Below, piece after piece: positions 1-48,569 of a stretch of 48,569 nucleotides of DNA. The notes under the pieces are model-generated. The model had not been told where the DNA came from, made no database searches, and saw nothing but the letters and a program-made list of their open reading frames with translations. A program made the position numbers and the translations under genes. Position 1 is the first letter of the stretch; every line of letters begins with the position of its first letter. The DNA comes from an uncultured Bacteroidales bacterium. Lineage in GTDB: Bacteria; Bacteroidota; Bacteroidia; Bacteroidales; Dysgonomonadaceae. The DNA is taken from NCBI GenBank assembly GCA_964293155.1, contig CAXYYA010000028.1, positions 1 through 48,569 on the forward strand. Reading direction: 5' to 3'.

Positions 1-1129
1 TCCCTCCCATAATGCATTTCACCAGTGTTGATTCTCCCTCGCCGTTTTTTCCCACAAAAGCACCTTCCTCACCCCGGTTGATGGTCAGTGTTACGTTTGA
101 GAATACCTGATGATCGCCATATTTTTTGGCTAAATTTTCAGTAACGACCGGATAGGAGCCTGATCGTGGTGCAGGAGGAAACTTTAAATTCAGGCGTGAA
201 TTGTCCACTTCATCCACTTCAATGCGTTCGATTTTTTCGAGTTGTCTGATGCGTGACTGTACCTGGTTGGATTTGGTGGCTTTGTATCGAAATCGTTCGA
301 TGAATGCCTCGGTATCCTGAATTTGTTTCTGCTGATTTTCGTAAGCCCGTTGCTGTTGTTCACGCCTCTCTTTTCTAAGTTCGAGGTATTTGGAGTAATT
401 TACTTTGTAATCGTGGATATTCCCCAACACAATTTCGATAGTGCGGTTGGTTACGTTGTCTAAAAAAGCTTTGTCGTGTGAAACCAGCATCACGGCATTG
501 GTTCGTGAGATAAGGAAGGTCTCTAGCCATTGGATAGATTCAATGTCCAGGTGGTTGGTCGGCTCATCCAGCAGGAGTACGTCGGGTGATTGGAGCAGAA
601 TCTTGGCCAGCTCAATGCGCATCCGCCATCCACCGCTGAATTCTTGCGTCGGGCGGTTAAAGTCGGAACGATTGAATCCTAACCCCAGTAATGTTTTCTC
701 GGTTTCGGCTTCAAAATCATTGATGCCCGACATCAGAAGCAACTCCTGCACGTCGGTGGATCGTTGAATAATATGGTGGTATTCGTCCGATTCATAATCG
801 GTCCGTTCAGCCAATTGCCGGTGAAGCACTTCCAGTTCCTGTTCCAGTTTTTTTAAGTGCTCGAACGCAAGTGCTGCCTCTTCCTTTACCGTTCGTTCAT
901 TGCTGAGCTTCATCTGTTGTGGCAGGTAGCCCACCGTGACTTCTTTCGGGTACGAAATGATGCCGCTTGTAGGCTGTTGTGCTCCCGCCATAAGTTTCAG
1001 TAACGTGGATTTTCCCGCGCCGTTTTTCCCGGCGAGTGCAATTCGTTCGTTCTTGTTGAGAACAAAAGAAATACTGTCGAGTAACGTAAAGCCGCCGAAT
1101 TCAACGGTGAGGTTATCAATGGAAATCAT
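1..1129 (-). CDS. ABC-F family ATPase (soluble two-NBD ABC protein); its 3' end runs off the window
   Basis: Absent from the ORF track because it is truncated. My reverse translation from ATG at 1129 gives MISIDNLTVEFGGFTLLDSISFVLNKNERIALAGKNGAGKSTLLKLMAG (Walker A). Further on it gives FSGGWRMRIELAKILLQSPDVLLLDEPTNHLD (ABC signature plus Walker B). Plus-strand ORFs 441..767 and 936..1133 are antisense shadows of it. Confidence 0.9.
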   Translation of the reverse strand, partial: MISIDNLTVEFGGFTLLDSISFVLNKNERIALAGKNGAGKSTLLKLMAGAQQPTSGIISYPKEVTVGYLPQQMKLSNERTVKEEAALAFEHLKKLEQELEVLHRQLAERTDYESDEYHHIIQRSTDVQELLLMSGINDFEAETEKTLLGLGFNRSDFNRPTQEFSGGWRMRIELAKILLQSPDVLLLDEPTNHLDIESIQWLETFLISRTNAVMLVSHDKAFLDNVTNRTIEIVLGNIHDYKVNYSKYLELRKERREQQQRAYENQQKQIQDTEAFIERFRYKATKSNQVQSRIRQLEKIERIEVDEVDNSRLNLKFPPAPRSGSYPVVTENLAKKYGDHQVFSNVTLTINRGEEGAFVGKNGEGESTLVKCIMGG

Positions 1130-1303
1130 CTGATCGAAATTTTGTGCAAAGAAACATCATTATAACCAAACACGGAATTATTTAACTTATATATTTAAGA
1201 AAACAATGTTAAAACATAAATTTAGGCAACTTCATGCAAACGATTGCATCCGATGTGAAGTACAAATAAATCAAAAGATATATATAAATCAATGAAAAAA
1301 ATG

Positions 1304-1311
1304 TAAATTTG
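1304..1311 (+). promoter_or_regulatory. Candidate -7 promoter box TAaaTTTG upstream of the susC-like gene
   Basis: Exact match to the Bacteroidota primary-sigma -7 consensus TAnnTTTG, 62 nt before ATG 1373. A second match, TAatTTTG, lies at 1358..1365. Confidence 0.3.
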
Positions 1312-1372
1312 TAAAAAATGGATTTTATTGAGTGAAATGTCTGATTTTTATAACTTCTAATTTTGAACGATT

Positions 1373-4315
1373 ATGACAAAAAGTGAAAAACAAAATTTAT
1401 CACAGCTGCGGAAAGCAATCATAATTTTATTTTTATGCATGTTTTCTTTTGGTATGATGGCTCAGAGTCATACGGTTACCGGTACGGTGAAAGACAACAA
1501 AGGTGAGCCACTTATTGGTGTTACGGTTCAGGTTCAGGGAACTACAACAGGTACGGTTACGGATATTGACGGAAATTTCGCAATTCAAAATGTGAGGCCA
1601 AATGATAATTTGGAGTTTTCGTATGTGGGAATGAAATCGCAAGTTATTCCTGTTCAAGGCAAGACGAATATTCAGGTAACTTTATCGGATGATTCAGAGT
1701 TGCTGGACGAGGTGGTTGTTGTAGGTTATGGTACGCAAACAAGAAGGGAGATTACCGGATCGGTGGCGAATGTAACCGAAAAAGACTTTAATCAGGGTGT
1801 TACCCGTAATGCAGCTGATTTACTGCAAGGTAAAGTTGCAGGGTTGTCCATTACTTCTGCCAGTGGTGACCTAAACGATAACCCGATTATCAGACTCCGT
1901 GGTGTGAATACGTTACAGCGGGACAACGGCCCGTTCATCGTTATTGACGGAGTTCCCGGAGGAGACTTGTCTTCTGTGGCGCCTCAGGACATCGAATCAA
2001 TATCGGTATTGAAAGATGCATCTTCTGCAGCTATTTATGGATCGAGATCGGCCGGAGGTGTTATTCTCATCACCACAAAACGCGGATCGGGAAGCACACA
2101 ACGAATTTCGTACGATGGTTACCTGGCATTCTCGAATGCGGCGAACAAACCCGATATGTTGTCGGCGCAGGATTGGCGTGATTATGTGAACAAGAATAAT
2201 TTGCAAGAGCAAGCTAAAGCTTTTGACAGGTATAATGCCGATACCGATTGGTTCGGCGAAATTATGCGGACGGGAATTTCACACAACCACTCCTTATCGC
2301 TTTCAGGCGGCGGATCGGCTCACAATTACAGGGCTTCCGTAAACTACCGGAATATGGAAGGAATTATGAAAGACAATAGTTTCGAAAACATAAACTTCCG
2401 TTTCCAATTCAGTCAAAGGGCGATAAATAATAAATTGAGAGTAGGGTTAACAGGAGTTGCCAATATCCGGAACATATCTCCCAGTAATAAAACCAATACG
2501 ATGCTGGCATCCAATTTCCTGCCCGTTTATCCGGTTTATAATCCCGACGGTAGTTGGTTTGATTTAACGGAATGGAACCAAGGCAACCCATTGCGACAGA
2601 TCGCTGAAAATTACAGAGATATCAAAAATGTGGATTTCTATGGAAACGGCGATGTCGAGTTTAATTTTACGGAAGATTTGATTGGTAAATTAACGCTTTA
2701 CAAACAGCGCATGGGATTCGATTATGCGCAGTACGACAGTAGTGAGACCTATTCGGGAAGAGACCCGAAAGGATTTGCCAACCGCTCGGCTTTCACCAGA
2801 AATAAAGATTTGTTGGAATCAACATTAACCTACAATACCAGGTTGGGAGATGCTCACAAAATAACTCTTCTCGGAGGTTACTCGTGGGAGCAAAACGATT
2901 TTCAACGGGTTTATGCACAAAACAGGTTCTTTATTACCAATTTATTGGGAGCAAATGACTTGCAGTCGGGGCAAAATCTTTTGCCCGAAGATGTTGGATC
3001 GGAAAAGAACATGTTCCGTCTTATATCATTCTTCACCAGAGCTAATTATGCGTTTAAAGAACGCTACATGTTAACGGCTACATTGCGCTATGACGGATCT
3101 TCAAAATTCGGGCCGAATAACAAATGGGGTACTTTCCCATCAATTTCGGCTGCATGGGGAATTTCACAGGAAGAATTCATGAAAGACGTAAACTGGCTGG
3201 ATGATCTTAAATTGCGTGTTGGTTATGGAGTTACAGGCAACCAGGACGGACTTGATCCGTACAGAACGCTGGAACTTTATGGCCGGTACGGTTCGTATTA
3301 CGATTCGGGAAATTGGTACACCGCTTACAGAATTTCGCAGAATGCCAACCCCGACCTTAAATGGGAACAAACATCTTCCTTCAACATTGGTTTGGACTTT
3401 GTTCTGCTAAAAAACAGGTTGAGCGGAACGGTGGAGTGGTACAAAAAGAATACTTCGGACATGTTGTATGAATACACGGTACCAACGCCTCCTTTTTTGC
3501 ATGACAGAATTATGGCGAATGTTGGCGATATGTTGAACACAGGTATCGAGTTCGCTCTCACGGCCGGAATCATACAAACCAAGGACTTCGGCTGGACTAC
3601 ATCGTTCAACGGCGCATTCAACAGAAACAAAGTTACGAAACTTTCAAACGATTTATATTCAACCAATAGATTGTATGTGGGAGACGTTGGCGGAATTCGC
3701 GGTATGTCGGCCACCACTTCAACAATCATCGAAGAAGGTTACCCTGTAGGTCAGTTTTACATGTTGAAATGTGATGGAATTGATTCCAACGGAAAGTATA
3801 TCATAGAAGATATTGATAAAGATGGCACCATTTCCGATGCCGATCGTACGTATGTTGGAAATCCTCAACCCGATTTTGTTTTCGGTTGGCAAAACACGTT
3901 GAACTATAAGAATTGGGATTTATCGTTCTTTTTCAGAGGAACTTATGGGAATGATGTGTTGAATATCGGAAAAATAGCATACTCCAATTTGCAAAGTTTA
4001 ATCGGTGCAAATGTAAGAAAAGAAGCTATCGCAATAGGATTAAATCAAGCTCCCCAACTCTGCAGCTATTATGTTGAAGATGGTTCCCACATAAGGTTAG
4101 ACAACGCAACATTGGGATACACTTTCAATACTTCCAAACTGGGATGGCTCAATTCGGCAAGATTATACCTAACGGGTCAGAATTTGTTTGTTCTCACAAA
4201 ATACACAGGGCTTGATCCCGAAGTTCGTATGGATGGTGTCGACCCAGGGAAAGAGGAAAGGGAATTTTATCCGAAAGCAAGGACATTTACATTCGGAGTA
4301 AGCTTAAATTTCTAA
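1373..4315 (+). CDS. SusC/RagA-family TonB-dependent outer-membrane receptor
   Basis: 980 aa with a signal peptide. Carboxypeptidase-regulatory-like N-domain (VTGTVKDNKGEPLIGVTVQVQGTTTGTVTDIDGNF). Plug motifs (VVVGYGTQ, SISVLKDASSAAIYGSRSAGGVILITTKRG). Long barrel ending in F. A SusD-like gene follows directly. Confidence 0.95.
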   Translation: MTKSEKQNLSQLRKAIIILFLCMFSFGMMAQSHTVTGTVKDNKGEPLIGVTVQVQGTTTGTVTDIDGNFAIQNVRPNDNLEFSYVGMKSQVIPVQGKTNIQVTLSDDSELLDEVVVVGYGTQTRREITGSVANVTEKDFNQGVTRNAADLLQGKVAGLSITSASGDLNDNPIIRLRGVNTLQRDNGPFIVIDGVPGGDLSSVAPQDIESISVLKDASSAAIYGSRSAGGVILITTKRGSGSTQRISYDGYLAFSNAANKPDMLSAQDWRDYVNKNNLQEQAKAFDRYNADTDWFGEIMRTGISHNHSLSLSGGGSAHNYRASVNYRNMEGIMKDNSFENINFRFQFSQRAINNKLRVGLTGVANIRNISPSNKTNTMLASNFLPVYPVYNPDGSWFDLTEWNQGNPLRQIAENYRDIKNVDFYGNGDVEFNFTEDLIGKLTLYKQRMGFDYAQYDSSETYSGRDPKGFANRSAFTRNKDLLESTLTYNTRLGDAHKITLLGGYSWEQNDFQRVYAQNRFFITNLLGANDLQSGQNLLPEDVGSEKNMFRLISFFTRANYAFKERYMLTATLRYDGSSKFGPNNKWGTFPSISAAWGISQEEFMKDVNWLDDLKLRVGYGVTGNQDGLDPYRTLELYGRYGSYYDSGNWYTAYRISQNANPDLKWEQTSSFNIGLDFVLLKNRLSGTVEWYKKNTSDMLYEYTVPTPPFLHDRIMANVGDMLNTGIEFALTAGIIQTKDFGWTTSFNGAFNRNKVTKLSNDLYSTNRLYVGDVGGIRGMSATTSTIIEEGYPVGQFYMLKCDGIDSNGKYIIEDIDKDGTISDADRTYVGNPQPDFVFGWQNTLNYKNWDLSFFFRGTYGNDVLNIGKIAYSNLQSLIGANVRKEAIAIGLNQAPQLCSYYVEDGSHIRLDNATLGYTFNTSKLGWLNSARLYLTGQNLFVLTKYTGLDPEVRMDGVDPGKEEREFYPKARTFTFGVSLNF

Positions 4316-4334
4316 CATTTTAATAATTACGATT

Positions 4335-5906
4335 ATGAAAAGAAAGTTTATATATATAATTAATATAGCAATTGCAGCACTGCTTTTTTCATGTACGAAT
4401 CTTAACGAAGATGTATATGATAAAATACCCGCAGACGAATTCGGAAACACTCAGGCTCAGATAAACTCCATTATTGCACCTATTTACAGGACACTGACAG
4501 GTCTGTGGCCCGGTGATGGTTTTGTTATTGCGGAAGAAGTTGGAGATATGGCCATTACACCGACAAGAACCGGTGGTGACTGGTGGGACGGCGGTATTCA
4601 CATGGAACTCGGACGTCACGTTTGGCAACCCCGAAACGGCGCGATTAACGGTTTGTGGAATACGGCAAGTAACGGCACGTCAACCTGTAATAAAATTATG
4701 GCCATTATTGAGGCAAACAAGTCGCTCGATGAAACTCAAAAACAGGCTGTGTATGCCGAGATCAGGGGCGTAAGGGCATTTTGGTATTATATTTTTCTGG
4801 ATTACTTTGGAAATGTACCTTTAGTAACGAGTTTCAATGATCAGGAGTTGCCTGCAACCAAGACCAGAAAAGAAGTATATGATTTTGTTGTAAGTGAGTT
4901 GAACGCGATAAAAGACCTGCTTCCCGCCGATGTTTCAGCCAAAACATACGGAAAGTTTACCAAAGGAGCCGCATATTTTCTGTTGGCGAAAATGTACCTC
5001 AATGCCGAGATATTTACCGGAACATTAACAGCTAACTCCTTTACAAAAGGAGCAGCCGAATGGCAAAAAACCATTGATGCCTGCGATGCGGTTTTGGACT
5101 TGCCTTATATCCTTGAACCAACATGGACACTGAATTTTGCCGTGAATAACGAAGCATCGAAAGAGATAATCTTCCCGTGTGTATTCACAAAGAAAGAATG
5201 GGGTAATTACATCCTTCACCGCACGTTGCATTACAAAGATCCCATCGCGTTGGGCATAAGTATCAGTCCTTGGAACGGTATTAGTGCAGTGCCGGATTAT
5301 GTAAACAGTTTCGATAACGCTGATAAGCGAAAAGCATGGTCGTTCCTTACCGGACCTATGATTGATCCGGCTACGGGTACCGTTTTATATACGCAGCACG
5401 GCAGGCCGTTGATTCACACCGTGGATATTCCCATGATCGCCGGAACAACGAGTAAATATGATGGTGTTTGGGGAGAAGTGGAACAAGAAGTCGGTGCAAG
5501 ATGTTTCAAATGGGCTATCGAACCCGGTATGTCGGCAACGTCTGAAAACGATTTTGCATTTTTCCGTTTAGCAGATGTTTATCTGATGAAAGCGGAAGCA
5601 TTGGCCAGACTGGGAAGAACAGCCGAAGCTTTGCCATTGGTTAACGCGGTAAGAACGCGTGCTTTTGATGATAAAACAAAATTATTGACTGCCGTAACGC
5701 TGAATGATATTTATAAAGAACGTCGTTTTGAGTTGGCGTGGGAGTGCTATACGCGTCAGGATATGATCCGTTTTGGAACGTTCACCGCTCCGCATTTTTT
5801 GAAACCGGAAGTAACGCCAATTTATCGCATCTTGTTACCGATACCTGTTCAGGCATTGGAGGCGAATAATAAACTGACACAGAATCCGGGATATCCTGGT
5901 TTATGA
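4335..5906 (+). CDS. SusD/RagB-family nutrient-binding outer-membrane lipoprotein
   Basis: 523 aa with lipoprotein signal AALLFSCTN. Starts 19 nt after the susC-like stop. Shows the helical SusD-type C-terminal region (RFELAWECYTRQDMIRFG). Confidence 0.9.
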   Translation: MKRKFIYIINIAIAALLFSCTNLNEDVYDKIPADEFGNTQAQINSIIAPIYRTLTGLWPGDGFVIAEEVGDMAITPTRTGGDWWDGGIHMELGRHVWQPRNGAINGLWNTASNGTSTCNKIMAIIEANKSLDETQKQAVYAEIRGVRAFWYYIFLDYFGNVPLVTSFNDQELPATKTRKEVYDFVVSELNAIKDLLPADVSAKTYGKFTKGAAYFLLAKMYLNAEIFTGTLTANSFTKGAAEWQKTIDACDAVLDLPYILEPTWTLNFAVNNEASKEIIFPCVFTKKEWGNYILHRTLHYKDPIALGISISPWNGISAVPDYVNSFDNADKRKAWSFLTGPMIDPATGTVLYTQHGRPLIHTVDIPMIAGTTSKYDGVWGEVEQEVGARCFKWAIEPGMSATSENDFAFFRLADVYLMKAEALARLGRTAEALPLVNAVRTRAFDDKTKLLTAVTLNDIYKERRFELAWECYTRQDMIRFGTFTAPHFLKPEVTPIYRILLPIPVQALEANNKLTQNPGYPGL

Positions 5907-5929
5907 TCATTCACTAAATATAATAGAAA

Positions 5930-5957
5930 ATGCTCAGGTTTTTCCTGAGCATTTTTT
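5930..5957 (+). terminator. Intrinsic terminator after the susD-like gene
   Basis: Nine-bp stem ATGCTCAGG / CCTGAGCAT with a TTTTT loop, followed by a T-run. Confidence 0.75.
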
Positions 5958-5973
5958 ATCATTTGCCTTAGAA

Positions 5974-5995
5974 CAAGCGAGTTCCGACTCGCTTG
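5974..5995. repeat. Short hairpin repeat, copy 1 (CAAGCGAGTTCCGACTCGCTTG)
   Basis: Eight-bp stem AAGCGAGT/ACTCGCTT with loop TCCG. A near-identical copy lies at 7432..7451 on the other side of hisS. Confidence 0.6.
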
Positions 5996-6012
5996 ATTTT
6001 TTTATTTTAAAG

Positions 6013-7374
6013 CTATTTGGAAATCGCTTTACCCAATTCTTCACCCGAAACCAATTTCTGTTCTCCCGATTTCATATCCTTCAACGTAATTTTACCTTCC
6101 TTCATTTCGTTTTCTCCCATTAACGCGACAAAAGGGATATTGTTGCTGTCGGCATACGACAGTTGTTTCTTCATTTTGGCGGCTTCGGGATAAATTTCGG
6201 CACAAATTCCTTTGTTTCGCAATTGGGCGAGGAGAGGCAAGATATAAGATTCTTCCTTATCGCCGAAATTCACAAAAAGCACATCGGTGGCGTGTGTAGA
6301 GTTTTCGGGGAAAAGGTTGAGTTGGTTGAGCACATCGTAAATGCGGTCGGCACCGAAGGAGATGCCGACACCCGATACGCCCGGCAGTCCGAAAATGCCC
6401 GTCAGGTTATCGTAACGGCCGCCGCCGGTGATGCTACCGATCTCTGCGTCAAGCGCTTTTACTTCGATAATAGCGCCGGTATAATAGTTGAGTCCGCGGG
6501 CAAGGGTAAGGTCGAGTTCAAGTTCGCAACCGATGCTTAATAAACCGGTTTTGTTGAGAATAAATTCCAGCTCCTCCACACCTTTCAATCCGGTTTGGGA
6601 GACCGAAAGCACGCTTTTCAGCGTTGCAAGTTTGTCGTTGTTCGTGCCTTCGAGCAATATGATAGGCTGCAATTGTTGAATAGCGGCTTCGGAGATTCCT
6701 TTTTCCCGAAGTTCTTCGTTCACCTTTTCCAACCCGATTTTATCCAATTTATCGATAGCCACCGTGATGTCGGTAATTTTATCGGCTTCGCCGATGATTT
6801 CGGCAATTCCCGAAAGTATTTTTCGGTTGTTGAGTTTTACGGATACACGGATATTTAATCTGCGAAAAACTTCATCAATGATCTGGATCAGTTCCACTTC
6901 GTTGAGCAGCGAATCAGAACCCACCACATCGGCGTCGCATTGAAAAAATTCGCGATAACGACCCTTTTGCGGACGGTCGGCACGCCACACGGGCTGAATC
7001 TGAAACCGCTTGAATGGAAACGAAATTTCGTTGCGGTGCATTACCACGTAGCGGGCAAACGGTACGGTAAGGTCGTATCGCAATCCTTTTTCCGAAATTT
7101 TGTTGGCGGTTTTAGCCGAGTTTCCTTCGGTAACGTCATCGGCGTGCATACTCGACAGGAAATCGCCCGAGTTCAATATCTTAAACAGCAGTTTATCGCC
7201 TTCTTCGCCGTATTTTCCCATCAATGTGGAAAGGTTTTCCATGGCGGGCGTTTCGATCTGGCGGAAGCCATATAGGCGGTACACTTCTTTAATGGTGTCG
7301 AAAATATAGTTGCGTTTCGCCATCTCTTCGGGCGAAAAATCGCGCGTTCCTTTGGGTATGGACGGTTTTTGCAT
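6013..7374 (-). CDS. hisS: Histidine--tRNA ligase
   Basis: 453 aa. N-terminus [12 protein letters not shown]. Class II motif 2 region [15 protein letters not shown]-terminal anticodon-binding domain. Confidence 0.97.
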
Positions 7375-7400
7375 CGTTGTTTGTGTTTTGATTCAGGATG

Positions 7401-7408
7401 CAAAGATA
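7401..7408 (-). promoter_or_regulatory. Candidate -7 box TAtcTTTG for hisS
   Basis: The minus strand reads CACTATCTTTGCATCC, 27 nt upstream of ATG 7374. The same CACTATCTTTG context occurs upstream of ffh. Confidence 0.45.
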
Positions 7409-7431
7409 GTGATTTTTGGGTTACGGGGGTG

Positions 7432-7451
7432 AAGCGAGTTCCAACTCGCTT
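7432..7451. repeat. Short hairpin repeat, copy 2 (AAGCGAGTTCCAACTCGCTT)
   Basis: Same stem as 5974..5995 with loop TCCA, in the same orientation. A second hairpin, AAACGAAT-CGGA-ATTCGTTT, follows at 7461..7480. Confidence 0.6.
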
Positions 7452-7639
7452 TAAAAATTCAAACGAATCGGAATTCGTTTTCAATCAGAAATCGTTTAAA
7501 AGTGACTTTAGGGTTTTGACTATTAAGTAGAGCTACAACAATAGCCTTGTGAAGTTTTCAAAATTTCTCCCCATTGTCGTAACTTTTTATTCATCATTCT
7601 TGTTATAAGTATTATTAAAATATCCGTAAAAAGAACATT

Positions 7640-9310
7640 ATGACTATTCTTCCCGAAAAAATAGAAAATTATTCCGGCATCATCGCTTTTATGCTTAAGT
7701 ATCGTAACAGCCACGTTTTTAACACCGTTGTGGATAATGCCGCGGACTTAGACGATGACGAAAAAACCGAAAGCGATGATTCAGGAATAACTCCGCAGGA
7801 TTTTGCAAACGATCTTAAACAGATGGGCCCCGTGTATGTGAAGTTGGGACAACTCTTATCCACACGTCCCGATTTATTACCCGAAGAATATTTGGATGAA
7901 CTGGCAAATTTGCAGGACGATGTAGAACCCATTGGATATGGGAAGATTGAGCGGTTGATAGAAGAGGAATTGGGTGTAAGAATTTCCAAAGCTTTCAAGA
8001 CATTTGATCCGGCACCCTTAGCCAGCGCTTCCATCGGCCAGGTACACAGGGCGGAATTGCCATCGGGCAAAAAAGTGGCCGTTAAGGTGCAGCGTCCCGG
8101 TATCCGGAAACAGTTTACGGAAGAACTGGAAACCTTAAAAAACATGGTGGACATGGCCGTAAAATACACGAAAACAGCCGATAAATACGCGCTGGACGAT
8201 GTTCTGGATGAACTCAGCCACATGTTAATGAACGAGCTGGACTATAAAATGGAGGCTCAAAGTCTGGTTATTTTGGGACAAAATCTCAAAGAATACAAGC
8301 GTCTTATCGTTCCTCAGCCGGTGATGGATTATTGCACTCCAAAAATCTTAACGATGGATTATGTGGAAGGTAAGAAAGTTACAAAAGTATCGCCATTTAC
8401 CAAAACGGAAGTGGATTTCACTCCATTGATCGATGAGTTAGTTAAGTCCTATCTTCAACAAGTGGTTATTGACGGTTTTGCACACGCCGATCCGCATCCG
8501 GGTAATGTACATTTTACTCCTGACAATAAAATAGCGCTGATAGATTTGGGCATGGTAGCCAAATTTAGCAATACGTTGAAAGATCAAATGTTGCGTTTGC
8601 TCCTTGCCATGAGTGAAATGTCGGGCGATAAGATCGTGGATATTTTACTGGGAATGAGCACGTATGACGAGACTGCAATGATAAAAGATTTCAGGAAAGA
8701 TGTTAACAGATTAGTTCTGGATAATCAAATCAGTATCGCTAAAGATTTAAAAACAGGCCGACTGATTATTCAAATGAATCGGATGGCTGCCGAGCGAAAC
8801 ATAAAAATAGCCGTAGAACTAAATCTGCTCGGCAAAATATTGTTGAATATTGATCAGATTATTGCAACATTAACTCCCGATTATGATTTTCAGAAAGCTA
8901 TAAACGAAAATGCCGAACGGTTGATGACGCAGAAAATGACGCAGGAATTGAAACCTGAAAACATGTTTAAAATGCTGTTGGAAACCAAAAAATTGGGCGA
9001 AAATTTACCGGAACGTTTAAACAAAATTTCTCAACGTTTAGCGGACAACGAGTTTGAAATTAAAGTGAATGCGATTGACGAAAAACGTTTTACCGATGGT
9101 TTTCAGAAAGTGGCTAACCGAATTACTGTGGGGTTAATAATTGCGGCACTTATTCTTGCCGCTTCTATGCTCATGCGTATGCCCACAAGTTTTACCATTC
9201 TCGGATATCCCGGGTTACCCCTTATTTTCTTTTTAATTGCATCCGGAGCAGGGATTATGTTGGTTTATAATATCATATCGAAAGACGAATATTTCCGAAA
9301 AAGAAAATAG
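7640..9310 (+). CDS. ABC1/UbiB-family atypical protein kinase with C-terminal transmembrane helices
   Basis: 556 aa. ABC1 hallmarks ASASIGQVHRA, KVQRPG and HADPHPGN. Two hydrophobic helices at the C-terminus. Confidence 0.85.
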   Translation: MTILPEKIENYSGIIAFMLKYRNSHVFNTVVDNAADLDDDEKTESDDSGITPQDFANDLKQMGPVYVKLGQLLSTRPDLLPEEYLDELANLQDDVEPIGYGKIERLIEEELGVRISKAFKTFDPAPLASASIGQVHRAELPSGKKVAVKVQRPGIRKQFTEELETLKNMVDMAVKYTKTADKYALDDVLDELSHMLMNELDYKMEAQSLVILGQNLKEYKRLIVPQPVMDYCTPKILTMDYVEGKKVTKVSPFTKTEVDFTPLIDELVKSYLQQVVIDGFAHADPHPGNVHFTPDNKIALIDLGMVAKFSNTLKDQMLRLLLAMSEMSGDKIVDILLGMSTYDETAMIKDFRKDVNRLVLDNQISIAKDLKTGRLIIQMNRMAAERNIKIAVELNLLGKILLNIDQIIATLTPDYDFQKAINENAERLMTQKMTQELKPENMFKMLLETKKLGENLPERLNKISQRLADNEFEIKVNAIDEKRFTDGFQKVANRITVGLIIAALILAASMLMRMPTSFTILGYPGLPLIFFLIASGAGIMLVYNIISKDEYFRKRK

Positions 9311-9490
9311 CGGGAACATCATTTTAAAATTAACGTGAGTTCAATACAAGAAAAGGCTCTTAATTGATTTATAATAAGGTAATAAGGTCTTTGTTCTATT
9401 TTAATTTAACTCTACTAAGGTTGCTTTTAAAAAATAAGGTTTCCAATACGCTTTGAACCCTGCCTACCGCAGGCAAGCTTATTTACAAAT

Positions 9491-9839
9491 ATGATTATCC
9501 GCATAATGTCCTACATCAATTGCCACGTCCCTTTACAGGCTGTGTAAAAAACATCGCAACAGTATCAATTTGTCATTCCGACGATAGGAGGAATCTTATT
9601 TGTCATAAATTATAGACTCTTCACTCCGCAAAGCTGCGTTCAGAGTGACAAAAAGACACCTAATTTTCATTTTTACACAGCCTCTTTAGGGCGTGGTTTT
9701 TGAGATACAGAGCAGATAGGCTTTAGCCGAAATTTATACTATTATTGGGCTGAAGCCCGTAATTCTTAGACATTATTATCCCACGACTTAAAAATCGTGG
9801 CAATAGATAAAGCCGTTAGGACACTTTGCGGATAATCAT
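9491..9839 (+). mobile_element. MITE-like element, family A, copy 1 (interrupted by a family B insertion)
   Basis: About 23-bp terminal inverted repeats: ATGATTATCCGCATAATGTCCTA ... TAGGACACTTTGCGGATAATCAT. Internal CCACG...CGTGG hairpins and GGCTTTAGCC / GGGCTGAAGCCC arms. About 95 percent identical to the uninterrupted copy at 46228..46420, which is reverse-complemented. Confidence 0.75.
9536..9684 (+). mobile_element. MITE-like element, family B, copy 1, inserted inside family A
   Basis: 149 bp with TIRs CAGGCTGTGTAAAAA ... TTTTTACACAGCCTC. Flanked by duplicated TTTA (9532..9535 and 9685..9688). The empty site CCCTTTAGGG is visible in copy 46228..46420. A second copy lies at 23143..23292. 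Confidence 0.8.
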
Positions 9840-9984
9840 TTTTACGAATAATATAACCTTAATAGGAATCAACGCAAGCAAAGTTTCAGCCTTATTAGCT
9901 TATTTACTGATTCTTATGAAATGAGTTGTGTCAAACTCACGTTAATTATTTCTTTCGCATTTTACACGGATTAGAACCGATAAT

Positions 9985-11580
9985 TTAGCTACTGCACACC
10001 TGCAAAGCGGCCGGAACAATATCAATGGTTACGGGAGTTGTGCCGCTGATCTCACCGTCAATTACCAGTTTCTGCGTCGGGTGTGTATCTAACTCCACGT
10101 GTTTCCCCTGAAAATGCTTCACGAATTCGCTACCTTCGGTAGGTTTGTCTTTGAGCAACTGCACCAATGTTTCGGCGGCATTTGCTTCGTTTTCCACGTT
10201 CACGATTACCGTCACGTCCAGCAGCCCGTCGTCCGGTAACGGTTCAGAACCTCCCTGTGCAAAAATGGATGTTTTAGGTGCAGTGTTTGCGATTGTTACG
10301 CTTCCGGTTTGAAACGTGTAGGTTTGATCATCAACTTTTAACGTTGCTTCAAAAATATCTTCTTTTTTAATGTGTTTTATTCCTCCGAGAATGTATCCGA
10401 AAGCGCCCCATTCGTCTTTTAAGCCGTCTTCGGCTTCTTCGGTCATTCCGCGCTCCAAACCTGCGCCTGCAAGCAAAACCATGTAAGAGTCGTTTATTTT
10501 CGCTATATCAATTTTGCGCGTTTTTCCCGAAGTGATCACGGCGCACGCCGTTTCAATGGGTTTCAACCGGATGCCATCGCCGTACAACATGGAAGCCAGG
10601 GCGTTGCTCGTCCCGAACGGAATTATTCCCATTACTGCGTCGGTATTTACCAAGGCTTGAGCCACCTGTGTTACGGTACCGTCGCCTCCGGCGGCAACCA
10701 CAAATTGCTTCCCTTCATTCACCAATTGTTGGGCAATGTCTTTAGCCTGATTTTGCTCTGTAGCTTCATGGAACGTGAGTTCGAAAAAGCTTTTCAACAG
10801 TTCGTTGACTTTATCCAGTTTTTCTTCTTTGGCTGTTCCTGCTGCTGCATTATAGATGATATGCAGTTCATCGGATTTCTTTTCCATGGATATCCCGAAG
10901 CTGTTCAGACTGGCGAATTGTCGTGTATTCGGCTTAACGTTCGGCCTGACTTTCCGGACTTCGTCAATCAAATCCTGATACGAACGCGACGGGTCCAGAA
11001 ATTTGAGATACGCCAAAAGTACGGTCACCGACCGACCTTGTCCCAATGCGCAGTGGATCAAAACTTCTTTTCCGTCTTTTCGTTGCTGATCAATCCATCT
11101 GACAGCCATTTCCAATTGGTTTTTCCGGGGACTATTGTGATCCATTACCGGGATGTTCAGATATTCTACATCACGTCCTAAAAATTGTGTTTCAATGGCA
11201 TCGAATTCAGCCGTAACGTCCAGTATGGCATTGATAGGACTCTCTTTGAGCGATTTCAGATCGGTGAACACCAACCGTCTGCTCAACCATAATCCGTCAC
11301 GGATTTCCTGCAATGGTGGCACATTGTCTCTTGATCGGGCGATCAGATTAAAAATGGTGGCGCCCAGCAAAACCGGAAATATGGCAATTTTTATGTAAAA
11401 CGGTAGTCGCCCGCCCTTGCTTTTAAAAAGCATTTCGCCGAAGTCGGCGAAATAAGCGATCGCGTAATAAAGCGATGAGAGCGATATCCAGATTAAAATG
11501 ATCTGTAGGATAAGAGGAGTGAAAAAACTAAGTACGGCAACAAGTACCGAAAAAATCAGGTAGATGTATCCTCTGTTCAT
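9985..11580 (-). CDS. Membrane-anchored fusion of a dual-specificity (Cys-X5-Arg) phosphatase domain and a diacylglycerol/lipid kinase catalytic domain
   Basis: 531 aa with N-terminal TM helices. Phosphatase P-loop VLIHCALGQGRSV. DAGK_cat-type motifs VVAAGGDGTVTQVAQAL and GIIPFGTSNALA. Confidence 0.75.
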   Translation of the reverse strand: MNRGYIYLIFSVLVAVLSFFTPLILQIILIWISLSSLYYAIAYFADFGEMLFKSKGGRLPFYIKIAIFPVLLGATIFNLIARSRDNVPPLQEIRDGLWLSRRLVFTDLKSLKESPINAILDVTAEFDAIETQFLGRDVEYLNIPVMDHNSPRKNQLEMAVRWIDQQRKDGKEVLIHCALGQGRSVTVLLAYLKFLDPSRSYQDLIDEVRKVRPNVKPNTRQFASLNSFGISMEKKSDELHIIYNAAAGTAKEEKLDKVNELLKSFFELTFHEATEQNQAKDIAQQLVNEGKQFVVAAGGDGTVTQVAQALVNTDAVMGIIPFGTSNALASMLYGDGIRLKPIETACAVITSGKTRKIDIAKINDSYMVLLAGAGLERGMTEEAEDGLKDEWGAFGYILGGIKHIKKEDIFEATLKVDDQTYTFQTGSVTIANTAPKTSIFAQGGSEPLPDDGLLDVTVIVNVENEANAAETLVQLLKDKPTEGSEFVKHFQGKHVELDTHPTQKLVIDGEISGTTPVTIDIVPAALQVCSS

Positions 11581-11685
11581 AGGATTAGCGATTGTATTTA
11601 TTTGAACTATAACAAAGTAAATTTAAAGAATAAACATTTTTAACACGGGCAAAGTTCAGAGAGTAAAGTTGTTTTTAAGTACGAA

Positions 11686-11722
11686 ACAAAAAGCGCATCG
11701 CAATATTTTGCGACGCGCTTTT
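11686..11722 (-). terminator. Intrinsic terminator after the phoH-like gene (usable in both directions)
   Basis: Stem AGCGCATCGCAA / TTGCGACGCGCT with one mismatch and loop TATT. Flanked by an A-run and a T-run. Confidence 0.7.
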
Positions 11723-11761
11723 TGTCTTATGTCTTATGTCTTTGTTCTTTGTTCTAACTGT

Positions 11762-13153
11762 TTACAACAGATTACTTGCCAGTTCAGAAAGCTCGCTCCG
11801 TTCACCTTTCACGAGGTTTACGTGCGCGAAAATATTTTGTCCCTTCATCTTATCAATCATATACGCAAGGCCGTTGGATTGCGAATCGAGGTAAGGTTGG
11901 TCAATTTGTTGCAGGTCGCCCGTGAACACCATTTTTGTGCCTTCGCCTGCGCGGGTGATAATGGTTTTCACTTCGTGAGGGGTGAGGTTCTGAGCTTCGT
12001 CTATAATGCAAAACGTTTCCGTGAGGCTACGGCCGCGGATGTAAGCCAAGGCTTCGATTTCCAGTTGTCCCGATTTTTGCATTTCTTCAATTACGCGCAA
12101 ATCGCCGCTGTTGGTTCCAAGTTGCGATTTGATCACGTTCAGGTTATCGAAAAGCGGTTGCATGTAAGGCGCGATTTTCTGTTTTTCGTCGCCGGGCAGG
12201 AATCCCAGGTCTTTGTTGGACAATGATACAATGGGGCGCGCAAGCAGTATCTGATGATACAGTTTGTTTTGTTTGAGCGCCGATGCCAGCGCCAAAAGGG
12301 TTTTTCCGGTTCCGGCTTTTCCGGTGAGCCCCACGAGTTTCACTTCGGGATCGTTCAACACCTTAAAAGCAAAAGCTTGTTCGGCGTTTCGCGGATGGAT
12401 GCCGAAATTGTTGTCTTTATCAACCTTTTCAACCGTTTTGGTGAACGGATTGTAGCGTGCCAATACGCTGTTGCGGTCGCTTTTAAGTATAAAACACTGG
12501 TTTGGCGCAATTTCCGTTTGAAAATTGAATTCGTCGAAATCCACCCCTTTTTGCTGTGCATAGATCTGATCAATCAAATCGGGATTCACACCCTCAATAA
12601 CGAGCTCTTCCTGTTCAAATATGTCAATGTTGGTAACTTTGTCAGTGATATAATCTTCGGCCAGCAATCCGAGCGAGCGCGCTTTCATGCGCAGGTTAAT
12701 ATCTTTGGATACTAAAATGGCTTTGGTTTTCGGATATTTTTCCGTGATGCTTTGCAAGGTGGACAGTATGCGATTATCAGGGACTCTTTCGGGGAAAGCT
12801 TGCGTAATTTTCGGATTATCAGGAATATTAACAATGTATAATTTTCCGCGTCCGACACCGAGTTCGGCTCCGTTGGTAAACAGATCATCGTCTGTTATCA
12901 GGTCCAGTTCCCGCACAAATGCGCGAGCATTAAAATTTATTTGTTCGTTGCCTTTTTTAAATTTATCCAATTCTTCCAATACCACAAAAGGAATATAAAC
13001 ATCGTTCTCTTCAAAATTATCCAAACACTTGTAGTCGTGCAGGATAACGTTGGTGTCGAGAATGAAATTCTTTTTGGGATTCCGTGAAGTTGATTTAGTC
13101 TTTACGGTTGACTTTTCGGTTGTAGCTTTCGTAGTCTTACCAGTTGTTGCCAT
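11762..13153 (-). CDS. PhoH2-type protein (N-terminal PIN domain fused to a PhoH ATPase)
   Basis: 463 aa. PIN start ILDTNVILHD. Walker A GKAGTGKT. Walker B IIDEAQN. Confidence 0.9.
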   Translation of the reverse strand: MATTGKTTKATTEKSTVKTKSTSRNPKKNFILDTNVILHDYKCLDNFEENDVYIPFVVLEELDKFKKGNEQINFNARAFVRELDLITDDDLFTNGAELGVGRGKLYIVNIPDNPKITQAFPERVPDNRILSTLQSITEKYPKTKAILVSKDINLRMKARSLGLLAEDYITDKVTNIDIFEQEELVIEGVNPDLIDQIYAQQKGVDFDEFNFQTEIAPNQCFILKSDRNSVLARYNPFTKTVEKVDKDNNFGIHPRNAEQAFAFKVLNDPEVKLVGLTGKAGTGKTLLALASALKQNKLYHQILLARPIVSLSNKDLGFLPGDEKQKIAPYMQPLFDNLNVIKSQLGTNSGDLRVIEEMQKSGQLEIEALAYIRGRSLTETFCIIDEAQNLTPHEVKTIITRAGEGTKMVFTGDLQQIDQPYLDSQSNGLAYMIDKMKGQNIFAHVNLVKGERSELSELASNLL

Positions 13154-13263
13154 GTTTCGTTGCGTTTAAAGTTTTTGTACGTTTTTTCATTTCAATAAAA
13201 ACGTAAATATACTAAGAATGTTTACACGAAACGCATTTATTTCGTTTTTTGATGCGTCGTTCC

Positions 13264-13290
13264 ACAAAAAAAGCGCCATTGGCGCTCTTT
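13264..13290 (-). terminator. Intrinsic terminator after the small lipoprotein gene
   Basis: Stem AGCGCC-ATT-GGCGCT flanked by an A-run, which reads as a T-run on the minus strand. Confidence 0.7.
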
Positions 13291-13312
13291 ATTTTCCGAT
13301 CATTATCTTCCG

Positions 13313-13720
13313 TTATGTGAAAGTGATTTCCTGAAGCCCAAGGTCGCCAATTGTCATTTTAAGCACCAGTTGGGTTAATGAGACCGAAACCACTTCGTAT
13401 CGCGTAACAATGGCCCCGTTTTTCAGGGTAAGCAATTTTCCGTCGGTTGATAATTGCCATTCTCCGCTTTGGTTGGTTTCTGCGAAACAAATATCGGAGC
13501 CAACGTTGATGGTGTAGGTGCCATCCGCTTTAAAATCCCAGACATCGTCTTTCTGACAATCCAACAGGTCAATCGGCGCTTGCGAAGTCATTTTCCAGTT
13601 TTTTACCATCATAGCCGCTTTCGTGAGGTCGCCCTGTATTTCCTCTTTCGAGCAGGACGAAACCAATATTCCGATGAGGCTGGTTAGCAGGAAAAGCGCT
13701 AAATAATTCAATTTTTTCAC
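13313..13720 (-). CDS. Small lipoprotein of unknown function
   Basis: 135 aa. Signal peptide with lipobox LVSSCS. GTG start according to the track. Confidence 0.6.
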   Translation of the reverse strand: MKKLNYLALFLLTSLIGILVSSCSKEEIQGDLTKAAMMVKNWKMTSQAPIDLLDCQKDDVWDFKADGTYTINVGSDICFAETNQSGEWQLSTDGKLLTLKNGAIVTRYEVVSVSLTQLVLKMTIGDLGLQEITFT

Positions 13721-13916
13721 AAGGATTACTTTTTTTGATTAATAAGTATAAAAATAGAAGTTGTGAACTTCAAAAACAGTTTCTTTTTAATATAAACGCG
13801 TGAAGCTTTGTGAATGTTAATGCTTTAAACATACTTTACGATAACATCTCGTTTTTTTGCGTTTACTAACGCTTTGTCGGTTTCTTTCACATCATTCCTT
13901 GTTTTCAGGATAAAGT

Positions 13917-13950
13917 TTTGAGCAGAACAATACAAAAAGTATTATCTTTG
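13917..13950 (+). promoter_or_regulatory. Candidate primary-sigma promoter for dcp (-33 TTTG, -7 TAtcTTTG)
   Basis: TTTG at 13917..13920, then 22 nt, then TATCTTTG at 13943..13950. This lies inside the track ORF that starts at 13918, so it supports ATG 13981 as the real start. Confidence 0.5.
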
Positions 13951-13980
13951 TCATCATTTTTGACTTTAAATAAAACGTTT

Positions 13981-16074
13981 ATGAAGAAAATCTTATTAGC
14001 AATTTGTTTTATGACAGCAATCACAGCTCTCCACGCGGAAGAGAATCCGTTTTTTAAACCGTACGCCACGCCTCACGAAACGCCACCGTTCGATAAAATT
14101 AAAACCGGACATTTTGAACCGGCTTTCGATAAGGCGATACAGGAACACGAACGTCAAATTGATGCTATCGCAAACAACGCCCAGGCGCCTACTTTCGCGA
14201 ACACTATTTTGGCTATGGAGTATTCCGGCGAATTGTTGAACAAAGTGAGCAGCGTGTTTTTCAATCTGTTAAGTGCCGAGAGCAACGATGAGATGATGGA
14301 AATATCGCAACGCTTGAGCCCGAAACTTTCGGAACACGGCAACAACATCAACCTCAACGAAAAACTTTTCAACCGAGTGAAAGCGGTTTATGATGTCCGC
14401 AACACATCGGGACTTACGCCGGAGCAGATCCGCTTGGTGGAAAAATATTATCAGGGGTTTGAAGACAGCGGCGCTACGCTTTCTCCCGAAGACAAAGCGA
14501 AATACAGGAAATTATCAGCGGAGTTGAGCCTGGCATCGTTGGAATTCGGGCAAAACAGTTTGAAAGAGACCAATAAGTACGAGATGCTGCTTACCGATAA
14601 AGCCGATCTTGCCGGACTTCCCGAAAGCGTGCTGGACGCCGCTGCGGCCAAAGCCAAATCGAAAGGAAAGGAAGGCTGGATGTTCGATTTGTCTGCGCCC
14701 AGTTACATCGGTTTTATGAAGTACTCATCGCGTCGCGATCTGCGCGAAAAACTCTACATGGCCTACAATACCAAAAGTGTGATGGGTGGCGAGTTCGATA
14801 ACCAACAGAACGTGGAAAAGATCGTTAACCTGCGGTTACAGATCGCTAACCTGCTCGGATACAAAACGTATGCCGATTATGCGCTGAAATACCGCATGGC
14901 AAAAAATCCCGGTGGCGTTTACAACCTGCTCAACGATCTGGCAAAAGCCTATGGCCCCGTTGCCGCAAAAGAATTCAACGATGTGCAGGCTTACGCCTCC
15001 GAAATGGAGGGAAAACCGGTTGATATTCAGCCGTGGGACTGGAGTTATTATTCCGATAAACTGAAAGACGAACGTTTTAGCGTGAACGATGAACTGGTTC
15101 GCCCGTATTTCGAGTTGGAACGTGTGAAAAAAGGCGTTTTCGGACTGGCTACCGACCTTTACGGTTTAACGTTTGTGAAAAATCCCGACATCCCCGTTTA
15201 TCATCCCGAAGTGGATGCGTATGACGTGATGGACGAAAACGGCAACTTCCTCGCCGTGCTTTTCACCGACTTCCATCCCCGCGATGGCAAGCGCGCCGGC
15301 GCCTGGATGACGGAGTATAAAAGCCAGTGGGTGAGAGACGGAAAAGACAGCCGTCCGCACGTATCGCTGGTGATGAATTTTACCCGTCCTACCGAAACCA
15401 AACCCGCATTGCTCACTTTCGACGAGGTAGAGACTTTCCTCCACGAGTTTGGACACGCCCTGCACGGAATGCTTTCGCGCGGAAACTACGAATCGCTGAG
15501 CGGAACCAACGTTTACCGCGATTTTGTGGAACTGCCGTCGCAAATCATGGAAAACTGGCTGGTGGAAAAAGATTACCTCGACAAATTTGCCGTGCACTAC
15601 AAAACAGGTGAGAAAATGCCTGCCGAACTGGTTCAAAAGATCATTGACGCGGCCAACTACAACGCCGGTTACCTTTGCCTGCGGCAATTATCGTTCGGCT
15701 ACCTGGATATGGCCTGGCACACGTTAGATAGCCCTTTCGCCGGCGATGTTCGTGCATTCGAGCATGCCGCCATGGATAAGGTGAAAGTGCTTCCGGTGAT
15801 ACCCGAAACCTGCATGTCCACATCGTTCGGACACATTTTCTCGGGCGGATACGCCGCCGGATACTACGGTTATAAGTGGGCGGAAGTGTTGGATGCCGAT
15901 GCATTTTCGGTATTCCGTAAAAACGGTATTTTCGATAAAAAAACGGCCGCATCGTTTCGCCGCAACATTCTTGAAAAAGGCAACTCGCAAGAGCCGATGA
16001 CGCTGTACAAGAATTTCCGCGGGCAGGAGCCTTCCATCGAAGCTTTGCTCCGGAGAAACGGCGTGAAAGAATAA
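13981..16074 (+). CDS. dcp: Peptidyl-dipeptidase Dcp (M3 family zinc metallopeptidase)
   Basis: Zinc motif HEFGHALHG. Signal peptide MKKILLAICFMTAITALHA begins at ATG 13981. The track's upstream TTG start at 13918 is unlikely. Confidence 0.9.
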   Translation: MKKILLAICFMTAITALHAEENPFFKPYATPHETPPFDKIKTGHFEPAFDKAIQEHERQIDAIANNAQAPTFANTILAMEYSGELLNKVSSVFFNLLSAESNDEMMEISQRLSPKLSEHGNNINLNEKLFNRVKAVYDVRNTSGLTPEQIRLVEKYYQGFEDSGATLSPEDKAKYRKLSAELSLASLEFGQNSLKETNKYEMLLTDKADLAGLPESVLDAAAAKAKSKGKEGWMFDLSAPSYIGFMKYSSRRDLREKLYMAYNTKSVMGGEFDNQQNVEKIVNLRLQIANLLGYKTYADYALKYRMAKNPGGVYNLLNDLAKAYGPVAAKEFNDVQAYASEMEGKPVDIQPWDWSYYSDKLKDERFSVNDELVRPYFELERVKKGVFGLATDLYGLTFVKNPDIPVYHPEVDAYDVMDENGNFLAVLFTDFHPRDGKRAGAWMTEYKSQWVRDGKDSRPHVSLVMNFTRPTETKPALLTFDEVETFLHEFGHALHGMLSRGNYESLSGTNVYRDFVELPSQIMENWLVEKDYLDKFAVHYKTGEKMPAELVQKIIDAANYNAGYLCLRQLSFGYLDMAWHTLDSPFAGDVRAFEHAAMDKVKVLPVIPETCMSTSFGHIFSGGYAAGYYGYKWAEVLDADAFSVFRKNGIFDKKTAASFRRNILEKGNSQEPMTLYKNFRGQEPSIEALLRRNGVKE

Positions 16075-16164
16075 TCGTCTTAGCGCGAGCGTCGTGCGGT
16101 TTTGAGCCGCAAGATGCATTCCGGAACGGCAGAAGAATGATAATTTGACAGAAATTGTCCGTAA

Positions 16165-16199
16165 ACGTCCTCAAATATCGGGGGCGTTTTTCTTTTTTA
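16165..16199 (+). terminator. Intrinsic terminator after dcp
   Basis: Seven-bp stem CGTCCTC / GGGGGCG-type with G-U pairs, followed by TTTTTCTTTTTT. Confidence 0.6.
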
Positions 16200-16252
16200 C
16201 GTTTTTTACCGAAAAAAAACAACTAAAAACGTAAGACTTAGTTTTTTATTCC

Positions 16253-16268
16253 TATCTTTGCTGCGCAA
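16253..16268 (+). promoter_or_regulatory. Promoter module P1 of the RRM-protein gene (TATCTTTGCTGCGCAA)
   Basis: Exact TAnnTTTG box followed by CTGCGCAA. The module is repeated at 16342..16356. Confidence 0.45.
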
Positions 16269-16341
16269 AAGTTTTTATAGCAGAATCGTTTTCAAATTTC
16301 TTCTCGCAACGTTAAGCAATTGGTTAACCTCTCTTATACAT

Positions 16342-16356
16342 TATCTTTCTGCGCAA
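16342..16356 (+). promoter_or_regulatory. Promoter module P2 of the RRM-protein gene (TATCTTTCTGCGCAA)
   Basis: Near-consensus -7 box plus the same CTGCGCAA, 31 nt before ATG 16387. Confidence 0.35.
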
Positions 16357-16386
16357 TTTTTAATTTATTTATTTTAATTTTTTTAC

Positions 16387-16704
16387 ATGAACATTTTCGT
16401 TGCAGGCTTGAGCTATCAGATTAGCGATGCCGATTTAAAAGAGCTTTTTGAGGAATATGGAGAAGTATCCTCAGCAAAAATTATTACAGACAGGGAAACG
16501 CGCCGTTCTAAAGGCTATGGCTTTGTAGAAATGGCTGATGAAGACGGACAACGTGCTATTGATGAATTAAACGGAGCAGAATACGACGGACGTACATTAT
16601 CGGTATCCGTGGCTCGTCCACGCGCCGAAGGCGGCGATCGCCCGCGCCACAACAACCGTGGTGGTTACGGAAATCGCGAAAACCGTGACAGAAACAGATA
16701 TTAA
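16387..16704 (+). CDS. RNA-binding protein with a single RRM domain and an Arg/Gly-rich tail
   Basis: 105 aa. RNP-2 IFVAGL, RNP-1 KGYGFVEM, and C-terminal RPRHNNRGGYGNRENRDRNRY. Confidence 0.9.
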   Translation: MNIFVAGLSYQISDADLKELFEEYGEVSSAKIITDRETRRSKGYGFVEMADEDGQRAIDELNGAEYDGRTLSVSVARPRAEGGDRPRHNNRGGYGNRENRDRNRY

Positions 16705-16813
16705 GGAACAAAAACTTCGATAGTATGAAAGACTGCTTCTGAAAATGATGCAGTCTTTTTTTATTGAACTATTTAACAGATCGAGTGTTATTAAACCAAA
16801 TTGCGACGCGCTC

Positions 16814-17509
16814 ATGAGCACTTTTTTACAAATTGAAACAGCTACACCGGTTTGTTCGGCTACCCTTTCAAAAAACGGAGAAATCGTTTACAATAAAGAA
16901 GACTTTACGGGACAATCGCATGCGGTAAAACTCGGCGTGTTTGTGGAAGAAACAATGCAACACGTCCGCCGTGAAGGGCTGCATGTGGATGCCGTTGTGG
17001 TGAGTAGCGGCCCGGGCTCTTATACCGGATTGCGCATTGGCGTGTCCGAAGCAAAAGGCCTCAGCTATGGCCTCGGCGCGCCGCTGATCGCTATCCCCAC
17101 GCCTTTGATCATGGCGCACATGTTGAAAGACGAAGTAGAAGAAGATGCTCTTCTTTGTCCGATGATAGATGCGCGGCGAATGGAAGTCTATGCCACTTTC
17201 TTCGATACTTCGCTGAACGTTGTTCGCCCCACAGCCGCCGATATTGTAACGGAAAACAGCTATTCCGACCTGTTGGAAAACCATCGCGTGGTGTTTTTCG
17301 GTAACGGAGCCGATAAGTGTAAAACGATGATCACACATCCCAACGCCCGATTTTTACCGGATGTTTATCCGCTCGCTTCGGCCATGACGGCGCTCGCCGA
17401 AAAATCTTTCACAGAAAAAGATTTCGTGGACACGGCTTATTTTGAACCTTTTTACTTAAAAGAATTTGTGGCCACCGTGCCGAAAAATAAAGTATTGTCT
17501 AATATATAA
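16814..17509 (+). CDS. tsaB: tRNA threonylcarbamoyladenosine biosynthesis protein TsaB
   Basis: Motifs LQIETATPVCS and SSGPGSYTGLRIG. ATG 16814 is preferred over the track start 16745. Confidence 0.85.
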   Translation: MSTFLQIETATPVCSATLSKNGEIVYNKEDFTGQSHAVKLGVFVEETMQHVRREGLHVDAVVVSSGPGSYTGLRIGVSEAKGLSYGLGAPLIAIPTPLIMAHMLKDEVEEDALLCPMIDARRMEVYATFFDTSLNVVRPTAADIVTENSYSDLLENHRVVFFGNGADKCKTMITHPNARFLPDVYPLASAMTALAEKSFTEKDFVDTAYFEPFYLKEFVATVPKNKVLSNI

Positions 17510-17520
17510 ATTAATTGATT

Positions 17521-17703
17521 ATGAGCGATTTTAAAATTAAAGTTCAGCCCAACGGCCCGCTTATCGTGACCGGAAAATTCAAATTGGAATTACAAAACGG
17601 AACAGTTGAAGAAAAAGAAACGGCCACGCTTTGTCGTTGTGGACATTCGCAGAATAAACCTTTTTGCGACGGATCGCACCGGAAAGTTGGTTTTGAAGGG
17701 TAG
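17521..17703 (+). CDS. CDGSH iron-sulfur domain protein
   Basis: CRCGHSQNKPFCDGSH matches the CDGSH 2Fe-2S motif. ATG 17521 is preferred over TTG 17515. Confidence 0.85.
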   Translation: MSDFKIKVQPNGPLIVTGKFKLELQNGTVEEKETATLCRCGHSQNKPFCDGSHRKVGFEG

Positions 17704-17744
17704 AGGGAAAAGGTCTGTACAACATTTGTTATAAAATTATTTTT

Positions 17745-17960
17745 ATGATTATCCGCAAAGTGTCCTAATATCAATTGCCACGGCTTTCAAGCCGTGGAAG
17801 GTATGAATTTAATTAAATTGGCTTTAGCCGAAATTTATGTAAACTTCCCGATTGCGGAATAAGTTGGGCTAAAGCCCATCTCATAGATACATCTAATTAT
17901 CCACGCCATAAATGGCGTGGCAATTGACACGGTTAATTAGGAAGGTTTGCGGATAATCAT
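17745..17960 (+). mobile_element. MITE-like element, family A, copy 2
   Basis: Same TIRs (ATGATTATCCGCAAAGTGTCCTAA ... TTTGCGGATAATCAT). Same architecture with perfect 9-bp hairpins CCACGGCTT-TC-AAGCCGTGG and CCACGCCAT-AA-ATGGCGTGG. Confidence 0.7.
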
Positions 17961-18239
17961 TATTATTTTAAACGCTAAGACGCCAAGCCGCTACGTTATT
18001 TTCTCATTTAAAAGAAAGCCTGTCTCTCAGATTATTAGTGAGGTGAAAAATAACTCTTTGCGCCTTCCCGTCTTTGCGCCTTTGCGTACATAAAACGCTT
18101 TTATATGCTGATGTGCGTTATTTTTTGATGAAATGTTGTTAGCGATGTAGTCCCTATAATTATCGGATCACTTCAAACAATGATAAATTGAAAAGATTAT
18201 CATGATTTTGATACAACTTCTTCAATTAACCATAAACTT

Positions 18240-18451
18240 AGAAACTGTTTTGAATTTTTTCTGACGATGTTTTTTATTCATTTTTTGATGGATTTGGATT
18301 CCTGCCTGCGGCAGGCGGGTTCGTTACGAATCAAATAGCGGGCTATTTGGAAGAAAGGAAAATTCAAAGACGCAAAAAAGGGCAAAAAACAGTCTGAAAG
18401 AATCAGAAAAATAGTTAAAAAACAAGATTCGTAAAATTCAAAACAGTTTCT
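18240..18451. repeat. Segment bounded by an 18-19 bp perfect inverted repeat directly upstream of the GH20-like gene
   Basis: GAAACTGTTTTGAATTTT (18241..18258) and AAAATTCAAAACAGTTTC (18433..18450). The interior contains the hairpin CCTGCCTGCGGCAGGCGGG. Confidence 0.5.
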
Positions 18452-18455
18452 TACA

Positions 18456-19535
18456 ATGCAAATGAAAACAAAATCATTTTTTTTACTCTGTTGTCTTCTG
18501 TTTGTTTCACTGGTGATTTATGCCGAAACACCTCTCACCGTAAGGGGATTATGCTTAGGTGCACCGGCTAAGGACGATGTTCCCGCATTTGTGAAACTGA
18601 TTGACGAAAAACTAGCGCCCGACAGCGTGAACACGTTGGTGCTGCGCATTGATTACCGCTACGAATACAAATCGCATCCCGAGCTGAGAGCCGATAACCC
18701 GTTATCGGAAGCCGATGTGAAAAAAATTGTGGCCGCTTGCAAGCGGCACAATATTAGGGTGATCCCGCAGGTGAATTTATTAGGGCATCAATCGTGGGCA
18801 AGCCAGACAGGCAAGTTGTTGGAAGTTTATCCGCAATTCGATGAGACCCCGTCCATTAAACTGCCGAAAGATTATAAATGGCCGAATGCCGACGGATTGT
18901 ACTGTAAAAGTTACTGTCCGCAGCATCCAGAAGTGCACGATGTTGTATTCGAGGTAGTGGATGAAATTGTGCAGGCGTTTGAATCGGATGCGTTTCACGC
19001 GGGAATGGACGAAGTGTTCTACATTGCGCATCCCGATTGTCCCCGGTGCAAAGGTGAAGACCCTGCTGTTCTGTTCGCGGGCGAAGTAACGAAAATTCGC
19101 AACCATTTAGCCGATAACGGCAAGGAGCTATGGATTTGGGGCGACCGGCTGATTGATGGAAAAACAACCGGTATCGGTTTGTGGGAAGGCAGTTACAACA
19201 ATACACACCGGGCTATTGATCTTATTCCCAAAGACGTGGTGATCAACGACTGGCATTACGAAAAACCGCATCCAACACCCGTGCTTTTTGCTGCCAAAGG
19301 TTTCGATGTGATTATTTGTCCCTGGAGAATACCCGATGTTGCCGTAAAGGAGGCTGCGATGATGAAGATGCTGCGTGAAAACGCTTCGGACGAAATGCGG
19401 CCGCGATATGCAGGCATCATGCATACCTTCTGGAGCGATGCACGCACGTTTATAGACGGGATGAACAATACTACAGAAAAAGGCAAAAACGATCCTTCCG
19501 TTCAAACATTCAAGGAATTGGTGAAGGTTTGGTAG
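18456..19535 (+). CDS. Secreted glycoside hydrolase family 20-like (beta-N-acetylhexosaminidase-like) TIM-barrel protein
   Basis: 359 aa with a signal peptide. NLLGHQSW and FHAGMDEV resemble the GH20 H-x-G-x-D-E catalytic motif. Confidence 0.5.
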   Translation: MQMKTKSFFLLCCLLFVSLVIYAETPLTVRGLCLGAPAKDDVPAFVKLIDEKLAPDSVNTLVLRIDYRYEYKSHPELRADNPLSEADVKKIVAACKRHNIRVIPQVNLLGHQSWASQTGKLLEVYPQFDETPSIKLPKDYKWPNADGLYCKSYCPQHPEVHDVVFEVVDEIVQAFESDAFHAGMDEVFYIAHPDCPRCKGEDPAVLFAGEVTKIRNHLADNGKELWIWGDRLIDGKTTGIGLWEGSYNNTHRAIDLIPKDVVINDWHYEKPHPTPVLFAAKGFDVIICPWRIPDVAVKEAAMMKMLRENASDEMRPRYAGIMHTFWSDARTFIDGMNNTTEKGKNDPSVQTFKELVKVW

Positions 19536-19577
19536 CGAATGGCCGAAAAACAAATAAAAAATCCCGGGATTTTTTTA

Positions 19578-20090
19578 TTACTGATTCTGTCCGTAATAAA
19601 CGTCCTTTTCTGTTTGCGGGATGAGGGTGGGAGAGTACTCAACCGGAGAAAGAACGTAACTGTCGCCGAAGATAACGCGTTCGTTCTCTCTGAACGTCAG
19701 TGTTGTGTCGTCCACCATCACAAACGCGCCGGAGCCTTCCAGCAGTTTATTGTTCTTCAACAGAAAGTATTTGTCAATGTTGGAAACAAATCCTTTGGAC
19801 ATGAACCGGTAAACGCCTTTCAGCGTATCGCCCGAAATAGTGCCTTTGTATTCGCCCTGCGAGTTTTCGGCGTTGCGTAGCTTATAGAACAAAAAGCCCT
19901 TAAAATTATCGCCGGTGCGTTCCAGTTCCAGTTTAACGGTGTCTCGTTTTATTGAACCTACGTAAGACAGATACTCCGTTTTCGGAGTTGTAAGCGCCGT
20001 GGAATCAACCGTTTGGGATGTTTCGCCTCCTTTTTTAGAGGTACACGAAACTGCCATCACAAGCGCAAGTGCGAAAAATAATTGTTTCAT
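19578..20090 (-). CDS. Lipoprotein of unknown function (tandem paralog 1)
   Basis: 170 aa with lipobox AVSCTS. Shares the blocks LELxRT, F.GFLFY, GEYxG.xSGDTLKGV and SN(I/V)DKYFL with the neighbouring ORF. Confidence 0.6.
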   Translation of the reverse strand: MKQLFFALALVMAVSCTSKKGGETSQTVDSTALTTPKTEYLSYVGSIKRDTVKLELERTGDNFKGFLFYKLRNAENSQGEYKGTISGDTLKGVYRFMSKGFVSNIDKYFLLKNNKLLEGSGAFVMVDDTTLTFRENERVIFGDSYVLSPVEYSPTLIPQTEKDVYYGQNQ

Positions 20091-20134
20091 AAGATAAGGA
20101 AATGAAGTGGGTATAAAAAATGAGCTAAAGTTGG

Positions 20135-20659
20135 TTATTTGTTTGTTTTCAGCTTATAGTAGAACTCCCTGTTTTGGCGGGAAATAAATTCATCCGCGCA
20201 AGTTGCCGGTTGGAGGATATAACTTTCGCCGAACTTCACCCGAGCCGTATCGGTAAAAACCAGCGAAATGGAATCTTTTTCGGTGAGCGGGCCGATTCCT
20301 TCCAACAAGTTTCCGTCTTTCATCAGAAAGTATTTATCCACGTTGGATATCATTCCTTCCGACATAAAATTGAATACACCTTTCAGCGTATCGCCCGAAA
20401 CCTTGCCGTTGTATTCTCCGATGGAACTATCGCTCTCATAACGGTCGTAAAACAGAAATCCGTTGAAATCACTATCGGTGCGTTTCAGTTCCAGTCTCAC
20501 GGAATCCCGGTTTGCCGTTCCTAAAAAACAAAGTTTTTCCGTTGCCGGAACAAGTGTTGCCACCGAGTCGGTTTGAGCTGCGCTATTCCCGCTTTTGTTG
20601 TTGGTGCATGCCATCGCAAGCAATGCGATGCTTACCAGCGGCACAAAAAAATATTTCAT
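20135..20659 (-). CDS. Lipoprotein of unknown function (tandem paralog 2)
   Basis: 174 aa with lipobox AMACTN. Colinear similarity to 19578..20090. Confidence 0.6.
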   Translation of the reverse strand: MKYFFVPLVSIALLAMACTNNKSGNSAAQTDSVATLVPATEKLCFLGTANRDSVRLELKRTDSDFNGFLFYDRYESDSSIGEYNGKVSGDTLKGVFNFMSEGMISNVDKYFLMKDGNLLEGIGPLTEKDSISLVFTDTARVKFGESYILQPATCADEFISRQNREFYYKLKTNK

Positions 20660-20729
20660 CAGTTAAGGGTATAAAATTAATTTTCCGATGTATTAACAAA
20701 TAACTGTTACCGAATGTTCTTTCGCCCCG

Positions 20730-21611
20730 TTATTTGTATATCAGTTTCTTCCCGGCCAATAAGGTGTTTTTCATCAATGAAACAATGGTCATTGGGCCAA
20801 CGCCTCCGGGAACGGGAGTGATGTACGAACATTTGGGCGCAACCTCGTCGAATGCCACATCGCCTTTCAATTTGAACCCCGATTTGGTTTTGTCGCTCGG
20901 CACACGTGTTGTGCCCACGTCAATAACCACAGCGCCTTCTTTTACCATATCGCCTTTCAAAAATTCGGGAACGCCCAGCGCAGCGATGATAATATCGGCT
21001 TGCAGACACATATCTTTGATGTTTTTTGTGCGGCTGTGGCAAACGGTTACGGTGCAATCGCCGGGATAGGCTTTTTGTAACATGAGCTGCGCCACAGGTT
21101 TACCTACGATATTGCTCCGCCCCAGCACAACACAATGCTTGCCACGGGTTTCAATTTCGTATCGTTTCAACAATTCCACGATTCCCGACGGCGTAGCCGA
21201 CAAAAAACACGGCATGCCGAGCGACATGCGGCCTACGTTCACGGGATGAAAGCCGTCAACATCTTTGCGGTAATTGATGGCTTCGGTGATTTTGTCTTCC
21301 GAAATGTGTTTGGGCAACGGCAGTTGCACGATGAAACCGTCAATATCGGCATCGTTGTTCAACCGATCTACGCAAGCGAGCAGTTCCTCTTCCGTAACAT
21401 CGTCTTCATAACGGATGAGCGTGGATTTAAAACCCACTTCTTCGCACGCTTTTACCTTGTTGGCCACGTAGGTTTCGCTGCCTCCGTCGTGTCCCACGAG
21501 AACGGCGGCCAAATGTGGCGTTTTTCCACCGTTGGCTCTAAGTTGCGTAACTTCTTCCGCGATTTCTTTTTTTATTTGGGCGGCTACGGCCTTTCCGTCG
21601 ATTAACTGCAT
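20730..21611 (-). CDS. folD: Bifunctional methylenetetrahydrofolate dehydrogenase / methenyltetrahydrofolate cyclohydrolase
   Basis: Motifs [37 protein letters not shown] and [13 protein letters not shown] 21611 is preferred over the track start 21641. Confidence 0.93.
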
Positions 21612-21628
21612 AATTATATTTTTTATTT

Positions 21629-21649
21629 GAGACGCAAGCATTGCGTCTC
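21629..21649. other. Hairpin between ffh and folD
   Basis: GAGACGCAA-GCA-TTGCGTCTC, a 9-bp stem. No U-run follows it on the minus strand, so it is not a canonical terminator. Confidence 0.4.
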
Positions 21650-21661
21650 TACAACCCGCAA

Positions 21662-22987
21662 CTATCTTCTTCTCATATTTTTCATCATCGCTTTTCCGCC
21701 GCCGGTAGTCATCATACGCATCATTTTGCGGGTCTCGTCGAACTGTTTGAGCAGTTTGTTCACTTCCTGAACACTGGTTCCGCTTCCCAAAGCGATGCGT
21801 GCGCGGCGGCTGCCGTTCAGTATCTCGGGATTGGTGCGTTCTTTCGGCGTCATTGAGCGGATGATGGCTTCGATGCCTCTGAAAGCATCGTCGTCAATAT
21901 CCATATCTTTGATCTGTTTTCCAACACCGGGTATCATGGATGCCAAATCCTTGAGGTTACCCATTTTTTTGATTTGCTGGATTTGGGAAATGAAATCGTT
22001 GAAATCGAATTGATTTTTGGCGATCTTTTTCTGTAGGCGACGGGCTTCCTCTTCGTCGTATTGTTCCTGCGCTTTCTCAACCAGCGAAACAATGTCGCCC
22101 ATGCCGAGAATACGGTCGGCCATACGTTCGGGATGGAAAACATCAATCGCATCCAGCTTTTCGCCCGTTCCCACAAACTTAATAGGTTTGTTCACAACCG
22201 AGCGAATGGAAAGCGCGGCTCCGCCGCGGGTATCGCCGTCCAGCTTGGTAAGCACAACGCCGTTGAAATCGAGCCTGTCGTTAAATTCTTTTGCGGTGTT
22301 CACCGCATCCTGTCCGGTCATGGCATCCACAACGAAAAGGATTTCCTGCGGATTTACGGCATTCTTGATGGCGGTGATCTCGTTCATCATCTGCTCGTCA
22401 ATGGCCAGACGTCCTGCCGTGTCAATGATCACGAGGTCTTTACCGTGCTGACGGGCGTATTGAATGGCGTTTTGCGCGATCTTGACCGGATTTTTGTTCT
22501 CTTCTTCCGAATACACCGGCACGCCGATTTGCTCGCCCAGCACTTTCAACTGCTCAATGGCCGCAGGACGATATACGTCGCCGGCAACCAACAACGGATT
22601 TTTGCCGCGCTTGGATTTGAGCATGTTCGCCAGCTTTCCCGAAAACGTAGTTTTACCCGAACCTTGTAACCCCGACATCAGAATAATCGCCGGATTGCCC
22701 TTGATGTTAATATCGGTGGCGGTACCGCCCATGAGGGTTGCCAACTCGTCGTGGACGATCTTAACCATCAACTGGTCGGGTTTCACGGCGGTAAGCACGT
22801 CTTGCCCCATCGCTTTCTCCTTGACGGTTTCGGTGAAATCTTTGGCAGTTTTATAGTTCACGTCGGCATCGAGCAACGCGCGGCGCACTTCTTTTAGCGT
22901 AGAAGCAACGTTAATTTCGGTGATTCTTCCTTCACCTTTCAGTATCTTGAACGACCTTTCGAGCCTGTCACTTAAATTTTCAAACAT
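21662..22987 (-). CDS. ffh: Signal recognition particle protein Ffh
   Basis: 441 aa. GTPase motifs [15 protein letters not shown] and [10 protein letters not shown]. Met-rich M domain. Confidence 0.97.
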
Positions 22988-23017
22988 CGTAATTTATCCT
23001 ATATTTTTATTGGGCTA

Positions 23018-23048
23018 CAAAGATAGTGAAAATGCTTTATTTGGCAAA
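23018..23048 (-). promoter_or_regulatory. Primary-sigma promoter for ffh (-33 TTTG, 19 nt spacer, -7 TAtcTTTG)
   Basis: The minus strand reads TTTG-CCAAATAAAGCATTTTCAC-TATCTTTG. This matches the consensus in both sequence and spacing, 31 nt before ATG 22987. Confidence 0.65.
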
Positions 23049-23057
23049 GACGTAAAG

Positions 23058-23329
23058 TTTATCCGCAATGTTTCGAGGCTGAGAATTTTCAGTAGTCATG
23101 GCTAAAGCCGGTGTTCACGTTTGCTGGGTTCTCCGCTTTAAACAGGCTGTGTAAGAAACATCGCAACAGTATCATTTTGTCATTCCGACGATAGGAGGAA
23201 TCTTTATTTGTCATAAATTATAAACTCTTCACTCCGCAAAGCTGCGTTCAGAGTGACAAAAAGACACCTAATTTTCATTTTTACACAGCCTCTAAAAGCA
23301 GGGTTATTAAGACGTATTGCGGATAATCA
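23058..23329. mobile_element. Degenerate family-A-like shell carrying a family B insertion
   Basis: Ends TTATCCGCAAT ... ATTGCGGATAA form an 11-12 bp inverted repeat matching the core of the family A TIR. The interior has a GGCTAAAGCC motif. Confidence 0.45.
23143..23292 (+). mobile_element. MITE-like element, family B, copy 2
   Basis: 150 bp with four differences from copy 1 (9536..9684). Flanked by TAAA on both sides (23139..23142 and 23293..23296). Confidence 0.8.
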
Positions 23330-23455
23330 AAAAAATGACTATTTTTGTGAACGGGAAAAACATTTGTAAATGCCCATTAATTTGGTTGATTATTAAATCG
23401 CATAAATGAAGATGTTGGCAACGATTTGTAAATGTAAACTACAAAAATTTGGTAA

Positions 23456-23659
23456 ATGGACAAGATTTGGTTAATAACAATAGCAACTGCAATTTTTTTG
23501 ATCATAAATTTTCTTTTTTATAAAACGCTCAACGTGTATTACAAAGAGGAATTTGGCAAAAAGACGTGAAAATTAGGAGGAGGGAGAATATACTTTTGGC
23601 AGGCATCAATAATTGTCAGCACAATAGGTGCGTTGATAGCAATTTATTTTTTAAAATAG
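23456..23659 (+). pseudogene. Small two-helix membrane ORF interrupted by an in-frame TGA
   Basis: ATG 23456 gives MDKIWLITIATAIFLIINFLFYKTLNVYYKEEFGKKT, then TGA (23567..23569). The same frame continues KLGGGRIYFWQASIIVSTIGALIAIYFLK to TAG 23657..23659. Below the size cut-off of the ORF track. Confidence 0.3.
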
Positions 23660-23663
23660 TAAA

Positions 23664-23891
23664 CGTTCATCACACCCTTCCCGCTTACGCGGATTTCTCG
23701 TCATAACGAGCGCACAGGTTCGAGCGGTAATCGGTGTGTGCCGCAGGCAAGAGTTTACTTCGTAACACACGCTTTGCAAAAGCGCGCGAGCACAAGCGGG
23801 ACACGAAGTTTGTAACTTCGTGAACGAAGGCACAGCCATCGTCTCCCAATAAAAAAATCCGCCAAACGCTTCATCGCTTGGCGGATTTTTT
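23664..23891 (+). ncRNA. Candidate structured RNA of unassigned family, ending at an intrinsic terminator
   Basis: GC-rich island in an AT-rich spacer. Local hairpins at 23697..23710, 23770..23784 and 23802..23822. Long-range pairs CGTTCA/TGAACG (23664-69 / 23821-26) and CCCGCTT/AAGCGGG (23680-86 / 23794-800). Terminator at 23851..23891. The only ORF (62 aa, minus strand) is Cys/Arg-rich and not protein-like. Confidence 0.35.
23851..23891. terminator. Bidirectional intrinsic terminator
   Basis: Stem ATCCGCCAAACG / CGCTTGGCGGAT with one mismatch, A7 on the left and T6 on the right. It ends the minus-strand OMP gene and would also end the plus-strand RNA candidate. Confidence 0.8.
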
Positions 23892-23912
23892 ATACAGTTG
23901 ATCTTTAAATTT

Positions 23913-24743
23913 CTACAAAGGTATTAAGTAAAATGCCGACACGGAAAACCCTGAACTTACTTTATAATCGGCAGCGCTATCTTTCGTAAACGGGAAATTG
24001 AGCGAATATCCAAATTGCAGCTCAAAATTGCCCAAATTTACACTCAAGGGGAGAAACAGCTGGACGTTTAACAAGCCGAATACTTCCTCGGGAGTGGTTG
24101 CAAGGTTTATGGTTTCTTTGGCAAAATAGCCCGAAATTTCAGGGCCGAAATAAAAACGGTTGTTTTTCCCAAAATCTAAAAAATAAAAACCGGCAAAAAC
24201 GCTCGGACTGAGCGTATAGAATGTCTGACTCCCGAAAAGCAAATTGTTGGAGATACGTGCTCCATACCAGTCTTTTCGGTACGAAAGCGTTAAGTTGGCA
24301 TTGTTTTCATAGGGATAAATGGCTGTGGTGTCGGAATTGTAAATGAGACGGCTGTATGAACCGCTGGCTCTGAAGTGCTTGCTTTTATCCAGGTAAAGGC
24401 CGTATCCAAGCGTCAGCATTGTTGTGGTGTAGCCGGGCGAAAGCTGGTCGTACCATATTCCGGATGCTCCTGCAAAGAGTCCGTATTTGCTGAAATAATA
24501 AACGTGACCACTTACATTCGCTAAGTCGGTACCGATTTCTCTGCCTGCAAAGAACGTTTTATTATTGTAATTAAGGCCTGCGTACAAAAAGTCTTTCTTT
24601 TCACTAATTATTTCAGACAATAAAGTTTCATCACTAAATATCAAATCATTTAGTAATGAGTCAATTCTATCGGTTTGAGCGGCGGCTGAAATACCGTATA
24701 GAAGGAACAATATAAAGAATGCTTTTTTCATATGTTTATTCAT
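23913..24743 (-). CDS. Putative outer-membrane beta-barrel protein, last gene of ECF regulon 1
   Basis: 276 aa with a signal peptide ending AAAQ. Alternating aromatic/polar strands rich in Y, F, G, S and N. Confidence 0.45.
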   Translation of the reverse strand: MNKHMKKAFFILFLLYGISAAAQTDRIDSLLNDLIFSDETLLSEIISEKKDFLYAGLNYNNKTFFAGREIGTDLANVSGHVYYFSKYGLFAGASGIWYDQLSPGYTTTMLTLGYGLYLDKSKHFRASGSYSRLIYNSDTTAIYPYENNANLTLSYRKDWYGARISNNLLFGSQTFYTLSPSVFAGFYFLDFGKNNRFYFGPEISGYFAKETINLATTPEEVFGLLNVQLFLPLSVNLGNFELQFGYSLNFPFTKDSAADYKVSSGFSVSAFYLIPL

Positions 24744-24916
24744 TGATTTTTACATTATGGTCACATAGCTCATTCGAACGTACGAGAGAACACGCGTTTT
24801 AATTAATCCCCTGTTTCAAAATTATTCCGGTATGGCAGTTATTCCAATACCTTTAATAAAAACTTTTGAAAGAGCGTGAGCTCTTTCAAAAGTAATTTAA
24901 TTTTCATAATTAAGGT

Positions 24917-25558
24917 TTATTTGCCGCCACCTTTCATGCCGCCACCTTTTCCACCACCTTCGCCAAGCTGCTGCATTTGTTGCTGCATTTGCTGTTGCTG
25001 GCTGCCGGTAGATATATTCTGGTGTTCTCTGATTTGGTTGCGTTGTTGTTCCTTAACCTGTTCTTTGGTTTGCGTTGCAACTCCTTTGTTCAACCGGTTT
25101 TGATCTCTATACTGCAATTTCAGCATATTGCGTTGTTCTTCCGACAGAGAATTCATAAAGGCTTCTCTTTTTTCAGCTCTGGTCATCGTTTGGTTTTGAA
25201 GCAATTCAATTTGTTCGGGGGTAAGAGAGTTCTTGAATTGTTCGCGATTTCTCTGATTTACCATGCTCTGAATATCAGCATTTACCTGATTCCCTGTTGC
25301 TGAATGTAACCGATCCCGATCCCTCTGTTGCAATTGGTCAGCATCTTCAAGCGGATCGTGAATGCGGTCTCTTGTCTGGTCTTTCAACTGATCTTTCAGT
25401 TGATCTTTAGTTTGATCTTTGGTCTGATCTTTCAATTGATCCTTTTTTTCAATTTTGGTTTGGTCTTTTGCTCTTATAGGTGTGGTTTGAGCAAATGTAT
25501 TTGCGGCTAAAAAAAGAAAAGCTACAAATAAAACTCCGAAGATTGATTTTGTTTTCAT
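24917..25558 (-). CDS. Secreted low-complexity protein with LTXXQ-type (CpxP/Spy-like) motifs and a Gly-rich tail
   Basis: 213 aa with a signal peptide. Contains (K/R)DQ(T/L) tetrapeptide repeats, then SLTPEQIELL and SLSEEQRNML. The C-terminus is QQQQMQQQMQQLGEGGGKGGGMKGGGK. Confidence 0.6.
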   Translation of the reverse strand: MKTKSIFGVLFVAFLFLAANTFAQTTPIRAKDQTKIEKKDQLKDQTKDQTKDQLKDQLKDQTRDRIHDPLEDADQLQQRDRDRLHSATGNQVNADIQSMVNQRNREQFKNSLTPEQIELLQNQTMTRAEKREAFMNSLSEEQRNMLKLQYRDQNRLNKGVATQTKEQVKEQQRNQIREHQNISTGSQQQQMQQQMQQLGEGGGKGGGMKGGGK

Positions 25559-25594
25559 AATTCTTGTTTTTAATAATTAATTCGTTTCCGTTTT

Positions 25595-25630
25595 GTATAA
25601 GATAACCGAACAAGTCTTGTAATACCCTAC
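25595..25630 (-). promoter_or_regulatory. ECF-type promoter motif, regulon 1, site 2 (GTAGGGTATT-N10-TTCGGTTA)
   Basis: The minus strand reads GTAGGGTATTACAAGACTTGTTCGGTTATC, 45 nt upstream of ATG 25558. The same two blocks at the same spacing occur upstream of the sigma gene (27461..27493). Confidence 0.55.
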
Positions 25631-25691
25631 TTTTTTATTGAGATTTTTTCAATTAAATACTTTTTTTACTTTGAAAGGCGGTTCCAGCGGT

Positions 25692-26948
25692 TTATCTTGG
25701 AGATTGTTTTCCGCCTTCTCTTCTCATTCCGCCACCTTCTTTTTCAACCGGAGTGTTGGACAACTGGTTTTTACGATTCCGTTGTTCATCTTTCACGTTC
25801 TCTTTTATTCCGTCTTTGTGAACATCTTTGCCGAATTCTATTTCAGTGTTTTGATCCCTGAGCAATTGTCTTTGTTCGTTTGTAAGGGATTTAATGAACG
25901 CTTTCTGTCTTTCAGTTCTGCTCAACGTTTTGTCTTCCAGAATGTCGAGTTGCTTTTGGGTCAGTGAGTTTCTGAATCGGTTTTTAGCCGGTTCCGCATT
26001 ATTGTCTGCTGTTTCCCCCTGGCGATTTTGAAGATTCGTGCGTTCCTGATTTTCGGTTTGCAGTTTTGTCTCCGCTTCGTCTAGTAAGTTTTTAATTTCG
26101 TTTAAATGATTTTCCTTTAGCTCATTCGACAAATTCGGTTCTACTTTTAACGGGGTTGGCTCCTGCAACTGAATTTTCTCCTGACTCATCGTTCTCTGCC
26201 TTTCCGGTTCGGGTTTCATTTCGTCTTTTGGAATGACGGCAGGTTTTTCTTCCGTGATATTCATATCTTTTTCTTCTACGGCTACAGTTACTTCCGGAGT
26301 TACCTCAGTAGGATTGTTGTGATGCTGAGAAATAATTTCGAACTGTTTATCCGCCTTCAGCCTTGCTTTCTGACCGGTCGTTATCACAACTTCGTTTTTT
26401 TCGGCAAACTCCACAAGCATCACTTTTCCATGTTCGCAATTCACCTGGTATTCATTTTCGCGAGCCGTTACCAAAAATCGTGTTCCTAAAACCACCGTTT
26501 TGGCCTTTTCAGAAACAACTTCGAACCTACTTCCGCTTTCCACTTCAAAATAAGCTTCGCCGTTTAGCTTTGTTGTCCGGCTGAACTTCCACAGCAAAGG
26601 TTTGTAGCTCAGCGACGAATTGGCGTGCAACACCACCTTGGAATTGTCCGGCAAAAGAAAACTCTTTTCAGCTATCACGGTTTTCACATTCTTTGTATAT
26701 AATGTTGCTGTAACAGCAAATGAAACCAATAAAGCGATCGAGGCTACTGCCGCGTATTTCAACAGTTGGAAATACCGGACGGGCTGAACTTTCTTCCCGG
26801 TTGGGTTAGCATCCAGTTTTGCTTCCATTTCCATCCAAATATCCTCTTTGGACCTGATCCATTGAGGTCGGGTGTTGGAAATGATATCTTCTACTTCCTT
26901 CGAAAATACGATATTTTCTTTTTCGGAATATGTATGTTTAATAATCAT
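25692..26948 (-). CDS. FecR-family anti-sigma factor with an extended low-complexity C-terminal domain
   Basis: 418 aa. One TM helix (AAVASIALLVSFAVTATLY). FecR-type periplasmic domain (LPDNSKVVLHANSSLSY ... GEAYFEV ... VLGTRFLV). The C-terminal ~100 aa are homologous to the downstream secreted protein. Confidence 0.8.
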   Translation of the reverse strand: MIIKHTYSEKENIVFSKEVEDIISNTRPQWIRSKEDIWMEMEAKLDANPTGKKVQPVRYFQLLKYAAVASIALLVSFAVTATLYTKNVKTVIAEKSFLLPDNSKVVLHANSSLSYKPLLWKFSRTTKLNGEAYFEVESGSRFEVVSEKAKTVVLGTRFLVTARENEYQVNCEHGKVMLVEFAEKNEVVITTGQKARLKADKQFEIISQHHNNPTEVTPEVTVAVEEKDMNITEEKPAVIPKDEMKPEPERQRTMSQEKIQLQEPTPLKVEPNLSNELKENHLNEIKNLLDEAETKLQTENQERTNLQNRQGETADNNAEPAKNRFRNSLTQKQLDILEDKTLSRTERQKAFIKSLTNEQRQLLRDQNTEIEFGKDVHKDGIKENVKDEQRNRKNQLSNTPVEKEGGGMRREGGKQSPR

Positions 26949-26957
26949 AGGGTTTGG

Positions 26958-27440
26958 TTATAATAATGATTTTTTCAAAAATTGTAATGCTGCACTCATT
27001 CGTTTTTCTACAGCTTTCACACTTAAGCCCAGACGTTCGGCAATTTCCCAGTATTTCAAGCCCTCAATCCTCGACATTAGAAATACGGCTCGTTGCTTTT
27101 CGTTCAAACTGTTAAGTGCGATTTTATACTTTTCAAGTAACTCTTTGTGACTCAATGTATCTTCTGTCGAAGGCTCGTTACCGTAATAACGGATCGAAGC
27201 TATATAGTTCATTTCCAATACATCACGTCTATATTTACTAACAAACATGTCACCGGCAATTTTATAGAGGAGACGTTTTGCTGTTGTTTTATCTACCTCG
27301 AATTGTTTCTCCCAAAGCCGCATAAAAACCTCCTGTGCTATGTCTGAAGCATCATCCGGCCCCGCACCTCTATAATACAGGTAACCCCGTACCGAATCGA
27401 AGTAGGTATCGAACAAATATTTAAAATCCTCTTTTGTCAA
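26958..27440 (-). CDS. ECF-type RNA polymerase sigma factor (regulon 1)
   Basis: 160 aa. Region 2 DIAQEVFMRLWE. Region 4 HTH LNEKQRAVFLMSRIEGLKYWEIAERLGLSVKAVEKRMS. TTG start, since a stop lies 5 codons upstream. Confidence 0.85.
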   Translation of the reverse strand: MTKEDFKYLFDTYFDSVRGYLYYRGAGPDDASDIAQEVFMRLWEKQFEVDKTTAKRLLYKIAGDMFVSKYRRDVLEMNYIASIRYYGNEPSTEDTLSHKELLEKYKIALNSLNEKQRAVFLMSRIEGLKYWEIAERLGLSVKAVEKRMSAALQFLKKSLL

Positions 27441-27460
27441 AATACAATGTACTTAACTTT

Positions 27461-27493
27461 GTTAGTATCCGAATGAATAAGCAAATACCCTAC
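27461..27493 (-). promoter_or_regulatory. ECF-type promoter motif, regulon 1, site 1 (GTAGGGTATT-N10-TTCGGATA), autoregulatory position
   Basis: The minus strand reads GTAGGGTATTTGCTTATTCATTCGGATAC. The -10-like block lies 26 nt upstream of the sigma start codon. Confidence 0.55.
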
Positions 27494-27708
27494 AATTTTT
27501 ATTATTATTCTTAATAAATTCCCGAAAATTATGAAAAATCAGGCATTTCAGGAAGATACCCATGAGTTTATTTCAACTTTTTTGACGATAAATAAACCGG
27601 CATTTTAAGTGGCACCGTGCTCAGCTATTTTTTCGCTGAATAAGGAATGGGCAATGCCGCAAGAAACGTTAGTGCCCGGTTTTATAATAAACAATATAAA
27701 TAAAGCGC

Positions 27709-28323
27709 TTATTTCACCAAATTCAAACCATCCTTTGCCGATTGATCCGTTGGCGAGATAATGAGAACCGTGTTGAAAAGCCGTTGCGCATCGTTCTTTT
27801 TCCCGAGGAAATATTTTGTCCAGGCGCTCATCAGCGTAGAGTAATAATCGAACGGATACATCTGTTGCACCAAATCGAAATATTTCTCGGCTTCCATAAA
27901 GTTTTTCCGATAATAATAAATGTTTCCCAGCGCGTAATTTACCCGCGAATTCACCTTGTCCAGCAAAAGAATTTTTTTGTAAACCGCTTCCAATTCATCG
28001 GTTTTTTTCTGCGCTTCCAGCGGATAGCACAGGCCGAGCAGCGCTTCAACCGCTTTAGGAGCTATGTCCACCGCTTTTTGGTAAAATTTCTTGCTGCTTT
28101 CGTAATCTTTGGAAAGATAATACAACCAACCCATTCTCAGAAATTTATGATAATCGAATCCATTCAGGCTGTTTAATTCGCTGATGGCTTTCTGGTAATC
28201 GCCTGACGACTCGTACTGATAACTGTTTGCAAAAACCTGCGAAGGATTCACCTGTGCCGATGCGGTAATTAAGCCCGCCGCCAGCAGAAAGGTGAGTACC
28301 GTTTTTTTAATTAAAAGTTCCAT
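27709..28323 (-). CDS. Secreted TPR-repeat protein
   Basis: 204 aa with a signal peptide. Repeated A-x3-Y/F-x2-A-type TPR helices. Its start overlaps the upstream gene by 13 nt. Confidence 0.7.
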   Translation of the reverse strand: MELLIKKTVLTFLLAAGLITASAQVNPSQVFANSYQYESSGDYQKAISELNSLNGFDYHKFLRMGWLYYLSKDYESSKKFYQKAVDIAPKAVEALLGLCYPLEAQKKTDELEAVYKKILLLDKVNSRVNYALGNIYYYRKNFMEAEKYFDLVQQMYPFDYYSTLMSAWTKYFLGKKNDAQRLFNTVLIISPTDQSAKDGLNLVK

Positions 28324-29696
28324 TGTAACGCGAGATTTAAAAGATGATTATTATATTTGTATGTTGTGTAATTGGTTGACGAATAGGCGTATCCTTCCCT
28401 TTGTTGCCATTGATATCCGGCCGATAACATGGTTTTTTTGATAAAATAGGAGAGGGAAGCACCCGCAAGGGCTTTAACGGGATCGTACGTGTCGTAAACT
28501 AAAAATGAGTGCCCGGTAATGTAATTTTGATGATTCCCGATGCTGAACGCCCCATCCAGCCACAGCGATTTGGCTAATTTTACACCCAAATTTTGAGAAA
28601 AAACAACTTGTGTGCCTGTCCAGGCGTTTTGGTTGTAGATGGCTGCAAGAGCGGTTGTTCCGTAAAAATCGAGGTTTCCCAGCGGATAATAAGTGAGCGA
28701 TCCTTTTGCCTGATACTGATGTCCGCCGCCGAAATTGGAATAAGCCACGGCAATTTCGGGCAAGGTGTACGCAGAGCGTTTGTTAAGAAATGCCAGCATG
28801 GAGAAAGCCGAAATCGTGTTTCCGGTTGATGCGGTGTAATATATGGAAGGATAATAAAAACCGCCTCCGCCAGGGCCCCCGCCTCCTCCACCCGGGCCGT
28901 ATCCGCCGGCACGCGTTCCCATAGTGGCAGATGCAACAGCGGTCGTAGTGTACGGGATCGCTTTATCAATCTTTTCGATGTTGTAATACGCGCCGGCAAA
29001 TCCCCAGGTAACGTTATTATCCGAGAAAAAATCAAATCCGGCGATCAATTGATGTTGAGACAATCTCTCTTCTTTTACCAATCCCGTGCTGTTTGACCGC
29101 TGAAACTTGGTGTTATACAGTTGATATCCGAGTTTTAGCTTGGCCTTGTCGGAGAGTTTAAACCCAACGCCCAGCGTAGTGAATACCATATCCTGAAACT
29201 GGTTCAGCGAATCGTAGCCCATAAAATTTGAACGCAGATCGGGTTTGTTGTCGTTCGTAAGATAACCGCCTGAGAGCGCAATAAAATCCATCGCCGAAGG
29301 CGAATATCCGATAGCGGCCTGCGTGTGTGGCGCGAGCGATTTGGCAAGTATATCGGCATTGTTTTTCTGGCCGCTCAGCAGGTAGGCGTAATACAGGCTT
29401 TCCAACAGAGCCGGCTCGGTGGAAGTTTCTGCAAGCGTTTTTTTGTAAAATTCCGCCGCTTTGGCATAATTTTTCAGTTCATAATAAGCAATAGCGGTGC
29501 GGTAATTCAGATAATAAAAATCAATGTTTTGCGCCTGCGCCTGTTTGCTGGTCTCAATCAGATTTTTATAATCCTTTTGCAGGTATTGCTGATAGGTAAT
29601 GCTGTCAATGCGGGTTGCTTCCGGGCTTTGTTGCGCCTGTAGCGCAAACGTCCACATCATCATTACCGTTGCGAATGTTATACCCATTCGATACAT
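28311..29696 (-). CDS. Outer-membrane protein with an N-terminal TPR region and a C-terminal beta-barrel
   Basis: 461 aa with a signal peptide ending ALQAQQ. TPR-like N-terminal ~110 aa. Contains the Gly tract GGYGPGGGGGGPGGGGFYYP. The barrel-like C-terminal part ends in LALQWNF (terminal aromatic residue). Confidence 0.6.
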   Translation of the reverse strand: MYRMGITFATVMMMWTFALQAQQSPEATRIDSITYQQYLQKDYKNLIETSKQAQAQNIDFYYLNYRTAIAYYELKNYAKAAEFYKKTLAETSTEPALLESLYYAYLLSGQKNNADILAKSLAPHTQAAIGYSPSAMDFIALSGGYLTNDNKPDLRSNFMGYDSLNQFQDMVFTTLGVGFKLSDKAKLKLGYQLYNTKFQRSNSTGLVKEERLSQHQLIAGFDFFSDNNVTWGFAGAYYNIEKIDKAIPYTTTAVASATMGTRAGGYGPGGGGGGPGGGGFYYPSIYYTASTGNTISAFSMLAFLNKRSAYTLPEIAVAYSNFGGGHQYQAKGSLTYYPLGNLDFYGTTALAAIYNQNAWTGTQVVFSQNLGVKLAKSLWLDGAFSIGNHQNYITGHSFLVYDTYDPVKALAGASLSYFIKKTMLSAGYQWQQREGYAYSSTNYTTYKYNNHLLNLALQWNF

Positions 29697-31849
29697 AAGA
29701 CATGTTTTTTAGTGTTAATTTCCATTCTGTTTTTTATTACCGTGATAGTTGATTCTTTCACCGGCATTTTTATATTGAACGACTTAGCGTCTATAATGCT
29801 TTGATATACAATTTTTTCAGGATAAAAAATATGATCCGATTCCGTTAATTGCGAACGGTAATTTATGGTTGTGAAAATAACAAAAGGCGCCAAAAAATCC
29901 TGAAACCAACGCGTTCCGAAGGGGTGTTCCTTGGTAAGCGGTATTTTATCGGTAACGGAGATCTCTTTTTCGTTGGACAGCAATAATTTAAAGCAACTAC
30001 GGTAAAACAAATACAACGGCGATGATTTTCTTCCTTCAAAATCGGTAAAATAGAACATGGTGCCATCGTTTTCCACGTACGCCACGGCTTTCGATTTTTC
30101 GCAACGGATGTAGGTTTTGTTGTATTCGTCGGTAGCAATTGTCCAGGGATAATTTTCGTTGTCGTAGGTAACTTTCAGCAACCGGCCCGGTTTGCCTTCG
30201 AAAGCATCTTGCGCCAGCAACGAAGGAACTACGTTGAAGATCGTAGTATCCTGTTTCGGAACCTCGCCGATGTGCAAGAGCGGCTTACCGGCTGTTTTTT
30301 CAAAGAAATAACCCATGGGGTACGCATGTGTTGCCGACCCGATTTCGGGCGACAACTGCACCTGAAAATGAAGGTGCGGCTCCGGCGAACGTCCCGAATT
30401 GCCGCATGCGGCAAGTACGGTTCCTTTTGTTACATAATCGCCGGTTCGCACGTTAAAACTGTCTTTTTTAAGGTGGCTTAGCTGCGAGTATAACCCGTTC
30501 AAATGATTGATAATGATCGTATTTCCCCAATTCTTTTTCGTGTTTACATCATTTATTTCATTGTCTTCGGTAATGTTGCTGATCATGTACACATAACCGT
30601 CGGCCGGAGCCAACACCGGTTTGTTGTAACAGTAAAAATCTTCTTTCTGCGCACACCGGCCGAAACACGTTTTTCCTTCTTCGTCCGTGATCATAAAATC
30701 CAACGCTTTTCCCCATGCGCCCAGGTGGGTTATTGTACCGTTGTAGCCCTGCGTTACACGCCATTCTCCCAAAAAAGGCAATTGCATTTTAAACAGCATG
30801 TTTTGTGCGAAACGCTGCATGTAATTCACGTTTTTATATACCGTTTTCTCGGGATTATAATATTGAATATACGGAAAAATAAAGAACCGGCTAAAGCTGC
30901 GTTGTTTGAGAATGAACAGTACGAGAATGGATAAAAGACTGAATGATAATGTGTAAGAAGACAGCCCGGTATCCGATATCAAACTCTCCACGCTGGCATA
31001 AAACAGAAACAGGGCGGGCGTGAGGCCAATGACCAGTATGTAGCTGTAGATGTTGGGGATGATAAAGAAGCTTCCGATTGCCATTCCCCAGAAAATGTAG
31101 TTAACGCCAGCCAGATCCTGCGTGAGTTCTGCGATATCCACGCCAAGCAATTTACTGATGATAAATGCAAAGAAAAATCCAAAAAATGCTACCGTGGATT
31201 TGATGCGTGAGTGAAAAAGCAATGCAACGGCTATGATGATGCCGACTAACACGCTGTCGGTAAAGAAAATGGATGCCAATGTTTTAAAATAATAAAACAA
31301 CATGGGCGGCAAGTGCGCATTATCGAGTGAGTGGACGAAAGTGTACCACGGTACTTTCATTTGCCCGGCCAACACGATGGTGAAACGGTCGAACGGAATA
31401 ATGTACTCAATGTTCGTGAACGATTTTACCGAAAGATCAACGATGAACAACGTGAAAACAAACGGCAGAGTAAGCACGGGAATATCGTGCTTCGCAAAAA
31501 CCGATTCGAGCCATACCGTGAACATGAATACCAGAATAACCGATAAAACAAAAAGAATAATGAACGAGCCGTTCACGTAAAATTTGTAAACCAGACTCAA
31601 CCCGACAAAAACGGCGTTAAATCCGTACAATCCGCTCTTGATCCTTTTCTTCGAAAATCCGAGCCCGTGCGCGATGATGTTCGTCAGAACCACAGCCGAA
31701 AGTCCGCCCAATCCCAGCCGGATGTCCAGCATGCTAAGCACCAGCAAGATGATCGCTAACCACCTGCTTTGCGAGAAAAATATCATGGCATAGCTGTTCA
31801 GCGTGCCATCGAGATACATCAACGCGTATGATTTGAGACTTTGTTTCAT
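29678..31849 (-). CDS. Polytopic membrane domain (urea-transporter-like, tentative) fused to a C-terminal M23 (LytM/lysostaphin-type) metallopeptidase
   Basis: About 330 aa of TM helices, with N-terminal LNSYAMIFFSQSRW resembling UT-family starts. M23 motifs follow: HLGAWGKALDF and GNSGRSPEPHLHFQV. ATG 31849 is preferred; the track's TTG is at 31870. The stop overlaps the next gene by 19 nt. Confidence 0.65.
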   Translation of the reverse strand: MKQSLKSYALMYLDGTLNSYAMIFFSQSRWLAIILLVLSMLDIRLGLGGLSAVVLTNIIAHGLGFSKKRIKSGLYGFNAVFVGLSLVYKFYVNGSFIILFVLSVILVFMFTVWLESVFAKHDIPVLTLPFVFTLFIVDLSVKSFTNIEYIIPFDRFTIVLAGQMKVPWYTFVHSLDNAHLPPMLFYYFKTLASIFFTDSVLVGIIIAVALLFHSRIKSTVAFFGFFFAFIISKLLGVDIAELTQDLAGVNYIFWGMAIGSFFIIPNIYSYILVIGLTPALFLFYASVESLISDTGLSSYTLSFSLLSILVLFILKQRSFSRFFIFPYIQYYNPEKTVYKNVNYMQRFAQNMLFKMQLPFLGEWRVTQGYNGTITHLGAWGKALDFMITDEEGKTCFGRCAQKEDFYCYNKPVLAPADGYVYMISNITEDNEINDVNTKKNWGNTIIINHLNGLYSQLSHLKKDSFNVRTGDYVTKGTVLAACGNSGRSPEPHLHFQVQLSPEIGSATHAYPMGYFFEKTAGKPLLHIGEVPKQDTTIFNVVPSLLAQDAFEGKPGRLLKVTYDNENYPWTIATDEYNKTYIRCEKSKAVAYVENDGTMFYFTDFEGRKSSPLYLFYRSCFKLLLSNEKEISVTDKIPLTKEHPFGTRWFQDFLAPFVIFTTINYRSQLTESDHIFYPEKIVYQSIIDAKSFNIKMPVKESTITVIKNRMEINTKKHVLCIEWV

Positions 31850-31949
31850 TTGTTTATGATTTCGGGACAAAAAACAAAGACATACGGAACAAGACTTTGC
31901 GTTGCATTATTCAACACCGGCCTGATGACGGTAAATTGCGTTGCTATTT

Positions 31950-33305
31950 TCAAAGTTTAAACCCTTTCAGATGTTCCGGTGTAACCTCCTGTTGTACAAT
32001 GGATTCCACGGTTTCGCTTTTGCGAATAAGATGCACTTTCCCCGTGGTATCAATCATGACCACATTGGGACGTAGCGTAATGAATTGCATCCATTGTGTC
32101 ATGTTGTAAGCGCCCACTTCGTGCACCACCACGCGGTCGTCCTTTTTTAACAGCGGTAAGCTAACGCTTTCGCGCAGGCAGTCAATGTTCATGCAAAGCG
32201 GCCCGTACAGCGCCATTTCTTCGGCATGCTGTGTGAAATCCTGCGCTGGCGATACTTTGTGATTGTACCAAAACGATGTGAACATGATATTTACCCCGAT
32301 ATCGAGCACGGTAGCCCGACGGCCGTTGGCCAGGCGTTTGGTTGCAAGCACGGAACCGAGCAGATAACCCGCTTCGTCAATCAATGCGCGTCCGGTTTCG
32401 AGGATCAGCAAGGGCAATTCATCGGGTTTAAAGCCGAATTGCAAAATGGTTCCGGTGATGGCTTCGGCATAATCGTCGAACGTAGGAATAACATCAGCAC
32501 CTTGCAGATACGAACCTTTGAGTGTGTTGGACGAACAGAATCCGCCACCCATATCAATGTATTTTATCTTTACGCCGGTTTTGTTTGCCGTATTTTGCGC
32601 CAGTTCGCACAGTTTGCGCGCCGCAACGGCATAAGCGTTGGCGGTGAGCATGTAGGTGCCGATGTGGGTGTGTAATCCTTCCAACTGAAGGTTTGGCTGC
32701 GTAATGATCTTCATGATCGCATTCCACGCCTGCCCGCTTTCGTAGTTGAAGCCGAACCTGTCCCACTGCGGATAAACGCCGGTGTCCATATTTACGCGAA
32801 TGGCAACACGCGCTTTTTGTGAAGTTCCTTCCAAAATCTCGATAAGCGAATAGAGCTCGTCGAAATGATCAATGTGGATGAGCGAACGGTTTTCCACGGC
32901 TATTTTCAGGTCATCGGCCGATTTATCAGGGCCGTTGAAAATGATCAGATTGCCCGGAACGCCGTTGCGAAGGGCTTTTTGGTATTCAAAACCCGATACG
33001 ACTTCCGCCCAGCTTCCTTCCTGATGGAAAACGTTGCAAACGGCATCCAGATAGTTGGTTTTGTAGCTCCAGGCGAATTGCACTTTCGGATAGCGCATTT
33101 TAAAGGCTTTTTGTGCTTTTTGATAGGTTTGGCGGATGGTTTTTTCGCTGATTACGAAGAGCGGCGAGCCGTATTCATCCATTAACCCGGCAACTGCCAC
33201 GCCATCAATTTGTTTCACAGGTATGTATTCGGTTCTGCTGCCGAATTTATTCATCAGGTTTGTGTTCAGTTTCTGAATCACAGGACGTTCGTAGGTTGGT
33301 TTCAT
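31950..33305 (-). CDS. PLP-dependent decarboxylase, Orn/DAP/Arg decarboxylase family 2 (LysA-like fold)
   Basis: 451 aa. PLP-lysine context FAWSYKTNY. Also contains DMGGGF and ETGRALI. C-terminal beta-barrel domain. Confidence 0.8.
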   Translation of the reverse strand: MKPTYERPVIQKLNTNLMNKFGSRTEYIPVKQIDGVAVAGLMDEYGSPLFVISEKTIRQTYQKAQKAFKMRYPKVQFAWSYKTNYLDAVCNVFHQEGSWAEVVSGFEYQKALRNGVPGNLIIFNGPDKSADDLKIAVENRSLIHIDHFDELYSLIEILEGTSQKARVAIRVNMDTGVYPQWDRFGFNYESGQAWNAIMKIITQPNLQLEGLHTHIGTYMLTANAYAVAARKLCELAQNTANKTGVKIKYIDMGGGFCSSNTLKGSYLQGADVIPTFDDYAEAITGTILQFGFKPDELPLLILETGRALIDEAGYLLGSVLATKRLANGRRATVLDIGVNIMFTSFWYNHKVSPAQDFTQHAEEMALYGPLCMNIDCLRESVSLPLLKKDDRVVVHEVGAYNMTQWMQFITLRPNVVMIDTTGKVHLIRKSETVESIVQQEVTPEHLKGFKL

Positions 33306-33349
33306 ATTGCCTTTGACCCCTGTAGTGGGATTTATTTAGTTATTATGAG

Positions 33350-33391
33350 CGTCCGACGGCTTGAAGTCCGTCTGACGCATATTTCAGACGG
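33350..33391 (-). promoter_or_regulatory. Three-arm alternative hairpin element between the ATP-grasp and decarboxylase genes
   Basis: Arms are CGTCCGACGG (33350-59), CCGTCTGACG (33368-77) and TCAGACGG (33384-91). The middle arm can pair with the left arm (9 of 10) or the right arm (8 of 8), but not both. The right arm abuts the ATP-grasp stop codon. Confidence 0.4.
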
Positions 33392-34447
33392 TTATCGAGC
33401 ATATTCCCCTGTTGTGGAAATCTGCTGAAATTCCGATATATCCACGATCATATCGTACGCGTAGCGGATAAATATTTTGCCGCTTTCGTACTCCGTGAAT
33501 GGTAGTACATCCTCGCTCAACGCCATTTTCACCAAAGCTTCGGCGTGATTTTGGCCGCAGCCGATAGCAAGGTACATCCAGGCGGGAAAACGGGGATTCA
33601 TTTCCAGCAGATAATATTCGTCTTTTTTTGTTTTGATAAACTCCAGTTCGCAACCGCCTTTCCATCGGCTGTTCTCAATTACGCGACGAGAAATCTCCAT
33701 GAGTTTATCGTCTTCCAACGAAACGCCCGACCATGCTTTTCCCTTGTCCGTGATGTACAATTTTCGCATCGGCACCGCGCCGATGCATCGGCCTTTTCCG
33801 TCGCCGATGGCGGTAACGTTTACTTCCGTTCCGGTTACAAACTCCTGGACGATAATGGGATATCCCCATTTGGCGACGATTTTGTAAAAATAAGAGCTGG
33901 CCTGCTCGTAGTTCGAAGCAATGTAGGCATCGTAGTATCGCCCTTTGATCACCATGGGATAATCGAGGTCATCTTCCAGTTTTTTAATTTCCGAAACCTG
34001 ATTAATGATATGGCTTTCCGGTACTTTTATATCGTATTTTTCGCCGAATTTATTCAGTTCCGATTTGTGGCGCTCTTCAAATTGCTCATGCGATGGCAGG
34101 AAAGTGGCTATCCCAAGCTCCGATTTTAATTCGTGTTGAATTTTGATGAAATTGTGCAATTCGGCATCAAAATTCGGGATGAGCACGTCAATTTTTTCCT
34201 GGCTCACGATGTATTGCAGCCGCTCTTTGAGCATGGCTGAGCCCGCGGTGGGCAAAGGCAGCTGATAGACTTTGTCCACCAATTCGTGCATATAAATTCC
34301 CGGTTCCAGCGTTTCGTACGATAAGCCGACAATGCGCACATCGAACGCCGAACTGTCTTTCAATGCACGAATAACGGGAATTCCCGGCCCGGGGCTGTCA
34401 ATGTTGTTGAGCCCAGTGACCGCTACGGTAATTTTTCGCTTATTCAT
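33392..34447 (-). CDS. ATP-grasp fold carboxylate-amine ligase
   Basis: 351 aa. Pre-ATP-grasp Rossmann-like N-terminus (KITVAVTGLNNIDSPGPG). Central VQEFVTGTEVNVTAIGDG. LLEMNPRFPAW is an E-x-N metal-binding motif. Confidence 0.8.
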   Translation of the reverse strand: MNKRKITVAVTGLNNIDSPGPGIPVIRALKDSSAFDVRIVGLSYETLEPGIYMHELVDKVYQLPLPTAGSAMLKERLQYIVSQEKIDVLIPNFDAELHNFIKIQHELKSELGIATFLPSHEQFEERHKSELNKFGEKYDIKVPESHIINQVSEIKKLEDDLDYPMVIKGRYYDAYIASNYEQASSYFYKIVAKWGYPIIVQEFVTGTEVNVTAIGDGKGRCIGAVPMRKLYITDKGKAWSGVSLEDDKLMEISRRVIENSRWKGGCELEFIKTKKDEYYLLEMNPRFPAWMYLAIGCGQNHAEALVKMALSEDVLPFTEYESGKIFIRYAYDMIVDISEFQQISTTGEYAR

Positions 34448-34685
34448 TTTCGGATAGTTGGTAGCTTTTTAACATATCCAGAAAATCGTTGAGGTCTTTC
34501 TCGGCCGTGTGGGCATCGAGTTCGTATTCATCCTGAAGTGCTTTCAAAACGGTTTCGTTACTTTCACCGTTTTTTAATTGTTGAAGAACGAAAACGCCGG
34601 TTTGGTTTACACTGAAACTGTCGCCTGTAAGTGGATTAAAGATAAATCCGTTTTCGCTGATGGCTATGTTTTTTCTAATGTTCAT
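34440..34685 (-). CDS. PqqD-family protein (peptide-binding RRE-like chaperone)
   Basis: 81 aa of typical PqqD size and pattern (F.NP.TGDSF.VN.TG.FVLQ.L..G ... L....Y.......KDL.DFL..L). Overlaps the ATP-grasp start by 8 nt. Confidence 0.65.
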   Translation of the reverse strand: MNIRKNIAISENGFIFNPLTGDSFSVNQTGVFVLQQLKNGESNETVLKALQDEYELDAHTAEKDLNDFLDMLKSYQLSENE

Positions 34686-34719
34686 AGGACGTATATCTGT
34701 TAATGGGTTATTTCCTATG

Positions 34720-35328
34720 TTACGGTTGTACGATATCGGAGAACTGTGACAAATTTAATACTTTTGGTTGATAATCAATGCCTCTGCGCGATAAATTTCG
34801 TACAAACGCCCGCAAATGGTTCTCCGAAGCGCGCAAGAGGTTGGAATAAATCCGTTGGATATCGGGATTGTCGGTTTTCTGCAAGTGCGATTGCAGGTCT
34901 TCGATATCCTGTTCTTCGATCAACGCTCCGGCTTGCAGCGCCTCGATGAGCGTTGTGCCTTTGGTGAGCTCGGTGTACATTTTCTGTAACTCACGATTGG
35001 TAAACACGCCTTCCGCTTTCGCGAGGTCTTTTAACCCATACGTATCCACAAGCCACATCATGGCGTTCTGGTGCACCGTTTCGCTACGCGAAATATTTCG
35101 GAAGATAGGGATGCTATACTGCCGGGCGTAAAACGTATAAACGTCGTGGGCAAGTTTTTCTTCTTCGCGCATGTACTCAATGCTTTGGATGTCGGCCTTC
35201 GTCAGATTTTGCGTTGAAGCCGGTATTCCCATCGTCTTATTCTGTGTGGTTTTAGCCCCATCGGCAGCTTGGGGCAACAAAAGTATTGCCCCTGCCGCGA
35301 TCAGAATGAATAAATATTTTGTTTTCAT
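34720..35328 (-). CDS. Secreted ferritin-like DUF2202-type protein (copy 2)
   Basis: 202 aa with a signal peptide. Motifs MREEEKLAHDVY, SE..H and a second half LIEEQDIEDL ... SENHLRAF. Confidence 0.6.
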   Translation of the reverse strand: MKTKYLFILIAAGAILLLPQAADGAKTTQNKTMGIPASTQNLTKADIQSIEYMREEEKLAHDVYTFYARQYSIPIFRNISRSETVHQNAMMWLVDTYGLKDLAKAEGVFTNRELQKMYTELTKGTTLIEALQAGALIEEQDIEDLQSHLQKTDNPDIQRIYSNLLRASENHLRAFVRNLSRRGIDYQPKVLNLSQFSDIVQP

Positions 35329-35332
35329 TTTT

Positions 35333-36025
35333 TTATGTGTTTATGATAGCGTTGAAATCATCGTTGCTCAATAATTGAGGTTGATATGCAATACCGTTGA
35401 ATTTGAGATTTGCGACAAAGGCTTTCAAATGAAACTGTGAAGCACGGAGTAGATTACCGTAAATTCTTTTGATAAACGGGTTTTCTGTTTCGGCTATTTC
35501 TCTTTGAAGATCAATAATATCGTGTTCTTCGATAAAAGCGCCGGCTTTGTAAGCATCTACAACTGTAAGGGCTTCGGTTGTAAGCTTTGTGTATAAATTT
35601 TGCAATTCTTCGATGTTAAATACCCCCGGTACCGTTTCGGCGGGAGTCTCAATTTTGTAGAGATTAATAAGCCAGGCGATAGCTTTTCCGTGTGCTATCT
35701 CGCTTTTGGAGATGTTGCTGAACACGGGTCTGGCGAATTTTTCGTTAAAATACACATACACATTATTGGCTAATTTTTCTTCTTCGCGCATGTACAGGAT
35801 GCTGTTTATTTCACTTTCGGTGAGTGGCGCGAGTTGCGTATTTGTCAACAAACAAAGCGAATCGGTGGTTGCAGCCAGTGTTGCATCAAGTCGCGTAGTT
35901 GAAACTGCGTTTATCAATGCGGCTTGTTCGGCATTTTCTTCCGGTGAATTTACGCTGTTCGCTTCACAACCGAAAAGCAAAATTGCAAGAAATGCCACGA
36001 CGGAAATTTTTTGATAAGTTTTCAT
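35333..36025 (-). CDS. Secreted ferritin-like DUF2202-type protein (copy 1)
   Basis: 230 aa with lipoprotein-like signal LLFGCE. Motifs MREEEKLANNVY, SKSEIAHGKA and FIEEHDIIDL ... ASQFHLKAF. Paralog of the next gene, 4 nt apart. Confidence 0.6.
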   Translation of the reverse strand: MKTYQKISVVAFLAILLFGCEANSVNSPEENAEQAALINAVSTTRLDATLAATTDSLCLLTNTQLAPLTESEINSILYMREEEKLANNVYVYFNEKFARPVFSNISKSEIAHGKAIAWLINLYKIETPAETVPGVFNIEELQNLYTKLTTEALTVVDAYKAGAFIEEHDIIDLQREIAETENPFIKRIYGNLLRASQFHLKAFVANLKFNGIAYQPQLLSNDDFNAIINT

Positions 36026-36077
36026 AATGAAAAAGTTGGTTTACTGTGATTAAGTTAATGAGATAAGCGTTTTGTAA

Positions 36078-36108
36078 GAAAAAATGGGGAGCGAATCCCC
36101 ATTTTTTT
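36078..36108 (-). terminator. Bidirectional intrinsic terminator after the Gly/Arg repeat protein gene
   Basis: ATGGGGA-GCGAA-TCCCCAT flanked by A7 and T7, 16 nt after stop codon 36124. Confidence 0.8.
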
Positions 36109-36123
36109 GTGGTTGGTGCGTGG

Positions 36124-36687
36124 TTATTTTGTGGTTTCCCTACGGTCGCAAATACCGTTTTTATTGGCGTCCACAAAATTTACCGCACTGCCTTTTCCAT
36201 TCCGAAGGCCGGTGCCTTTCCCTGTACCGCGTCCCTGGCGCGGTGTTCCGTTTTCGAAGTTGTCACAAATGCCGTCTTTGTCGGCATCTACGAAATTTGC
36301 TCCACCACCTCTGCCGTTACGCAGTCCGTTGCCATAGCCTTGTCCGCGTCCTCCACGGGGAGTTCCGTTTTCGAAATTGTCGCACACGCCATCTTTATCG
36401 GCATCCACAAAGAAGCGTCCTTGTCCTCTGCCGTTGCGTAATCCCTGGCCTTTGCCTTGTCCGCGGCCGCTACCGTCGAGCAGTCGTTGTTTGCCGTTGG
36501 CATTCGGATTTCCGGGTGTTCCGTTCTCGAAATTATCGCAAACGCCGTTGTTGTTTTTGTCCACAAATGCAGGTCCGGTTTGAGCGGTTTTCGCCGTTTC
36601 CTTTGCTGCCTGATTTTGATTTTGGGCGGTTGCTAATCCTATGGTGGCAACCAGCGCCATTGCAGTGATAAATACTTTTGTTTTCAT
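36124..36687 (-). CDS. Secreted repeat protein with four FVDxDKDG(V/I)CDNFENGTP modules separated by Gly/Arg-rich linkers
   Basis: 187 aa with a signal peptide ending ATAQ. The modules carry a DxDxDG calcium-loop-like motif and one Cys each. Linkers are of the type GRGQGYGNGLRNGRGGG. Repeats 2 and 3 are 39 aa each. Confidence 0.7.
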   Translation of the reverse strand: MKTKVFITAMALVATIGLATAQNQNQAAKETAKTAQTGPAFVDKNNNGVCDNFENGTPGNPNANGKQRLLDGSGRGQGKGQGLRNGRGQGRFFVDADKDGVCDNFENGTPRGGRGQGYGNGLRNGRGGGANFVDADKDGICDNFENGTPRQGRGTGKGTGLRNGKGSAVNFVDANKNGICDRRETTK

Positions 36688-36717
36688 AATAATCTTATTT
36701 TTAATTGTTTATTTAAT

Positions 36718-37293
36718 TTATCTGGTTTCGTTCCAATCGCGTCCGTAGCGATGCCGGTATCCGCGTCCCATACCGAGACTGTCGGTTCGGTTATATCCGT
36801 ATCCGTACCCGCGACGGGCATTCACCGTTTCATCGCGATACAACGGTAGGAATGCTCTTTCTAATTGAGCGCACTGCGCGTCGTTGCACGCCGATTTTAT
36901 CTTCAGGTAGAAATCGTTTGTAAGCTTTTTCAGTTCTGCGTGATGATTTCCGATGTGATCCGATAACGCATTTAATTTTGTTTCGTCGGGTTTCGGTTTG
37001 TTCAACTCCATGAACATTTCGTTTTTCAGCGAATCCATTTCGTAAATCAGCAGGTTGGCACGGGGTTGAAATTCCCGGTTCGCTGCGCGAAAAACATCCA
37101 TCTGATCATTGTCGAATCCCAGCCTTTGCCGAAAATACCTTCCGGTGAGCGGGGGCTGGCCTTCGTCAATAACAATTGCTGTGTTATCGTCTTTTTCCTG
37201 CTGATTGTGATAGACGATAGTTCCGATGGTTGTCAGGTTCAGCACCACAAGCAGTGCAATTACCCACATCATTATTTTATTCGTCTTATTCAT
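36718..37293 (-). CDS. Membrane-anchored periplasmic Spy/CpxP/ZraP-like protein (heavy-metal-sensor type), tentative
   Basis: 191 aa with an N-terminal TM anchor (IMMWVIALLVVLNLTTIGTIVY) and a helical periplasmic part. Occupies the usual position after an ECF sigma/anti-sigma pair. Overlaps the anti-sigma stop by 8 nt. Confidence 0.5.
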   Translation of the reverse strand: MNKTNKIMMWVIALLVVLNLTTIGTIVYHNQQEKDDNTAIVIDEGQPPLTGRYFRQRLGFDNDQMDVFRAANREFQPRANLLIYEMDSLKNEMFMELNKPKPDETKLNALSDHIGNHHAELKKLTNDFYLKIKSACNDAQCAQLERAFLPLYRDETVNARRGYGYGYNRTDSLGMGRGYRHRYGRDWNETR

Positions 37294-37579
37294 AATCGTC
37301 GAAATTATAATAGCCTAAATTCTCGATCTGACTGTCGTTTATGTTCATCGTAAACTCGTGAGAAACGCTTTTCTGGTAACTGTTACCGATGCTTACGCCT
37401 AAAAATGCAACGGCAGCAAGGCTGGCAGCCACAACCACAGTTTGCCAAACGGGCGTTCTGCGACGCTCCGGTTGTTGCCTTTTTTCGATTTCGGCCATCA
37501 CCCGCGTACTCAGGAACGGATTATGTTCCGTTTGCTTTTCGCGTTTGATGAAATCGTCTATGTACTGTTCCGTTTTCAT
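37286..37579 (-). CDS. Small single-pass anti-sigma factor (regulon 2)
   Basis: 97 aa with one TM helix (WQTVVVAASLAAVAFLGVSIG). Lies immediately downstream of the ECF sigma gene. Confidence 0.6.
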   Translation of the reverse strand: MKTEQYIDDFIKREKQTEHNPFLSTRVMAEIEKRQQPERRRTPVWQTVVVAASLAAVAFLGVSIGNSYQKSVSHEFTMNINDSQIENLGYYNFDDYE

Positions 37580-37596
37580 TTTTTGTTCGTTTTATA

Positions 37597-37626
37597 GGTT
37601 AGACATTTGTATTGATTATTTCCTAC
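37597..37626 (-). promoter_or_regulatory. ECF-type promoter motif, regulon 2, internal site (GTAGGAAA-N13-TGTCTAA)
   Basis: The minus strand reads GTAGGAAATAATCAATACAAATGTCTAACC. The -35-like block overlaps the last codons and stop of the sigma gene. The -10-like block is 20 nt before the anti-sigma ATG 37579. Confidence 0.6.
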
Positions 37627-38161
37627 GGTCATATTCTAATTTTTTTTGCAGAGTGCTTTTTGCACGTTGTAAAAGTTGTTCCACAGCGCCTTCCGATTTT
37701 TTCATGACGGCGGCAATTTCTTTCTGCGGTAATTCTTCGTATTTACTCAGGATGAAAGCTGTTCGTTGCGAATCGGGCAGGGAATTGATGGCGTTTTTTA
37801 TCCGCTTGTCCCGTTCCGATTGTTCCAATCGTTCCAACGGCGTCTTTTCCTCACTCTGTTTGTGAAAGATGTTTTCCAACGATTCCACCACGCGGTTCTT
37901 CTTTTTTCGATTCACAAAATTGATACTCGCGTTTACGGTAATCCGGTACAGCCATGTAACAAATTGGGCTTCGCCCTTGAAATCGGGCAACGATTGATAT
38001 ATTTTAATGAAAACTTCCTGCGTGATATCTTCCGCATCTGCTTTGGAGTGCACAAAACCCAACGTCGTTCGGAACACCATACCCTGGTATTTCTCCATAA
38101 GTTCTTTAAAGACAATGGTGTTACCTGAAATTATTTCTTGTATGAGTTGCTCGTCCGACAT
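37616..38161 (-). CDS. ECF-type RNA polymerase sigma factor (regulon 2)
   Basis: 181 aa. Region 2 EDITQEVFIKIYQ. Region 4 LPDSQRTAFILSKYEELPQKEIAAVMKKSEGAVEQLLQRA. Confidence 0.9.
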   Translation of the reverse strand: MSDEQLIQEIISGNTIVFKELMEKYQGMVFRTTLGFVHSKADAEDITQEVFIKIYQSLPDFKGEAQFVTWLYRITVNASINFVNRKKKNRVVESLENIFHKQSEEKTPLERLEQSERDKRIKNAINSLPDSQRTAFILSKYEELPQKEIAAVMKKSEGAVEQLLQRAKSTLQKKLEYDRRK

Positions 38162-38183
38162 GTGCAGCAGTTCTTTTTCGTTT

Positions 38184-38213
38184 GTTTAGACAACGAAGAC
38201 CGGTTTTTCCTAC
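38184..38213 (-). promoter_or_regulatory. ECF-type promoter motif, regulon 2, autoregulatory site (GTAGGAAA-N13-TGTCTAA)
   Basis: The minus strand reads GTAGGAAAAACCGGTCTTCGTTGTCTAAAC. Blocks and spacing are identical to 37597..37626. The -10-like block is 25 nt before ATG 38161. Confidence 0.6.
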
Positions 38214-38251
38214 GGTTGGTGATAATTTAACATTGCAATTTCGTTAAAAAA

Positions 38252-38282
38252 TTTGGAACTAAAAAAAGTTTTTTTATTTTTG
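38252..38282 (+). promoter_or_regulatory. Primary-sigma promoter for the fimbrillin-like gene (-33 TTTG, 19 nt spacer, -7 TAttTTTG)
   Basis: TTTG at 38252..38255 and TATTTTTG at 38275..38282, with consensus spacing. Divergent from the ECF sigma gene. Confidence 0.6.
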
Positions 38283-38392
38283 CAAAAGATAATGTTCTAT
38301 CGAACAACCGATATCATGATGTGTTAGTTTCTCTTTCGACTGCCGTCTCAGGCAGGTATTTTTTTAGCGCTACTGATTTAAACCAACCAGCT

Positions 38393-39664
38393 ATGAAAAC
38401 GAATTTTTTTATTTTTGGCATAATATCCCTTATGCTTGTATCCTGTTATCAGGAATATCCTGCACATTTTAGGCAGTATATTGATGTGAATGCTTCCATT
38501 GATGGGCTGAAAACCCGCGCCACAAATGCCTCATGGGAAGCGAATGATGCCATCGGAATTTATATGAAAATCAGTGGAGAGGGTTTGTCTGTACCAGCTT
38601 TGGCTGAAAATTCGAAATATATTACCGACGGAACGTCCGCTTTTCAGTCTGCTACGGCCGATGGAGCTATCAGCTTTCCGCTCGACGGCACTGATGTGGA
38701 TTTCATCGCGTATTATCCACATCAAACAACAATCACGGACTTAACGTATCCGGTAAATGTTTCCGATCAAAGCAGCCTGCCGGCTATTGACTTGTTGTAT
38801 TCAAACAATGCCGCGGGGCTAAATTCTCAAAATCCGGATGTTGGGCTGACTTTCGTTCACCAATTATCGAAGATAAACGTGCTAATTATGCCCGAAGATG
38901 CAACGTCTGATTTAAGCGGTTTAACCGTAACGATGACCGGTGTGGGAACCTCCGCAACATTTTCATTAGCCGACGGAACGCTTTCGGCGCCCGCTATCAC
39001 GGGTAATGTCGCATTCAATATGAGTTCCGACGGACGCACTGCTCAGGCTATTCTATTGCCGATGGCCGATTTCACGGGTAAATCGCTTATTATCGCTTTT
39101 GGATCCAATTCTTACGAATTCCCGTTGACTCAAGGGGTAAATATCACTTCTTTCGAAAAAGCAACGCAATACACGTATAACGTTACGCTTTCATCGCAAG
39201 CACTGTCGGTTTCCAACGCAACCATCACCGATTGGGTTACCGGCCCGTCGGAAAATGTGATCATCGGAAGCGTCGGAACGGCGCCTGTAACCGGCGGAAC
39301 ACTCGATGATCCGTTTACTATTGAGGAGGCAATTGCCAATCAGGGGTTGATGGATAGATGGGTAAGAGGGTTTATTGTGGGTTACTATAAAACGACTTCC
39401 TATAAATCATTTACCACAAGTGTAGATGATGTGACGAGCACCACCAACATTGCTTTAGCAACAGTTAGCACAGAGACCGATTCAACCAAAACGTTTCCTG
39501 TACAATTGTCTGCTACCCAAATCAGAGATACACTCAATCTGCTGGATCATCCTGAAAATTTGGGCAGAGAAGTTCTGGTACGAGGAGATTTGGCAACTTA
39601 TCAATACATTGCCGGAATGAAGGCGGCTGATGGAGCAGTAATTAACGGAGATACCATTCCCTAA
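38393..39664 (+). CDS. Fimbrillin-family (Mfa/FimA-like) lipoprotein with an additional C-terminal domain
   Basis: ATG 38393 gives MKTNFFIFGIISLMLVSCYQ (lipobox). Fimbrillin-like blocks SWEANDAIGIYM and DFIAYYPH. The C-terminal ~130 aa (DPFTIEEAIANQG ... VLVRGDLATYQ) look like a separate OB-like module. The track start 38321 is unlikely. Confidence 0.6.
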   Translation: MKTNFFIFGIISLMLVSCYQEYPAHFRQYIDVNASIDGLKTRATNASWEANDAIGIYMKISGEGLSVPALAENSKYITDGTSAFQSATADGAISFPLDGTDVDFIAYYPHQTTITDLTYPVNVSDQSSLPAIDLLYSNNAAGLNSQNPDVGLTFVHQLSKINVLIMPEDATSDLSGLTVTMTGVGTSATFSLADGTLSAPAITGNVAFNMSSDGRTAQAILLPMADFTGKSLIIAFGSNSYEFPLTQGVNITSFEKATQYTYNVTLSSQALSVSNATITDWVTGPSENVIIGSVGTAPVTGGTLDDPFTIEEAIANQGLMDRWVRGFIVGYYKTTSYKSFTTSVDDVTSTTNIALATVSTETDSTKTFPVQLSATQIRDTLNLLDHPENLGREVLVRGDLATYQYIAGMKAADGAVINGDTIP

Positions 39665-40782
39665 TTTACGTGATACCCCTGGCTATGCATTTCCGATGCA
39701 CGAAAGAGGGTGTATTTTTCCTCGTTTAGCGGATAATCCCAGCAACCGAGGCTGTGATAGATTTCGCCGCCGAAACCCGATTTGAATTTATACAACCCGT
39801 ACATCGGGTGTTCGGGATCGGGCGTGGGCGATATGCCGAACATATCATACTGGGTGCAGCCTGCGGCTTTCGATAGCCGGATGGCTTCCCACTGCAACGC
39901 GTATGCAGCCATCAGGTTCCGGTTTTCCGACGAAGAGGCGCCATACAAATACGAACCCCTGTTTCCCGAAATTACCAGAAACATGGCTGCGAGCGGTTTT
40001 TGGTTATATTCCGCAATCAAAAGACGCACACGCGCCGGTGAACGTGTATTATCGGCTTTTGCCGAAAGCACGGCTTCAAAGTATTTTATATCGTTTAGCA
40101 GGATACCGTTTCGTGCCGCCGTCTCTTTGTAGAGTTCATACCACGTGGAAATTTCCTCCATCCCTGCCGATTTTACGGTTGCGCCGCGACGTTGTGCCAG
40201 ACGGATGTTGTAGCGGGTTTTCGGTTTCATGCGTTGCAGGATGCTTTCTTCGTCTTGTCTTAGGTTCAGATAAACGGTACTTGCCGGAAGTATGTTGGAA
40301 AGCGCTTTTTTGAAATTCCAGTTTTCCGTATTGAAATTGAACCGGAATTCTTGTGTGCGTAATTCCGGTTCGCCTTTCCATAAGCCGTTTTCATCAAAAT
40401 TATCGGCTTCTTTTGTCCAGTATGATTCCCAACAAAGATCATAGCGAATGAGGATGCAGTTATTCGGTAAATACGGGCGAATGCTTTCCGATAATTCTTC
40501 CAGAAAAAGGCTTTGAAATTCATCGGATGGTTCCAGTTCAGGGCCGTAAGGCACATACGCCACAGAATGATTCCTGTCGATTTGTTGCAGGACGATCAGC
40601 AGGTCTGAAACCAGCAATTTATCGCTCCTGGAATGAAAAATATCCGACTCCCTCGATTTAAACCCGACAGCAAGCGTTTCGGCGCCCAGCTTGTTCTTTA
40701 CTTCCGACCAAAATGCCGTCTGTTGCAGAATGGGCGTTTTGTTCAGTTCGTCCGTGTCTTTTTTCCGAATATCTAACAGCAT
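39661..40782 (-). CDS. FemAB-family (aminoacyl-tRNA-dependent peptidyltransferase fold, GNAT-like) protein
   Basis: 373 aa. The C-terminal half has NRGSYLYGASSSENRNLMAAYALQWEAIRLSKAAGCTQYDMFGI, typical of FemAB/FemX-like proteins. Confidence 0.65.
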   Translation of the reverse strand: MLLDIRKKDTDELNKTPILQQTAFWSEVKNKLGAETLAVGFKSRESDIFHSRSDKLLVSDLLIVLQQIDRNHSVAYVPYGPELEPSDEFQSLFLEELSESIRPYLPNNCILIRYDLCWESYWTKEADNFDENGLWKGEPELRTQEFRFNFNTENWNFKKALSNILPASTVYLNLRQDEESILQRMKPKTRYNIRLAQRRGATVKSAGMEEISTWYELYKETAARNGILLNDIKYFEAVLSAKADNTRSPARVRLLIAEYNQKPLAAMFLVISGNRGSYLYGASSSENRNLMAAYALQWEAIRLSKAAGCTQYDMFGISPTPDPEHPMYGLYKFKSGFGGEIYHSLGCWDYPLNEEKYTLFRASEMHSQGYHVN

Positions 40783-40804
40783 GATTATTTTTATTTTACG
40801 GGTG

Positions 40805-40835
40805 CAAAGGTAGGCATTATTTCCATGTAAACAAA
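40805..40835 (-). promoter_or_regulatory. Primary-sigma promoter for the FemAB-like gene (-33 TTTG, 19 nt spacer, -7 TAccTTTG)
   Basis: The minus strand reads TTTG-TTTACATGGAAATAATGCC-TACCTTTG, 23 nt before ATG 40782. Confidence 0.6.
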
Positions 40836-40861
40836 ACGGCGCAAACCCGAAAATTTGCGCC
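40829..40861 (-). terminator. Intrinsic terminator after the TonB-dependent receptor gene
   Basis: GGCGCAAA-loop-TTTGCGCC, an 8-bp stem, followed on the minus strand by GTTTTGTTT. Confidence 0.7.
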
Positions 40862-40872
40862 GAAAGCTTTTC

Positions 40873-43191
40873 CTATATTGTGAATTTTAACCCGGTAAAG
40901 AACGTGCGCGGTAAAGACGGGCCGTACATGTAGCCGGCGTCGCGAAGCGCTCCCTGATCAAAATCCTGCTGAAAGCTATTGAAAAGGTTCTGTATACCTG
41001 CGTTAAGTTGCACAAAAGTGCTAGTCGTTAAGCGAAAATCTTTTGCTACTTTAACAGTAAGGTCGAAAAAATCCGGTGTTCGCACCGCGACATCTTCCGG
41101 CACATACCCGGCAAAGTGTTGTACCCACATAGGTCCTGTATATACGCCTGAAACTGAAATGTTGAACGTTTCAACCGGTAATATATTGGCAGTAAGGTAG
41201 CCATAAACATCTGGTGTGCGAAACATATTTCGTTTCGGTACCACATCGGGATTGTTGCTCCACGATTCAGCTTCGTCATACAAACTCTCTTGAACTGTTG
41301 CGCCCAACTGAAGTTGAAATTTACGGCTTGGAGCTATTTTTCCTTCCATGTTTAGGCCTTTAACCACTGCCCCTGATCCGTTTCTCCTTTCCTGTAATAA
41401 ATTTCCTTGCTCATCTCTTCCGATCTCTTCCAGCAGAAACACGTCTTTCAGGTGCGTATAAAACCCTTCGATCAGCAGGTTGGCTTGCACAACGCCGAAT
41501 GTTCTGTAGATATCGGCCGATATACTGAAAGTTTGTGACCGCTCGGGTTTGAGATCAGGAGAGAGCTGAATGATGCATACCTCTCCGCCTACGGCGGTAA
41601 TGTGCAAGTCTTCATCGAAAGCCTGCGGAGCCCGAAAACCAGTGGAATATCCGCCGCGAAACACGATAAACGGGTTAGGAGTATAACGCACGTTTATCCT
41701 CGGACTAAAAATAGCATCCTGTATCAGGTTGTGCTTATCTAAGCGGGCGCCTAGTAAGATACTCCATTGCTCGTTTTTCCATTCGTTCTGGGCAAAAACA
41801 CTCTGTATATTCACCGATTGATCCAGAATGCGGTTATATCCGAGCATTTGGTCGTGCATTACGTTATAATTCATTTCCAATCCAGCGGTGATTATTGAAG
41901 GCATAAACAGAAAACGATCCGCACTGTAGTTGTATTGCATGCCGCCCATCATGCTTTTATCGTTTGTTGTTCCGTAAGCATTCGGGTCTTTCTGCGCGCC
42001 GTAGTAACTTTGTCTGTCTATAAATTGCCCTGAGAGATACAGGTTTACCTTGTGTTTGTAATCGCGCGACAACACGTTATAGTTTATGTTTGCGGAGTGA
42101 ATGTTATGTTCCGCTTGTTCGGTGATATCGGTTTCGTGTGGTGGTTTATGGAGCAGATTACCGCCACGACGGAATTCGTTGATAAAATGATATTCGGCTT
42201 TGAGTTTATGATAGTTGTTGAAATTATAAAACCCGCGAAGCCCGATATTGCTGCTATTCAATTTGCCAATTTCGGTAAATCCGTCGCCGTCGTAATCCAG
42301 CGCAGCGCGCTGGCGTGAGGAGCCGAAGATCATCATGCCCGTTTTTAAATTGCCGTTTACCAGTGAGGTGTGAAAGGAGAGGTTGTTGTCCGGTGATTTT
42401 CCGTTGATAATATTTGTAACATTGTTAATAGATAATGAGTTGGCTTTGGGCTCTTTTGTTATGATATTTATAGTCCCCGCTATAGCGTTAGAGCCGAACA
42501 AAGCCGATCCGCCGCCGCGTACAACTTCAACACGCTCAATCATATTGGCGGGAATCTGCTCGATGCCGTACACGCCGGCCAATGCGCTAAAGATAGGACG
42601 GCTGTCAATAAGGATTTGTGAATATGGACCGTCTAGTCCGTTGATGCGAACCTGCTGAAATCCGCAATTCTGACAGTTGCTTTCTACACGTAATCCCGGC
42701 TGAAAGTTCAATCCCTGCGCCAGCGTTACGGAATTGGTGTTTTCCATAAGCAACGGAGTGATAACGTTTACTATCGTGGGCGCTTCTCTGCGTTTAGTTT
42801 CTGTGCGGTTGGCAGATACAACTACCGTTTCAAGTATTATCTCGTCGTCATCTACTTCGAAATTTACTTCAATGGTTTCACTCTCCTGTAAAGTAACAGA
42901 TTTTTCTACCGGCTTATATCCTATACCGGAGACCATTAGCGTGAAATTTCCTTCGGGCAGGTTTTTTAGGTAATAATGTCCCGATGCGTCGGTTGAAGTG
43001 CCGAAGTGGGTTCCTTTTAAAGATACAGTTACAAAGGGAATATGTTCCTTTGTGGATTTATTGAGCACGTGTCCAATAATATTGGCATCGCTACTTCTTT
43101 GTCGATTACGATGCTGATGTCTGTTTTGTTGTGGAAATACAGCGGTTGTTATGCTGAACAAGATGCACAGCACTATAATAATTTTTTTCAT
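40873..43191 (-). CDS. TonB-dependent outer-membrane receptor with a carboxypeptidase-regulatory-like N-domain
   Basis: 772 aa with a signal peptide, then His/Arg/Gln-rich QQNRHQHRNRQRSS. CarbopepD_reg-like block GHVLNKSTKEHIPFVTVSLKG...GHYYLKNLPEGNFTLMVSGIGYKP. Plug and barrel follow. Confidence 0.9.
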   Translation of the reverse strand: MKKIIIVLCILFSITTAVFPQQNRHQHRNRQRSSDANIIGHVLNKSTKEHIPFVTVSLKGTHFGTSTDASGHYYLKNLPEGNFTLMVSGIGYKPVEKSVTLQESETIEVNFEVDDDEIILETVVVSANRTETKRREAPTIVNVITPLLMENTNSVTLAQGLNFQPGLRVESNCQNCGFQQVRINGLDGPYSQILIDSRPIFSALAGVYGIEQIPANMIERVEVVRGGGSALFGSNAIAGTINIITKEPKANSLSINNVTNIINGKSPDNNLSFHTSLVNGNLKTGMMIFGSSRQRAALDYDGDGFTEIGKLNSSNIGLRGFYNFNNYHKLKAEYHFINEFRRGGNLLHKPPHETDITEQAEHNIHSANINYNVLSRDYKHKVNLYLSGQFIDRQSYYGAQKDPNAYGTTNDKSMMGGMQYNYSADRFLFMPSIITAGLEMNYNVMHDQMLGYNRILDQSVNIQSVFAQNEWKNEQWSILLGARLDKHNLIQDAIFSPRINVRYTPNPFIVFRGGYSTGFRAPQAFDEDLHITAVGGEVCIIQLSPDLKPERSQTFSISADIYRTFGVVQANLLIEGFYTHLKDVFLLEEIGRDEQGNLLQERRNGSGAVVKGLNMEGKIAPSRKFQLQLGATVQESLYDEAESWSNNPDVVPKRNMFRTPDVYGYLTANILPVETFNISVSGVYTGPMWVQHFAGYVPEDVAVRTPDFFDLTVKVAKDFRLTTSTFVQLNAGIQNLFNSFQQDFDQGALRDAGYMYGPSLPRTFFTGLKFTI

Positions 43192-43364
43192 TTTTATTTG
43201 TTGTCAATTATACGATTAATGAGAGTGCATCAAAAGCAAGACTATCGCTTTAAATTGTTATAGCAACGTGAAAACCATATTCACTTCGCGAACGAGCAAA
43301 TAGTGATACGATAACAGTTTTTCACTTCTGGCAGTCTCTGTGAATTATGTGCGAAAAAATCCGC

Positions 43365-43739
43365 TTAAAAAGAATAAAACGTAGAATTGAAAGGTGGAGC
43401 GCGCAATCCGTTAGAGTGAATGAAAATGTTTTTTTGCGCGATATGTTGTGCTTTTGGGTATCGTGAAATGCAGATGTAACGGTTAAATGCATCAACGGAA
43501 ACATCGAAATGCAAGCCGAGAGAAAAGAAATGAGACAGAACATGAATAAGATTAAACGACGACGTGTTGTGTTGATGATCGGCTTTGTTTCCGTCGTGAA
43601 CCGGAAAATGCAGATGCGAGTGTATTACGCGTTCGCCGTTAACGGTATGAGTGTGAGTAAATAAAGAAATACTTCCGTAATAGCTTGCAAAAAGCATTAA
43701 CAGAAAATATCCCGATAGTATTCTAACCCTTTGTCTCAT
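43365..43739 (-). CDS. Small His-rich membrane/periplasmic protein upstream of the TonB-dependent receptor
   Basis: 124 aa with an N-terminal hydrophobic helix. Contains THTHTVNGERVIHSHLHFPVHDGNKADHQH, which has 10 His in 30 residues. Confidence 0.55.
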   Translation of the reverse strand: MRQRVRILSGYFLLMLFASYYGSISLFTHTHTVNGERVIHSHLHFPVHDGNKADHQHNTSSFNLIHVLSHFFSLGLHFDVSVDAFNRYICISRYPKAQHIAQKNIFIHSNGLRAPPFNSTFYSF

Positions 43740-43747
43740 TGCGATGG

Positions 43748-43755
43748 CAAAGATA
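43748..43755 (-). promoter_or_regulatory. Candidate -7 box TAtcTTTG for the His-rich protein / TonB receptor operon
   Basis: The minus strand reads CGTATCTTTGCCATCGCA-ATG. The box ends 8 nt before ATG 43739. Confidence 0.4.
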
Positions 43756-43844
43756 CGATTATTTAGAATAAGTTTAAATAGTATTGATAAAATTGATTAC
43801 AAACCGACCGTAATTGCGAGCGCCTATGCCGTAAAAAAACTCCT

Positions 43845-44831
43845 TTACAATTTCGATAAAACCTCTTCTGATAATTTAAGGGAAGGCTTTGACTTTTTTG
43901 CCGACACCGCAAGCACTTCGCACGCGAGGTGTTCTCCCGGCCTCATTTTCCGGAGATAAAGCCTCACGGTATCTATTTTTTTGCCATAGATACTTTCGGT
44001 TATCTCCAGCGAACACCGGTACTTGTCTTGCAGCAGGTAAGCTTTGCCGTTGTATTCATCGGCAATGACGGTTATATCTACAACCGTGTTTACGAGGGCG
44101 GCAAGTTGCTCCCGCTCTTCCTGCGACAGATCGGGTTCGGCTTCCTCACGTGGTTTGCGCCTGTTGAAACATCTTGGCGAGACATATTGCGTGCTGTCCG
44201 TGGTATTACGAATACCGTCAACGGCAACGGGAACGACTTCCGCGGCAGTTTCTCGAAATTCAAGGGTCTGTTTCTTTTCTGAAAACGCCAGAAAACGCAC
44301 TTGCCCGGCTTTCATGTTGGCAATGGTAGCTTTTCCTTTCAGGTTTTCCGCCGGAATAAAACCGTGCACTGATCCGCATTTCCATCCGAAATGAAGCCCC
44401 AGCTCTACGTGCACGCCTTTAGATGATGTTTGCAGGATGATCCCCTTGTATATGCTGCCCGGTTTCAGGTCGGGCACACAGGCTCTGTTCACCACTGCGT
44501 CCACAAGAACGAAATTCCGTTGCGGAAAGGCTTCATATACCGAGCCGAGGAAAGAGTGCATCACCAGATAGGGCGCAGCGTTGTGCCACCACTCCATATT
44601 GGGGTACGACCATGCCATGTGGCCATACGATACGAAACCGGAAATTTTTTCAACGCGTATGTTGAATCCTTTTTTGTTAAACGACCTTATCTCGAAAGGG
44701 AAAATTTCACCCGATGCTTCAGCCACGAGCATCCGGTTAAACTTGTCTTCTTCGGGCTCGTCTTTCTGTTTCCAGAAATCGTTGCGCTCTGACGGGCGAA
44801 ACCATCGCGCCAATATATCAATTATTTTCAT
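43845..44831 (-). CDS. Hypothetical protein with S1/OB-fold-like segments
   Basis: 328 aa. GEIFPFEIRSFNKKGFNIRVEKISGFV and GSIYKGIILQTSSKGVHVELG...GFIPAENL resemble S1 RNA-binding domain strands. No other motif recognised. Confidence 0.4.
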   Translation of the reverse strand: MKIIDILARWFRPSERNDFWKQKDEPEEDKFNRMLVAEASGEIFPFEIRSFNKKGFNIRVEKISGFVSYGHMAWSYPNMEWWHNAAPYLVMHSFLGSVYEAFPQRNFVLVDAVVNRACVPDLKPGSIYKGIILQTSSKGVHVELGLHFGWKCGSVHGFIPAENLKGKATIANMKAGQVRFLAFSEKKQTLEFRETAAEVVPVAVDGIRNTTDSTQYVSPRCFNRRKPREEAEPDLSQEEREQLAALVNTVVDITVIADEYNGKAYLLQDKYRCSLEITESIYGKKIDTVRLYLRKMRPGEHLACEVLAVSAKKSKPSLKLSEEVLSKL

Positions 44832-44952
44832 TTGGGTTTATAACAGGTTTGCCGACCGATGCCGCGGTTTACGGCAAAGGGGAGGAACTAAAAACGGATG
44901 CGGATCGTAAAACCCGCACCCTTTAATAACAGAAAATTCCAATCTTCTTTCC

Positions 44953-45702
44953 TTAAGCGCCCGGCGGCAACGGAATATCGGGTTCGCTGCTTCCCTTACC
45001 GTCTTTTGCTTTGCGTATGGCCAGCATGTTTTTGTAATAGCTGATCAATTCATTTATCTTCCCAATGATGTTTTGGTACACTTCCGCATCGCCCACCAGC
45101 GAAAGGCCGTTTATGGCGGTTACAATTTTTTTGTAAGCTTCATCAACTGCTCCGCGGGTTTTGGAAACGTTGCCGCTACCGCGGGAGGCCTGCTCGTCGT
45201 TGCGCGAACCGAATCGGGTGATGAAATCGTCGTTGGCTTCTTTTAATTTGGTAACCAGCGTTGTTTGTTCGGTAACGGCAAGGTCACCGGCATAATTGGT
45301 TATAAGTTGATCTACGAGGCTGGTAAGGGCTTTACTTTCCTCCGGATAGGGGTCGCGGCTCACGTATCCCACCTGATCTACGATGCGCCGGATGTTATCG
45401 GCGGCGGCGCGCACATCGGGGTCAAACCAATTGATCTTGGCATTAAGATCGTTAATGAAAGCGCTGTAAATCTCGTCGCGATACTCATCGGCGGCAGCGA
45501 TGCCTGAGGTCAGGCGGCTGCCCGATTCCACGTTAATGGTGTTGATTTCGGTTTGTAGCGCTTTCACATAGGCAGGGTAGATTTTGATAATACCCAGTTT
45601 TTCGGCAGTTTCTTCCTCTATATATTTTTTCACCAAGTCGTGAAATTGTGCATGTTCTTTGTCACGGTAGCGTGAGAGGTCAAATCGTTGAATCTGTTCC
45701 AT
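44953..45702 (-). CDS. Hypothetical all-helical protein
   Basis: 249 aa with no signal peptide and no motif I recognise. The ORF is clean, with a near-consensus -7 box (TAaaTTgG, 45709..45716) just upstream. Confidence 0.5.
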   Translation of the reverse strand: MEQIQRFDLSRYRDKEHAQFHDLVKKYIEEETAEKLGIIKIYPAYVKALQTEINTINVESGSRLTSGIAAADEYRDEIYSAFINDLNAKINWFDPDVRAAADNIRRIVDQVGYVSRDPYPEESKALTSLVDQLITNYAGDLAVTEQTTLVTKLKEANDDFITRFGSRNDEQASRGSGNVSKTRGAVDEAYKKIVTAINGLSLVGDAEVYQNIIGKINELISYYKNMLAIRKAKDGKGSSEPDIPLPPGA

Positions 45703-45724
45703 TGTATTCCAATTTAGTTAAAAA

Positions 45725-46112
45725 TTTATTCAGCGGCAGCATTGCCGGTAACAATAAAGAGCATCAGCTCTTTCTTTAGTGCGATGCTGCGGGATGCTTT
45801 CGGGTTGCCCCGAAGAGGCGCCGCATGACCGCAGACTGCATTGTAACTTCCCGATATCGTGCCGCAATCGTGCGGCTGTCTTTCGTACATTCCCGATGGT
45901 TCCCCGCACGCGTGCGGGAACATTTCTGGGCGCCCCCAAAGTGGGCCGCCCGCCTGCGGGAAGGGTTCGTTAATTCCCCCAAACATGCTGCAAAGCTGTG
46001 GCTTAATTTCGGGGTTTTACGGATGCGGCCGCACTGTTTTTCTCCTTTCTTCTGCCGCATGCCCTACGTTAATCCGCGTTTGCAGCCCGGTTCCGGGCAT
46101 CTAAAGATCGCT
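45725..46112 (-). ncRNA. Candidate large (~390 nt) structured RNA of unassigned family
   Basis: GC-rich island open in several frames on both strands. At least nine short GC helices, for example 45799..45814, 45861..45876, 45903..45918, 45928..45951, 46023-29/46054-60 and 46085..46098. 5'/3' closing complementarity GCGAT/ATCGC. Two 3' hairpins (45756..45773, 45734..45747) followed by a T-run on the minus strand. A promoter box lies at 46119..46126. Confidence 0.4.
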
Positions 46113-46118
46113 TATGCG

Positions 46119-46150
46119 CAAATATATATGTTAAAAACGTCATTTGCAAG
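46119..46150 (-). promoter_or_regulatory. Candidate primary-sigma promoter for the GC-rich RNA (-33 cTTG, 20 nt spacer, -7 TAtaTTTG)
   Basis: The minus strand reads CTTG-CAAATGACGTTTTTAACATA-TATATTTG, directly upstream of the GC island. Confidence 0.4.
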
Positions 46151-46227
46151 TAAATTAACAGATAATATTTTATGTTTTAGAGCAGGTTTTTTGGGAAAAA
46201 TGATAAGGTTAACCATCAATTTTTCAC

Positions 46228-46420
46228 ATTATCCGCGAAGTGTTCTAACGGCTTTATCCATTGCCACGACTTTTAAGTCGTGGGATAATGATGTCTAAGA
46301 ATTACGGGCTTTAGCCCAATAATAGTATAAATTTCGGCTAAAGCCTATCTGCTCTGTATCTCAAAAACCACGCCCTAAAGGGACGTGGCAATTGATGTAG
46401 GACATTATACGGATAATCAT
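46228..46420 (-). mobile_element. MITE-like element, family A, copy 3 (uninterrupted, reverse orientation)
   Basis: Its reverse complement aligns end to end with 9491..9839 minus the family B insert. It shows the empty target site CCCTTTAGGG. Confidence 0.75.
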
Positions 46421-46523
46421 ATTAAATTATTATTCATGTCATTTCCTCTTTATGCCCAATTTTGGGTGGGGACGTGACAAGATGAAACTGTTCTTGCTCT
46501 TTTGATACTGCCTCTTTTATTGT

Positions 46524-48026
46524 TTATTTTTCAATCGTATTCTTTTTGGGCGCGTTTACCGGAGATTCCTTTTCAATAGGAATAGTTTCTGTTGTTTCTT
46601 TGCCTTTCAGGTAATTGGGCAACTGCATTCCCGCCATATTGAACAAGTCGTCCAATGGTGGAATGGTTCGCATTAACCCCGAAAGAAAGTTCGCGGTAGA
46701 GCCTTTACCATCTGCATTATTTCCCGAATCCCAAACGGTAACTTTATCAATTTTCAGGTTTTTAACCGCTTCAACCTGTGTTCTGATGAGTTCCGGTAAT
46801 TTCTCGATCATCAGCAACTGATACGCTTTATCGGGATCGCCGCCGGCGGCCGAAACCACATCTTTGTACCCTTGCGCCTGCTTGCTCAGAATCTCGAACA
46901 AACCGCGCGCTTCGGCGTCCATTTTGGCGAAGATGGCATCGGCATCGCCTTTAGCTTGAACGCGAGTGCGTTCGGCCACGGCTTGTGCGTCAATAATGGC
47001 TTTTTGTTTGGCGATCTCGGCCGGAACCACAATGTTGGCGGTTTCGGTAGAACGTTCGCGTTCGGCGCGGGCATTTTCGGCCAACTTTTCAGCCACATAA
47101 GCTTCTTCCAGCGCTTTTGCCTGTTGCACTTTCTCGGCCGCGATAGCCAGACGCGCAGCCTCGGCTTCTTTTTCGCGACGTGCCGCATCGGATTGGGCGA
47201 TGGTAATTTTTGCCGTATTTTCACCCTGAACGGCTATGGAGTTTGCTTCGGATGTTTTGATACGCGTTAGTTTATCGGCTTCGGCCTTTCCGATCAATTC
47301 GTCTTTCTTAGCCGATGCAATATTTACCTCGCGGTCTTTATCGGCCTCAGCTTTACCGGTCTCACCGATCTTTTCTTGTTGTGCCACGCTGATTTTGGCT
47401 TCGTTTATGGCCTTTGCTGCGGCTTCTTTTCCCAACGCTTCAATGTATCCCGACTCGTCTTTGATATCGGTAACGTTCACGTTGATCAATTTCAGACCGA
47501 CTTTCTTCAATTCCGAATCCACTGTTTTGGAGATGGCTTCAAGGAATTTATCGCGGTCGGAGTTGATTTCTTCGATCGTCATGGTGGCGATCACCAAACG
47601 CAGTTGTCCGAAGAGAATGTCGGAAGCCAGTTCTTTTATTTTATCGGGTGTAAGCCCCAACAACCTTTCGGCGGCCGTGTTCATCAGATCGGGTTCGGAC
47701 GAAATGGCAATGGTAAACCGTGAGGGTACATCCACGCGAATATTCTGACGGCTGAGCGCGTTGGTGAGGTTGGCCTCGATGGACAATGGCTTCAGATCGA
47801 GGTAAGCGTAGTCCTGAATTACCGGCCACACAAAAGCGCCTCCGCCAGGAATACAACGAGCCGAGGAGCCGCCTGTTTTTCCGTAAACCACCAGAATTTT
47901 ATCGGAAGGACATCTTTTAAAACGCGATGCCAGCGCCAGAATAGTAACAAAAATAACTACCGCCAGTATGATGATCAGGAACAATGGCGATGAAAGCGTC
48001 TCCGTCGGTAATCGCATCCAGTTCAC
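46524..48026 (-). CDS. Flotillin-family SPFH/band-7 protein (YqiK-like)
   Basis: 500 aa. N-terminal TM helix, then SRFKRCPSDKILVVYGK, an SPFH domain and an Ala/Glu-rich coiled coil (EAEAARLAIAAEKVQQAKALEEA). The start may be GTG 48026 or ATG 48017. Confidence 0.9.
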   Translation of the reverse strand: MNWMRLPTETLSSPLFLIIILAVVIFVTILALASRFKRCPSDKILVVYGKTGGSSARCIPGGGAFVWPVIQDYAYLDLKPLSIEANLTNALSRQNIRVDVPSRFTIAISSEPDLMNTAAERLLGLTPDKIKELASDILFGQLRLVIATMTIEEINSDRDKFLEAISKTVDSELKKVGLKLINVNVTDIKDESGYIEALGKEAAAKAINEAKISVAQQEKIGETGKAEADKDREVNIASAKKDELIGKAEADKLTRIKTSEANSIAVQGENTAKITIAQSDAARREKEAEAARLAIAAEKVQQAKALEEAYVAEKLAENARAERERSTETANIVVPAEIAKQKAIIDAQAVAERTRVQAKGDADAIFAKMDAEARGLFEILSKQAQGYKDVVSAAGGDPDKAYQLLMIEKLPELIRTQVEAVKNLKIDKVTVWDSGNNADGKGSTANFLSGLMRTIPPLDDLFNMAGMQLPNYLKGKETTETIPIEKESPVNAPKKNTIEK

Positions 48027-48489
48027 GCACAGAACCCCTCACACTGATCAGAATTTTTCCTTTGCCCGACCGTTGAGGCGGAATGGTAAGATACACTTCC
48101 GCCGTTTTATTCAGCGTTTCTTCCATTTTAAACGAATCGTTTTCGGCCAGTCGCATAAATTGCTTTATGATGAAGAAAAACAGCGCCACAAAAATAATGC
48201 CGACCAGTGTAGCTACAAAAATCAACAAAATTTTGTTGGAAATAAGCGGATAAAACACAATTCCCGACCAACTGAAACCGAGTAGAAAATTGATGAGATT
48301 GCGCAGCGAAAACAATTGAAACGGCGCATCGGTATCGCTGAAATCACCATCGAAATCGGCGTCCACGCCATCCATGGAGTTGCCACCGATAAAGGTCATG
48401 ATGGCCTGAATGATAAAAATCAAACTAACGGGAATGGCGATATACCAAAAGGTTCTCAACAAGGGTTCCAGGTTTTGTAATGCATCCAT
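47917..48489 (-). CDS. YqiJ/NfeD-like inner-membrane protein (partner of flotillin)
   Basis: 190 aa. TM helices, an acidic loop DGVDADFDGDFSDTDAP, and a C-terminal OB-like GKGKILISVRGSVRELDAITDGDA. The last ~30 codons overlap the flotillin start out of frame. Confidence 0.65.
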   Translation of the reverse strand: MDALQNLEPLLRTFWYIAIPVSLIFIIQAIMTFIGGNSMDGVDADFDGDFSDTDAPFQLFSLRNLINFLLGFSWSGIVFYPLISNKILLIFVATLVGIIFVALFFFIIKQFMRLAENDSFKMEETLNKTAEVYLTIPPQRSGKGKILISVRGSVRELDAITDGDAFIAIVPDHHTGGSYFCYYSGAGIAF

Positions 48490-48509
48490 AGTGTTAAAAT
48501 TTAACTTTC

Positions 48510-48517
48510 CAAAGATA
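48510..48517 (-). promoter_or_regulatory. Candidate -7 box TAtcTTTG for the yqiJ-like/flotillin operon
   Basis: The minus strand reads ACTTATCTTTGGAAAG, 20 nt upstream of ATG 48489. Confidence 0.4.
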
Positions 48518-48569
48518 AGTAATCAATAAAAATTAATGTTATATTTTTCGTGTCCAATATTTTTTAATA

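Follow-up and report, generated by a model that had tools for sequence, protein, structure and literature searches.

A gene-free spacer of an uncultured Bacteroidales bacterium probably composed of three nested MITEs with IS982, IS1595 and IS1182 termini

The genomic locus

In the 48.6-kb stretch of DNA analysed here, referred to in full as the window, two converging housekeeping genes, encoding an ABC1 kinase and a DAG kinase/phosphatase, flank a gene-free spacer of 620 bp. The spacer is overlapped by ORFs of at most 33 aa, and the longest one lying wholly within its outer element is 32 aa. A first-pass annotation of the same DNA had described the spacer as three repeats nested in one another; all of these layers (level 1, family A and family B, from the outside inwards) were recovered where it had placed them, and their order was confirmed. 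The features of the window are as follows, with strand given where one is assigned.

7640-9310, plus strand, ABC1-kinase gene
9327-9332, left target-site duplication of level 1, AAATTA, matching the right copy at 5/6 positions
9333-9942, level 1, IS982-type MITE, 610 bp as found and 261 bp minus families A and B
9482-9489, left 8-bp target duplication of A1, TTTACAAA, matching the right copy at 7/8 positions
9490-9840, plus strand, family A copy A1, IS1595-type (ISBbi1-like) MITE, ~198 bp without the B insert
9532-9535, left copy of the 4-bp target duplication of B1, TTTA, forming the loop of family A's left hairpin
9536-9684, plus strand, family B copy B1, IS1182-type MITE, 149 bp
9685-9688, right 4-bp target duplication of B1, TTTA
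9841-9848, right 8-bp target duplication of A1, TTTACGAA
9943-9948, right target-site duplication of level 1, TAATTA
9985-11580, minus strand, DAG-kinase/phosphatase gene
17736-17743 and 17962-17969, perfect 8-bp duplication of A3, ATTATTTT
17744-17961, plus strand, family A copy A3, ~70% identical to A1 and A2
18240-18451, a fourth inverted repeat
23057-23331, plus strand, A4, short A-like element with ends TTTATCCGCAATG... and ...TTGCGGATAATCA, host of the second B copy
23139-23142 and 23293-23296, duplication of B2, TAAA
23143-23292, plus strand, family B copy B2, 150 bp, occupying the centre of palindrome GCTTTAAAAGC within A4
46226-46423, minus strand, family A copy A2, uninterrupted, the empty-site reference
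46368-46388, hairpin of A2, loop TAAA at 46376-46379 in plus-strand numbering

Family A is thus represented in the window by four copies, family B by two and level 1 by one. A search of the whole window against Rfam 15 gave no match at the gathering score, and the region alone produced only chance-level matches (E >= 0.095). Exact-protein look-ups of the ABC1 kinase and of a TsaB-like protein found neither on record. The inverted repeat at 18240-18451 had no partner element in a viral scan, and a second viral scan with AGGCTGTGTAAAAAAC returned mostly new matches, which resemble chance or coding-sequence hits, along with a few loci known from the first scan.

The outer element

Level 1 had been delimited in the first pass by a 14-bp perfect inverted repeat. 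This repeat, AATTAACGTGAGTT at 9328-9341 and its exact reverse complement at 9934-9947, is real and extends to 19/22 nt, but the element itself is bounded 5 nt further in, starting with ACGTGAGTT at 9333 and ending with AACTCACGT at 9942; the 14 bp comprise 9 nt of the true terminus and 5 nt of a near-palindromic target duplication. A previous model with ends AATTAACG..., and no duplication or TTAA, was rejected because of a Prevotella copy (ACGTG...CACGT) with a 7-bp duplication. The termini ACGTGAGTTCAATACAA and ACGTGAGTTTGACACAA (reverse complement) correspond to those of IS982 transposase-encoding elements of 1.0 kb (L248, L257, L237, L244 and L456). The proteins of L248 and L257 score 258 and 277 bits with NF033520 (cut-off 130; E = 8.7e-77 and 1.9e-82). 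Elements with these termini show 6-7-bp duplications on T(A)AATTA-like targets, and level 1 combines the shared termini with a short duplication, 5/6 identical, on this preferred target, as expected for a derivative of the IS982 family.

Six perfect inverted repeats of 14 nt or longer within 1 kb occur in the window, whereas 200 first-order Markov simulations predict 0.3; at least one was present in 24% of the simulations, so the level 1 repeat taken alone is only suggestive. It becomes convincing because both arms match the 18-nt IS982-type terminal consensus AATTAACGTGAGTTCGAC, with 1 and 2 mismatches. There is a small probability that only two layers are mobile, the outer repeat being a product of chance or ordinary intergenic DNA whose resemblance to IS982 is coincidental. 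Besides the frequency of such repeats in simulated windows, the flanking duplication matching at only 5/6 positions would agree with this, as would the absence of any other copy of the internal 261 bp from the window and the fetched loci, the same locus of a sister strain excepted. Level 1 is indeed single-copy in all data searched, and it has no empty-site counterpart: in GCA_023424395.1, a relative with 86% protein identity, the corresponding intergenic sequence bears no relation to it and includes a 73-aa ORF, and in a relative with 89% identity the synteny differs. However, the two arms match the consensus independently, 4/18 consensus positions fall outside the 14-mer used as the search query, and the AAATTA/TAATTA flanks agree with the target consensus of eight other IS982-type elements. 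Non-autonomous elements of 140-298 bp with the same ends occur elsewhere (L243 and L201), and the boundaries of level 1 coincide with the ends of the gene-free spacer. As an IS982-type MITE, level 1 looks old and is possibly immobile, since it carries 1-2 terminal substitutions and an imperfect duplication.

The middle element

Family A had been placed at 9491-9839 with terminal inverted repeats of ~23 bp. Its ends, ATGATTATCCGCATAATGTCCTA and TAGGACACTTTGCGGATAATCAT, do agree at 21/23 nt, and the element was extended to 9490-9840; the 8-bp target duplication is an addition to the earlier description. A duplication of 10 or 9 bp was initially assumed, and a register test gave 8 bp plus one terminal base. 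In this register, one base out from ATGATT..., 16/54 related elements have exact duplications; the control, for which flanks were re-paired and then scored in the adjacent (offset-0) register, gave 0.1.

The terminus of A1, ATGATTATCCGCAAAGTGTCCTAAT, is shared by autonomous elements of ~1080 bp that encode IS1595-family transposases and resembles the ends of ISBbi1; ATGATTATCCGCAAAGTG represents the terminal signature of family A. The terminal 19-mer was found at >=120 metagenome loci, and among the listed matches 11 elements of 1075-1104 bp possess both ends. At least 14 metagenome loci with this terminus contain a full-length IS1595-family transposase gene whose product is 53-57% identical to the protein of L092, which itself matches NF033547 with E = 2.8e-63 (214 bits, cut-off 75). 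The identity of the IS1595-family elements to copy A3 extends over 26-33 terminal nt. ISBbi1 from Bacteroides fragilis has related ends (21/26 nt at the left end) and the same 8-bp geometry. Family A therefore has both the termini and the 8-bp duplication of an IS1595-family derivative.

The almost palindromic string of hairpins that makes up family A folds in a strongly non-random manner (z = -5.3), and its hairpin modules recur in unrelated repeats of another phylum, as might be expected of a structured RNA gene, or of a structural repeat of the REP/BIME kind, that was disseminated through recombination or a tyrosine transposase and then received the family B insertion. REP elements of the REP/RAYT systems are not known to have long terminal inverted repeats or target duplications. 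Family A, by contrast, has 23-nt terminal inverted repeats and matches no Rfam family; over its terminal 26-33 nt it has the sequence of autonomous IS1595-family elements, and 8-bp direct repeats flank its copies in the register expected of IS1595, making this explanation very improbable.

The inner element

The insertion of family B into the left internal hairpin of family A had been reconstructed in the first pass from the uninterrupted copy A2, and this reconstruction holds. The empty site in A2 reads CCCTTTAGGG, with a single TTTA that is duplicated on both sides of B1 in A1, and the two A copies are 98% identical over 48 nt and 96% over 153 nt beside the insertion. In the predicted fold, TTTA is the loop of the CCACGTCCC/GGGCGTGG hairpin. 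The 4-bp duplication is not confined to this copy, as B2 is flanked by a perfect TAAA. The reverse history, in which A and B formed the original unit and B was precisely excised from A2, is extremely unlikely, as is an origin of the arrangement through recombination between repeats: A1 and A2 are near-identical apart from B, and two copies alone would be compatible with excision, but A2 keeps exactly one TTTA where the occupied site has two, a signature of insertion given that precise excision by DDE transposases is rare, A3 likewise has no B, B2 resides in a different A-like element with another palindrome and another duplication, strains SRR30104878/82 have B in the equivalent hairpin in the opposite orientation, and B-type elements of other phyla occur outside A elements.

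The ends of B1 are CAGGCTGTGTAAAAA and GAGGCTGTGTAAAAA (reverse complement), and the same 15-mer terminates autonomous elements of the IS1182 family. It is found exactly at the ends of L025 (1587 bp, duplication GGCC) and L079 (1664 bp, duplication CGCC), whose transposases match NF033551 with E = 1.5e-116 and 9e-126 (390 and 421 bits, cut-off 270), and adjoins a third IS1182 transposase gene in L063, where the element is cut by the contig end; this identifies family B as an IS1182-family derivative. These elements belong to high-GC Proteobacteria-like hosts and have only the terminal 15-20 nt in common with family B. The L025 element gave no match to plasmids by megablast. Many MITEs of 128-172 bp with 4-bp duplications bear the GAGGCTGTGTAAAAA end. 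When a genome collection was scanned with the terminal 20 nt of family B, no autonomous partner came up. The matches included a B-like element from a Bacteroidales MAG and a non-autonomous family of ~450 bp from a Calditrichia MAG, which has the same terminal 20 nt and perfect duplications TGAA (TTCA on the other strand), TTTTA and TATTT. Other matches of the 20-nt end were discarded as chance, including one beside a Cas12k-like gene in Nostoc. Some of the older IS1182-type copies (L003, L004 and L014) have no matching duplications.

Palindrome targeting

Both B copies of the window sit in a hairpin or palindrome of an A-type element, and IS1182-type elements in other genomes are also inserted at palindrome centres. 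The sequences flanking IS1182-type duplications form on average 4.94 complementary pairs out of 10, compared with 3.65 +/- 0.25 when the flanks are re-paired, and the observed value was reached by 0/500 of the re-paired controls. IS1182-type elements thus favour palindrome or hairpin centres, and family A, built of hairpins, would offer them a landing pad; this preference accounts for the nesting and for the location of both B copies within A-type elements, so that the site of B1 is more than a coincidence. What is recognised may be the hairpin structure rather than the sequence.

A more specific scheme is put forward tentatively and is rather less likely than not to be correct. In this scheme, IS1182-type transposases of the family B subgroup recognise extruded hairpins or palindrome centres and make staggered cuts across the loop, which itself turns into the 4-5-bp duplication, and hairpin-rich MITEs such as family A serve as harmless landing pads on which nests of elements reinforce themselves. 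If so, loop cutting of this kind would be distinct from the blunt, deleting insertion reported for IS1272, the hairpin modules common to MITEs of different phyla would also represent preferred landing pads, and the outcome would be self-reinforcing element nests in gene-free spacers.

Transposases and order of insertion

The reported lack of a transposase in the window was borne out by Pfam scans of 37 ORFs and by tblastn with IS1595, IS1182 and IS982 transposases, and transposases of these three families were also absent from the ~90 kb of related contigs examined. Longer transposase-bearing copies with the same termini were found for all three families, all of them in other organisms. The first-pass view of the repeats as MITE-like passengers is retained, but not their attribution to one unidentified autonomous element, since they are three unrelated families with the termini of IS982, IS1595 and IS1182. 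The elements of 261, ~198 and 149 bp are short (<~600 bp) and devoid of a transposase gene, as is typical of MITEs. Terminal inverted repeats are present in each, with 14/17 matching nt in level 1, 21/23 in family A and 14 perfect nt in family B, and so are target duplications of fixed length, perfect in both B copies, 8/8 in A3, 7/8 in A1 and only 5/6 in level 1.

The spacer is therefore interpreted, with a probability of about 0.85, as a nest of three transposase-less MITEs that arose by successive trans-mobilised insertions. Direct observation covers the anatomy of the elements with their duplications and the empty site, the identity of their termini to those of autonomous elements from three families, and the bias towards palindromes. 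Three successive cut-and-paste insertions of non-autonomous DNA transposons would be recorded here. Each MITE would have depended in trans on its own DDE transposase from another part of the genome, and cognate transposases are accordingly presumed to be present in this organism. In the first step, the 261-bp IS982-type MITE would have entered a TAATTA-like site with a 6-bp duplication. The ~198-bp IS1595-type MITE would then have inserted into it with an 8-bp duplication, and finally the 149-bp IS1182-type MITE would have entered family A at the 4-nt loop of its left hairpin, duplicating exactly that loop, TTTA. This order agrees with the decay of the duplications outwards, from 4/4 in family B through 7/8 in family A to 5/6 in level 1.

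Recent activity

The identity between A1 and A2 is 96-98%, and between B1 and B2 97%. In strains with more than 99% identity to the window, contig breaks fall within A1, A2 and B2. One contig of a 99%-identical strain contains no B2 at the position of 23143-23292; it is only ~80% identical over its last 60 nt and could be a paralogous copy joined on during assembly. In two other such contigs the A-like copy is a different one and has B in reverse orientation at the same hairpin. Closely related strains thus appear to differ in the occupancy of A and B sites.

Comparison with known systems

The three-MITE nest is a clean but ordinary case of known biology, which, beyond the points below, leaves current understanding unchanged. 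It provides a base-exact worked example of bacterial intergenic DNA made entirely of stacked non-autonomous transposons. The terminal signatures and duplication lengths can be used for masking the three MITE families in genomes of Bacteroidota and related organisms, and short-read assemblies of this species break exactly at these repeats.

IS982-family insertion sequences of Bacteroidales are annotated in Prevotella nigrescens, Bacteroides and Phocaeicola plasmids. They share with level 1 the ends starting with AC (ACGTGAGTTCGAC...) and the 6-7-bp duplication on T(A)AATTA-like targets, and their ends also bound non-autonomous elements of 140-298 bp elsewhere. Unlike them, level 1 is present in a single copy in all data searched, with 1-2 substitutions in its termini and an imperfect duplication.

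For IS1595, MITEs with a 25-nt inverted repeat and an 8-bp direct repeat have been reported (PMC3852290). Family A resembles the ISBbi1-like IS1595 elements, including those of ~1080 bp from metagenomes, in the terminus (A)TGATTATCCGCAAAGTGTCCTAAT over 26-33 nt, the ~23-25-nt inverted repeat and the AT-rich 8-bp target duplication, while its interior consists of four short hairpins in a near-palindromic array and bears no relation to the transposase gene.

The IS1182 MITEs described previously are ~160 bp long with a 4-bp direct repeat, among them 160-bp ISMac2-related elements in Methanosarcina acetivorans (PMC3852290). Family B is similar in its length of ~150 bp and 4-bp target duplication, and its terminal inverted repeats are identical to those of autonomous IS1182-family elements over 15 nt. 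It differs in that the autonomous elements matching it were found in other phyla and have no more than the terminal 15-20 nt in common with it, with no cognate transposase in its own lineage in the window and the ~90 kb of related contigs. IS1272/TnSha1, an IS1182-family member of staphylococci, inserts into hairpins, reportedly through a blunt cut of the stem, with partial deletion of the hairpin and no duplication (PMC4923244, PMC5678879). Insertion into palindromic or hairpin DNA is common to both, but at the family B sites the hairpin stays intact apart from the duplication of its loop or centre, which suggests two structure-directed integration modes within one family.

Nested ('Russian doll') transposable elements are common in plants and have been noted for prokaryotic IS and MITE annotation (PMC3852290). 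As in these cases, the spacer contains insertions of one element into another that can be reconstructed from the duplications. In contrast to other Russian dolls, it comprises three levels, all non-autonomous and from three IS families, within a 620-bp bacterial spacer, and its innermost step would be explained by a structural target preference.

Setting and anatomy of the nested elements

The window is housekeeping DNA from a member of the Bacteroidota, and its genes include those for SusC/SusD-like proteins, an Mfa-type fimbrillin, ffh and folD. An ABC1-type kinase gene, whose closest named homologues (about 60% identical) come from Flavobacteriaceae, and a phosphatase/diacylglycerol-kinase fusion gene converge on a spacer in which the longest ORF is 33 aa and no Rfam match was found. 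In this spacer the first-pass annotation had placed an outer inverted repeat, a family A element interrupted by a family B element, and had pointed to an empty site in another family A copy; all of these were recovered where it had located them. The explanation we favour, with a probability of roughly 0.85, is that three MITEs (short transposase-less elements) of three IS families are nested in one another. The window contains four A-type copies, A1-A4.

Features of the spacer and related copies in the window
7640-9310, plus strand: ABC1-type kinase gene
9328-9341 and 9934-9947: outer perfect inverted repeat of 14 nt, extending to 19/22 nt
9333-9942: outermost (level 1) element proper, 261 bp once A and B are removed
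9491-9839: A1, interrupted by B1; terminal repeats agree at 21/23 nt
9536-9684: family B copy B1, TTTA at each flank
9985-11580, minus strand: phosphatase/diacylglycerol-kinase fusion gene
17744-17961: A3, about 70% identical to A1 and A2
23057-23331: A4, short variant upstream of ffh carrying B2 in its central palindrome; ends TTTATCCGCAATG and TTGCGGATAATCA
23143-23292: family B copy B2, 97% identical to B1; perfect 4-bp duplication TAAA
46226-46423, minus strand: A2, intact; identity to the A1 halves flanking B1 98% and 96%

The proposed reconstruction of the B1 insertion stands: A2 reads CCCTTTAGGG, where A1 reads CCCTTTA-[149 bp]-TTTAGGG, and B2 carries a perfect 4-bp target-site duplication of its own. 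The refuting condition set in the first-pass annotation, unduplicated flanks at other B copies, was therefore not borne out. No transposase is encoded in the window, as had been reported. Longer, transposase-carrying copies with the same termini were found on other contigs for all three layers. The description of the layers as MITE-like passengers holds, but not their attribution to one parent element, since their ends match elements of the IS982, IS1595 and IS1182 families.

Several other features of this DNA were recorded. A GC-rich stretch (23660-23895) between the nested pair A4/B2 and the gene that follows is predicted to fold in a strongly non-random way (z = -5.3); it has a bidirectional terminator (23852-23891) at its end and gave no Rfam match above chance. 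Tandem repeats of 117 bp, 72-80% identical, occupy 36145-36473 inside overlapping ORFs (36084-36687), for which no Pfam match was found. In a relative with 86% protein identity (GCA_023424395.1, locus L190, 4868-5416), an IS200/IS605-type Y1 transposase gene, absent at the corresponding place in the window, adjoins a fragment of the histidyl-tRNA synthetase gene that is a duplicated piece of that gene.

Family B is an IS1182-type MITE

The ends of family B are CAGGCTGTGTAAAAA and GAGGCTGTGTAAAAA. A scan of viral contigs with its terminal 15-mer returned two complete elements, L025 (1587 bp, duplication GGCC) and L079 (1664 bp, duplication CGCC), whose proteins of about 480 aa pass the NCBIfam IS1182 model (E = 1.5e-116 and 9e-126, respectively) and contain the Pfam domains DUF772, DDE_Tnp_1 and DDE_Tnp_1_6. 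A third IS1182-type transposase gene adjoins the family B terminus on another contig (L063), and many MITEs of 128-172 bp flanked by GGCC were also recovered. Scanning a genome collection with the terminal 20-mer revealed, in a Calditrichia MAG, a family of non-autonomous elements, about 450 bp long, that have a B-type end and the perfect duplications TGAA, TTTTA and TATTT; it also revealed a 265-bp relative of family B in a Bacteroidales MAG. Family B is assigned to the IS1182-type MITEs and targets hairpin loops; MITEs derived from IS1182, about 160 bp long and with 4-bp direct repeats, are already on record (PMC3852290). A chance 20-mer match in Nostoc sp. NIES-4103 (L017, 2438-4477) is followed about 30 bp downstream by a 662-aa ORF, unrelated to the nested elements, whose N-terminus resembles the Cas12k found in cyanobacterial CRISPR-associated transposons.

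Family A is an IS1595-type MITE

The terminal 15-mer of family A identified, in viral contigs, a 1046-bp element (L092, 1309-2354) encoding a 316-aa protein with an IS1595 match (NF033547, E = 2.8e-63) and the Pfam domains DDE_Tnp_IS1595 and Zn_ribbon_IS1595. At least 120 metagenome loci matched the 19-mer; among the matches listed, 11 elements measured 1075-1104 bp and had both ends, an IS1595-family transposase gene was full-length at 14 loci or more, and about 45 elements were short derivatives (112-850 bp). Identity of the metagenome elements to A3 covers the terminal 26-33 nt. A register test on 54 elements placed an 8-bp duplication one base outside ATGATT.../...AATCAT, exact in 16 of them vs 0.1 in a re-paired-flank control scored in the adjacent (offset-0) register. 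A3 is flanked on both sides by ATTATTTT, and A1 by TTTACAAA (9482-9489) and TTTACGAA (9841-9848). The closest annotated relative, ISBbi1 of Bacteroides fragilis, has the same 8-bp geometry (duplication AATAAATT) and matches the family A terminus at 21/26 nt in its left end, TGATTCTCCGCAAACACACCTAATAT. Family A is an IS1595-type (ISBbi1-like) MITE; one with a 25-nt inverted repeat and an 8-bp direct repeat has been reported (PMC3852290).

The outermost element

Within spans of 1 kb, the window has six perfect inverted repeats of 14 nt or longer vs 0.3 expected from first-order Markov simulations, and since 24% of simulated windows contain at least one, the outer repeat taken alone is only suggestive; outside evidence, in the form of IS982-type partner elements, settles its case. 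Scanning viral contigs with the 14-mer yielded elements, 998-1063 bp long, that carry the terminus AATTAACGTGAGTTCGAC. Two of these loci (L248, L257) encode proteins (301 and 303 aa) that match IS982 (NF033520, E = 8.7e-77 and 1.9e-82), and further IS982-type copies (L237, L244, L232, L275) and non-autonomous elements of 140-298 bp with such ends (L243, L201) were found. The 14-mer is followed by CGA in 15/101 occurrences vs about 1.6 expected by chance, and the level 1 arms differ from the 18-nt consensus terminus by 2 and 1 mismatches.

An annotated Prevotella nigrescens copy has the true ends ACGTGAGTT...AACTCACGT and a 7-bp duplication ATACTTA. Re-read in this frame, other IS982-type copies show TAAATTA (7/7), TAATTTA (7/7), TAATTA (6/6) and, in one case, TAAATTA/TAAGTTA (6/7). 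The perfect 14-nt repeat, although present as described, is therefore not the element end itself, being composed of 9 nt of terminus and 5 nt of near-palindromic target duplication; the duplication reads AAATTA (9327-9332) vs TAATTA (9943-9948), 5/6. Beyond its termini, level 1 showed no similarity in the sequences searched, except to the same locus of a sister strain. It is quite likely an IS982-type MITE, an assignment weaker than the other two.

A segment of 212 bp (18240-18451), enclosed by a perfect 19-nt inverted repeat (AGAAACTGTTTTGAATTTT) and lying immediately upstream of a GH20 gene, may be a fourth MITE family; no partner element was found in the viral-contig scan. The hairpin CCTGCCTGCGGCAGG occurs inside this segment, and level 1 has a similar one at 9461-9475.

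Order and timing of insertion

From the outermost to the innermost layer the duplications match at 5/6, 7/8 and 4/4, a decay that agrees with the nesting order. Families A and B were recently active: paralogues are 96-99% identical, and in strains >99% identical to the window, contigs end within A1, A2 and B2. A2 is included in a contig of GCA_028698105.1 (L435), 99.76% identical to the window. Sister strains appear to differ at the A4/B2 locus upstream of ffh. In one strain (L432) the sequence runs through the A4 hairpin without B2; identity drops to about 80% over the final 60 nt, which may therefore derive from a paralogue. Two other samples (L433, L434) have a different A-like copy at this locus, in which the equivalent hairpin CCACGCCCTAAAG bears a B end of opposite orientation.

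Mobility, hairpin targets and comparison with known elements

Each layer is transposase-less, retaining just the ends that its parent transposase would bind, and would for that reason be movable in trans. As the window encodes no transposase, the parent enzymes presumably sit elsewhere in the genome or have already been lost. By terminus, duplication length and size all three layers fit known families, and they are classed as new MITE families of kinds already known. Nesting of prokaryotic elements is acknowledged by annotation pipelines (PMC3852290), and the three-layer stack, built from three different non-autonomous families, illustrates it neatly without amounting to a new principle.

The B1 target TTTA forms the loop of a predicted A1 hairpin, CCACGTCCC-TTTA-GGGCGTGG, and the palindrome GCTTTAAAAGC has B2 at its centre. 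The target at L006, a locus from outside the window, is CCACAAA-TGAA-TTTGTGG, and each GGCC site forms the middle of a REP-like palindrome. Over 31 candidate sites, which include a few chance end pairings, flank complementarity around the duplication was 4.94/10 pairs vs 3.65 +/- 0.25 with re-paired flanks, and 0/500 controls reached the observed value. Both B copies of the window are located within A-type elements. IS1182-type elements favour palindrome centres, and family A, a predicted chain of hairpins with TTTA/TAAA loops, would therefore attract B; this choice of target accounts for the third insertion of the stack.

Two Calditrichia loci also carry hairpins. L014 (2622-3090, MAG JALWDQ01) is an IS1182-type MITE of about 450 bp, unrelated to family A and from another phylum, and has in common with family A (9491-9839) the modules CCACG...CGTGG, GGCTTTAGCC and GGGCTAAAGCCC (loops TTTA/TAAA/TTCA). 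At L013 (4433-4954) a 75-bp terminal fragment of the MITE of about 450 bp has its end precisely in its own hairpin's loop (CCCCGAGCTTTTA); a full copy begins at that point, so the two are either self-nested or rearranged.

Integration into hairpins is known for IS1272/TnSha1 of the IS1182 family, and a 2015 review, as cited, has palindromes targeted by some IS1182 members (PMC4923244, PMC5678879). IS1272 is described as inserting without a duplication and with deletion of part of the stem, whereas family B has duplicated the loop of its target and left the stem intact. Some mechanistic interest attaches to this loop duplication by IS1182-type elements at hairpin targets, since the mode reported for IS1272 is blunt and deletes sequence.

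Follow-up and report, generated by a model that had tools for sequence, protein, structure and literature searches.

We found that a FecR-type anti-sigma factor of a Petrimonas genome ends in a homolog of the secreted LTXXQ-type protein encoded next to it, and that the free copy stands behind the same promoter motif as the sigma factor gene, which gives the idea of feedback a concrete basis. We propose, with a probability of about 45%, that this ECF sigma/FecR-type anti-sigma envelope switch derives from a transducer-dependent cell-surface signalling (CSS) system and would now act as a self-measuring feedback loop.

The window is the whole stretch of DNA that was analyzed (48.5 kb). The order of the cassette on its minus strand is P1, sigma factor gene, FecR-type fusion gene, P2, free-paralog gene and fourth gene, with the following features.

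27467..27493, minus strand: P1, promoter-like motif of ECF type in two parts, GTAGGGTATTTGCTTATTCATTCGGAT, with its end 27 nt upstream of the start codon of the sigma gene
26958..27440, minus strand: ECF sigma factor, 160 aa, FecI-like/Bacteroidetes type (Pfam and NCBIfam matches)
25692..26948, minus strand: FecR-type anti-sigma factor, 418 aa, with an LTXXQ-type region fused to it; starts 9 nt past the sigma stop codon
26700..26780, minus strand: single transmembrane (TM) helix of the anti-sigma factor, aa 57-83 (AF2 and Kyte-Doolittle)
26328..26693, minus strand: periplasmic FecR beta-domain of the anti-sigma factor, aa 86-207 (AF2, conservation)
25998..26321, minus strand: disordered low-complexity linker of the anti-sigma factor, ~108 aa, aa 210-317 (AF2, conservation)
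25833..25988, minus strand: tethered LTXXQ-type helical core, aa 321-372, RFRNSLTQKQLDILEDKTLSRTERQKAFIKSLTNEQRQLLRDQ (AF2, conservation)
25695..25763, minus strand: Gly-rich basic C-terminal tail of the fusion, aa 396-418, ending EKEGGGMRREGGKQSPR (sequence composition)
25604..25630, minus strand: P2, the promoter-like motif for the second time, GTAGGGTATTACAAGACTTGTTCGGTT, with its end 46 nt upstream of the start codon of the free paralog
24917..25558, minus strand: free secreted LTXXQ-type paralog, 213 aa (BLASTP, domain HMM, AF2)
24862..24893, minus strand: intrinsic-terminator-like hairpin 3' of the free gene, 14-bp stem and U-run (RNA fold)
23913..24743, minus strand: fourth gene, 276-aa secreted protein with a signal peptide and no family assigned, 3' of the free LTXXQ gene in all cases
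23852..23891, minus strand: terminator hairpin 3' of the fourth gene, 17-bp stem and U-run (RNA fold)

The hairpins at 24862..24893 and 23852..23891 gave folding energies of -19.7 kcal/mol (z = -6.6) and -26 kcal/mol (z = -6.3), respectively. In other fusion loci, hairpins were seen by eye at the position equivalent to the first of these. An earlier note on this DNA had described the genes as one operon; they are adjacent at these coordinates, but they form two predicted promoter units, P1 and P2, and not one.

The C-terminal ~170 residues of the fusion were homologous to the mature 213-aa free protein in BLASTP with composition-based adjustment (E = 7e-14), with 31% identity over 155 columns, starting at fusion residue 246 and free-protein residue 27 and ending at the third helix. 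Smith-Waterman scores were compared with those of 2000 composition-preserving shuffles; the C-terminal halves scored 192 versus 60 ± 9 (z = 14.5) and the 80-residue core 142 versus 37 ± 6.5 (z = 16.1). Because the BLASTP E-value is composition-adjusted and the shuffle z is 14-16, the similarity is not a low-complexity artefact. The paralogy claimed in the earlier note was thereby borne out by a formal alignment whose significance survives composition correction; both of its quoted 42-residue blocks are present, with the reported 19 identities in 42 positions. Positions ~210-414 of the fusion HMM aligned to free-protein residues ~27-200, the linker matching the low-complexity N-terminal part of the free protein. 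That is, as judged from these alignments, the tethered part is the whole mature free protein, from the linker through the helical core to the Gly-rich tail. A free copy of a "sensor domain" had been proposed; the free copy exists, but the homology is not confined to such a domain and spans the entire mature protein.

The free protein consists of a signal peptide, KDQ-type repeats, the core (aa 101-181), a Q-rich segment and a Gly-rich tail; tandem DNA repeats lie within its gene at 25374-25468. It matched the domain HMM at E = 1.6e-29, and its AF2 domain model showed a core pLDDT of 90-93. Periplasmic placement follows from the signal peptide for the free copy and from TM topology for the fusion module. 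The Gly-rich tails noted earlier proved to be compositionally conserved; the Gly fraction of the last 20 residues was 0.21 in 28 fusions and 0.29 in 14 free paralogs, versus ~0.04 elsewhere in each protein. Identity between the tethered and free copies of one genome was 0.36-0.65, i.e., not above between-genome identity, and therefore gave no signal of co-evolution; the same comparison found no within-genome homogenisation of the two copies.

LTXXQ-type motifs (SLTQKQ and SLTNEQ in the fusion, SLTPEQ and SLSEEQ in the free protein) begin helices in the AF2 models of both proteins. They had been considered characteristic of CpxP/Spy; two motifs per protein are indeed present, but the direct match to Pfam LTXXQ (PF07813) is sub-threshold and the link to CpxP/Spy is weak and runs through intermediates. 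The fusion domain of the window scored 12.8 bits against PF07813 (gathering threshold 24.3; E = 0.21), domain fragments of 6 of 20 family members matched at E <= 10 (best 0.0075), and the full-length fusion and free proteins gave no match to this family at E <= 1. Searches of the full proteins against Pfam and NCBIfam assigned no significant family to the LTXXQ-type domain. On the 20 domain fragments, Pfam returned nothing beyond the sub-threshold LTXXQ matches and some QLQ matches, and the latter were rejected as spurious. A profile search of PDB sequences with the domain returned no CpxP, Spy or ZraP, and comparison of the domain model with known folds gave no match to Spy or CpxP, whose fold is a long, bent alpha-helical hairpin that dimerises into a cradle. 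A word-indexed search with the free protein found one relative only, so that an exhaustive profile search was needed; this yielded 256 representatives at E <= 1e-3. Among 120 non-fusion relatives, 52 matched PF07813 at E <= 0.01 (best 1.2e-12) and every other family matched at most 7, with PF13801 (Metal_resist/ZraP-like) at 3 of 120 among distant relatives. In NCBIfam, the CpxP family model matched 3 relatives (best 1.7e-8), the Spy model 2 and the CpxP model 1. These matches link the domain weakly to the PF07813 family through intermediate sequences. Small multi-motif relatives were also seen to follow ECF sigma/putative anti-sigma pairs.

The sigma factor (26958-27440) matched Pfam Sigma70_r2 and Sigma70_r4_2, NCBIfam FecI models (E = 1e-22) and, below the 126.4 cut-off, TIGR02985 Sig70_bacteroi1 (112.6 bits). 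A sigma ortholog of 160-161 aa lies directly upstream of the fusion gene in every fusion locus. In the anti-sigma factor, residues 1-56 form the cytoplasmic sigma-binding part ahead of the single TM helix, which is supported by an AF2 helix at 57-83 and by Kyte-Doolittle windows above 1.6 at residues 60-85. The FecR domain (PF04773) was matched at residues 95-176 with 48.5 bits (cut-off 24; E = 1.2e-12), and AF2 modelled residues 86-207 as all-beta (pLDDT 80-91; conservation 0.71). The linker showed a pLDDT of ~30 and a conservation of 0.37. The tethered core was modelled as four short helices (pLDDT 82-87) with a conservation of 0.70, equal to that of the FecR domain, and F325, S328, L329, Q333, I336, L337, F351, L355, E358, Q359, L362 and L363 were invariant across 16 homologs. 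FecR_C (PF16344), present in all ~290-aa relatives, was absent from the anti-sigma factor of the window and from all 19+8 fusion homologs. Neither in the window nor at the remaining fusion loci did a TonB-dependent transducer adjoin the cassette. The window has two TonB-dependent receptors (1373-4315 and 40873-43191); both lie more than 13 kb away and have no STN signalling domain. The earlier statement that the system has no transducer is supported, and FecR_C is missing as well.

The bipartite motif GTAGGGTA-N14-CGG(A/T)T had exactly 2 matches in the 48.5-kb window (0.03 expected), one before the sigma gene (P1) and one before the free-paralog gene (P2). Allowing two mismatches added two more matches, which is chance level (1.09 expected). 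Across loci, the spacing was 15 nt in 47 of 48 matches when 12-18 nt were allowed. The P1 motif preceded the sigma gene in every fusion locus and in most of the sister loci; the P2 motif stood before the free gene in fusion loci and just past the transducer gene in sister loci. Based on position and conservation, the motif at P1 and P2 is a predicted promoter, and it offers a testable recognition sequence for the FecI-like sigma clade of Bacteroidales.

The cassette of sigma factor, fusion, free paralog and 276-aa secreted protein occurred in 8 distinct loci with unrelated flanks, answering the earlier question of whether the fusion and its adjacent free paralog recur. The fusion homologs comprised 19 full-length proteins at 90% clustering and about 22 fusion-length representatives at 50% clustering, and all 8 of the tested fusion-length representatives contained FecR only. 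Gene order and both promoter motifs were kept across these loci, whose fusions are only 32-83% identical overall to that of the window. The family is rare, being found in ~5 of 185,579 species representatives. At eight sister loci (L011-L014, L018, L023, L024 and L047), a FecR protein with FecR_C is encoded along with a receptor of ~840 aa (STN/FecR_C-like N-terminus, CarboxypepD_reg, Plug and barrel), and these loci also have the free LTXXQ protein and a fourth-gene homolog; the order is P1, sigma, 290-aa FecR (with FecR_C), transducer, P2, free LTXXQ protein and fourth gene. Because the ancestor-like sister loci keep FecR_C, the transducer, the free protein and the fourth gene, the fusion family has lost the transducer and exchanged FecR_C for the tethered copy of its putative regulon product, apparently in one event; on this comparison of loci, the fusion architecture is derived and arose by rewiring of cell-surface signalling. 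The domain tree placed all tethered copies in one clade with a topology mirroring that of the free copies, which fits a single fusion event. One locus, L048, contains two tandem free paralogs and is a plausible pre-fusion intermediate.

The fourth protein (23913-24743) had no Pfam, NCBIfam or PDB match. It has a signal peptide, no TM helix, 18% F+Y and alternating hydrophobic 9-mers, and is probably an outer-membrane (OM) beta-barrel. The earlier designation as a small OM protein agrees with the signal peptide and the aromatic-rich alternating pattern, but it is a prediction from these features, with no family or structure match behind it. No promoter motif of its own was found for this gene in the window. 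Homologs were detected at E = 1e-62 to 1e-152 in every locus with a free paralog, and the free LTXXQ protein and the fourth-gene homolog occurred together in every locus having either, i.e., in 17 distinct loci (the window, L001, L002, L004, L005, L006, L008, L009, L011-L014, L018, L023, L024, L047 and L048). Other sister loci, L015, L016, L021 and L031 among them, have neither. This strictly paired LTXXQ protein and uncharacterised ~280-aa secreted protein represent a new two-gene module.

Feedback by titration is a plausible mechanism for the cassette, which we infer to run as follows. The sigma factor would recognise GTAGGGTA-N14-CGG(A/T)T and, since the motif stands at both sites, would transcribe its own gene together with that of the anti-sigma factor from P1 and the free-paralog gene from P2; read-through from the P2 unit would account for expression of the fourth gene. 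In the Fox system of Pseudomonas aeruginosa, the signalling domain of the transducer binds the anti-sigma factor's C-terminal domain when no signal is present and guards it against proteolysis (PMC11637429). Modelled on this protection by a bound partner, the tethered LTXXQ module would take the role of FecR_C and hold a partner in the periplasm by which the anti-sigma factor is shielded against site-1 proteolysis. This partner may be the free paralog, through homotypic pairing as in Spy and CpxP dimers, or alternatively a ligand or client bound by both copies. The borrowing of dimerisation from Spy and CpxP is an analogy, because the domain has no fold match to them and its LTXXQ membership is sub-threshold. 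A shortage of free protein, or its occupation by clients or ligand, would leave the tether unprotected, and the anti-sigma factor would be degraded; the released sigma factor would then yield more free protein, closing a negative feedback loop that gauges the free pool of its own product. More specifically, the tethered copy may be a product-mimic sensor, the free and tethered modules pairing or competing for one partner so that the switch reads the unoccupied output pool, and one deletion-fusion may have made a receptor-independent periplasmic homeostat; we offer this version tentatively and would lean somewhat against it in its full detail.

It is also conceivable, and in our estimate rather doubtful, that the tethered module senses a periplasmic cue (misfolded envelope proteins or metal) directly with no cross-talk, the free paralog being a regulon effector only (chaperone or metal buffer) and the paralogy a reused ligand-binding module. 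The fact that tethered and free copies of the same genome are not raised in identity fits such independence, as do Bacteroidales sigma/anti-sigma pairs that share a transcript with a Spy-like effector and have no tethered copy, namely cirYZ-spy (PMC13114119) and a second cassette in the window (34720-38161), and the small multi-motif relatives 3' of ECF sigma/putative anti-sigma pairs. However, the free protein would still compete for the same ligand, giving indirect feedback, and the retention of the whole mature protein on the tether, including linker and Gly-rich tail, is left unexplained. The strict co-occurrence of the free-protein and fourth genes points equally to the fourth protein as the relevant partner. 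We consider it unlikely that this protein binds the LTXXQ modules and replaces the transducer as the surface-exposed sensor, the tether reaching it across the periplasm via the ~108-aa linker and the free paralog competing as a chaperone or adaptor. The co-occurrence in 17 distinct loci, the joint absence from L015, L016, L021 and L031 and the long, disordered linker are in keeping with this arrangement, and Bacteroides anti-sigma factors of the Dma family are reported to reach the outer membrane (PMC10927553). Nevertheless, no family or structure match backs a beta-barrel fold for the fourth protein, and a strong hairpin separates the free gene from the fourth gene, which has no promoter motif of its own.

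That the similarity is compositional, or that the fusion is a recent functionless remnant of a broken signalling locus, is hardly credible, although K, E, Q and N abound in both proteins, which also contain repeats, and the family is rare. The composition-corrected alignment statistics, the twelve tethered-core residues that are invariant across such divergent homologs, a core as conserved as the FecR domain, and the gene order and promoter motifs kept across divergent fusion loci rule this reading out. The preferred feedback reading suggests that the switch of the window may serve as a self-measuring feedback sensor for the cell envelope. The fusion family is a natural experiment in which a transducer-binding domain was exchanged for a copy of a small secreted protein whose gene shares its promoter motif with the sigma gene. 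Should there be interaction between the tethered and the free copy, or competition for a single partner, this would provide a compact, transferable feedback design for ECF switches and a direct handle on LTXXQ-protein binding in Bacteroidota, where envelope-stress sensing is poorly understood; the product-mimic design, if true, would be previously undescribed in ECF signalling. A literature search for FecR+LTXXQ and anti-sigma+CpxP/Spy fusions, conducted largely outside subscription journals, did not find this architecture.

In textbooks, FecR-type anti-sigma factors are paired with TonB-dependent transducers. The picture of how the periplasmic end of these factors governs proteolysis is still changing (PMC11637429). 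The window system resembles FecI/FecR/FecA signalling (e.g., FoxI/FoxR/FoxA) in its FecI-like sigma factor, N-terminal cytoplasmic part, single TM helix, periplasmic FecR domain and auto-regulated promoter (here predicted), and the full trio is found in the sister loci. Unlike that system, it has neither FecR_C nor a transducer, and the C-terminal partner-binding domain is a tethered copy of an apparent regulon protein. In the CpxP-CpxA and ZraP-ZraS systems of Escherichia coli, the pathway targets the gene of a small periplasmic protein with LTXXQ motifs, and this protein is thought to exert negative feedback on the membrane sensor and to be titrated under stress; the Cpx pathway induces cpxP, whose product inhibits CpxA for as long as it is neither titrated nor degraded. 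The likeness lies in a small periplasmic LTXXQ-motif protein as the putative pathway target with proposed negative feedback. However, their sensors are histidine kinases with no LTXXQ domain, whereas here an ECF anti-sigma factor carries a paralog of the feedback protein, whose membership in the CpxP/Spy fold is only putative.

The ECF241 group is a FecI-like, mostly Bacteroidetes clade in which the periplasmic domain of the putative anti-sigma factor sometimes matches PF13801 (Metal_resist, Spy/ZraP-like) in place of a canonical FecR (Casas-Pastor et al. 2021, PMC7826278). It shares with the window a FecI-like sigma factor and a non-canonical periplasmic module on the anti-sigma factor. However, its partners have two TM helices, lack a FecR domain and carry their putative anti-sigma domain at the C-terminus (PMC7826278). 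The anti-sigma factor of the window, by contrast, has a single TM helix, and its anti-sigma part is N-terminal, with a FecR domain following and the LTXXQ-type region at the C-terminal end; when the domain alignment was compared by hhalign with three PF13801 proteins from the same genomes, the result was null (probability 0.04%). The ECF241 description mentions no adjacent free paralog, whereas the window cassette has one. As described, Dma is likewise a Bacteroidota anti-sigma factor whose periplasmic C-terminal part was exchanged for a module extending across the periplasm; it is, however, reported to span both membranes (PMC10927553), whereas the module of the window is small, soluble and helical and has a free paralog. 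The cirYZ-spy locus of Phocaeicola vulgatus encodes an ECF sigma/anti-sigma pair co-transcribed with a Spy-like periplasmic protein and is strongly induced by envelope or host stress (PMC13114119). Its anti-sigma factor as described carries no chaperone copy and is not FecR-type, unlike that of the fusion cassette, and the locus resembles the second cassette of the window at 34720-38161.

The window belongs to a metagenome-assembled genome assigned to Petrimonas sp. (Bacteroidales, Dysgonomonadaceae), and the database entry 'FecR family protein [Petrimonas sp.]' is identical in sequence to its anti-sigma protein. On the minus strand, the cassette comprises four genes arranged head to tail, listed here with two promoter-like motifs (P1 and P2) and two hairpins:

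27467-27493, P1 motif site, 27 nt before the sigma start
26958-27440, minus, ECF sigma factor, 160 aa
25692-26948, minus, FecR-type anti-sigma factor (the fusion), 418 aa, starting 9 nt past the sigma stop codon
25604-25630, P2 motif site, 46 nt before the free-gene start
24917-25558, minus, free paralog, 213 aa, signal peptide
24862-24893, hairpin and U-run past the free gene, -19.7 kcal/mol, z=-6.6
23913-24743, minus, gene 4 protein, 276 aa, signal peptide
past gene 4, hairpin and U-run, -26 kcal/mol, z=-6.3

The fusion contains a FecR domain (PF04773, E=1.2e-12), and FecR_C (PF16344) was not found in it. As the earlier note had stated, the cassette lacks a transducer; the window's only TonB-dependent receptors carry no signalling domain and lie over 13 kb away.

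The C-terminal region of the fusion had been proposed to be a paralog of the secreted protein encoded next to it. The quoted sequences were present, and a recount confirmed 19 identities in 42 positions. Using BLASTP with composition adjustment, fusion residues 246-391 aligned with residues 27-174 of the free protein (E=7e-14). Local alignment scores were 14.5 sd (C-terminal halves) and 16.1 sd (80-residue core) above the mean of 2000 composition-preserving shuffles; therefore, the similarity reflects homology. The low-complexity artefact named as a possible refutation was thus examined and the similarity survived it, and the same shuffles ruled out shared K/E/Q richness as its source. The Gly-rich tails were also real in both proteins, with glycine making up a fraction of 0.21 of the last 20 residues across 28 fusion proteins and 0.29 across 14 free paralogs, compared with about 0.04 elsewhere. 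In profile alignments, all of the fusion past the FecR domain aligned with the free protein (low-complexity part, core, third helix and Gly-rich tail), indicating that the tethered part corresponds to the entire mature free protein. Within the free-paralog gene, 12/24/36-nt tandem DNA repeats (25374-25468) encode (K/R)DQ(L/T) peptide repeats. Their copy number differs widely between orthologs (about 17 units in locus L002), so the length range of 195-299 aa is attributable to repeat expansion.

An AlphaFold2 model of the fusion, built on 16 homologs, showed the following parts:

aa 17-46, cytoplasmic helices, pLDDT about 70-80
aa 57-83, TM helix, pLDDT about 65-80
aa 86-207, all-beta FecR domain, pLDDT 80-91
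aa 210-317, disordered stretch, pLDDT about 30
aa 321-372, small domain of four short helices, pLDDT 82-87

The block common to the fusion and the free protein is exactly this modelled helical domain. Among homologs 32-83% identical, the majority-residue fraction was 0.70 in the tethered core, 0.71 in the FecR domain and 0.37 in the linker; conservation at the level of the FecR domain argues that the tethered domain is under selection.

Whether this domain belongs with CpxP/Spy received a mixed answer. Pfam LTXXQ scored it at 12.8 bits, below the cut-off of 24.3, and matched 6 of 20 family members at E<=10. CpxP, Spy and ZraP were absent among the matches of domain profile searches against PDB sequences, a broad family profile reached Spy only at E=0.58, and hhalign against PF13801 proteins of the same genomes gave a probability of 0.04%. 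However, 52 of 120 non-fusion relatives found with the domain profile had PF07813 matches at E<=0.01, the best at 1.2e-12, while every other family reached 7 at most; their leading NCBIfam families were CpxP family, Spy and CpxP, each matched by only a few of them. The CpxP/Spy link of the earlier note was therefore weakly supported, through the relatives and not by direct comparison. Judged by the relatives' PF07813 matches, with the direct tests negative or sub-threshold, we conclude that the domain is a divergent LTXXQ-motif family unit with two to three motifs; a Spy/CpxP-like fold or activity is a possibility only.

Full-length fusion homologs numbered 19 at 90% clustering in a large protein database. 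None carried FecR_C, which was present in the next relatives, proteins of ~290 aa. An exhaustive profile search over 1.84 billion representatives (E<=1e-3) yielded 256 domain-profile matches in three length classes: about 22 fusion-length proteins (FecR only in 8/8 tested), free-paralog-like proteins of 190-270 aa, and a large number of small secreted proteins (130-170 aa), each with three matches to the unit. The survey suggested earlier showed that the arrangement recurs: the order sigma, fusion, free paralog and gene-4 homolog was found in eight distinct loci (window, L001, L002, L004, L005/L010, L006, L008 and L009), and the flanking genes were unrelated between loci. Among 185,579 species-representative genomes, only about 5 carried the fusion, and all of these were uncultured Bacteroidales or Bacteroidota MAGs. 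One domain-profile match, P0175 (461 aa), has about 10 LTXXQ-type motif copies followed by Por_Secre_tail, the type IX secretion C-terminal sorting domain; therefore, export to the cell surface occurs in some relatives.

Among non-fusion relatives, the closest (41-47% identity to the fusion over the N-terminal half) sit in a canonical cell-surface signalling trio (sister loci):

gene 1, sigma factor, 161 aa
gene 2, FecR with FecR_C, ~290 aa
gene 3, overlapping TonB-dependent receptor, ~840 aa, with a signalling domain (STN/FecR_C-like) at its N-terminus, CarboxypepD_reg, Plug and barrel

In eight sister loci (L011-L014, L018, L023, L024 and L047), two genes come after the transducer gene: one for a free LTXXQ-type protein (domain HMM E=1e-17 to 1e-24), then a gene-4 homolog (E=1e-34 to 1e-89; L014 gives the weakest value, its homolog being truncated by the contig end). 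L048, whose contig begins within the transducer gene, is a ninth locus of this kind. These loci indicate that the fusion family is a derived state in which the transducer has gone and FecR_C has been replaced. In a neighbour-joining tree of a 56-column core (a short alignment, no bootstrap), all tethered domains formed one clade, and its internal branching paralleled that of the free copies, which fits a single fusion event followed by parallel divergence. No co-evolution signal between tethered and free copies was found. In L048 (1136-3611), the transducer gene and one P2 motif precede a tandem pair of free LTXXQ-type genes (150 aa and 224 aa), after which comes a gene-4 homolog; the locus is a plausible pre-fusion intermediate. 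Such a duplication could have come before the fusion.

Intergenic alignment revealed GTAGGGTA-N14-CGG(A/T)T before the sigma gene and before the free-paralog gene in all fusion loci. The motif occurs exactly twice in the 48.5-kb window (0.03 expected), and across all loci the GTAGGGT-to-CGG spacing was 15 nt in 47 of 48 matches when 12-18 was allowed. Sister loci likewise have a motif pair, with site 1 before the sigma gene and site 2 just past the transducer gene. ECF sigma factors usually regulate their own expression. Because of this, and of its position and conservation, we read the motif as a putative cognate ECF promoter serving autoregulation (P1) and the free LTXXQ gene (P2). No hairpin was found past the anti-sigma gene in the window. 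The second motif and the hairpin pattern thus divide what had been called an operon into a P1-sigma-anti-sigma unit and a P2-free-(hairpin)-gene 4 unit, barring read-through of the P1 transcript into the free gene. A third motif copy lies before a DUF2202 gene in two sister loci (L018 12049-12075; L031 10446-10472), connecting DUF2202 proteins with the same putative regulon and pointing tentatively to a theme of metal or oxidative stress. In L016 (9409-10414) and L031 (9394-10354), the P2 motif past the transducer precedes a ~298-aa lipoprotein without known family, in place of the LTXXQ protein and gene 4; therefore, P2 cargo varies among related systems.

What is shown is that the domain was swapped, that the swap is conserved and where it came from, and that a promoter motif is shared; how the tether controls the anti-sigma factor we infer. 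The best available template is the Fox system, in which, without signal, the signalling domain of the transducer binds the anti-sigma factor's C-terminal domain and shields it from proteolysis (PMC11637429). By this template, the tethered LTXXQ module would be protected by a periplasmic partner. We prefer the free paralog, through homotypic pairing, or a ligand or client bound by both copies. Since the free copy sits behind P2, its role as partner would complete a negative feedback loop whose logic parallels that of CpxP-CpxA.

The tethered module might instead detect the cue by itself, with the free protein as effector only, which we consider rather unlikely. Slightly less probable still is that the gene-4 protein is the true partner and takes the transducer's place at the outer membrane; in its favour, gene 4 and the free LTXXQ protein occur together in 17/17 loci with either one, and both are missing from sister loci such as L015, L016, L021 and L031.

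Spy-like genes next to ECF sigma/anti-sigma pairs have already been described in Bacteroidales (cirYZ-spy, PMC13114119), and in ECF241 a FecI-like sigma is partnered by a two-TM protein with occasional PF13801 matches (PMC7826278). In neither is a FecR domain fused, as in the window, to a copy of a neighbouring, co-regulated free protein, and no description of that combination was found in the full-text literature searched, which includes few subscription-journal papers. The ECF sigma, FecR domain and LTXXQ protein are each already known, so the architecture is not categorically new; with a wiring that is unusual, conserved and of traceable origin, it is not ordinary either.

About 7 kb upstream, likewise on the minus strand, the window has a second ECF cassette (34720-38161) that resembles Phocaeicola vulgatus cirYZ-spy; in L001 and L004 the same cassette directly adjoins the fusion cassette. 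Its genes in the window are as follows:

37616-38161, minus, sigma factor, 181 aa
37286-37579, minus, putative anti-sigma factor, 97 aa, single TM
36718-37293, minus, membrane-anchored PF13801 Metal_resist (Spy/ZraP-like) protein
36124-36687, minus, Gly/Asn-rich secreted protein, 187 aa
35333-36025 and 34720-35328, minus, two DUF2202 ferritin/rubrerythrin-like proteins

The 187-aa protein had no family match. In it a Cys-containing motif, F-V-D-x-(N/D)-K-(N/D)-G-(V/I)-C-D-N-F-E-N-G-T, occurs four times with Gly/Arg/Asn-rich spacers in between, and the protein may bind a metal; the motif is repeated fewer times in the orthologs of L001 (145 aa) and L004 (108 aa). Directly upstream of P1, two overlapping genes (27709-29696, minus) encode secreted TPR proteins of 204 aa and 461 aa, and this pair is not kept beside the cassette in other loci. 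In the 461-aa protein there is a poly-Gly insert, GGYGPGGGGGGPGGGGF, and the C-terminal half, rich in Tyr/Gly/Ser, is beta-barrel-like in appearance. A 730-aa protein (29678-31870, minus) carries a urea-transporter domain (PF03253, E=1e-44) at its N-terminus and an M23 peptidase domain (PF01551) at its C-terminus, an unusual pairing, and a 531-aa protein (9985-11580, minus) combines dual-specificity phosphatase, diacylglycerol-kinase catalytic and YegS_C domains.

Follow-up and report, generated by a model that had tools for sequence, protein, structure and literature searches.

A repeated bipartite motif as the predicted promoter of a FecR-associated ECF sigma factor operon and of a small secreted protein gene in Bacteroidota

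ECF sigma factors acting on their own promoters are exemplified by E. coli sigma-E, with its rpoE P2 promoter, and by SigW and SigX of B. subtilis. ECF promoters usually have a spacer of 15-18 nt and commonly CGT or GTC as the -10 element, and departures from the canonical sequence occur in many of the groups. Group-specific motifs reportedly formed part of the ECF classifications of Staron (2009) and Rhodius (2013). Among Bacteroidetes, FecI-type sigma factors are placed in groups ECF239 and ECF240 (formerly ECF10), and the promoters of FecR-associated sigma factors in Bacteroidota are poorly defined. CpxP, Spy and ZraP are periplasmic stress proteins that exert feedback on their own sensors. 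More recent classifications likewise give group-specific motifs (Casas-Pastor 2021, PMC7826278; Todor 2020, PMC7776599), and the recognition of ECF promoters through autoregulation and footprinting is an established method (PMC7826278, PMC7776599). Canonical FecI-type sigma factors are usually not autoregulated, and promoter predictions for them often fail (PMC7776599).

We analyzed a locus located in a 48,569-nt stretch of DNA from an uncultured Bacteroidales bacterium, which is referred to below as the window. The locus contains a gene for a 160-aa ECF sigma factor (26958..27440, minus strand; Pfam Sigma70_r2, r4_2 and ECF), whose TTG start codon is kept in orthologues. Homologues of this protein numbered 505 at E <= 1e-10, the closest one, 99% identical, being named Petrimonas sp. 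Its best specific NCBIfam models, Sig70_bacteroi1 (112.6 bits, cut-off 126.4) and FecI (78 bits, cut-off 260), both remained below their cut-offs, and the sequence is best read as that of a FecI-like, Bacteroidetes-type subfamily related to FecI. Beside it lies the gene for a 418-aa FecR-domain anti-sigma factor with a long C-terminal extension (25692..26948, minus strand), in which the Pfam FecR model matched residues 95-176 only (48.5 bits, cut-off 24), while no FecR_C domain was found with Pfam. The adjoining FecR-domain anti-sigma gene and, more tentatively, these FecI-like models make the locus similar to the FecI/FecR/FecA system, and the similarity extends further in most orthologous loci (architecture B), where the sigma gene is followed by a FecR gene with FecR_C and then by a TonB-dependent transducer gene (STN, CarboxypepD_reg, Plug). 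However, the window's locus has neither a TonB-dependent transducer with an STN domain nor FecR_C, and it is devoid of SusD and carbohydrate genes. Moreover, its sigma operon has a conserved predicted promoter of its own, whereas FecI is not autoregulated, and its conserved predicted target is a separate small secreted protein rather than a transducer gene. The anti-sigma factors of architecture-A loci are in the same length class as that of the window (415-452 aa). A dCas12f-sigma-E system (PMC13472631) was also considered and dismissed as not relevant to a locus with FecR and fixed motifs.

An exact string search for GTAGGGTATT-N10-TTCGG gave two perfect matches in the whole window (27493..27469 and 25630..25606), both on the minus strand and both intergenic. 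The repeated motif is therefore present twice, as quoted in the sequence-only reading that had drawn attention to it; the starts of both sites were correctly placed there, while the ends, 27461 and 25595, lie a few bases beyond the quoted strings. The gene context was also as described, with one copy before the ECF sigma gene and the other between the anti-sigma and small-protein genes. Site 1, the predicted autoregulatory promoter (27461..27497, minus strand; core 27493..27465), is composed of a -35-like block GTAGGGTAT (27493..27485) and a -10-like block TTCGGATAC (27473..27465, with CGG at 27471..27469) and is separated by 28 nt from the TTG start codon of the sigma gene. Site 2, the predicted target promoter (25598..25634, minus strand; core 25630..25601), shares the -35-like block GTAGGGTAT (25630..25622), has TTCGGTTAT as its -10-like block (25610..25602, with CGG at 25608..25606), and is located 47 nt before the small-protein ATG at 25558. 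A motif scan, as suggested in the same reading, was performed with a 37-nt weight matrix trained exclusively on sigma-upstream regions of other genomes, and it found exactly both reported sites in the 48.6-kb window, scoring 25.1 bits for site 1 and 28.6 bits for site 2, with the runner-up at 12.2 bits. The information at AGGG and CGG is partly circular, because the regular expression that seeded the matrix fixes these letters; site 2 and the positions around these letters are free of this circularity. Two copies could in principle be a chance match or a functionless local duplication, since there are just two of them in the window, and the looser pattern GTAGG-N14-18-TTCGG, with 2 matches against 0.25 expected, reaches two in 3 of 100 shuffles. 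The scores given by the other-genome matrix stand, nevertheless, against a chance level of 0.08 hits scoring 12 bits or more in shuffled windows, the two copies resemble each other neither in their spacers nor in their flanks, and dozens of genomes have the motif at both positions. We assign this explanation a negligible probability; the comparative data already refute it.

These comparative data were derived from 80 orthologous loci of Bacteroidales, Sphingobacteriales, Marinilabiliales and other groups (50-80% protein identity; 8-20 kb scanned per genome, 584 kb in all). In 74 of the 80 loci, the pattern AGGG[TG][AG]-N14-CGG was found in the 300 nt preceding the sigma gene, with 71 distinct spacers, and the spacing of AGGGTA-N14-CGG was invariant in 71 of these 74 sigma-upstream sites, its conserved positions spanning 29 bp. 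The distance to the start codon was variable, the site lying 16-135 nt from the sigma gene in 74-75 of the 80 loci; most of the remaining loci had the motif about 0.7-1.2 kb upstream, where another gene probably stands between motif and sigma gene, in the manner of the lipoprotein-sigma loci mentioned below. Strand counts over the 584 kb were 138 for the sigma strand versus 5 for the opposite one. Sites of at least 14 bits occurred nearly all at two places, before the sigma operon or before the small-protein homologue, whatever genes stood between the two. In 51 loci there was a second site, followed after 28-157 nt by an open reading frame with an ATG start, and the site-2 sequences, which were outside the matrix training, yielded the same consensus, GTAGGGTAaa...TgCGGTTTA. 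Furthermore, the sites within one genome change in parallel, agreeing at variable motif positions (e.g., TTAGGG in both sites of the Pedobacter loci), with p = 0.0005-0.002 in a permutation test for positions 4, 5 and 31, and the spacer displays no such agreement. A metagenome scan revealed 74 exact matches to AAGTAGGGTAAA-N10-TTCGG. The first recognized downstream gene was a sigma orthologue for 25 of them, 22 starting within about 300 nt, while three matches preceded a lipoprotein gene followed by a sigma gene, two preceded DUF2202 genes, and the small protein was downstream of two. The earlier claim of a bipartite, strand-specific motif tied to an ECF sigma factor is thus borne out by the conservation of both copies in many Bacteroidota loci and in metagenomes, and the co-conservation of motif and sigma factor is, in the sequences compared, a strong phylogenetic footprint.

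We consider it very likely that both motifs are promoters read by the adjacent ECF sigma factor, one belonging to a self-activating operon and the other to a single small secreted protein target; the binding of the motif by this sigma factor is what we infer from their co-occurrence. As in ECF promoters, two conserved blocks stand at a constant distance from each other, the element lies on the coding strand upstream of the sigma gene, and it forms a footprint with diverging spacer and flanks. The motif also resembles autoregulated ECF promoters in being bipartite, about 29 bp long, strand-specific, near consensus and conserved within a sigma subgroup, as well as in preceding both the operon of the sigma factor itself and a small number of neighbouring targets. 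It differs from them in reading GTAGGGTAA...CGG(A/T)T(A/T)A instead of GGAAC...CGT/TCnnA. The canonical AAC (-35) and CGT/GTC (-10) are absent from the motif, whose blocks are GTAGGGTA and CGG(A/T)T; as other ECF groups are also non-canonical, this lessens the resemblance to sigma-E and leaves the promoter reading unaffected. The spacer amounts to 13-16 nt, according to where the block boundaries are drawn, which is at or slightly under the usual range, and in a promoter scan neither site resembled a sigma-70-type promoter. A literature search for the motif string returned unrelated papers only, the group motifs of the ECF classification (ECF Hub) being outside this comparison. A self-activated sigma family would be atypical for the FecI-type clade.

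According to the mechanism we propose, RNA polymerase carrying the ECF sigma factor would recognize both motifs, with region 4 of sigma contacting GTAGGGTA(A/T) as the putative -35 element and region 2 contacting (T)CGG(A/T)(A/T)(A/T)A as the putative -10 element. With the constant distance between these elements, the whole promoter would be about 29 bp long, comparable with sigma-E-type promoters, and transcription would start roughly 6-10 nt past CGG, near 27460 and 25597 on the minus strand. Site 1 would then provide self-activation of the sigma/anti-sigma operon, and site 2 would serve the monocistronic small-secreted-protein gene. Both promoters would be silent as long as the FecR-type anti-sigma factor holds the sigma factor, until a putative envelope signal frees it, so that its own operon would be amplified and the secreted protein switched on. 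DUF2202 and neighbouring feoAB genes point to metal or iron stress as a candidate inducing signal.

Two other functions of the motif were weighed. It might be the operator of another DNA-binding regulator (a response regulator or a repressor), with transcription arising from other promoters: a GGTA core is common to both blocks in many loci (AGGGTAAA, TCGGTATA) and is readable as a direct repeat. However, the half-sites, whose centres are separated by 19 nt, form neither a palindrome nor a helical repeat, and the element is strictly strand-specific, always with a start codon on its own strand 16-157 nt downstream. In addition, no other regulator gene is conserved among the loci, while the element accompanies the sigma family through several orders and three gene orders. 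We therefore regard an operator as improbable. Even less credence can be given to an action at the RNA level, in which the motif would be a leader, processing or terminator element in the transcripts of the sigma and small-protein genes, in spite of the motif being in untranslated regions and site 2 lying about 60 nt past the stop codon of the anti-sigma gene. Compared with shuffled sequence, the sites showed no excess folding (z = 0.22 and -0.36), the spacer of 14 nt is free of constraint (71 variants) and of covariation, and neither site has a terminator-like hairpin or T-run. Moreover, no structure emerged when a consensus RNA fold was computed for the leader block conserved among architecture-B loci, and an Rfam search of 22000..28500 produced chance-level matches only.

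The window contains another ECF system, regulon 2, with a sigma gene at 37616..38161 and the motif GTAGGAAA-N13-TGTCTAA. It follows the same strand logic as the present system, having one motif copy before its sigma gene and one inside its operon, and this operon holds DUF2202 genes, which are predicted direct targets of the present motif in other genomes. The partner of its sigma factor is a Metal_resist protein, whereas the present system has FecR. GTAGG was indeed found to be common to both motifs, at equal distance from the downstream block, and the -10-like blocks differ as proposed, the regulon 2 sites scoring -7 and -22.5 bits with the present matrix. Insulation of the two sigma factors through the -10 element is plausible. 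Their description as paralogues could not be sustained: with 30% identity and with best NCBIfam models that are FecI-like in the present case versus RpoE/SigW-like in regulon 2, their sequences are those of distant ECF relatives, not of close paralogues. A weaker resemblance noted upstream of the UT-M23 gene was also discarded; the string CTTGTTCCGTATG exists, but it is not a site, because the best matrix score in 31861..32010 (minus strand) was -21 bits.

The gene following site 2 (24917..25558, minus strand) encodes a small secreted protein of 213 aa, rich in Q, K and E, which is the predicted regulon target; its homologues come after site 2 in both locus architectures. Since the protein is of low complexity, a single-sequence search yielded one hit only, while a profile search was successful. 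The conserved core reads F(K/R)xSL(T/S)xEQ..ILEN..MT..EK..AF..SL(S/T)xEQRxML, and residues 100-150 are helical in the AlphaFold2 model (pLDDT at least 90). Directly 3' of the gene is a terminator-like hairpin with a 14-bp stem and then a T-run (24862..24893, minus strand). A gene for a conserved 276-aa secreted protein (23913..24743, minus strand) comes next, as it does in orthologous loci; it is a candidate outer-membrane protein, and an orthologue weakly matched an outer-membrane beta-barrel model below the cut-off. A promoter of the present type before this gene was rejected in the window, the best upstream matrix score being -9.6 bits.

The small protein had been labeled an LTXXQ protein. 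Two L(T/S)xxQ strings are present, yet the tests for the LTXXQ/Spy/CpxP/Metal_resist family all failed: Pfam and NCBIfam gave no match to PF07813, PF13801 or any other family, a PDB profile search found nothing under E = 4, hhalign against the window's Metal_resist protein gave a probability of 0.3%, and a Foldseek search of the AlphaFold2 model against PDB found nothing under E = 3.8. Like CpxP, Spy and ZraP (PF07813/PF13801), the protein is small, secreted and helical, carries the two strings, and is predicted to be induced by an adjoining envelope-signalling system; a copy of its core, moreover, sits in the sensor, i.e., the anti-sigma factor. It differs from them in having no detected sequence or fold relationship with these proteins and in its two motifs being about 26 residues apart, with flanks of low-complexity Q/K/E repeats.

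The core copy is a double 'SLTxxQ ... SLTxxQ' module at the C-terminus of the anti-sigma factor (residues ~325-363; 25860..25976, minus strand), and it shares homology with the small secreted protein's core (BLASTP E = 7e-14). The double motif occurs in six of eight architecture-A anti-sigma factors, the other two keeping single SL(T/S)xxQ motifs, and in none of six architecture-B FecR proteins. The small-protein profile retrieves FecR-domain proteins with E = 1e-26 to 1e-15. One tentative idea, which we consider rather unlikely, is that the secreted protein is the signalling partner of the anti-sigma factor and that in the window's lineage a copy of its module, fused to FecR, replaced the TonB-dependent transducer and FecR_C, through which the system would sense in most genomes. 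If true, the locus would form a self-contained sensor of the envelope, the regulon product binding to, or competing with, the copy of itself carried by the anti-sigma factor, a Cpx/CpxP-like feedback logic on an ECF/FecR scaffold.

The arrangement recurs in dozens of Bacteroidota genomes and is therefore an ordinary kind of regulatory element, conceptually no new class. As the motif is predicted to be orthogonal to the other ECF motif of the window, it may also be usable as a regulatory part. For a widespread, unstudied family of Bacteroidota ECF sigma factors, the analysis offers a precise predicted promoter motif together with a predicted minimal regulon, in which the sigma operon and the small secreted protein are joined by DUF2202 genes in some genomes.

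Two copies of the motif are present on the minus strand of the window: site 1 at 27493..27465, which reads GTAGGGTATT-TGCTTATTCA-TTCGGATAC, and site 2 at 25630..25601, which reads GTAGGGTATT-ACAAGACTTG-TTCGGTTATC. These are the only perfect matches to GTAGGGTATT-N10-TTCGG in the 48.6 kb scanned, and the looser pattern GTAGG-N14-18-TTCGG gave two matches versus 0.25 expected. Both strings were exactly as the sequence-only reading had described them, although the end positions it assigned lay a few bases beyond the quoted strings. The start codon of the gene for a 160-aa ECF sigma factor (26958..27440, minus; Pfam regions 2 and 4) lies 28 nt past the end of site 1, and the nearest homologue of this protein, with 99% identity, is named Petrimonas sp. 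The next gene encodes a 418-aa anti-sigma factor with a FecR domain and without FecR_C, as judged with Pfam (25692..26948, minus). Site 2 is found between its stop codon and the ATG, 47 nt downstream of the site, of a gene for a secreted Q/K/E-rich protein of 213 aa (24917..25558, minus) that has no Pfam or NCBIfam family match. Since a strong terminator-like hairpin (14-bp stem, then a T-run; 24862..24893, minus) directly follows this small-protein gene, the latter is probably monocistronic in the window. The conserved gene further downstream, for a secreted protein of 276 aa without a family match (23913..24743, minus), has no motif copy in the window. At 23650..23890, roughly 200 nt of GC-rich sequence contain no convincing ORF and are followed by a hairpin (23857..23890) that resembles a bidirectional terminator; this stretch, whose sole Rfam match, isrJ, was sub-threshold (27.9 bits versus a gathering score of 37), possibly represents a small RNA or the remnant of a gene.

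The sigma family is large and well conserved (505 proteins at E <= 1e-10). For comparison we used 80 loci (L001-L080) from species-representative genomes of Bacteroidales, Paludibacteraceae, Rikenellaceae, Prolixibacteraceae, Marinilabiliaceae, and Sphingobacteriales (e.g. Pedobacter), at 50-80% protein identity. In the 110 nt that precede the sigma start, almost all loci showed GTAGGGTAA ... TTCGG(A/T)T(A/T)A, at a distance from the conserved TTG start codon that varies between loci. In 74 of the 80 loci, AGGG[TG][AG]-N14-CGG occurred no more than 300 nt ahead of sigma; the spacing was exactly 14 in 71 of these sites, which comprised 71 different spacer sequences, and over 584 kb of loci the pattern was found 138 times on the sigma strand versus 5 times on the opposite one. 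The motif scan proposed in the sequence-only reading was performed with a 37-nt weight matrix derived from the sigma-upstream sites of other genomes, and it recovered both sites as the only strong matches in the window (25.1 and 28.6 bits), while shuffled windows yielded 0.08 matches of at least 12 bits. A weak third match, GCAGGGTTAT-N-TGCGGATAA at 23294..23330 on the plus strand, scored 12.2 bits (about 0.08 such expected by chance per window); it is directed away from the ffh gene, and only tiny ORFs lie downstream, among them a hydrophobic ORF of 37 aa (about 23458..23571).

When the 80 loci were scanned with this matrix at a threshold of at least 14 bits, no match lay on the strand opposite to sigma, and almost all clustered at two positions, one ahead of the sigma operon and one further downstream. 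The latter, site 2, was detected in 51 loci (many others end sooner), where an ORF with an ATG start begins 28-157 nt beyond it; its consensus came out as GTAGGGTAaa...TgCGGTTTA without these sequences having contributed to the matrix. Three gene orders were distinguished. In architecture A (the window and loci L001-L005, L008, L037, L040, L081, and L083), the order after sigma is an anti-sigma gene of the long type (415-452 aa), site 2, the gene for the small secreted protein, and one for a protein of about 280 aa. In architecture B, found in the majority of loci, sigma precedes a FecR protein of about 291 aa that contains FecR_C, a protein of about 840 aa resembling TonB-dependent transducers (STN, CarboxypepD_reg, and Plug domains), site 2, the small secreted protein, and proteins of about 287 and 290 aa. 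In both, the product of the gene after site 2 has the core F(K/R)xSL(T/S)xEQ..ILEN..MT..EK..AF..SL(S/T)xEQRxML. In architecture C, represented by metagenomic contigs L096, L111, L120, L122, L149, and L154, the motif is followed by a lipoprotein of about 300 aa and then by a more distant sigma (44-55% identity to that of the window). The sigma leaders of architecture B (L006-L036) also share a block, (A/T)TAACTAACTTTA, located 10-22 nt 3' of the site-1 CGG (e.g. L013:3950-3965, just past the predicted -10 element); RNAalifold gave no consensus structure for it, and it is missing from the short leader of the window and from site 2.

A search of the metagenome collection for AAGTAGGGTAAA-N10-TTCGG returned 74 exact matches. 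In 25 of them the first recognised downstream gene was a sigma orthologue, starting within about 300 nt in 22 cases; in the other three (L096, L120, and L154) it was about 1.1 kb away, with a gene for a lipoprotein-like product of about 300 aa in between. Three more preceded a recognised lipoprotein gene and then sigma, two preceded DUF2202 genes, two the small-protein gene, and six were too near a contig end for assessment. No recognised gene was found downstream of the remaining 36, several of which look like chance matches, given their non-consensus bases after CGG. One case recurs among these 36 (L093, L114, and L133): a well-formed copy 84-85 nt ahead of a glycosyl-1-phosphate transferase gene (WecA/MraY-like), which is followed by a small secreted protein gene with no sigma gene nearby; in some lineage the regulon may include the transferase gene as a further member.

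At variable motif positions, the two sites of one genome often carry matching bases, as in the Pedobacter loci, which have TTAGGG at both. The agreement was significant on permutation at position 5 (p = 0.0005) and at positions 4 and 31 (p = 0.002), although shared ancestry confounds the test, and the spacer positions showed no within-genome agreement. Such agreement would be expected if one factor read both sites, subject to the same confounding by ancestry.

Two blocks at a fixed distance make up the element, which is asymmetric and strand-specific and covers about 29 bp; a start codon always follows shortly downstream, and one and the same ECF sigma family accompanies it in all three gene orders. 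As ECF promoters are defined by such a bipartite, position- and family-linked signature (PMC7826278; PMC7776599), we read the two sites as ECF promoters. It is possible that an unrelated transcription factor reads the motif, but no gene for such a regulator is conserved in the loci; searches of the motif for an RNA structure, an Rfam family, a sigma-70-type match, or a palindrome were negative. We regard the promoter and regulon reading as well supported by the comparative evidence and very probably correct. In this reading, site 1 would serve the sigma/anti-sigma operon as an autoregulatory promoter and site 2 would drive the small-protein gene, with GTAGGGTA as the putative -35 element, CGG(A/T)T(A/T)A as the putative -10 element, and predicted transcription starts placed near 27460 and 25597. 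The pair would accordingly represent a group-specific, autoregulated ECF promoter of an unstudied family related to FecI. The TTG start of sigma (27438..27440, minus; TTGACAAAA, encoding M-T-K), kept in nearly all of the 80 loci, may limit translation of a self-activating sigma, and perhaps damps the positive feedback loop.

The proposal that this sigma and that of the other ECF system in the window (regulon 2; sigma at 37616..38161) are paralogues did not hold in its simple form, as the two share 30% identity and differ in their best family models, which makes them distant relatives rather than recent paralogues. GTAGG is indeed common to both motifs and is equally far from the downstream block in each. 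The regulon-2 sites scored -7 and -22.5 bits with the matrix, and therefore a lack of cross-recognition between the two systems is predicted. The weak resemblance noticed upstream of the UT-M23 gene scored -21 bits and is not a site. A functional relation between the two systems is suggested by DUF2202 (ferritin-like) genes, which lie directly downstream of the motif in some genomes (L085, L115, and L152) and are probably direct targets there. The three 20-kb architecture-B loci contain no further sites except a third in L085 (16597-16633; 37.8 bits), directly upstream of such a gene, and a DUF2202 gene also closes the locus in two of the three. In the window, two DUF2202 genes belong to the regulon-2 ECF operon (34720..36025, minus), alongside a Metal_resist (PF13801) protein, and feoAB genes adjoin the sigma locus in two loci (L086 and L087), so that the link is possibly through metal stress.

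The LTXXQ label previously given to the small protein had to be abandoned: its basis was two L(T/S)xxQ strings only, and all family and fold searches were negative, with no LTXXQ relationship detected by Pfam, NCBIfam, or PDB profile searches or by Foldseek with a model whose core was confident, and none to the window's own Metal_resist protein by hhalign. The protein aligns to residues 246-391 of the anti-sigma factor (BLASTP E = 7e-14), and the two have in common a double SL(T/S)xxQ module, located at about residues 325-363 in the C-terminal extension of the anti-sigma (25860..25976, minus). A profile of the small proteins likewise retrieved FecR-domain proteins of 387-452 aa (E = 1e-26 to 1e-15). 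Eight anti-sigmas of architecture A were checked (from L001-L005, L008, L037, and L040): six contained the double motif and the other two have single SL(T/S)xxQ motifs. None of the six short architecture-B FecR proteins checked had it. The module occurs in loci that lack FecR_C and the TonB-dependent transducer. This module, common to the anti-sigma and the target protein, is the more unusual lead: in the window lineage, a copy of the regulon's own product appears to have replaced FecR_C and the transducer, which hints that the secreted protein and the sensor are linked by feedback or compete with each other.

Follow-up and report, generated by a model that had tools for sequence, protein, structure and literature searches.

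A conserved ligase-decarboxylase envelope cassette in Bacteroidota

Background

Several described systems join an amino acid to another molecule and decarboxylate it, or couple a peptide-binding protein to a modifying enzyme. In the FigA/FigC (FslA/FslC) rhizoferrin pathway of Francisella, and in the related SbnH, AcsE and PvsE steps of NIS siderophore pathways, ligation comes first and the conjugated amino acid is then decarboxylated by an alanine-racemase-fold PLP enzyme. FigC has been placed in a clade with SbnH, AcsE, MccE and BtrK, and the members whose substrates are described act on conjugated amino acids; both orders, decarboxylate-then-ligate and ligate-then-decarboxylate, are documented for one product (PMC7857480). 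In butirosin side-chain synthesis, BtrI, a phosphopantetheinylated acyl carrier protein, is combined with the ATP-grasp ligase BtrJ and the decarboxylase BtrK. In RRE-dependent RiPP pathways (lasso peptide B1 proteins, PqqD/PqqE) and scaffold-peptide pathways (PEARL type), a discrete or N-terminally fused PqqD-type domain is paired with the modifying enzyme, and a peptidase is encoded in the cluster, as in the block analysed here. Comparable envelope components are the bacterial and mammalian urea transporters (dvUT, Yut, UT-A, UT-B), the TPR-plus-barrel outer-membrane exporters (PgaA, BcsC, PelB; Slam), the peptidase-containing exporters (PCAT C39-ABC transporters) and the membrane-anchored prodrug peptidases (ClbP type).

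Here we analysed a six-gene block in an uncultured Bacteroidales bacterium (Dysgonomonadaceae; GCA_964293155.1, contig CAXYYA010000028.1). The window, the whole stretch of DNA analysed, is 48,569 nucleotides long. A preliminary description had proposed that the block could be a ligate-then-decarboxylate module acting on a PqqD-bound peptide or amine and linked to an envelope-spanning release or processing route, with a small-molecule product as an equally open alternative. No paper on this gene set was found in searches of the literature.

A six-gene cassette conserved across Bacteroidota

Analysis of open reading frames identified six minus-strand genes at 27709-34685, with the following features and neighbours:

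34440..34685 (-), PqqD-family protein (81 aa), an RRE-like peptide-binding fold
33392..34447 (-), ATP-grasp ligase (351 aa) of a distinct family distantly related to carbamoyl-phosphate synthetase
31950..33305 (-), PLP-dependent alanine-racemase-fold decarboxylase (451 aa), FigC/FslC-like rather than LysA, with a conserved N-terminal extension of about 31 aa
29678..31870 (-), inner-membrane fusion protein, UT::M23 (730 aa from a TTG start; 723 aa from the ATG at 31849)
30908..31810 (-), UT-fold (urea-transporter-fold) membrane domain of the fusion protein (aa 21-321)
30335..30787 (-), M23/LytM domain of the fusion protein, inferred to be cytoplasmic
29681..30322 (-), beta-rich C-terminal domain of the fusion protein (about 210 aa), with no fold family assigned
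28311..29696 (-), outer-membrane protein (461 aa) with a signal peptide, three TPR repeats, a predicted beta-barrel of about 14 strands and a disordered Gly-rich loop at aa 246-291
27709..28323 (-), secreted TPR protein (204 aa) with a signal peptide
34720..38161 (-), lineage-specific upstream neighbours, not part of the conserved cassette: two DUF2202 ferritin-like proteins (34720-35328, 35333-36025), a secreted repeat protein (36124-36687), a Spy/CpxP-like Metal_resist protein (36718-37293), an anti-sigma (37286-37579) and an ECF sigma (37616-38161)

The stop of the PqqD gene overlaps the ATP-grasp start by 8 nt, and the other overlaps are 19 and 13 nt. The two spacers are 86 and 79 nt, although the latter becomes 100 nt if the fusion gene starts at the ATG at 31849 rather than the TTG. 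The observation in the preliminary description, of six co-directional, overlapping genes with these domains, was therefore confirmed.

The same six genes in the same order occur in at least 568 of 185,579 species genomes, almost all Bacteroidota. Among 80 loci from different species genomes, PqqD lies directly upstream of the ATP-grasp gene in 78/78, the decarboxylase directly downstream in 71/72, UT::M23 follows in 61/63, and the TPR gene is present in 51/52 sufficiently long loci. Synteny of all six genes was seen in 45-78 independent loci with unrelated flanks, and again in a locus (L093) whose ATP-grasp protein is 48% identical. Across the 80 genome loci, from Bacteroidota classes, ATP-grasp identity is 63-89%. 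The upstream neighbours listed above, from the ECF sigma, anti-sigma and Spy-like module to the DUF2202 proteins, identified by Pfam and NCBIfam searches, were found upstream of the cassette only in the Bacteroidales loci (L004-L017), while other lineages carry hybrid histidine kinases, AraC regulators or unrelated genes there. The possibility that the six genes are merely adjacent has nothing in its favour beyond the spacers inside the block, and is contradicted by the conserved order amid different flanks, by gene fusions linking components and by the pairing of the same envelope trio with analogous enzymes in another lineage (both below). The block is a self-contained cassette, and such co-occurrence had been named beforehand as a test of the proposal.

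The cytoplasmic proteins

The 81-aa protein matched Pfam PqqD (1.1e-12). The best NCBIfam model was lasso_PqqD_Strm at 45 bits, below its cut-off of 70, and the nearest PDB entries were the lasso-peptide leader-binding proteins TbiB1 (5v1u, 2e-5) and TfuB1. The beta-strand region is very strongly conserved, while the C-terminus is not. The ATP-grasp protein matched ATPgrasp_Ter (1.1e-10), with CPSase_L_D2 and ATP-grasp_3. The best NCBIfam model, PRK12767.1-4, scored 95 bits against a cut-off of 390, and profile matches to PDB entries were weak only (CPSase, 2.6e-7, and 2pn1). Relatives occur as tandem double ATP-grasp proteins.

The decarboxylase matched Orn_Arg_deC_N (6e-33) and Orn_DAP_Arg_deC (3e-12). 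It scored 223 bits for lysA against a cut-off of 298, and 218 bits for FslC against a cut-off of 500. Its best solved relative was FigC, N-citrylornithine decarboxylase (7kh2, 189 bits), with BtrK at 99 bits. Read against PMC7857480, the sequence GPLCMNID carries the Cys-Met of the FigC loop, and Thr343 aligns with Arg343 of DAP decarboxylase; the protein lacks both the DAP-binding Arg and the acidic residue next to the catalytic Cys. The Cys-Met and the Thr343 feature are both near-invariant in 73 homologues and are retained in the variant cassettes. The enzyme is therefore not LysA, and the ATP-grasp/decarboxylase pair is not orthologous to a known primary-metabolism pair. FigC, which lacks the same DAP- or ornithine-binding residues, acts on an amino acid already conjugated to another molecule. 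The correspondence is incomplete, however: His357 of FigC is Ile here, the ligase is an ATP-grasp enzyme rather than an IucA/IucC-type NIS synthetase, no NIS synthetase, TonB-dependent receptor or MFS exporter belongs to the cassette, and the PqqD partner and UT::M23 have no counterpart in the rhizoferrin pathway.

Fusion proteins lend support to the three proteins working together. In one relative (P0405) PqqD is fused to the N-terminus of the ATP-grasp protein, and in another (P0345) the ATP-grasp protein is fused to the decarboxylase. The analogy with butirosin synthesis drawn in the preliminary description is only partial. A small partner protein, an ATP-grasp ligase and a decarboxylase of the same fold are combined in both, but PqqD is not an acyl carrier protein, and no BtrH- or BtrG-type transfer and deprotection enzymes are present.

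These features would also fit modification of a ribosomal peptide, or of a protein encoded elsewhere in the genome. In this view PqqD is a true RiPP recognition element, the ligase attaches an amino acid through its side chain to a carboxylate or amine of the peptide, the decarboxylase converts it to an aminoalkyl-amide mark, and M23, or SIR2 in other lineages, processes or erases it. The lasso leader-binding relatives, the N-terminal fusion in P0405, an arrangement typical of RRE-enzyme fusions, and the conserved beta-strand region are consistent with this. M23 is a peptidase, SIR2 (PF02146) enzymes are classically acyl-lysine deacylases, which fits an eraser role, and TPR proteins commonly bind peptides. 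However, no small ORF of 12 aa or more is conserved within 1.5 kb of the cassette in about 80 loci, no ORF of 25 aa or more in the 3 kb upstream, and none of 60 aa or more in the 4 kb downstream, in agreement with the earlier failure to find a precursor. No riboswitch was found. The distribution is patchy, so that any target must co-travel, yet nothing is linked. Furthermore, the envelope trio also occurs with enzymes that have no PqqD partner (below), and a CPSase-like ATP-grasp with a PLP decarboxylase is not the enzyme set of any described RiPP class in the literature searched. This reading seems doubtful, though it is the strongest of the alternatives.

The envelope proteins

The membrane fusion matched UT (1.4e-44) and Peptidase_M23 (1.5e-16). 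It did not reach the yut urea-transporter equivalog cut-off (98.5 against 274.6 bits), and no urea-metabolism genes are linked. Numbered from the ATG start, H375, D384, H459, H492 and H494 are invariant in 36 homologues; the first zinc-ligand motif is H-x8-D rather than HxxxD, so catalysis is not certain. In other lineages (loci L085 and L090) the position of M23 is occupied by SIR2, with intact GAGVS and QNVDGLH motifs, or by SIR2+GNAT, which need NAD and acyl-CoA. From this, and from a K/R cluster after the last helix, the fused domain, including M23, is inferred to be cytoplasmic. The preliminary description had raised cleavage of Gly-Gly or peptidoglycan peptide bonds by M23 and an envelope-spanning processing route; as the domain is most likely cytoplasmic, it would not be such a cutter in the envelope. 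The joining of a peptidase to a membrane domain suggests cleavage coupled to passage, as in the PCAT and ClbP-type proteins, by analogy only: the peptidase family is M23 rather than C39 or S12, the membrane domain is a passive-channel fold rather than an ABC transporter, and no ATPase is present.

TPR repeats were identified in both remaining proteins. The 204-aa protein matched TPR_2 (1.6e-15) and TPR_1 (1.2e-13), with a signal-peptide-like N-terminus without a lipobox Cys. As in PgaA, BcsC, PelB and Slam, the 461-aa protein joins an N-terminal periplasmic TPR domain to a C-terminal barrel in one polypeptide, and is accompanied by a second TPR protein.

The best barrel matches were uptake channels: CymA, FadL, TodX and OmpG. 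Together with the swappable enzyme domain, and with UT channels being passive pores for small neutral solutes, this allows that the UT-fold domain is a sensor or import channel for a small neutral amide or urea-like compound. Ligand passage or binding would then control or feed the fused enzyme (M23, SIR2 or GNAT) and the ligase and decarboxylase, as in Amt-type sensor proteins, with the barrel as the uptake pore. This appears unlikely, as ATP-dependent ligation is typical of biosynthesis rather than catabolism, no urease, amidase or catabolic genes are linked, and the yut cut-off is not reached.

A role in processing cell-wall precursors or recycled muropeptides during envelope stress was also considered. 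The ATP-grasp would act like D-Ala-D-Ala or D-Asp ligases on stem peptides, the LysA-related enzyme would decarboxylate a DAP-type or side-chain-attached residue, M23 would trim stem peptides, and the TPR proteins would couple this to the outer membrane. M23 enzymes and LysA both deal with DAP-containing peptides, the ATP-grasp protein has weak hits to Ddl and to pseudomurein ligases, the TPR protein has weak similarity to YbgF (CpoB), and in Bacteroidales the cassette follows the ECF sigma, anti-sigma and Spy-like module. Nevertheless, the decarboxylase lacks the DAP-binding residues, M23 is inferred to be cytoplasmic, no mur, amp or ldt genes are linked, and the stress-module neighbourhood is limited to one order. 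Presence in only a small minority of genomes does not fit a core cell-wall role. This reading is likewise unlikely.

Variant cassettes

In Wenyingzhuangia, and in 9 of 20 metagenome loci retrieved with its decarboxylase, UT::M23 (with TPR and barrel where the contig reaches) sits next to a different, non-homologous ATP-grasp (PRK06524 type) and a fold-I Lys/Orn/Arg-type decarboxylase, without PqqD. Ligation plus decarboxylation of a basic-type amino acid is therefore inferred to recur with the envelope part. This favours the small-molecule alternative of the preliminary description, a modified diamine, over a classical RiPP. More distant relatives of the PqqD-less enzyme triad occur without UT::M23 nearby, however, and some PqqD-ATP-grasp pairs occur alone, so the enzyme modules are not strictly dependent on the envelope part.

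The domain fused to the UT fold is always an amide- or amine-handling enzyme (M23, SIR2 or SIR2+GNAT), and every variant checked carries a TPR protein with a signal-peptide-like N-terminus. A VOC/glyoxalase-fold protein accompanies two variant types; such proteins serve as self-resistance proteins in some natural-product clusters, though this is weak evidence.

Discussion

The interpretation in the preliminary description was partly supported. All its domain assignments hold, and coupling of ligase and decarboxylase gains support from the fusions and the FigC-like active-site residues, whereas the butirosin analogy and the placement of M23 had to be revised. Gene linkage, domain identities, gene fusions, active-site signatures and predicted folds are established by the analysis. 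The substrate type, the order of steps, catalysis by M23, its cytoplasmic side, and transport through the UT-fold domain and its direction, export or import, are inferences.

Several considerations weigh against any firm assignment. No substrate or product, including the acyl or peptide partner, has been identified. Known UT channels conduct small neutral molecules such as urea, and a peptide or charged diamine would not obviously pass, so the UT domain could instead be an anchor or a sensor. A peptide-binding PqqD domain and a peptidase point to a peptide substrate, yet no precursor gene is conserved nearby, and the decarboxylase scores below the FslC cut-off.

With these limits, our preferred explanation, which remains tentative, is that the six genes form one self-contained accessory system spanning the cell envelope, so far undescribed. 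In the cytoplasm, the ATP-grasp ligase, with the PqqD-like protein as its partner, would make an amide bond, probably between a carboxylate and the side chain of an amino acid, most likely a basic one such as ornithine or lysine. The FigC-like decarboxylase would then remove the alpha-carboxylate of that conjugated amino acid, to give an amide-linked amine, an N-acyl or peptidyl diamine type of product. At the inner membrane, the cytoplasmic M23 amidohydrolase carried on the urea-transporter-fold domain would cut or release the product and let it, or a fragment, cross. The secreted TPR protein and the TPR-bearing barrel of about 14 strands would then handle it in the periplasm and outer membrane and hand it outward.

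Organization and conservation of the cassette

Six co-directional ORFs were identified on the minus strand, in the following order:
34440-34685 (-), PqqD-family protein, 81 aa
33392-34447 (-), ATP-grasp protein, 351 aa
31950-33305 (-), Orn/DAP/Arg-type decarboxylase, 451 aa
29678-31870 (-), UT and Peptidase_M23 domains in one protein (UT::M23), 730 aa
28311-29696 (-), TPR-barrel protein, 461 aa
27709-28323 (-), TPR protein, 204 aa

The ORFs overlap by 8, 19 and 13 nt and are otherwise separated by spacers of 86 and 79 nt, the latter becoming 100 nt if the fourth gene starts at the ATG at 31849. Searches against Pfam and NCBIfam confirmed every domain named in the preliminary description: PqqD, ATP-grasp, both halves of an Orn/DAP/Arg-type decarboxylase, UT plus Peptidase_M23 in one protein, and TPR repeats in the last two proteins. 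The observation that had prompted the analysis therefore held. The surrounding window is ordinary Bacteroidales chromosome, with HisRS, Ffh and SusC/SusD pairs, and the closest ATP-grasp homologue, at 98% identity, is from a Petrimonas MAG. Elsewhere in the window, a 531-aa protein (9985-11580, minus strand) combines a dual-specificity phosphatase domain with a diacylglycerol-kinase catalytic domain and a YegS C-terminal domain.

To determine whether the six genes form a unit, one genome per species was scanned for the ATP-grasp gene, which was found in at least 568 genomes. The best 80 are almost all Bacteroidota MAGs, plus Candidatus Kapaibacterium, and one carrier among them, Petrimonas sulfuriphila DSM 16547, is cultured. 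In these 80 loci, PqqD was directly upstream of the ATP-grasp gene in 78/78, the decarboxylase directly downstream in 71/72, UT::M23 followed in 61/63, and the TPR gene was present in 51/52. The barrel gene was detectable by tblastn in 37/52. In 14 of the other 15 loci, a 0.9-1.5 kb gap sits where the barrel gene would be, and in locus L056 the only TPR hit lies far upstream. Flanking genes differ between lineages, and nothing upstream or downstream is universally conserved. A lack of co-occurrence in related genomes had been set beforehand as grounds for rejecting the unit, and this was not what was found. Mere adjacency of the genes is contradicted by the data and can be all but excluded.

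The cassette nonetheless tolerates insertions and rearrangements. About 2.7 kb is inserted between the decarboxylase and UT::M23 in locus L006 (12579-15275) and about 1.1 kb in locus L055 (12458-13613), while in locus L083 (2820-3416) the TPR gene has moved between the decarboxylase and UT::M23. In the Wenyingzhuangia locus L094, described below, the TPR and barrel genes are in the opposite order.

Genes flanking the cassette

Upstream of the cassette, on the minus strand of the window, ECF sigma, anti-sigma, Spy-like, repeat-protein and DUF2202 genes were found, which accompany the cassette only in Bacteroidales. Other lineages carry hybrid histidine kinases, AraC regulators or unrelated genes in this position. 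Two paralogous secreted DUF2202 (ferritin/rubrerythrin-like) proteins (34720-36025) follow the ECF sigma factor, the anti-sigma factor and a Spy/CpxP-like 'Metal_resist' protein (36718-38161). Together these look like a periplasmic metal- or envelope-stress module, which may co-regulate the cassette in Bacteroidales only. A role for the cassette itself in envelope stress, by action on cell-wall precursors, would be a rival reading but is considered improbable.

The repeat protein (36124-36687, minus strand) is a secreted protein of 187 aa with four copies of an 'FVDxxKDGxCDNFENGTP' motif separated by Gly/Arg-rich spacers (GRGQGKGQG...), and the DNA shows a 117-nt tandem repeat. It lies directly upstream of the cassette, or of the DUF2202 genes, in all Bacteroidales loci and has no family match beyond the signal peptide. 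The Asp- and Cys-rich repeats look like metal-binding sites. We considered whether this protein might be a multi-core precursor, but this is unlikely, since it has a signal peptide and occurs only in Bacteroidales loci. Downstream of the cassette, after a 268-nt gap, lie a FecI-like ECF sigma factor and a FecR-domain anti-sigma protein (25692-27440, minus strand), followed by two proteins without family matches (24917-25558 and 23913-24743) rather than a TonB-dependent receptor.

The PqqD-family protein, ligase and decarboxylase

The ATP-grasp and decarboxylase are very strongly conserved, at 63-90% identity across classes, whereas the membrane and envelope proteins are much less so. The ATP-grasp protein matches no curated equivalog, the best scoring 95 bits against a cut-off of 390. 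Sequence and profile searches against the PDB gave only weak CPSase or biotin-carboxylase matches for this protein, its relatives there being remote only (CPSase and 2pn1), and only TPR matches for the barrel protein.

The decarboxylase scores 223 bits against the diaminopimelate decarboxylase model (lysA, TIGR01048), below the cut-off of 297.9. Its best solved relative is the N-citrylornithine decarboxylase FigC/FslC (7kh2, 189 bits), followed by DAP decarboxylases and BtrK. Alignments were read against the residue roles given in PMC7857480. The enzyme has Cys-Met in the catalytic loop, as FigC does, where LysA and ODC carry an acidic residue that binds the distal amine of the substrate; C-M-N-I-D replaces C-E-S-S-D. 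On the specificity helix, Thr343 aligns with Arg343 of M. jannaschii LysA, the residue that binds the distal carboxylate in DAP decarboxylase. Thus, neither the equivalog score nor the DAP-binding residues of LysA are present. C-M, T343 and Y347 align with FigC C354-M355, T327 and Y331, although two positions differ, FigC T330 being Trp and H357 being Ile here. The Cys-Met and Thr features are near-invariant in 73 homologues and kept in all variant cassettes. The family score for FigC/FslC was nonetheless not reached (NF041039, 217.6 bits against a cut-off of 500), and no IucA/IucC-type NIS synthetase gene was found in the cassette or among the scanned neighbours. PMC7857480 places FigC in a clade with SbnH, AcsE, MccE and BtrK, and the members whose substrates it describes decarboxylate an amino acid already conjugated to something else. 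The enzyme also has a conserved N-terminal extension of about 31 aa (Y-E-R-P...MNKFG).

The 81-aa protein matches the PqqD fold above the curated threshold (Pfam PF05402, 48.6 bits against a cut-off of 23.4), although no named NCBIfam subfamily cut-off is reached. Its nearest solved relatives are the lasso leader-binding proteins TbiB1 (2e-5) and TfuB1. As the protein has a PqqD fold and not an ACP fold, it does not provide the acyl carrier protein, with a phosphopantetheine-attachment Ser as tether, of the BtrI/J/K system. A role as a LysW-like carrier, with an invariant C-terminal Glu as attachment site, was also rejected, because the C-terminal residues of 72 PqqD homologues vary (E, D, A, Q, K, N or G).

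A RiPP gene cluster would be expected to encode a precursor peptide with the modifying enzymes. No conserved ORF of 12-90 aa was found within 1.5 kb of the cassette in about 80 loci. The wider flanks, screened only for ORFs of 25 aa or more upstream and 60 aa or more downstream, also contained nothing conserved. The system might instead modify a peptide or protein encoded elsewhere, with M23 or SIR2 (see below) as processing or erasing enzymes, though this is thought unlikely.

Variant cassettes link the components

To further examine how the components are related, an exhaustive HMMER search was performed, which found 219 related ATP-grasp clusters at E below 1e-30, including tandem double ATP-grasp proteins. 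Their gene contexts were informative.

Gene content of loci carrying related ATP-grasp genes
L093: full six-gene M23 cassette at 48% ATP-grasp identity, next to rnpA-yidC
L085: TPR (signal peptide), PqqD, double ATP-grasp, decarboxylase, UT::SIR2
L090: TPR, PqqD::ATP-grasp fusion, second ATP-grasp-like protein, decarboxylase, UT::SIR2::GNAT
L088, L089: PqqD, ATP-grasp::decarboxylase fusion, near a very large TPR protein
L086, L087: only a PqqD-like gene and the ATP-grasp gene

The two fusions show that PqqD, ligase and decarboxylase act together, with PqqD behaving as an N-terminal accessory domain of the ligase. With respect to an RRE that binds a leader peptide and delivers it to the enzyme, as in RiPP pathways, the PqqD::ATP-grasp fusion is only consistent. 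The urea-transporter-fold domains fused to SIR2 (L085, 11544-13217) and to SIR2 plus a GNAT acetyltransferase (L090, 7233-9344) are not known to have a described role. Both SIR2-type cassettes sit next to a glyoxalase-fold gene paired with an ArsR-type regulator.

A non-orthologous version was found in the cultured Wenyingzhuangia sp. IMCC45574 (L094). Here UT::M23, a TPR protein and a TPR-barrel protein lie divergently next to three genes, encoding a 149-aa VOC/glyoxalase-like protein, a 909-aa fold-I Lys/Orn/Arg-type decarboxylase (OKR_DC_1) with an extra N-terminal region of about 215 aa, and a 495-aa PRK06524-type ATP-grasp. There is no PqqD. With this decarboxylase as query, 20 metagenome loci were retrieved; UT::M23 lies next to the enzyme genes in 9 of them, and the TPR and barrel genes are also present in 6. 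The conserved triad (L094, 2783-7712, and loci L095-L113) also occurs without UT::M23 nearby in more distant metagenome loci, and appears to be an uncharacterised pathway in its own right. The envelope trio is therefore coupled in two lineages to two unrelated pairs of ATP-grasp and amino-acid decarboxylase. This is the strongest evidence that ligation plus decarboxylation is the conserved chemistry, and it also hints at a basic amino acid or diamine. PMC7857480 documents that the same N-acyl-diamine can be reached by ligate-then-decarboxylate or by decarboxylate-then-ligate.

The membrane and envelope proteins

The membrane domain of UT::M23 has the UT fold and the family score of urea transporters. 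However, equivalog-level identity to bacterial Yut was not reached (TIGR03441, 98.5 bits against a cut-off of 274.6), and no urease or amidolyase genes appear among the neighbours. Known UT pores conduct small neutral solutes such as urea, which is a main weakness of every export model. The alternative, that the UT fold is a sensor or import channel, is considered improbable.

The SIR2 domains of the variant cassettes keep the GAGVS and QNVDGLH motifs. SIR2 and GNAT need NAD and acyl-CoA, which implies that the domain fused after the UT fold is cytoplasmic. Together with the K/R cluster after the last UT helix, this places M23, which occupies the same position, and its C-terminal domain in the cytoplasm. 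This is an inference only, and such a location would be unusual for M23; on this basis an extracytoplasmic location, acting on peptidoglycan, is not supported. Within M23, the HxH motif (H492, H494), H459 and D384 are invariant. The first motif, however, is H-x8-D instead of HxxxD: the canonical His position four residues before the Asp is Gly, and an invariant His lies nine residues before it (H375-x8-D384). Catalytic competence, inferred from sequence, is thus probable but not certain.

The linker between the UT fold and M23 (residues about 321-350 of the 723-aa form of the protein encoded at 29678-31870) is predicted with low confidence but contains invariant residues (Q-Y...E-K-T-x-Y-K...R-F), and is probably a docking or regulatory segment. 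We considered whether this motif might be the docking peptide for PqqD, but found no support, as it is kept in the PqqD-less Wenyingzhuangia type and is absent from the SIR2 types that do have PqqD. The conserved C-terminus of the TPR protein (..EGLxLIK) was considered as a ligase acceptor, but as we read it, it fits the usual TPR capping-helix consensus, and the idea was dropped.

The TPR-barrel protein resembles PgaA, BcsC, PelB and Slam in architecture. It lacks the defining features of the PgaA/BcsC/PelB-type polysaccharide secretins, as the barrel matches 14-stranded rather than 16-stranded relatives and no synthase or glycosyltransferase is linked to it. No ABC-transporter or urea-metabolism genes are linked to the cassette. 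None of the six proteins matched PADLOC models of known anti-phage defence systems. To look for a clue to the ligand, riboswitches and leader RNAs were sought, with no Rfam match in the window or in seven loci. A scan for consensus promoters and terminators gave counts at shuffle level and was uninformative. No description of this gene set was found in the literature that could be searched.

Proposed mechanism and relation to known systems

On present evidence, the reading we tentatively favour is of a cytoplasmic ligase-decarboxylase module, with PqqD as the partner of the ligase, which would make an amide-linked amine, probably from an ornithine- or lysine-like residue. The UT::M23 membrane protein would process or release the product at the inner membrane, and a periplasmic TPR protein and a TPR-barrel protein would handle it in the outer envelope. 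Gene linkage, domain identities, the fusions, active-site signatures and predicted folds are established by the analysis, whereas the substrate class, the order of steps, the topology and catalysis of M23, and the passage of a product and its direction are inferred. The interpretation in the preliminary description, of a ligate-then-decarboxylate module linked to an envelope-spanning route, was supported in part.

The enzymatic logic resembles that of FigA/FigC and BtrI/J/K, and the PqqD partner resembles RiPP recognition elements. Each comparison, however, fails on at least one defining feature: an NIS synthetase, an acyl carrier protein, a precursor peptide gene, or, for the barrel protein, a linked synthase or glycosyltransferase and a 16-stranded barrel. 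We regard the cassette as a putative ligase-decarboxylase amide pathway, a variant of a kind already known, with its own envelope route.

A more far-reaching possibility, not excluded but thought unlikely, is that the cassette represents a previously unrecognised class of trans-envelope apparatus. In this view, a urea-transporter-fold membrane domain would be hard-wired to an interchangeable cytoplasmic amide-handling enzyme (M23, SIR2 or SIR2+GNAT) and fed by a dedicated module of small protein, ATP-grasp and decarboxylase. It would then release a new kind of amide-linked amine, or a modified peptide built on an RRE-bound scaffold encoded elsewhere, to a TPR and barrel route in the outer envelope. 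The UT fold would then have a role other than urea permeation, and PqqD-type domains a role outside classical RiPP clusters.

The cassette is present in hundreds of Bacteroidota species from wastewater, freshwater, soil and marine samples, yet its proteins are currently named only 'urea transporter', 'carbamoyl-phosphate synthase-like', 'ATP-grasp domain protein' or 'hypothetical'. It is architecturally unusual, and two cultured carriers, P. sulfuriphila DSM 16547 (L005) and the PqqD-less Wenyingzhuangia sp. IMCC45574, make it directly testable, though its function remains inferred. The cassette would add an unexplored ligase-decarboxylase pathway to natural-product or polyamine chemistry, and would show a urea-transporter fold and an M23 peptidase working on the cytoplasmic side in a biosynthetic setting. 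It would also give a test case for what a PqqD-type domain does when no precursor gene is nearby.

Follow-up and report, generated by a model that had tools for sequence, protein, structure and literature searches.

What does a protein do in which a channel-type membrane domain is joined, in a single reading frame, to a zinc peptidase? The window analyzed here is the whole 48,569-nucleotide stretch of DNA from an uncultured Bacteroidales bacterium (GCA_964293155.1 CAXYYA010000028.1:1-48569), and the protein that it encodes is called UT-M23 below. The sequence-only reading had described one uninterrupted ORF at 29678-31849 and this holds, on the minus strand, with a product of 723 aa. The frame is single and can be extended to a TTG codon (29678..31870, 730 aa), or begun at the first ATG (29678..31849, 723 aa); the ATG start is correct because the orthologs are 723 aa long with 100 % coverage. 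The gene and its domains are as follows.

29678..31849 (stop codon included), minus strand: gene 4, UT-linker-M23-beta-domain protein, 723 aa (six-frame ORF, profiles, orthologs, model)
30896..31849, minus strand: UT channel domain, aa 1-318, a helical bundle with both LP-box signatures (Pfam, Foldseek, conservation)
30764..30895, minus strand: basic linker, aa 319-362 (pLDDT ~50, motif frequencies)
30353..30763, minus strand: M23 (LytM-type) zinc-peptidase domain, aa 363-499, predicted cytoplasmic (Pfam, Foldseek, catalytic residues)
29681..30352, minus strand: family-specific beta-rich C-terminal domain, aa 500-723 (no assigned family)

The hydrophobic N-terminal part, earlier called urea-transporter-like, is a genuine UT-family channel domain by sequence and predicted fold. 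The comparison by HMM and structure prediction that had been proposed as a check gives a full-profile match and a UT fold: residues 14-314 cover positions 2-291 of the 292 in Pfam UT PF03253 (E=1.4e-44, 152.9 bits, cut-off 25), and the domain aligns end to end with the solved UT-A, UT-B, and dvUT. The AF2 model has a pLDDT of ~90 over aa 1-318, with Foldseek TM-scores of 0.83 to dvUT 3K3G and 0.76-0.79 to UT-B. The LP-box motifs line up with those of UT-A and UT-B, and residues P124, P129, F130, and F303 are invariant; position 127 is S/T in 56/70 sequences and position 300 is T/S in 70/70. The likeness to the UT family (PF03253, TC 1.A.28; dvUT 3K3F/3K3G, UT-B 4EZC/6QD5) therefore extends to the full-length profile, the helical fold (TM ~0.8), both LP-box signatures with their pore Thr/Ser, and a predicted intracellular C-terminus. 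UT-M23 differs from that family in having ~400 extra residues, predicted to be cytoplasmic, and in its operon partners, which are enzymes of biosynthetic type and not urease or other urea metabolism genes; the 'NNP'/'DNPW' stretches of the mammalian transporters are absent from an alignment judged by eye. The match to the NCBIfam yut equivalog TIGR03441 (98.8 bits) lies below the cut-off of 274.6. Judged by its sequence, the domain is a divergent subfamily and not an ortholog of the characterized bacterial urea transporters. The narrow slot of a UT pore admits amides of about the size of urea and is too small for peptides.

The C-terminal half was correctly assigned to the M23 peptidases, as indicated by a profile match (residues 409-498 to Peptidase_M23, E=1.5e-16, 60.8 bits, cut-off 28.7) and by conservation of all the catalytic residues. 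Foldseek relates the domain at probability 1.0 to Csd1/2, DipM, lysostaphin, LytM, and LasA, and all 70 orthologs compared have H375, D384, H459, H492, and H494. Both strings quoted in support of the assignment occur in the protein, HLGAWGKALDF as residues 375-385 and GNSGRSPEPHLHFQV as residues 483-497. The second contains the H-x-H motif as stated (H492-L-H494), whereas the first is not H-x3-D but H-x8-D, since H375 and D384 are nine positions apart; longer spacings are known in the M23A branch. UT-M23 thus shares with the M23/LytM peptidases (lysostaphin, LytM, MepM/ShyA, Csd1-3, DipM, and the LasA/beta-lytic M23A branch) the fold, the three zinc ligands (His, Asp, His), and the two catalytic His, five positions in all. 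It differs from them in the H-x8-D spacing, a ~20-residue insert after the Asp, the lack of a signal peptide, a predicted cytoplasmic position, and its placement behind a channel and before an orphan beta domain. That last domain is the extension in which no motif had been recognized; it is ~225 aa long (residues 500-723), has no match in Pfam or NCBIfam, and folds confidently in the model (pLDDT ~87). Profile searches for a peptidoglycan-binding module (LysM, SH3b, or OapA) detected none.

Homology together with charge bias predicts that the peptidase sits at the cytoplasmic face of the membrane. The UT match extends into the segment homologous to the C-terminal tail of UT-B, which is intracellular. 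Neither the sequence nor the model contains a further hydrophobic segment or transmembrane helix between the UT fold and the M23 domain. The intervening linker is strongly basic (mean 7.1 K+R and net charge +4.4 over 70 sequences) and carries a near-invariant motif, E334-K-T-x-Y338-K ... R346-F ... K354 ... L357-P-F, in the same 70 sequences; the loop homologous to the central extracellular loop is acidic (net -2.3). Because the M23 domain follows a cytoplasmic UT C-terminus, with no extra transmembrane helix and with a basic linker, it and the beta domain are predicted to face the cytoplasm. This would be atypical for M23, whose characterized members have, almost without exception, peptidoglycan or secreted substrates and are typically extracytoplasmic; to our knowledge, a cytoplasm-facing M23 peptidase would be the first of its kind. 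The proposal that substrate passage and cleavage are coupled does not hold in the form of peptides threading the pore, given the narrowness of UT slots and the predicted cytoplasmic position of the peptidase. A transported solute might instead regulate the peptidase, as was also suggested, and the findings speak neither for nor against this.

The fusion is real, Bacteroidota-wide, and not an artefact. The domain matches are far beyond chance, and the arrangement recurs across hundreds of genomes, with at least 563 confirmed UT-M23 loci in species-representative genomes. An exhaustive search with aa 350-723 returned 513 clusters at E<=1e-30, and in essentially all of them the module lies at ~350-720 of proteins of ~700-750 aa. 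The M23 and beta domains occur essentially only behind a UT domain, short matches to aa 350-723 are fragments, and no separate genes for the parts were found, which answers the earlier query about conservation. The description of the fusion as unusual is apt insofar as it is uncommon in general, but it belongs to a large, phylum-wide Bacteroidota family. The UT+M23 architecture, with M23 C-terminal to UT, also appears in a 2026 Biol Direct survey (PMC12998343; example A0A399T3G1). In the passages retrieved, the survey gives the domain combination alone; topology, the beta domain, the operon, the two cassette types, and a function do not come up there. New relative to that listing are the predicted cytoplasmic peptidase, the six-gene operon, and the cassette replacement.

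UT-M23 is the fourth of six genes, in the order PqqD, ATP-grasp ligase, decarboxylase, UT-M23, TPR/putative outer-membrane barrel, and TPR protein. This context, which the sequence-only reading did not include, is the most telling evidence on the protein. The neighbors of UT-M23 are as follows.

34440..34685, minus strand: gene 1, PqqD-like (RRE-type) peptide-binding protein, 81 aa (Pfam PqqD, E=1.1e-12; NCBIfam lasso-type PqqD chaperone, 9.6e-12)
33392..34447, minus strand: gene 2, ATP-grasp ligase, 351 aa, CPSase/PRK12767-like branch (Pfam ATPgrasp_Ter, CPSase_L_D2, ATP-grasp_3)
31950..33305, minus strand: gene 3, alanine-racemase-fold PLP decarboxylase, 451 aa, FigC/SbnH/BtrK type, whose substrate is a conjugated amino acid (FigC 7KH2 the best solved relative)
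28311..29696, minus strand: gene 5, signal peptide, TPR, and a ~330-aa region, 461 aa (TPR matches only; putative barrel)
27709..28323, minus strand: gene 6, signal peptide and TPR protein, 204 aa, probably periplasmic (several TPR families, E down to 1.6e-15; signal-like N-terminus)

The PqqD stop codon overlaps the ATP-grasp start by 8 nt, the UT-M23 stop overlaps the start of gene 5 by 19 nt, and the stop of gene 5 overlaps the start of gene 6 by 13 nt. Both TPR genes lie downstream of UT-M23 in 60 of the 61 loci with enough downstream sequence. The product of gene 5 begins with a signal-like sequence and has a C-terminal ...WNF that most of its orthologs share; its ~330-aa region matches no family and is a putative beta-barrel. 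A LytTR-type regulator is found upstream in ~15 loci, and in Ca. Kapaibacterium a secreted triple-M23 protein adjoins the operon.

The enzymes upstream come in two alternative sets that are not homologous to each other. Among 52 non-redundant loci with at least 6 kb of upstream sequence, a cassette is linked in 50 and absent in two. The full PqqD/ATP-grasp/fold-III-decarboxylase set (type A, as in the window) is found in 28/52, and the full set of VOC-like protein, OKR_DC_1 decarboxylase, and PRK06524 ATP-grasp (type B) in 22/52. Type B is nested as one clade inside type A, and therefore the cassette was swapped while the UT-M23/TPR core was kept; the swap is a single event and not a recurrent one. 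PqqD is present in all type A operons, whereas type B operons lack it, and the 149-aa protein found there is unrelated. A conserved precursor or carrier-peptide ORF was sought near PqqD in 82 loci at lengths of at least 30 aa, and only shadows of the six genes were recovered. PqqD itself is probably not a LysW-type carrier: its C-terminus is acidic, but the final residue is not conserved. The ATP-grasp ligase is 56-86 % identical across the phylum. Its solved relatives are remote and of carboxylase/CPSase type (CPSase at 4e-8, 2pn1 at 1e-7), with a weak touch on cyanophycin synthetase at 1e-3.

The type A decarboxylase indicates what kind of molecule may be handled. FigC 7KH2 is its best solved relative at 1e-54, ahead of diaminopimelate (DAP) decarboxylases at 1e-43. 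C371-M372 correspond to FigC C354-M355, T343 occupies the position of the DAP decarboxylase Arg, and Y347 also matches the FigC determinants, the counts for the determinants in orthologs being 45/45 and 41/45. The acidic residue by the catalytic Cys and the Arg/Asp of the specificity helix are both lost. As predicted from these residues, the pocket is of conjugate type and not of basic-amino-acid type. Assignment as the diaminopimelate decarboxylase LysA fails on score (223.3 bits, cut-off 297.9) and on residues (C-M-N-I-D in place of C-E-S-x-D, and Thr for the Arg). I374 and Q404, invariant in 45 orthologs, differ from the citrate-binding residues H357 and R387 of FigC, and the enzyme therefore cannot be classed as an N-citrylornithine decarboxylase; its NCBIfam FslC score is 217.6, with the cut-off at 500.

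The nearest precedents are FigA/FigC (rhizoferrin), SbnE/SbnH (staphyloferrin B), and BtrJ/BtrK with the carrier BtrI (butirosin), in each of which a carboxylate-amine ligase adjoins a LysA-like decarboxylase without the residues for a free basic or acidic side chain. The ligase here is of the ATP-grasp type, as BtrJ is, and not an NIS synthetase. The small partner is PqqD rather than an ACP. Nor is a siderophore-type transporter conserved in this operon.

The conserved operon points to an undescribed envelope-spanning pathway, and we infer that UT-M23 is the inner-membrane component of a six-gene envelope-spanning module conserved in Bacteroidota. Our leading but tentative reading, to which we give a probability of roughly 0.4, makes UT-M23 the hub, at the inner membrane, of a pathway in which an amino-acid conjugate is ligated, decarboxylated, and trimmed and a small amide passes through the pore. 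In the cytoplasm, the ATP-grasp enzyme would use the side chain of an alpha-amino acid to build an amide conjugate, and in type A the conjugate may form on, or with, a peptide held by PqqD. The FigC/BtrK-type decarboxylase would then strip the alpha-carboxylate, the same ligate-then-decarboxylate order as in rhizoferrin, staphyloferrin B, and butirosin. Next, the tethered M23/beta unit would cut one amide or peptide bond of the conjugate, whether to trim it or to free it from a carrier peptide. What crosses the inner membrane by way of the UT pore would be small and neutral, an amide or urea-like compound formed as product or by-product, to be received by the TPR protein and the TPR/barrel protein. 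A more specific version, which we consider doubtful, has the UT pore recruited as a dedicated conduit, into which the cytoplasmic M23 domain and an orphan, ligand-binding beta domain, both docked beneath it, release a small amide, ureido compound, or N-acyl-diamine made by the ATP-grasp/decarboxylase pair; the TPR and outer-membrane partners would carry this product on to the cell surface. If this version is right, the module would represent an envelope-spanning small-molecule system of a new kind, housekeeping-like across Bacteroidota. Peptidase-containing ABC transporters (PCATs) and ClbP-type prodrug-activating peptidases offer an analogy only: there too a peptidase is tethered to a translocation unit and processing and export occur at one site, but these proteins are built from unrelated folds (peptidases of C39 or S12 type, with ABC or 3-TM anchors), and a UT pore cannot pass peptides. 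Against the hub reading stand the typical action of M23 proteins on peptidoglycan or secreted substrates and the UT score below the equivalog cut-off. The negative search for a precursor or carrier-peptide ORF near PqqD, the lack of PqqD in type B, the non-conserved last residue of PqqD, the remoteness of the solved ATP-grasp relatives, the single occurrence of the cassette swap, and the two loci with no adjacent cassette also count against it.

A competing explanation, which is rather unlikely, follows the database annotation: a true urea channel would anchor a periplasmic M23 peptidoglycan endopeptidase of the MepM/LytM kind, and the TPR and outer-membrane partners would regulate wall remodeling. 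The ligase and decarboxylase would then either modify wall precursors or be neighbors with no connection to UT-M23. Databases name the proteins 'urea transporter/murein DD-endopeptidase MepM', the characterized M23 relatives in the PDB all work at the cell wall or are secreted, and the exported TPR partners, the LytTR regulator of ~15 loci, and the triple-M23 neighbor in Ca. Kapaibacterium all agree with a role at the wall. The peptidase is nonetheless separated from the cytoplasmic end of the UT fold by a linker with ~7 K/R and no transmembrane segment. Moreover, the cassettes are tied to the gene in 50/52 loci and were retained through non-homologous replacement, and the channel falls short of the urea transporter equivalog.

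A RiPP-like or scaffold-peptide pathway, which we regard as unlikely, would use PqqD as an RRE that presents a ribosomal peptide for modification by the ATP-grasp enzyme and decarboxylase, with M23 as a leader or release peptidase fused to the exporter as in a PCAT. The resemblance of PqqD to lasso-type RRE chaperones, the overlap of its gene with that of the ATP-grasp enzyme throughout the type A operons, and a membrane-tethered peptidase predicted to be cytoplasmic fit such a pathway, and ATP-grasp enzymes mature several peptide classes. Yet the 82 loci yielded no conserved short ORF, type B dispenses with PqqD, and peptides would by no means fit through a UT pore. A phylum-wide module with an ATP-grasp enzyme 56-86 % identical is also unlike the variable clusters of specialized metabolism.

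Export of a polyamide or exopolymer, as in synthase-dependent secretion, is improbable. Here the ATP-grasp enzyme would polymerize a unit derived from an amino acid, UT-M23 would be an inner-membrane platform or chain trimmer, and the TPR/barrel protein would be an outer-membrane porin. The arrangement of an exported TPR module and a probable outer-membrane barrel by an inner-membrane component does recall PgaA, BcsC, AlgK/AlgE, and PelB; there are weak NCBIfam matches to PgaA, BcsC, and PrsT; and the ATP-grasp profile faintly reaches cyanophycin synthetase. Cleavage of linear peptides rich in glycine is the classical activity of M23 enzymes. The resemblance of the TPR parts is generic, however, and the barrel is putative and without a family match; no glycosyltransferase, known polymerase, or other polymer synthase was found in the operon or its conserved neighbors, nor is there a c-di-GMP receptor. 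A decarboxylated unit, moreover, usually cannot be polymerized further.

Equally improbable is a role in stress or nitrogen physiology, in which a channel for urea, ammonia, or CO2-type molecules would work with a decarboxylase in acid resistance, or with a carboxylase-type ATP-grasp enzyme for the synthesis or consumption of a ureido compound; the M23/beta unit would serve as regulator or gate. The type B decarboxylase belongs to the LdcC/AdiA/SpeF family, both ATP-grasp types are nearest to the CPSase/biotin-carboxylase branch (urea amidolyase at ~1e-3), and the UT pore signatures are kept. The conjugate-type pocket predicted for the type A decarboxylase does not suit this role, and the invariant catalytic residues argue that M23 is an enzyme; the operon contains no urease, agmatinase, or antiporter, and no riboswitch was found.

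The chance that an assembly or gene-calling error joined two genes is negligible: a 1305-aa database entry (P0229) does resemble read-through into the next gene, but the 720-735-aa architecture recurs in independent assemblies and in isolates across the phylum.

The UT-M23 gene, which joins a urea-transporter (UT) channel domain to an M23 peptidase, lies in an uninterrupted frame on the minus strand that spans 29678..31870 if translation begins at a TTG codon and 29678..31849 (723 aa) if it begins at the first ATG. The ATG start is the right one because the orthologs are 723 aa long at 100 % coverage. Residues 14-314 match the entire Pfam UT profile (PF03253, E=1.4e-44), aa 3-336 align in phmmer with UT-A, UT-B, and dvUT, urea channels of known structure, and aa 409-498 match Peptidase_M23 (E=1.5e-16). 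Both strings quoted in an earlier, sequence-only reading of this DNA are present, at aa 375-385 and 483-497; the first zinc motif, given there as H-x3-D, is actually H-x8-D, since H375 and D384 lie nine positions apart. In contrast to the usual M23 pattern, UT-M23 has H-x8-D and an insert of about 20 residues past the Asp. The residues that serve as M23 zinc ligands and catalytic histidines (H375, D384, H459, H492, and H494) are invariant in an alignment of 70 orthologs, and the M23 domain is therefore, judged from its sequence, almost certainly an active enzyme. Among the pore signatures of the UT family, P124, P129, F130, and F303 are invariant in the family alignment and both LP-box positions are Ser/Thr; the score against the NCBIfam urea-transporter equivalog (98.8 against a cut-off of 274.6) falls far under.

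AlphaFold2, given the alignment of 70 sequences, yields a model of UT-M23 with an average pLDDT of 86, divided as follows.

Parts of UT-M23 in the AlphaFold2 model
aa 1-318: helical bundle
aa 319-345: low-confidence linker
between the linker and aa 500: M23 domain
aa 500-723: beta-rich domain

In Foldseek searches the helical bundle retrieves dvUT (TM-score 0.83) and also UT-B, and the middle part retrieves Csd1/2, DipM, lysostaphin, LytM, and LasA. Profile, fold, and signatures all place the N-terminal domain, earlier called urea-transporter-like, in the UT family, although it is no equivalog of the characterised urea transporters; the domain behind it belongs, as proposed, to family M23, where its profile match, its fold, and its catalytic residues agree. 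The C-terminal extension in which the sequence-only reading recognised no motif (aa 500-723) is likewise unmatched in Pfam and NCBIfam.

The C-terminal tail of UT-B is intracellular, and the phmmer alignment of the UT domain reaches into the segment homologous to that tail. The sequence has no hydrophobic segment past residue ~318, and the model has no extra transmembrane helix. In the family as a whole, the central loop, whose homolog in UT-B is extracellular and glycosylated, carries a net charge of -2.3, and the 48-residue linker has a mean of 7.1 Lys and Arg residues and a net charge of +4.4. Because of the tail homology, the lack of a later hydrophobic segment, the acidic loop, and the basic linker, the M23 and beta domains are predicted with good confidence to be cytoplasmic, a departure from the usual location of M23 enzymes. 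The nominally disordered linker contains a near-invariant motif (E334-K-T-x-Y-K ... R346-F ... K354 ... L357-P-F), which suggests a docking or autoinhibitory segment.

The fusion itself is conserved among relatives. Every one of the best 120 of 2,191 homologs carries both UT and M23 domains; full-length members of this group measure about 720-735 aa, and short contigs account for the shorter ones. Homologs occur in Petrimonas, Proteiniphilum, Paludibacteraceae, and Flavobacteriia, and at least 563 loci, essentially all in Bacteroidota, are confirmed in species-representative genomes, a recurrence that refutes an assembly artefact joining two genes. ‘Ca. Kapaibacterium’ is a further carrier of the operon. 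An exhaustive HMMER search with aa 350-723 alone yields 513 clusters at E<=1e-30, in which the module sits at aa ~350-720 of proteins of ~700-750 aa; the few matches of 390-430 aa are fragments that lack an initiator Met or start within the last UT helix or the linker. From the constant position of the module and the fragmentary nature of the short matches, the M23 and beta unit appears to exist solely behind a UT domain. One high-GC homolog of 1305 aa (P0229) runs from UT-M23-beta through a hydrophobic, signal-peptide-like segment (LLALALTLLPAALAAQP) into the TPR/barrel partner, and is either a true gene fusion or read-through of an overlapping downstream gene. If real, its layout would agree with an M23/beta domain in the cytoplasm and a passage through the membrane after it.

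UT-M23 is the fourth gene in a same-strand run of six whose stop and start codons overlap.

Genes of the operon, with domain assignments from Pfam and NCBIfam profiles
34440-34685, minus strand: gene 1, PqqD-like protein
33392-34447, minus strand: gene 2, ATP-grasp ligase
31950-33305, minus strand: gene 3, PLP decarboxylase
29678-31849, minus strand: gene 4, UT-M23
28311-29696, minus strand: gene 5, signal-peptide TPR protein whose C-terminal region of ~330 aa ends ...WNF
27709-28323, minus strand: gene 6, signal-peptide TPR protein

Both TPR partners are predicted to be exported, and we infer that the C-terminal region of gene 5 is probably an outer-membrane barrel; profile searches of PDB and Pfam for its barrel family gave TPR matches only. 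The six-gene set is kept around UT-M23 orthologs of just 45-62 % identity. In a survey of 82 non-redundant loci by phmmer and blastp, both TPR genes are found in 60 of the 61 loci with at least 4.5 kb of downstream sequence. Where at least 6 kb upstream is available (52 loci), the full type A set of PqqD, ATP-grasp, and fold-III decarboxylase is present in 28, a divergently transcribed type B set in 22, and neither cassette in two. These two loci (L055 and L063, with 9-10 kb of upstream sequence) have the UT-M23/TPR core without a cassette and branch basally in the type B clade; their genomes may encode the enzymes elsewhere. The 82 loci revealed no further conserved partner and no conserved precursor or carrier-peptide ORF beside PqqD, the ORF clusters found there being frame or antisense shadows. 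The idea that PqqD is a LysW-like carrier with a C-terminal Glu is argued against by tails that are acidic but end in a residue that is not conserved. None of the six operon proteins has a PADLOC match to a defence system. In the window and six loci of both types, no Rfam family reached the gathering threshold except one tRNA, and a promoter and terminator scan for operon boundaries, which does not cover Bacteroidota promoters, gave chance-level counts.

The closest solved relative of the gene 3 decarboxylase is FigC/FslC, an N-citrylornithine decarboxylase (7KH2, 1e-54), with true DAP decarboxylases ranking below it (1e-43) and BtrK at 3e-27. The FigC paper (PMC7857480) groups FigC with SbnH, BtrK, and MccE in a subfamily whose members act on conjugated amino acids in the course of biosynthesis, decarboxylating them, and lists positions that are diagnostic for it. 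A residue-level alignment gives the following correspondences.

Diagnostic positions of the gene 3 decarboxylase
Beside the catalytic Cys: window C371-M372; FigC C354-M355; DAP decarboxylase C-E-S-S-D
Specificity helix: window T343; FigC T327; DAP decarboxylase, carboxylate-binding Arg
Specificity helix: window Y347; FigC Y331
Citrate-binding residue 1: window I374; FigC H357
Citrate-binding residue 2: window Q404; FigC R387

Each of the five compared positions is invariant or almost so across 45 decarboxylases from these operons. The gene 3 enzyme is therefore neither LysA, whose NCBIfam cut-off it does not reach and whose diagnostic residues differ, nor a plain Orn, Lys, or Arg decarboxylase, nor a citrylornithine decarboxylase, given I374 and Q404 at the FigC citrate-binding positions. 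The pocket predicted from these residues is neutral, aromatic, and of ‘conjugate’ type. In the precedent pathways a ligase makes the conjugate first, and the decarboxylase then takes off the alpha-carboxylate.

The ligase encoded by gene 2 is unusually conserved, with 56-86 % identity across the phylum (alignment A4) and 68 % identity still at the 120th database match. Its best solved matches are remote (CPSase large chain, 4e-8; 2pn1, 1e-7), and PurD, Ddl, urea amidolyase, and cyanophycin synthetase reach only about 1e-3. It is far more conserved than its companion UT-M23 (38-81 %), yet no characterised enzyme is closely related to it.

Type B cassettes encode a protein of 149 aa, an OKR_DC_1 decarboxylase of 909 aa from the LdcC/AdiA/SpeF family, and an ATP-grasp of 495 aa that reaches the NCBIfam PRK06524 cut-off. 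The type A and type B decarboxylases differ in fold, and the two ATP-grasps have just the nucleotide-binding core in common (hhalign probability 49 %). The 149-aa protein, encoded by the first gene of the cassette (L001:9263-9712, minus strand, in a type B locus; 29 orthologs), has no Pfam or NCBIfam match and is unrelated to PqqD, of which it had been considered an analogue (hhalign probability <1 %). By eye it is VOC/glyoxalase-like (…WFEIP…GYFALFIDSEGNRLALHS), and about 220 N-terminal residues of the type B decarboxylase are without assignment. In a neighbour-joining tree of UT-M23 proteins, type B is a single clade nested within type A; therefore one lineage exchanged the cassette for non-homologous analogues. 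The same lineage swapped the order of the TPR genes and kept the UT-M23/TPR core. Exchange of the enzymes around a retained core argues that a ‘ligase + amino-acid decarboxylase’ pair is functionally tied to the fusion protein, an argument that is supportive rather than decisive because it concerns a single event.

The three-domain architecture, intact catalytic residues, obligate fusion, conserved six-gene module, and two alternative enzyme cassettes are established. The reading we favour, at a probability of roughly 0.4, puts UT-M23 at the inner-membrane centre of a pathway that spans the envelope. The ATP-grasp would work in the cytoplasm, where it would form an amide conjugate via the side chain of an amino acid, perhaps on or with a PqqD-held peptide in the case of type A operons, and the FigC/BtrK-type decarboxylase would take off its alpha-carboxylate. 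The membrane-tethered M23/beta unit would then cut a single amide or peptide bond in this conjugate, so as to release or trim it, and a small neutral amide or urea-like species would pass through the UT pore to the TPR/outer-membrane partners. The database annotations imply something simpler, a true urea channel anchoring a periplasmic cell-wall hydrolase; this is unlikely, contradicted by the predicted cytoplasmic topology and the tight linkage to the enzymes. Slightly less likely still is a RiPP-like or scaffold-peptide system, since a precursor was not found in the 82 loci, type B is without PqqD, and the pore is too narrow. Secretion of a polyamide or exopolymer is improbable, with no synthase present and a gene 5 barrel that lacks a family match. 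Equally improbable is a stress physiology tied to urea, ammonia, or CO2 in which the M23 domain acts as a regulator, as urease, agmatinase, antiporter, and riboswitch were all not found and the decarboxylase pocket is of conjugate type.

UT proteins are classically associated with urea permeation and M23 enzymes with extracellular cell-wall cleavage. A phylum-wide channel-peptidase, its peptidase predicted to lie inside the cell beneath the channel, that is accompanied by an amide ligase, a conjugate-type decarboxylase, and exported TPR/outer-membrane partners points to an uncharacterised pathway in bacteria of importance to the gut, to soil and water, and to anaerobic digesters. Such a pathway would broaden the substrates and locations of M23 enzymes and the permeants of UT channels, and the annotations ‘urea transporter’ and ‘MepM’ are probably misleading in hundreds of genomes. 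UT-M23 is best regarded as a sound lead to this Bacteroidota-wide pathway, although its mechanism is inferred and a more ordinary function is a real possibility; should that function be plain urea uptake and cell-wall trimming, the value would be confined to annotation correction. The nearest functional analogies to the operon include the ligase/decarboxylase pairs FigA/FigC, SbnE/SbnH, and BtrJ/BtrK. Peptidase-fused exporters (PCATs and ClbP-type prodrug peptidases) resemble UT-M23 by concept only, and the likeness of the TPR-porins of synthase-dependent secretion is limited to partner architecture. The UT+M23 fusion as such is already known: a 2026 survey of UT evolution (PMC12998343) lists it, in the passages searched solely as a domain combination. 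The literature searched yielded nothing on the function or context of such proteins, no paper joining urea transporter, M23, and ATP-grasp, and none joining PqqD, ATP-grasp, decarboxylase, and Bacteroidetes. What the present analysis adds is a cytoplasmic orientation predicted for an M23 peptidase that is intact, an orphan domain as the third part of the protein, a module in which six genes go together obligately, the enzyme-cassette replacement, and the predicted conjugate-type decarboxylase pocket.

In ‘Ca. Kapaibacterium’ the gene directly upstream of PqqD, across a gap of 20 nt (L087:6696-9740, plus strand), encodes a secreted protein of 1014 aa that combines three M23 domains in tandem with a C-terminal sorting domain of the T9SS; this neighbour was seen in one lineage only and may or may not be linked to the operon. 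A response-regulator-like gene, LytTR-type by eye, is found just upstream of the operon in about 15 type A loci (for example, L018:6143-6844, plus strand), and the membrane protein sometimes beside it (~341 aa, L018:5139-6146) may be its sensor. Eleven type B loci have an Acyl_transf_3/HGSNAT-like gene about 6 kb upstream.

Hits of 98-99 % identity place the window in a Petrimonas-like Bacteroidales genome, and its remainder is ordinary chromosome. The stretch adjoining the operon on its upstream side (34720-38161, minus strand) encodes a tandem pair of DUF2202 (ferritin/rubrerythrin-like) proteins whose N-termini are signal-like, along with an ECF sigma factor, a Metal_resist protein for heavy-metal resistance, and a protein resembling DUF6520, which may form a metal- or oxidative-stress module; DUF2202 adjoins the operon in just two other loci. 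An ECF sigma factor and FecR-type anti-sigma pair lies directly downstream on the same strand (25692-27440, minus strand). ECF sigma genes occur about 4-9 kb upstream in eight other loci, an inconsistent linkage. The 531-aa protein encoded at 9985-11580 (minus strand) unusually combines a phosphatase domain of dual-specificity (DSP/PTP-like) kind with a lipid kinase domain of the diacylglycerol-kinase/YegS type. Outside the conserved module, some 8 kb away from the M23 gene, a FemAB-family gene (39661-40782, minus strand), resembling aminoacyl-tRNA-dependent peptidoglycan cross-bridge transferases, adjoins a TonB-dependent receptor.
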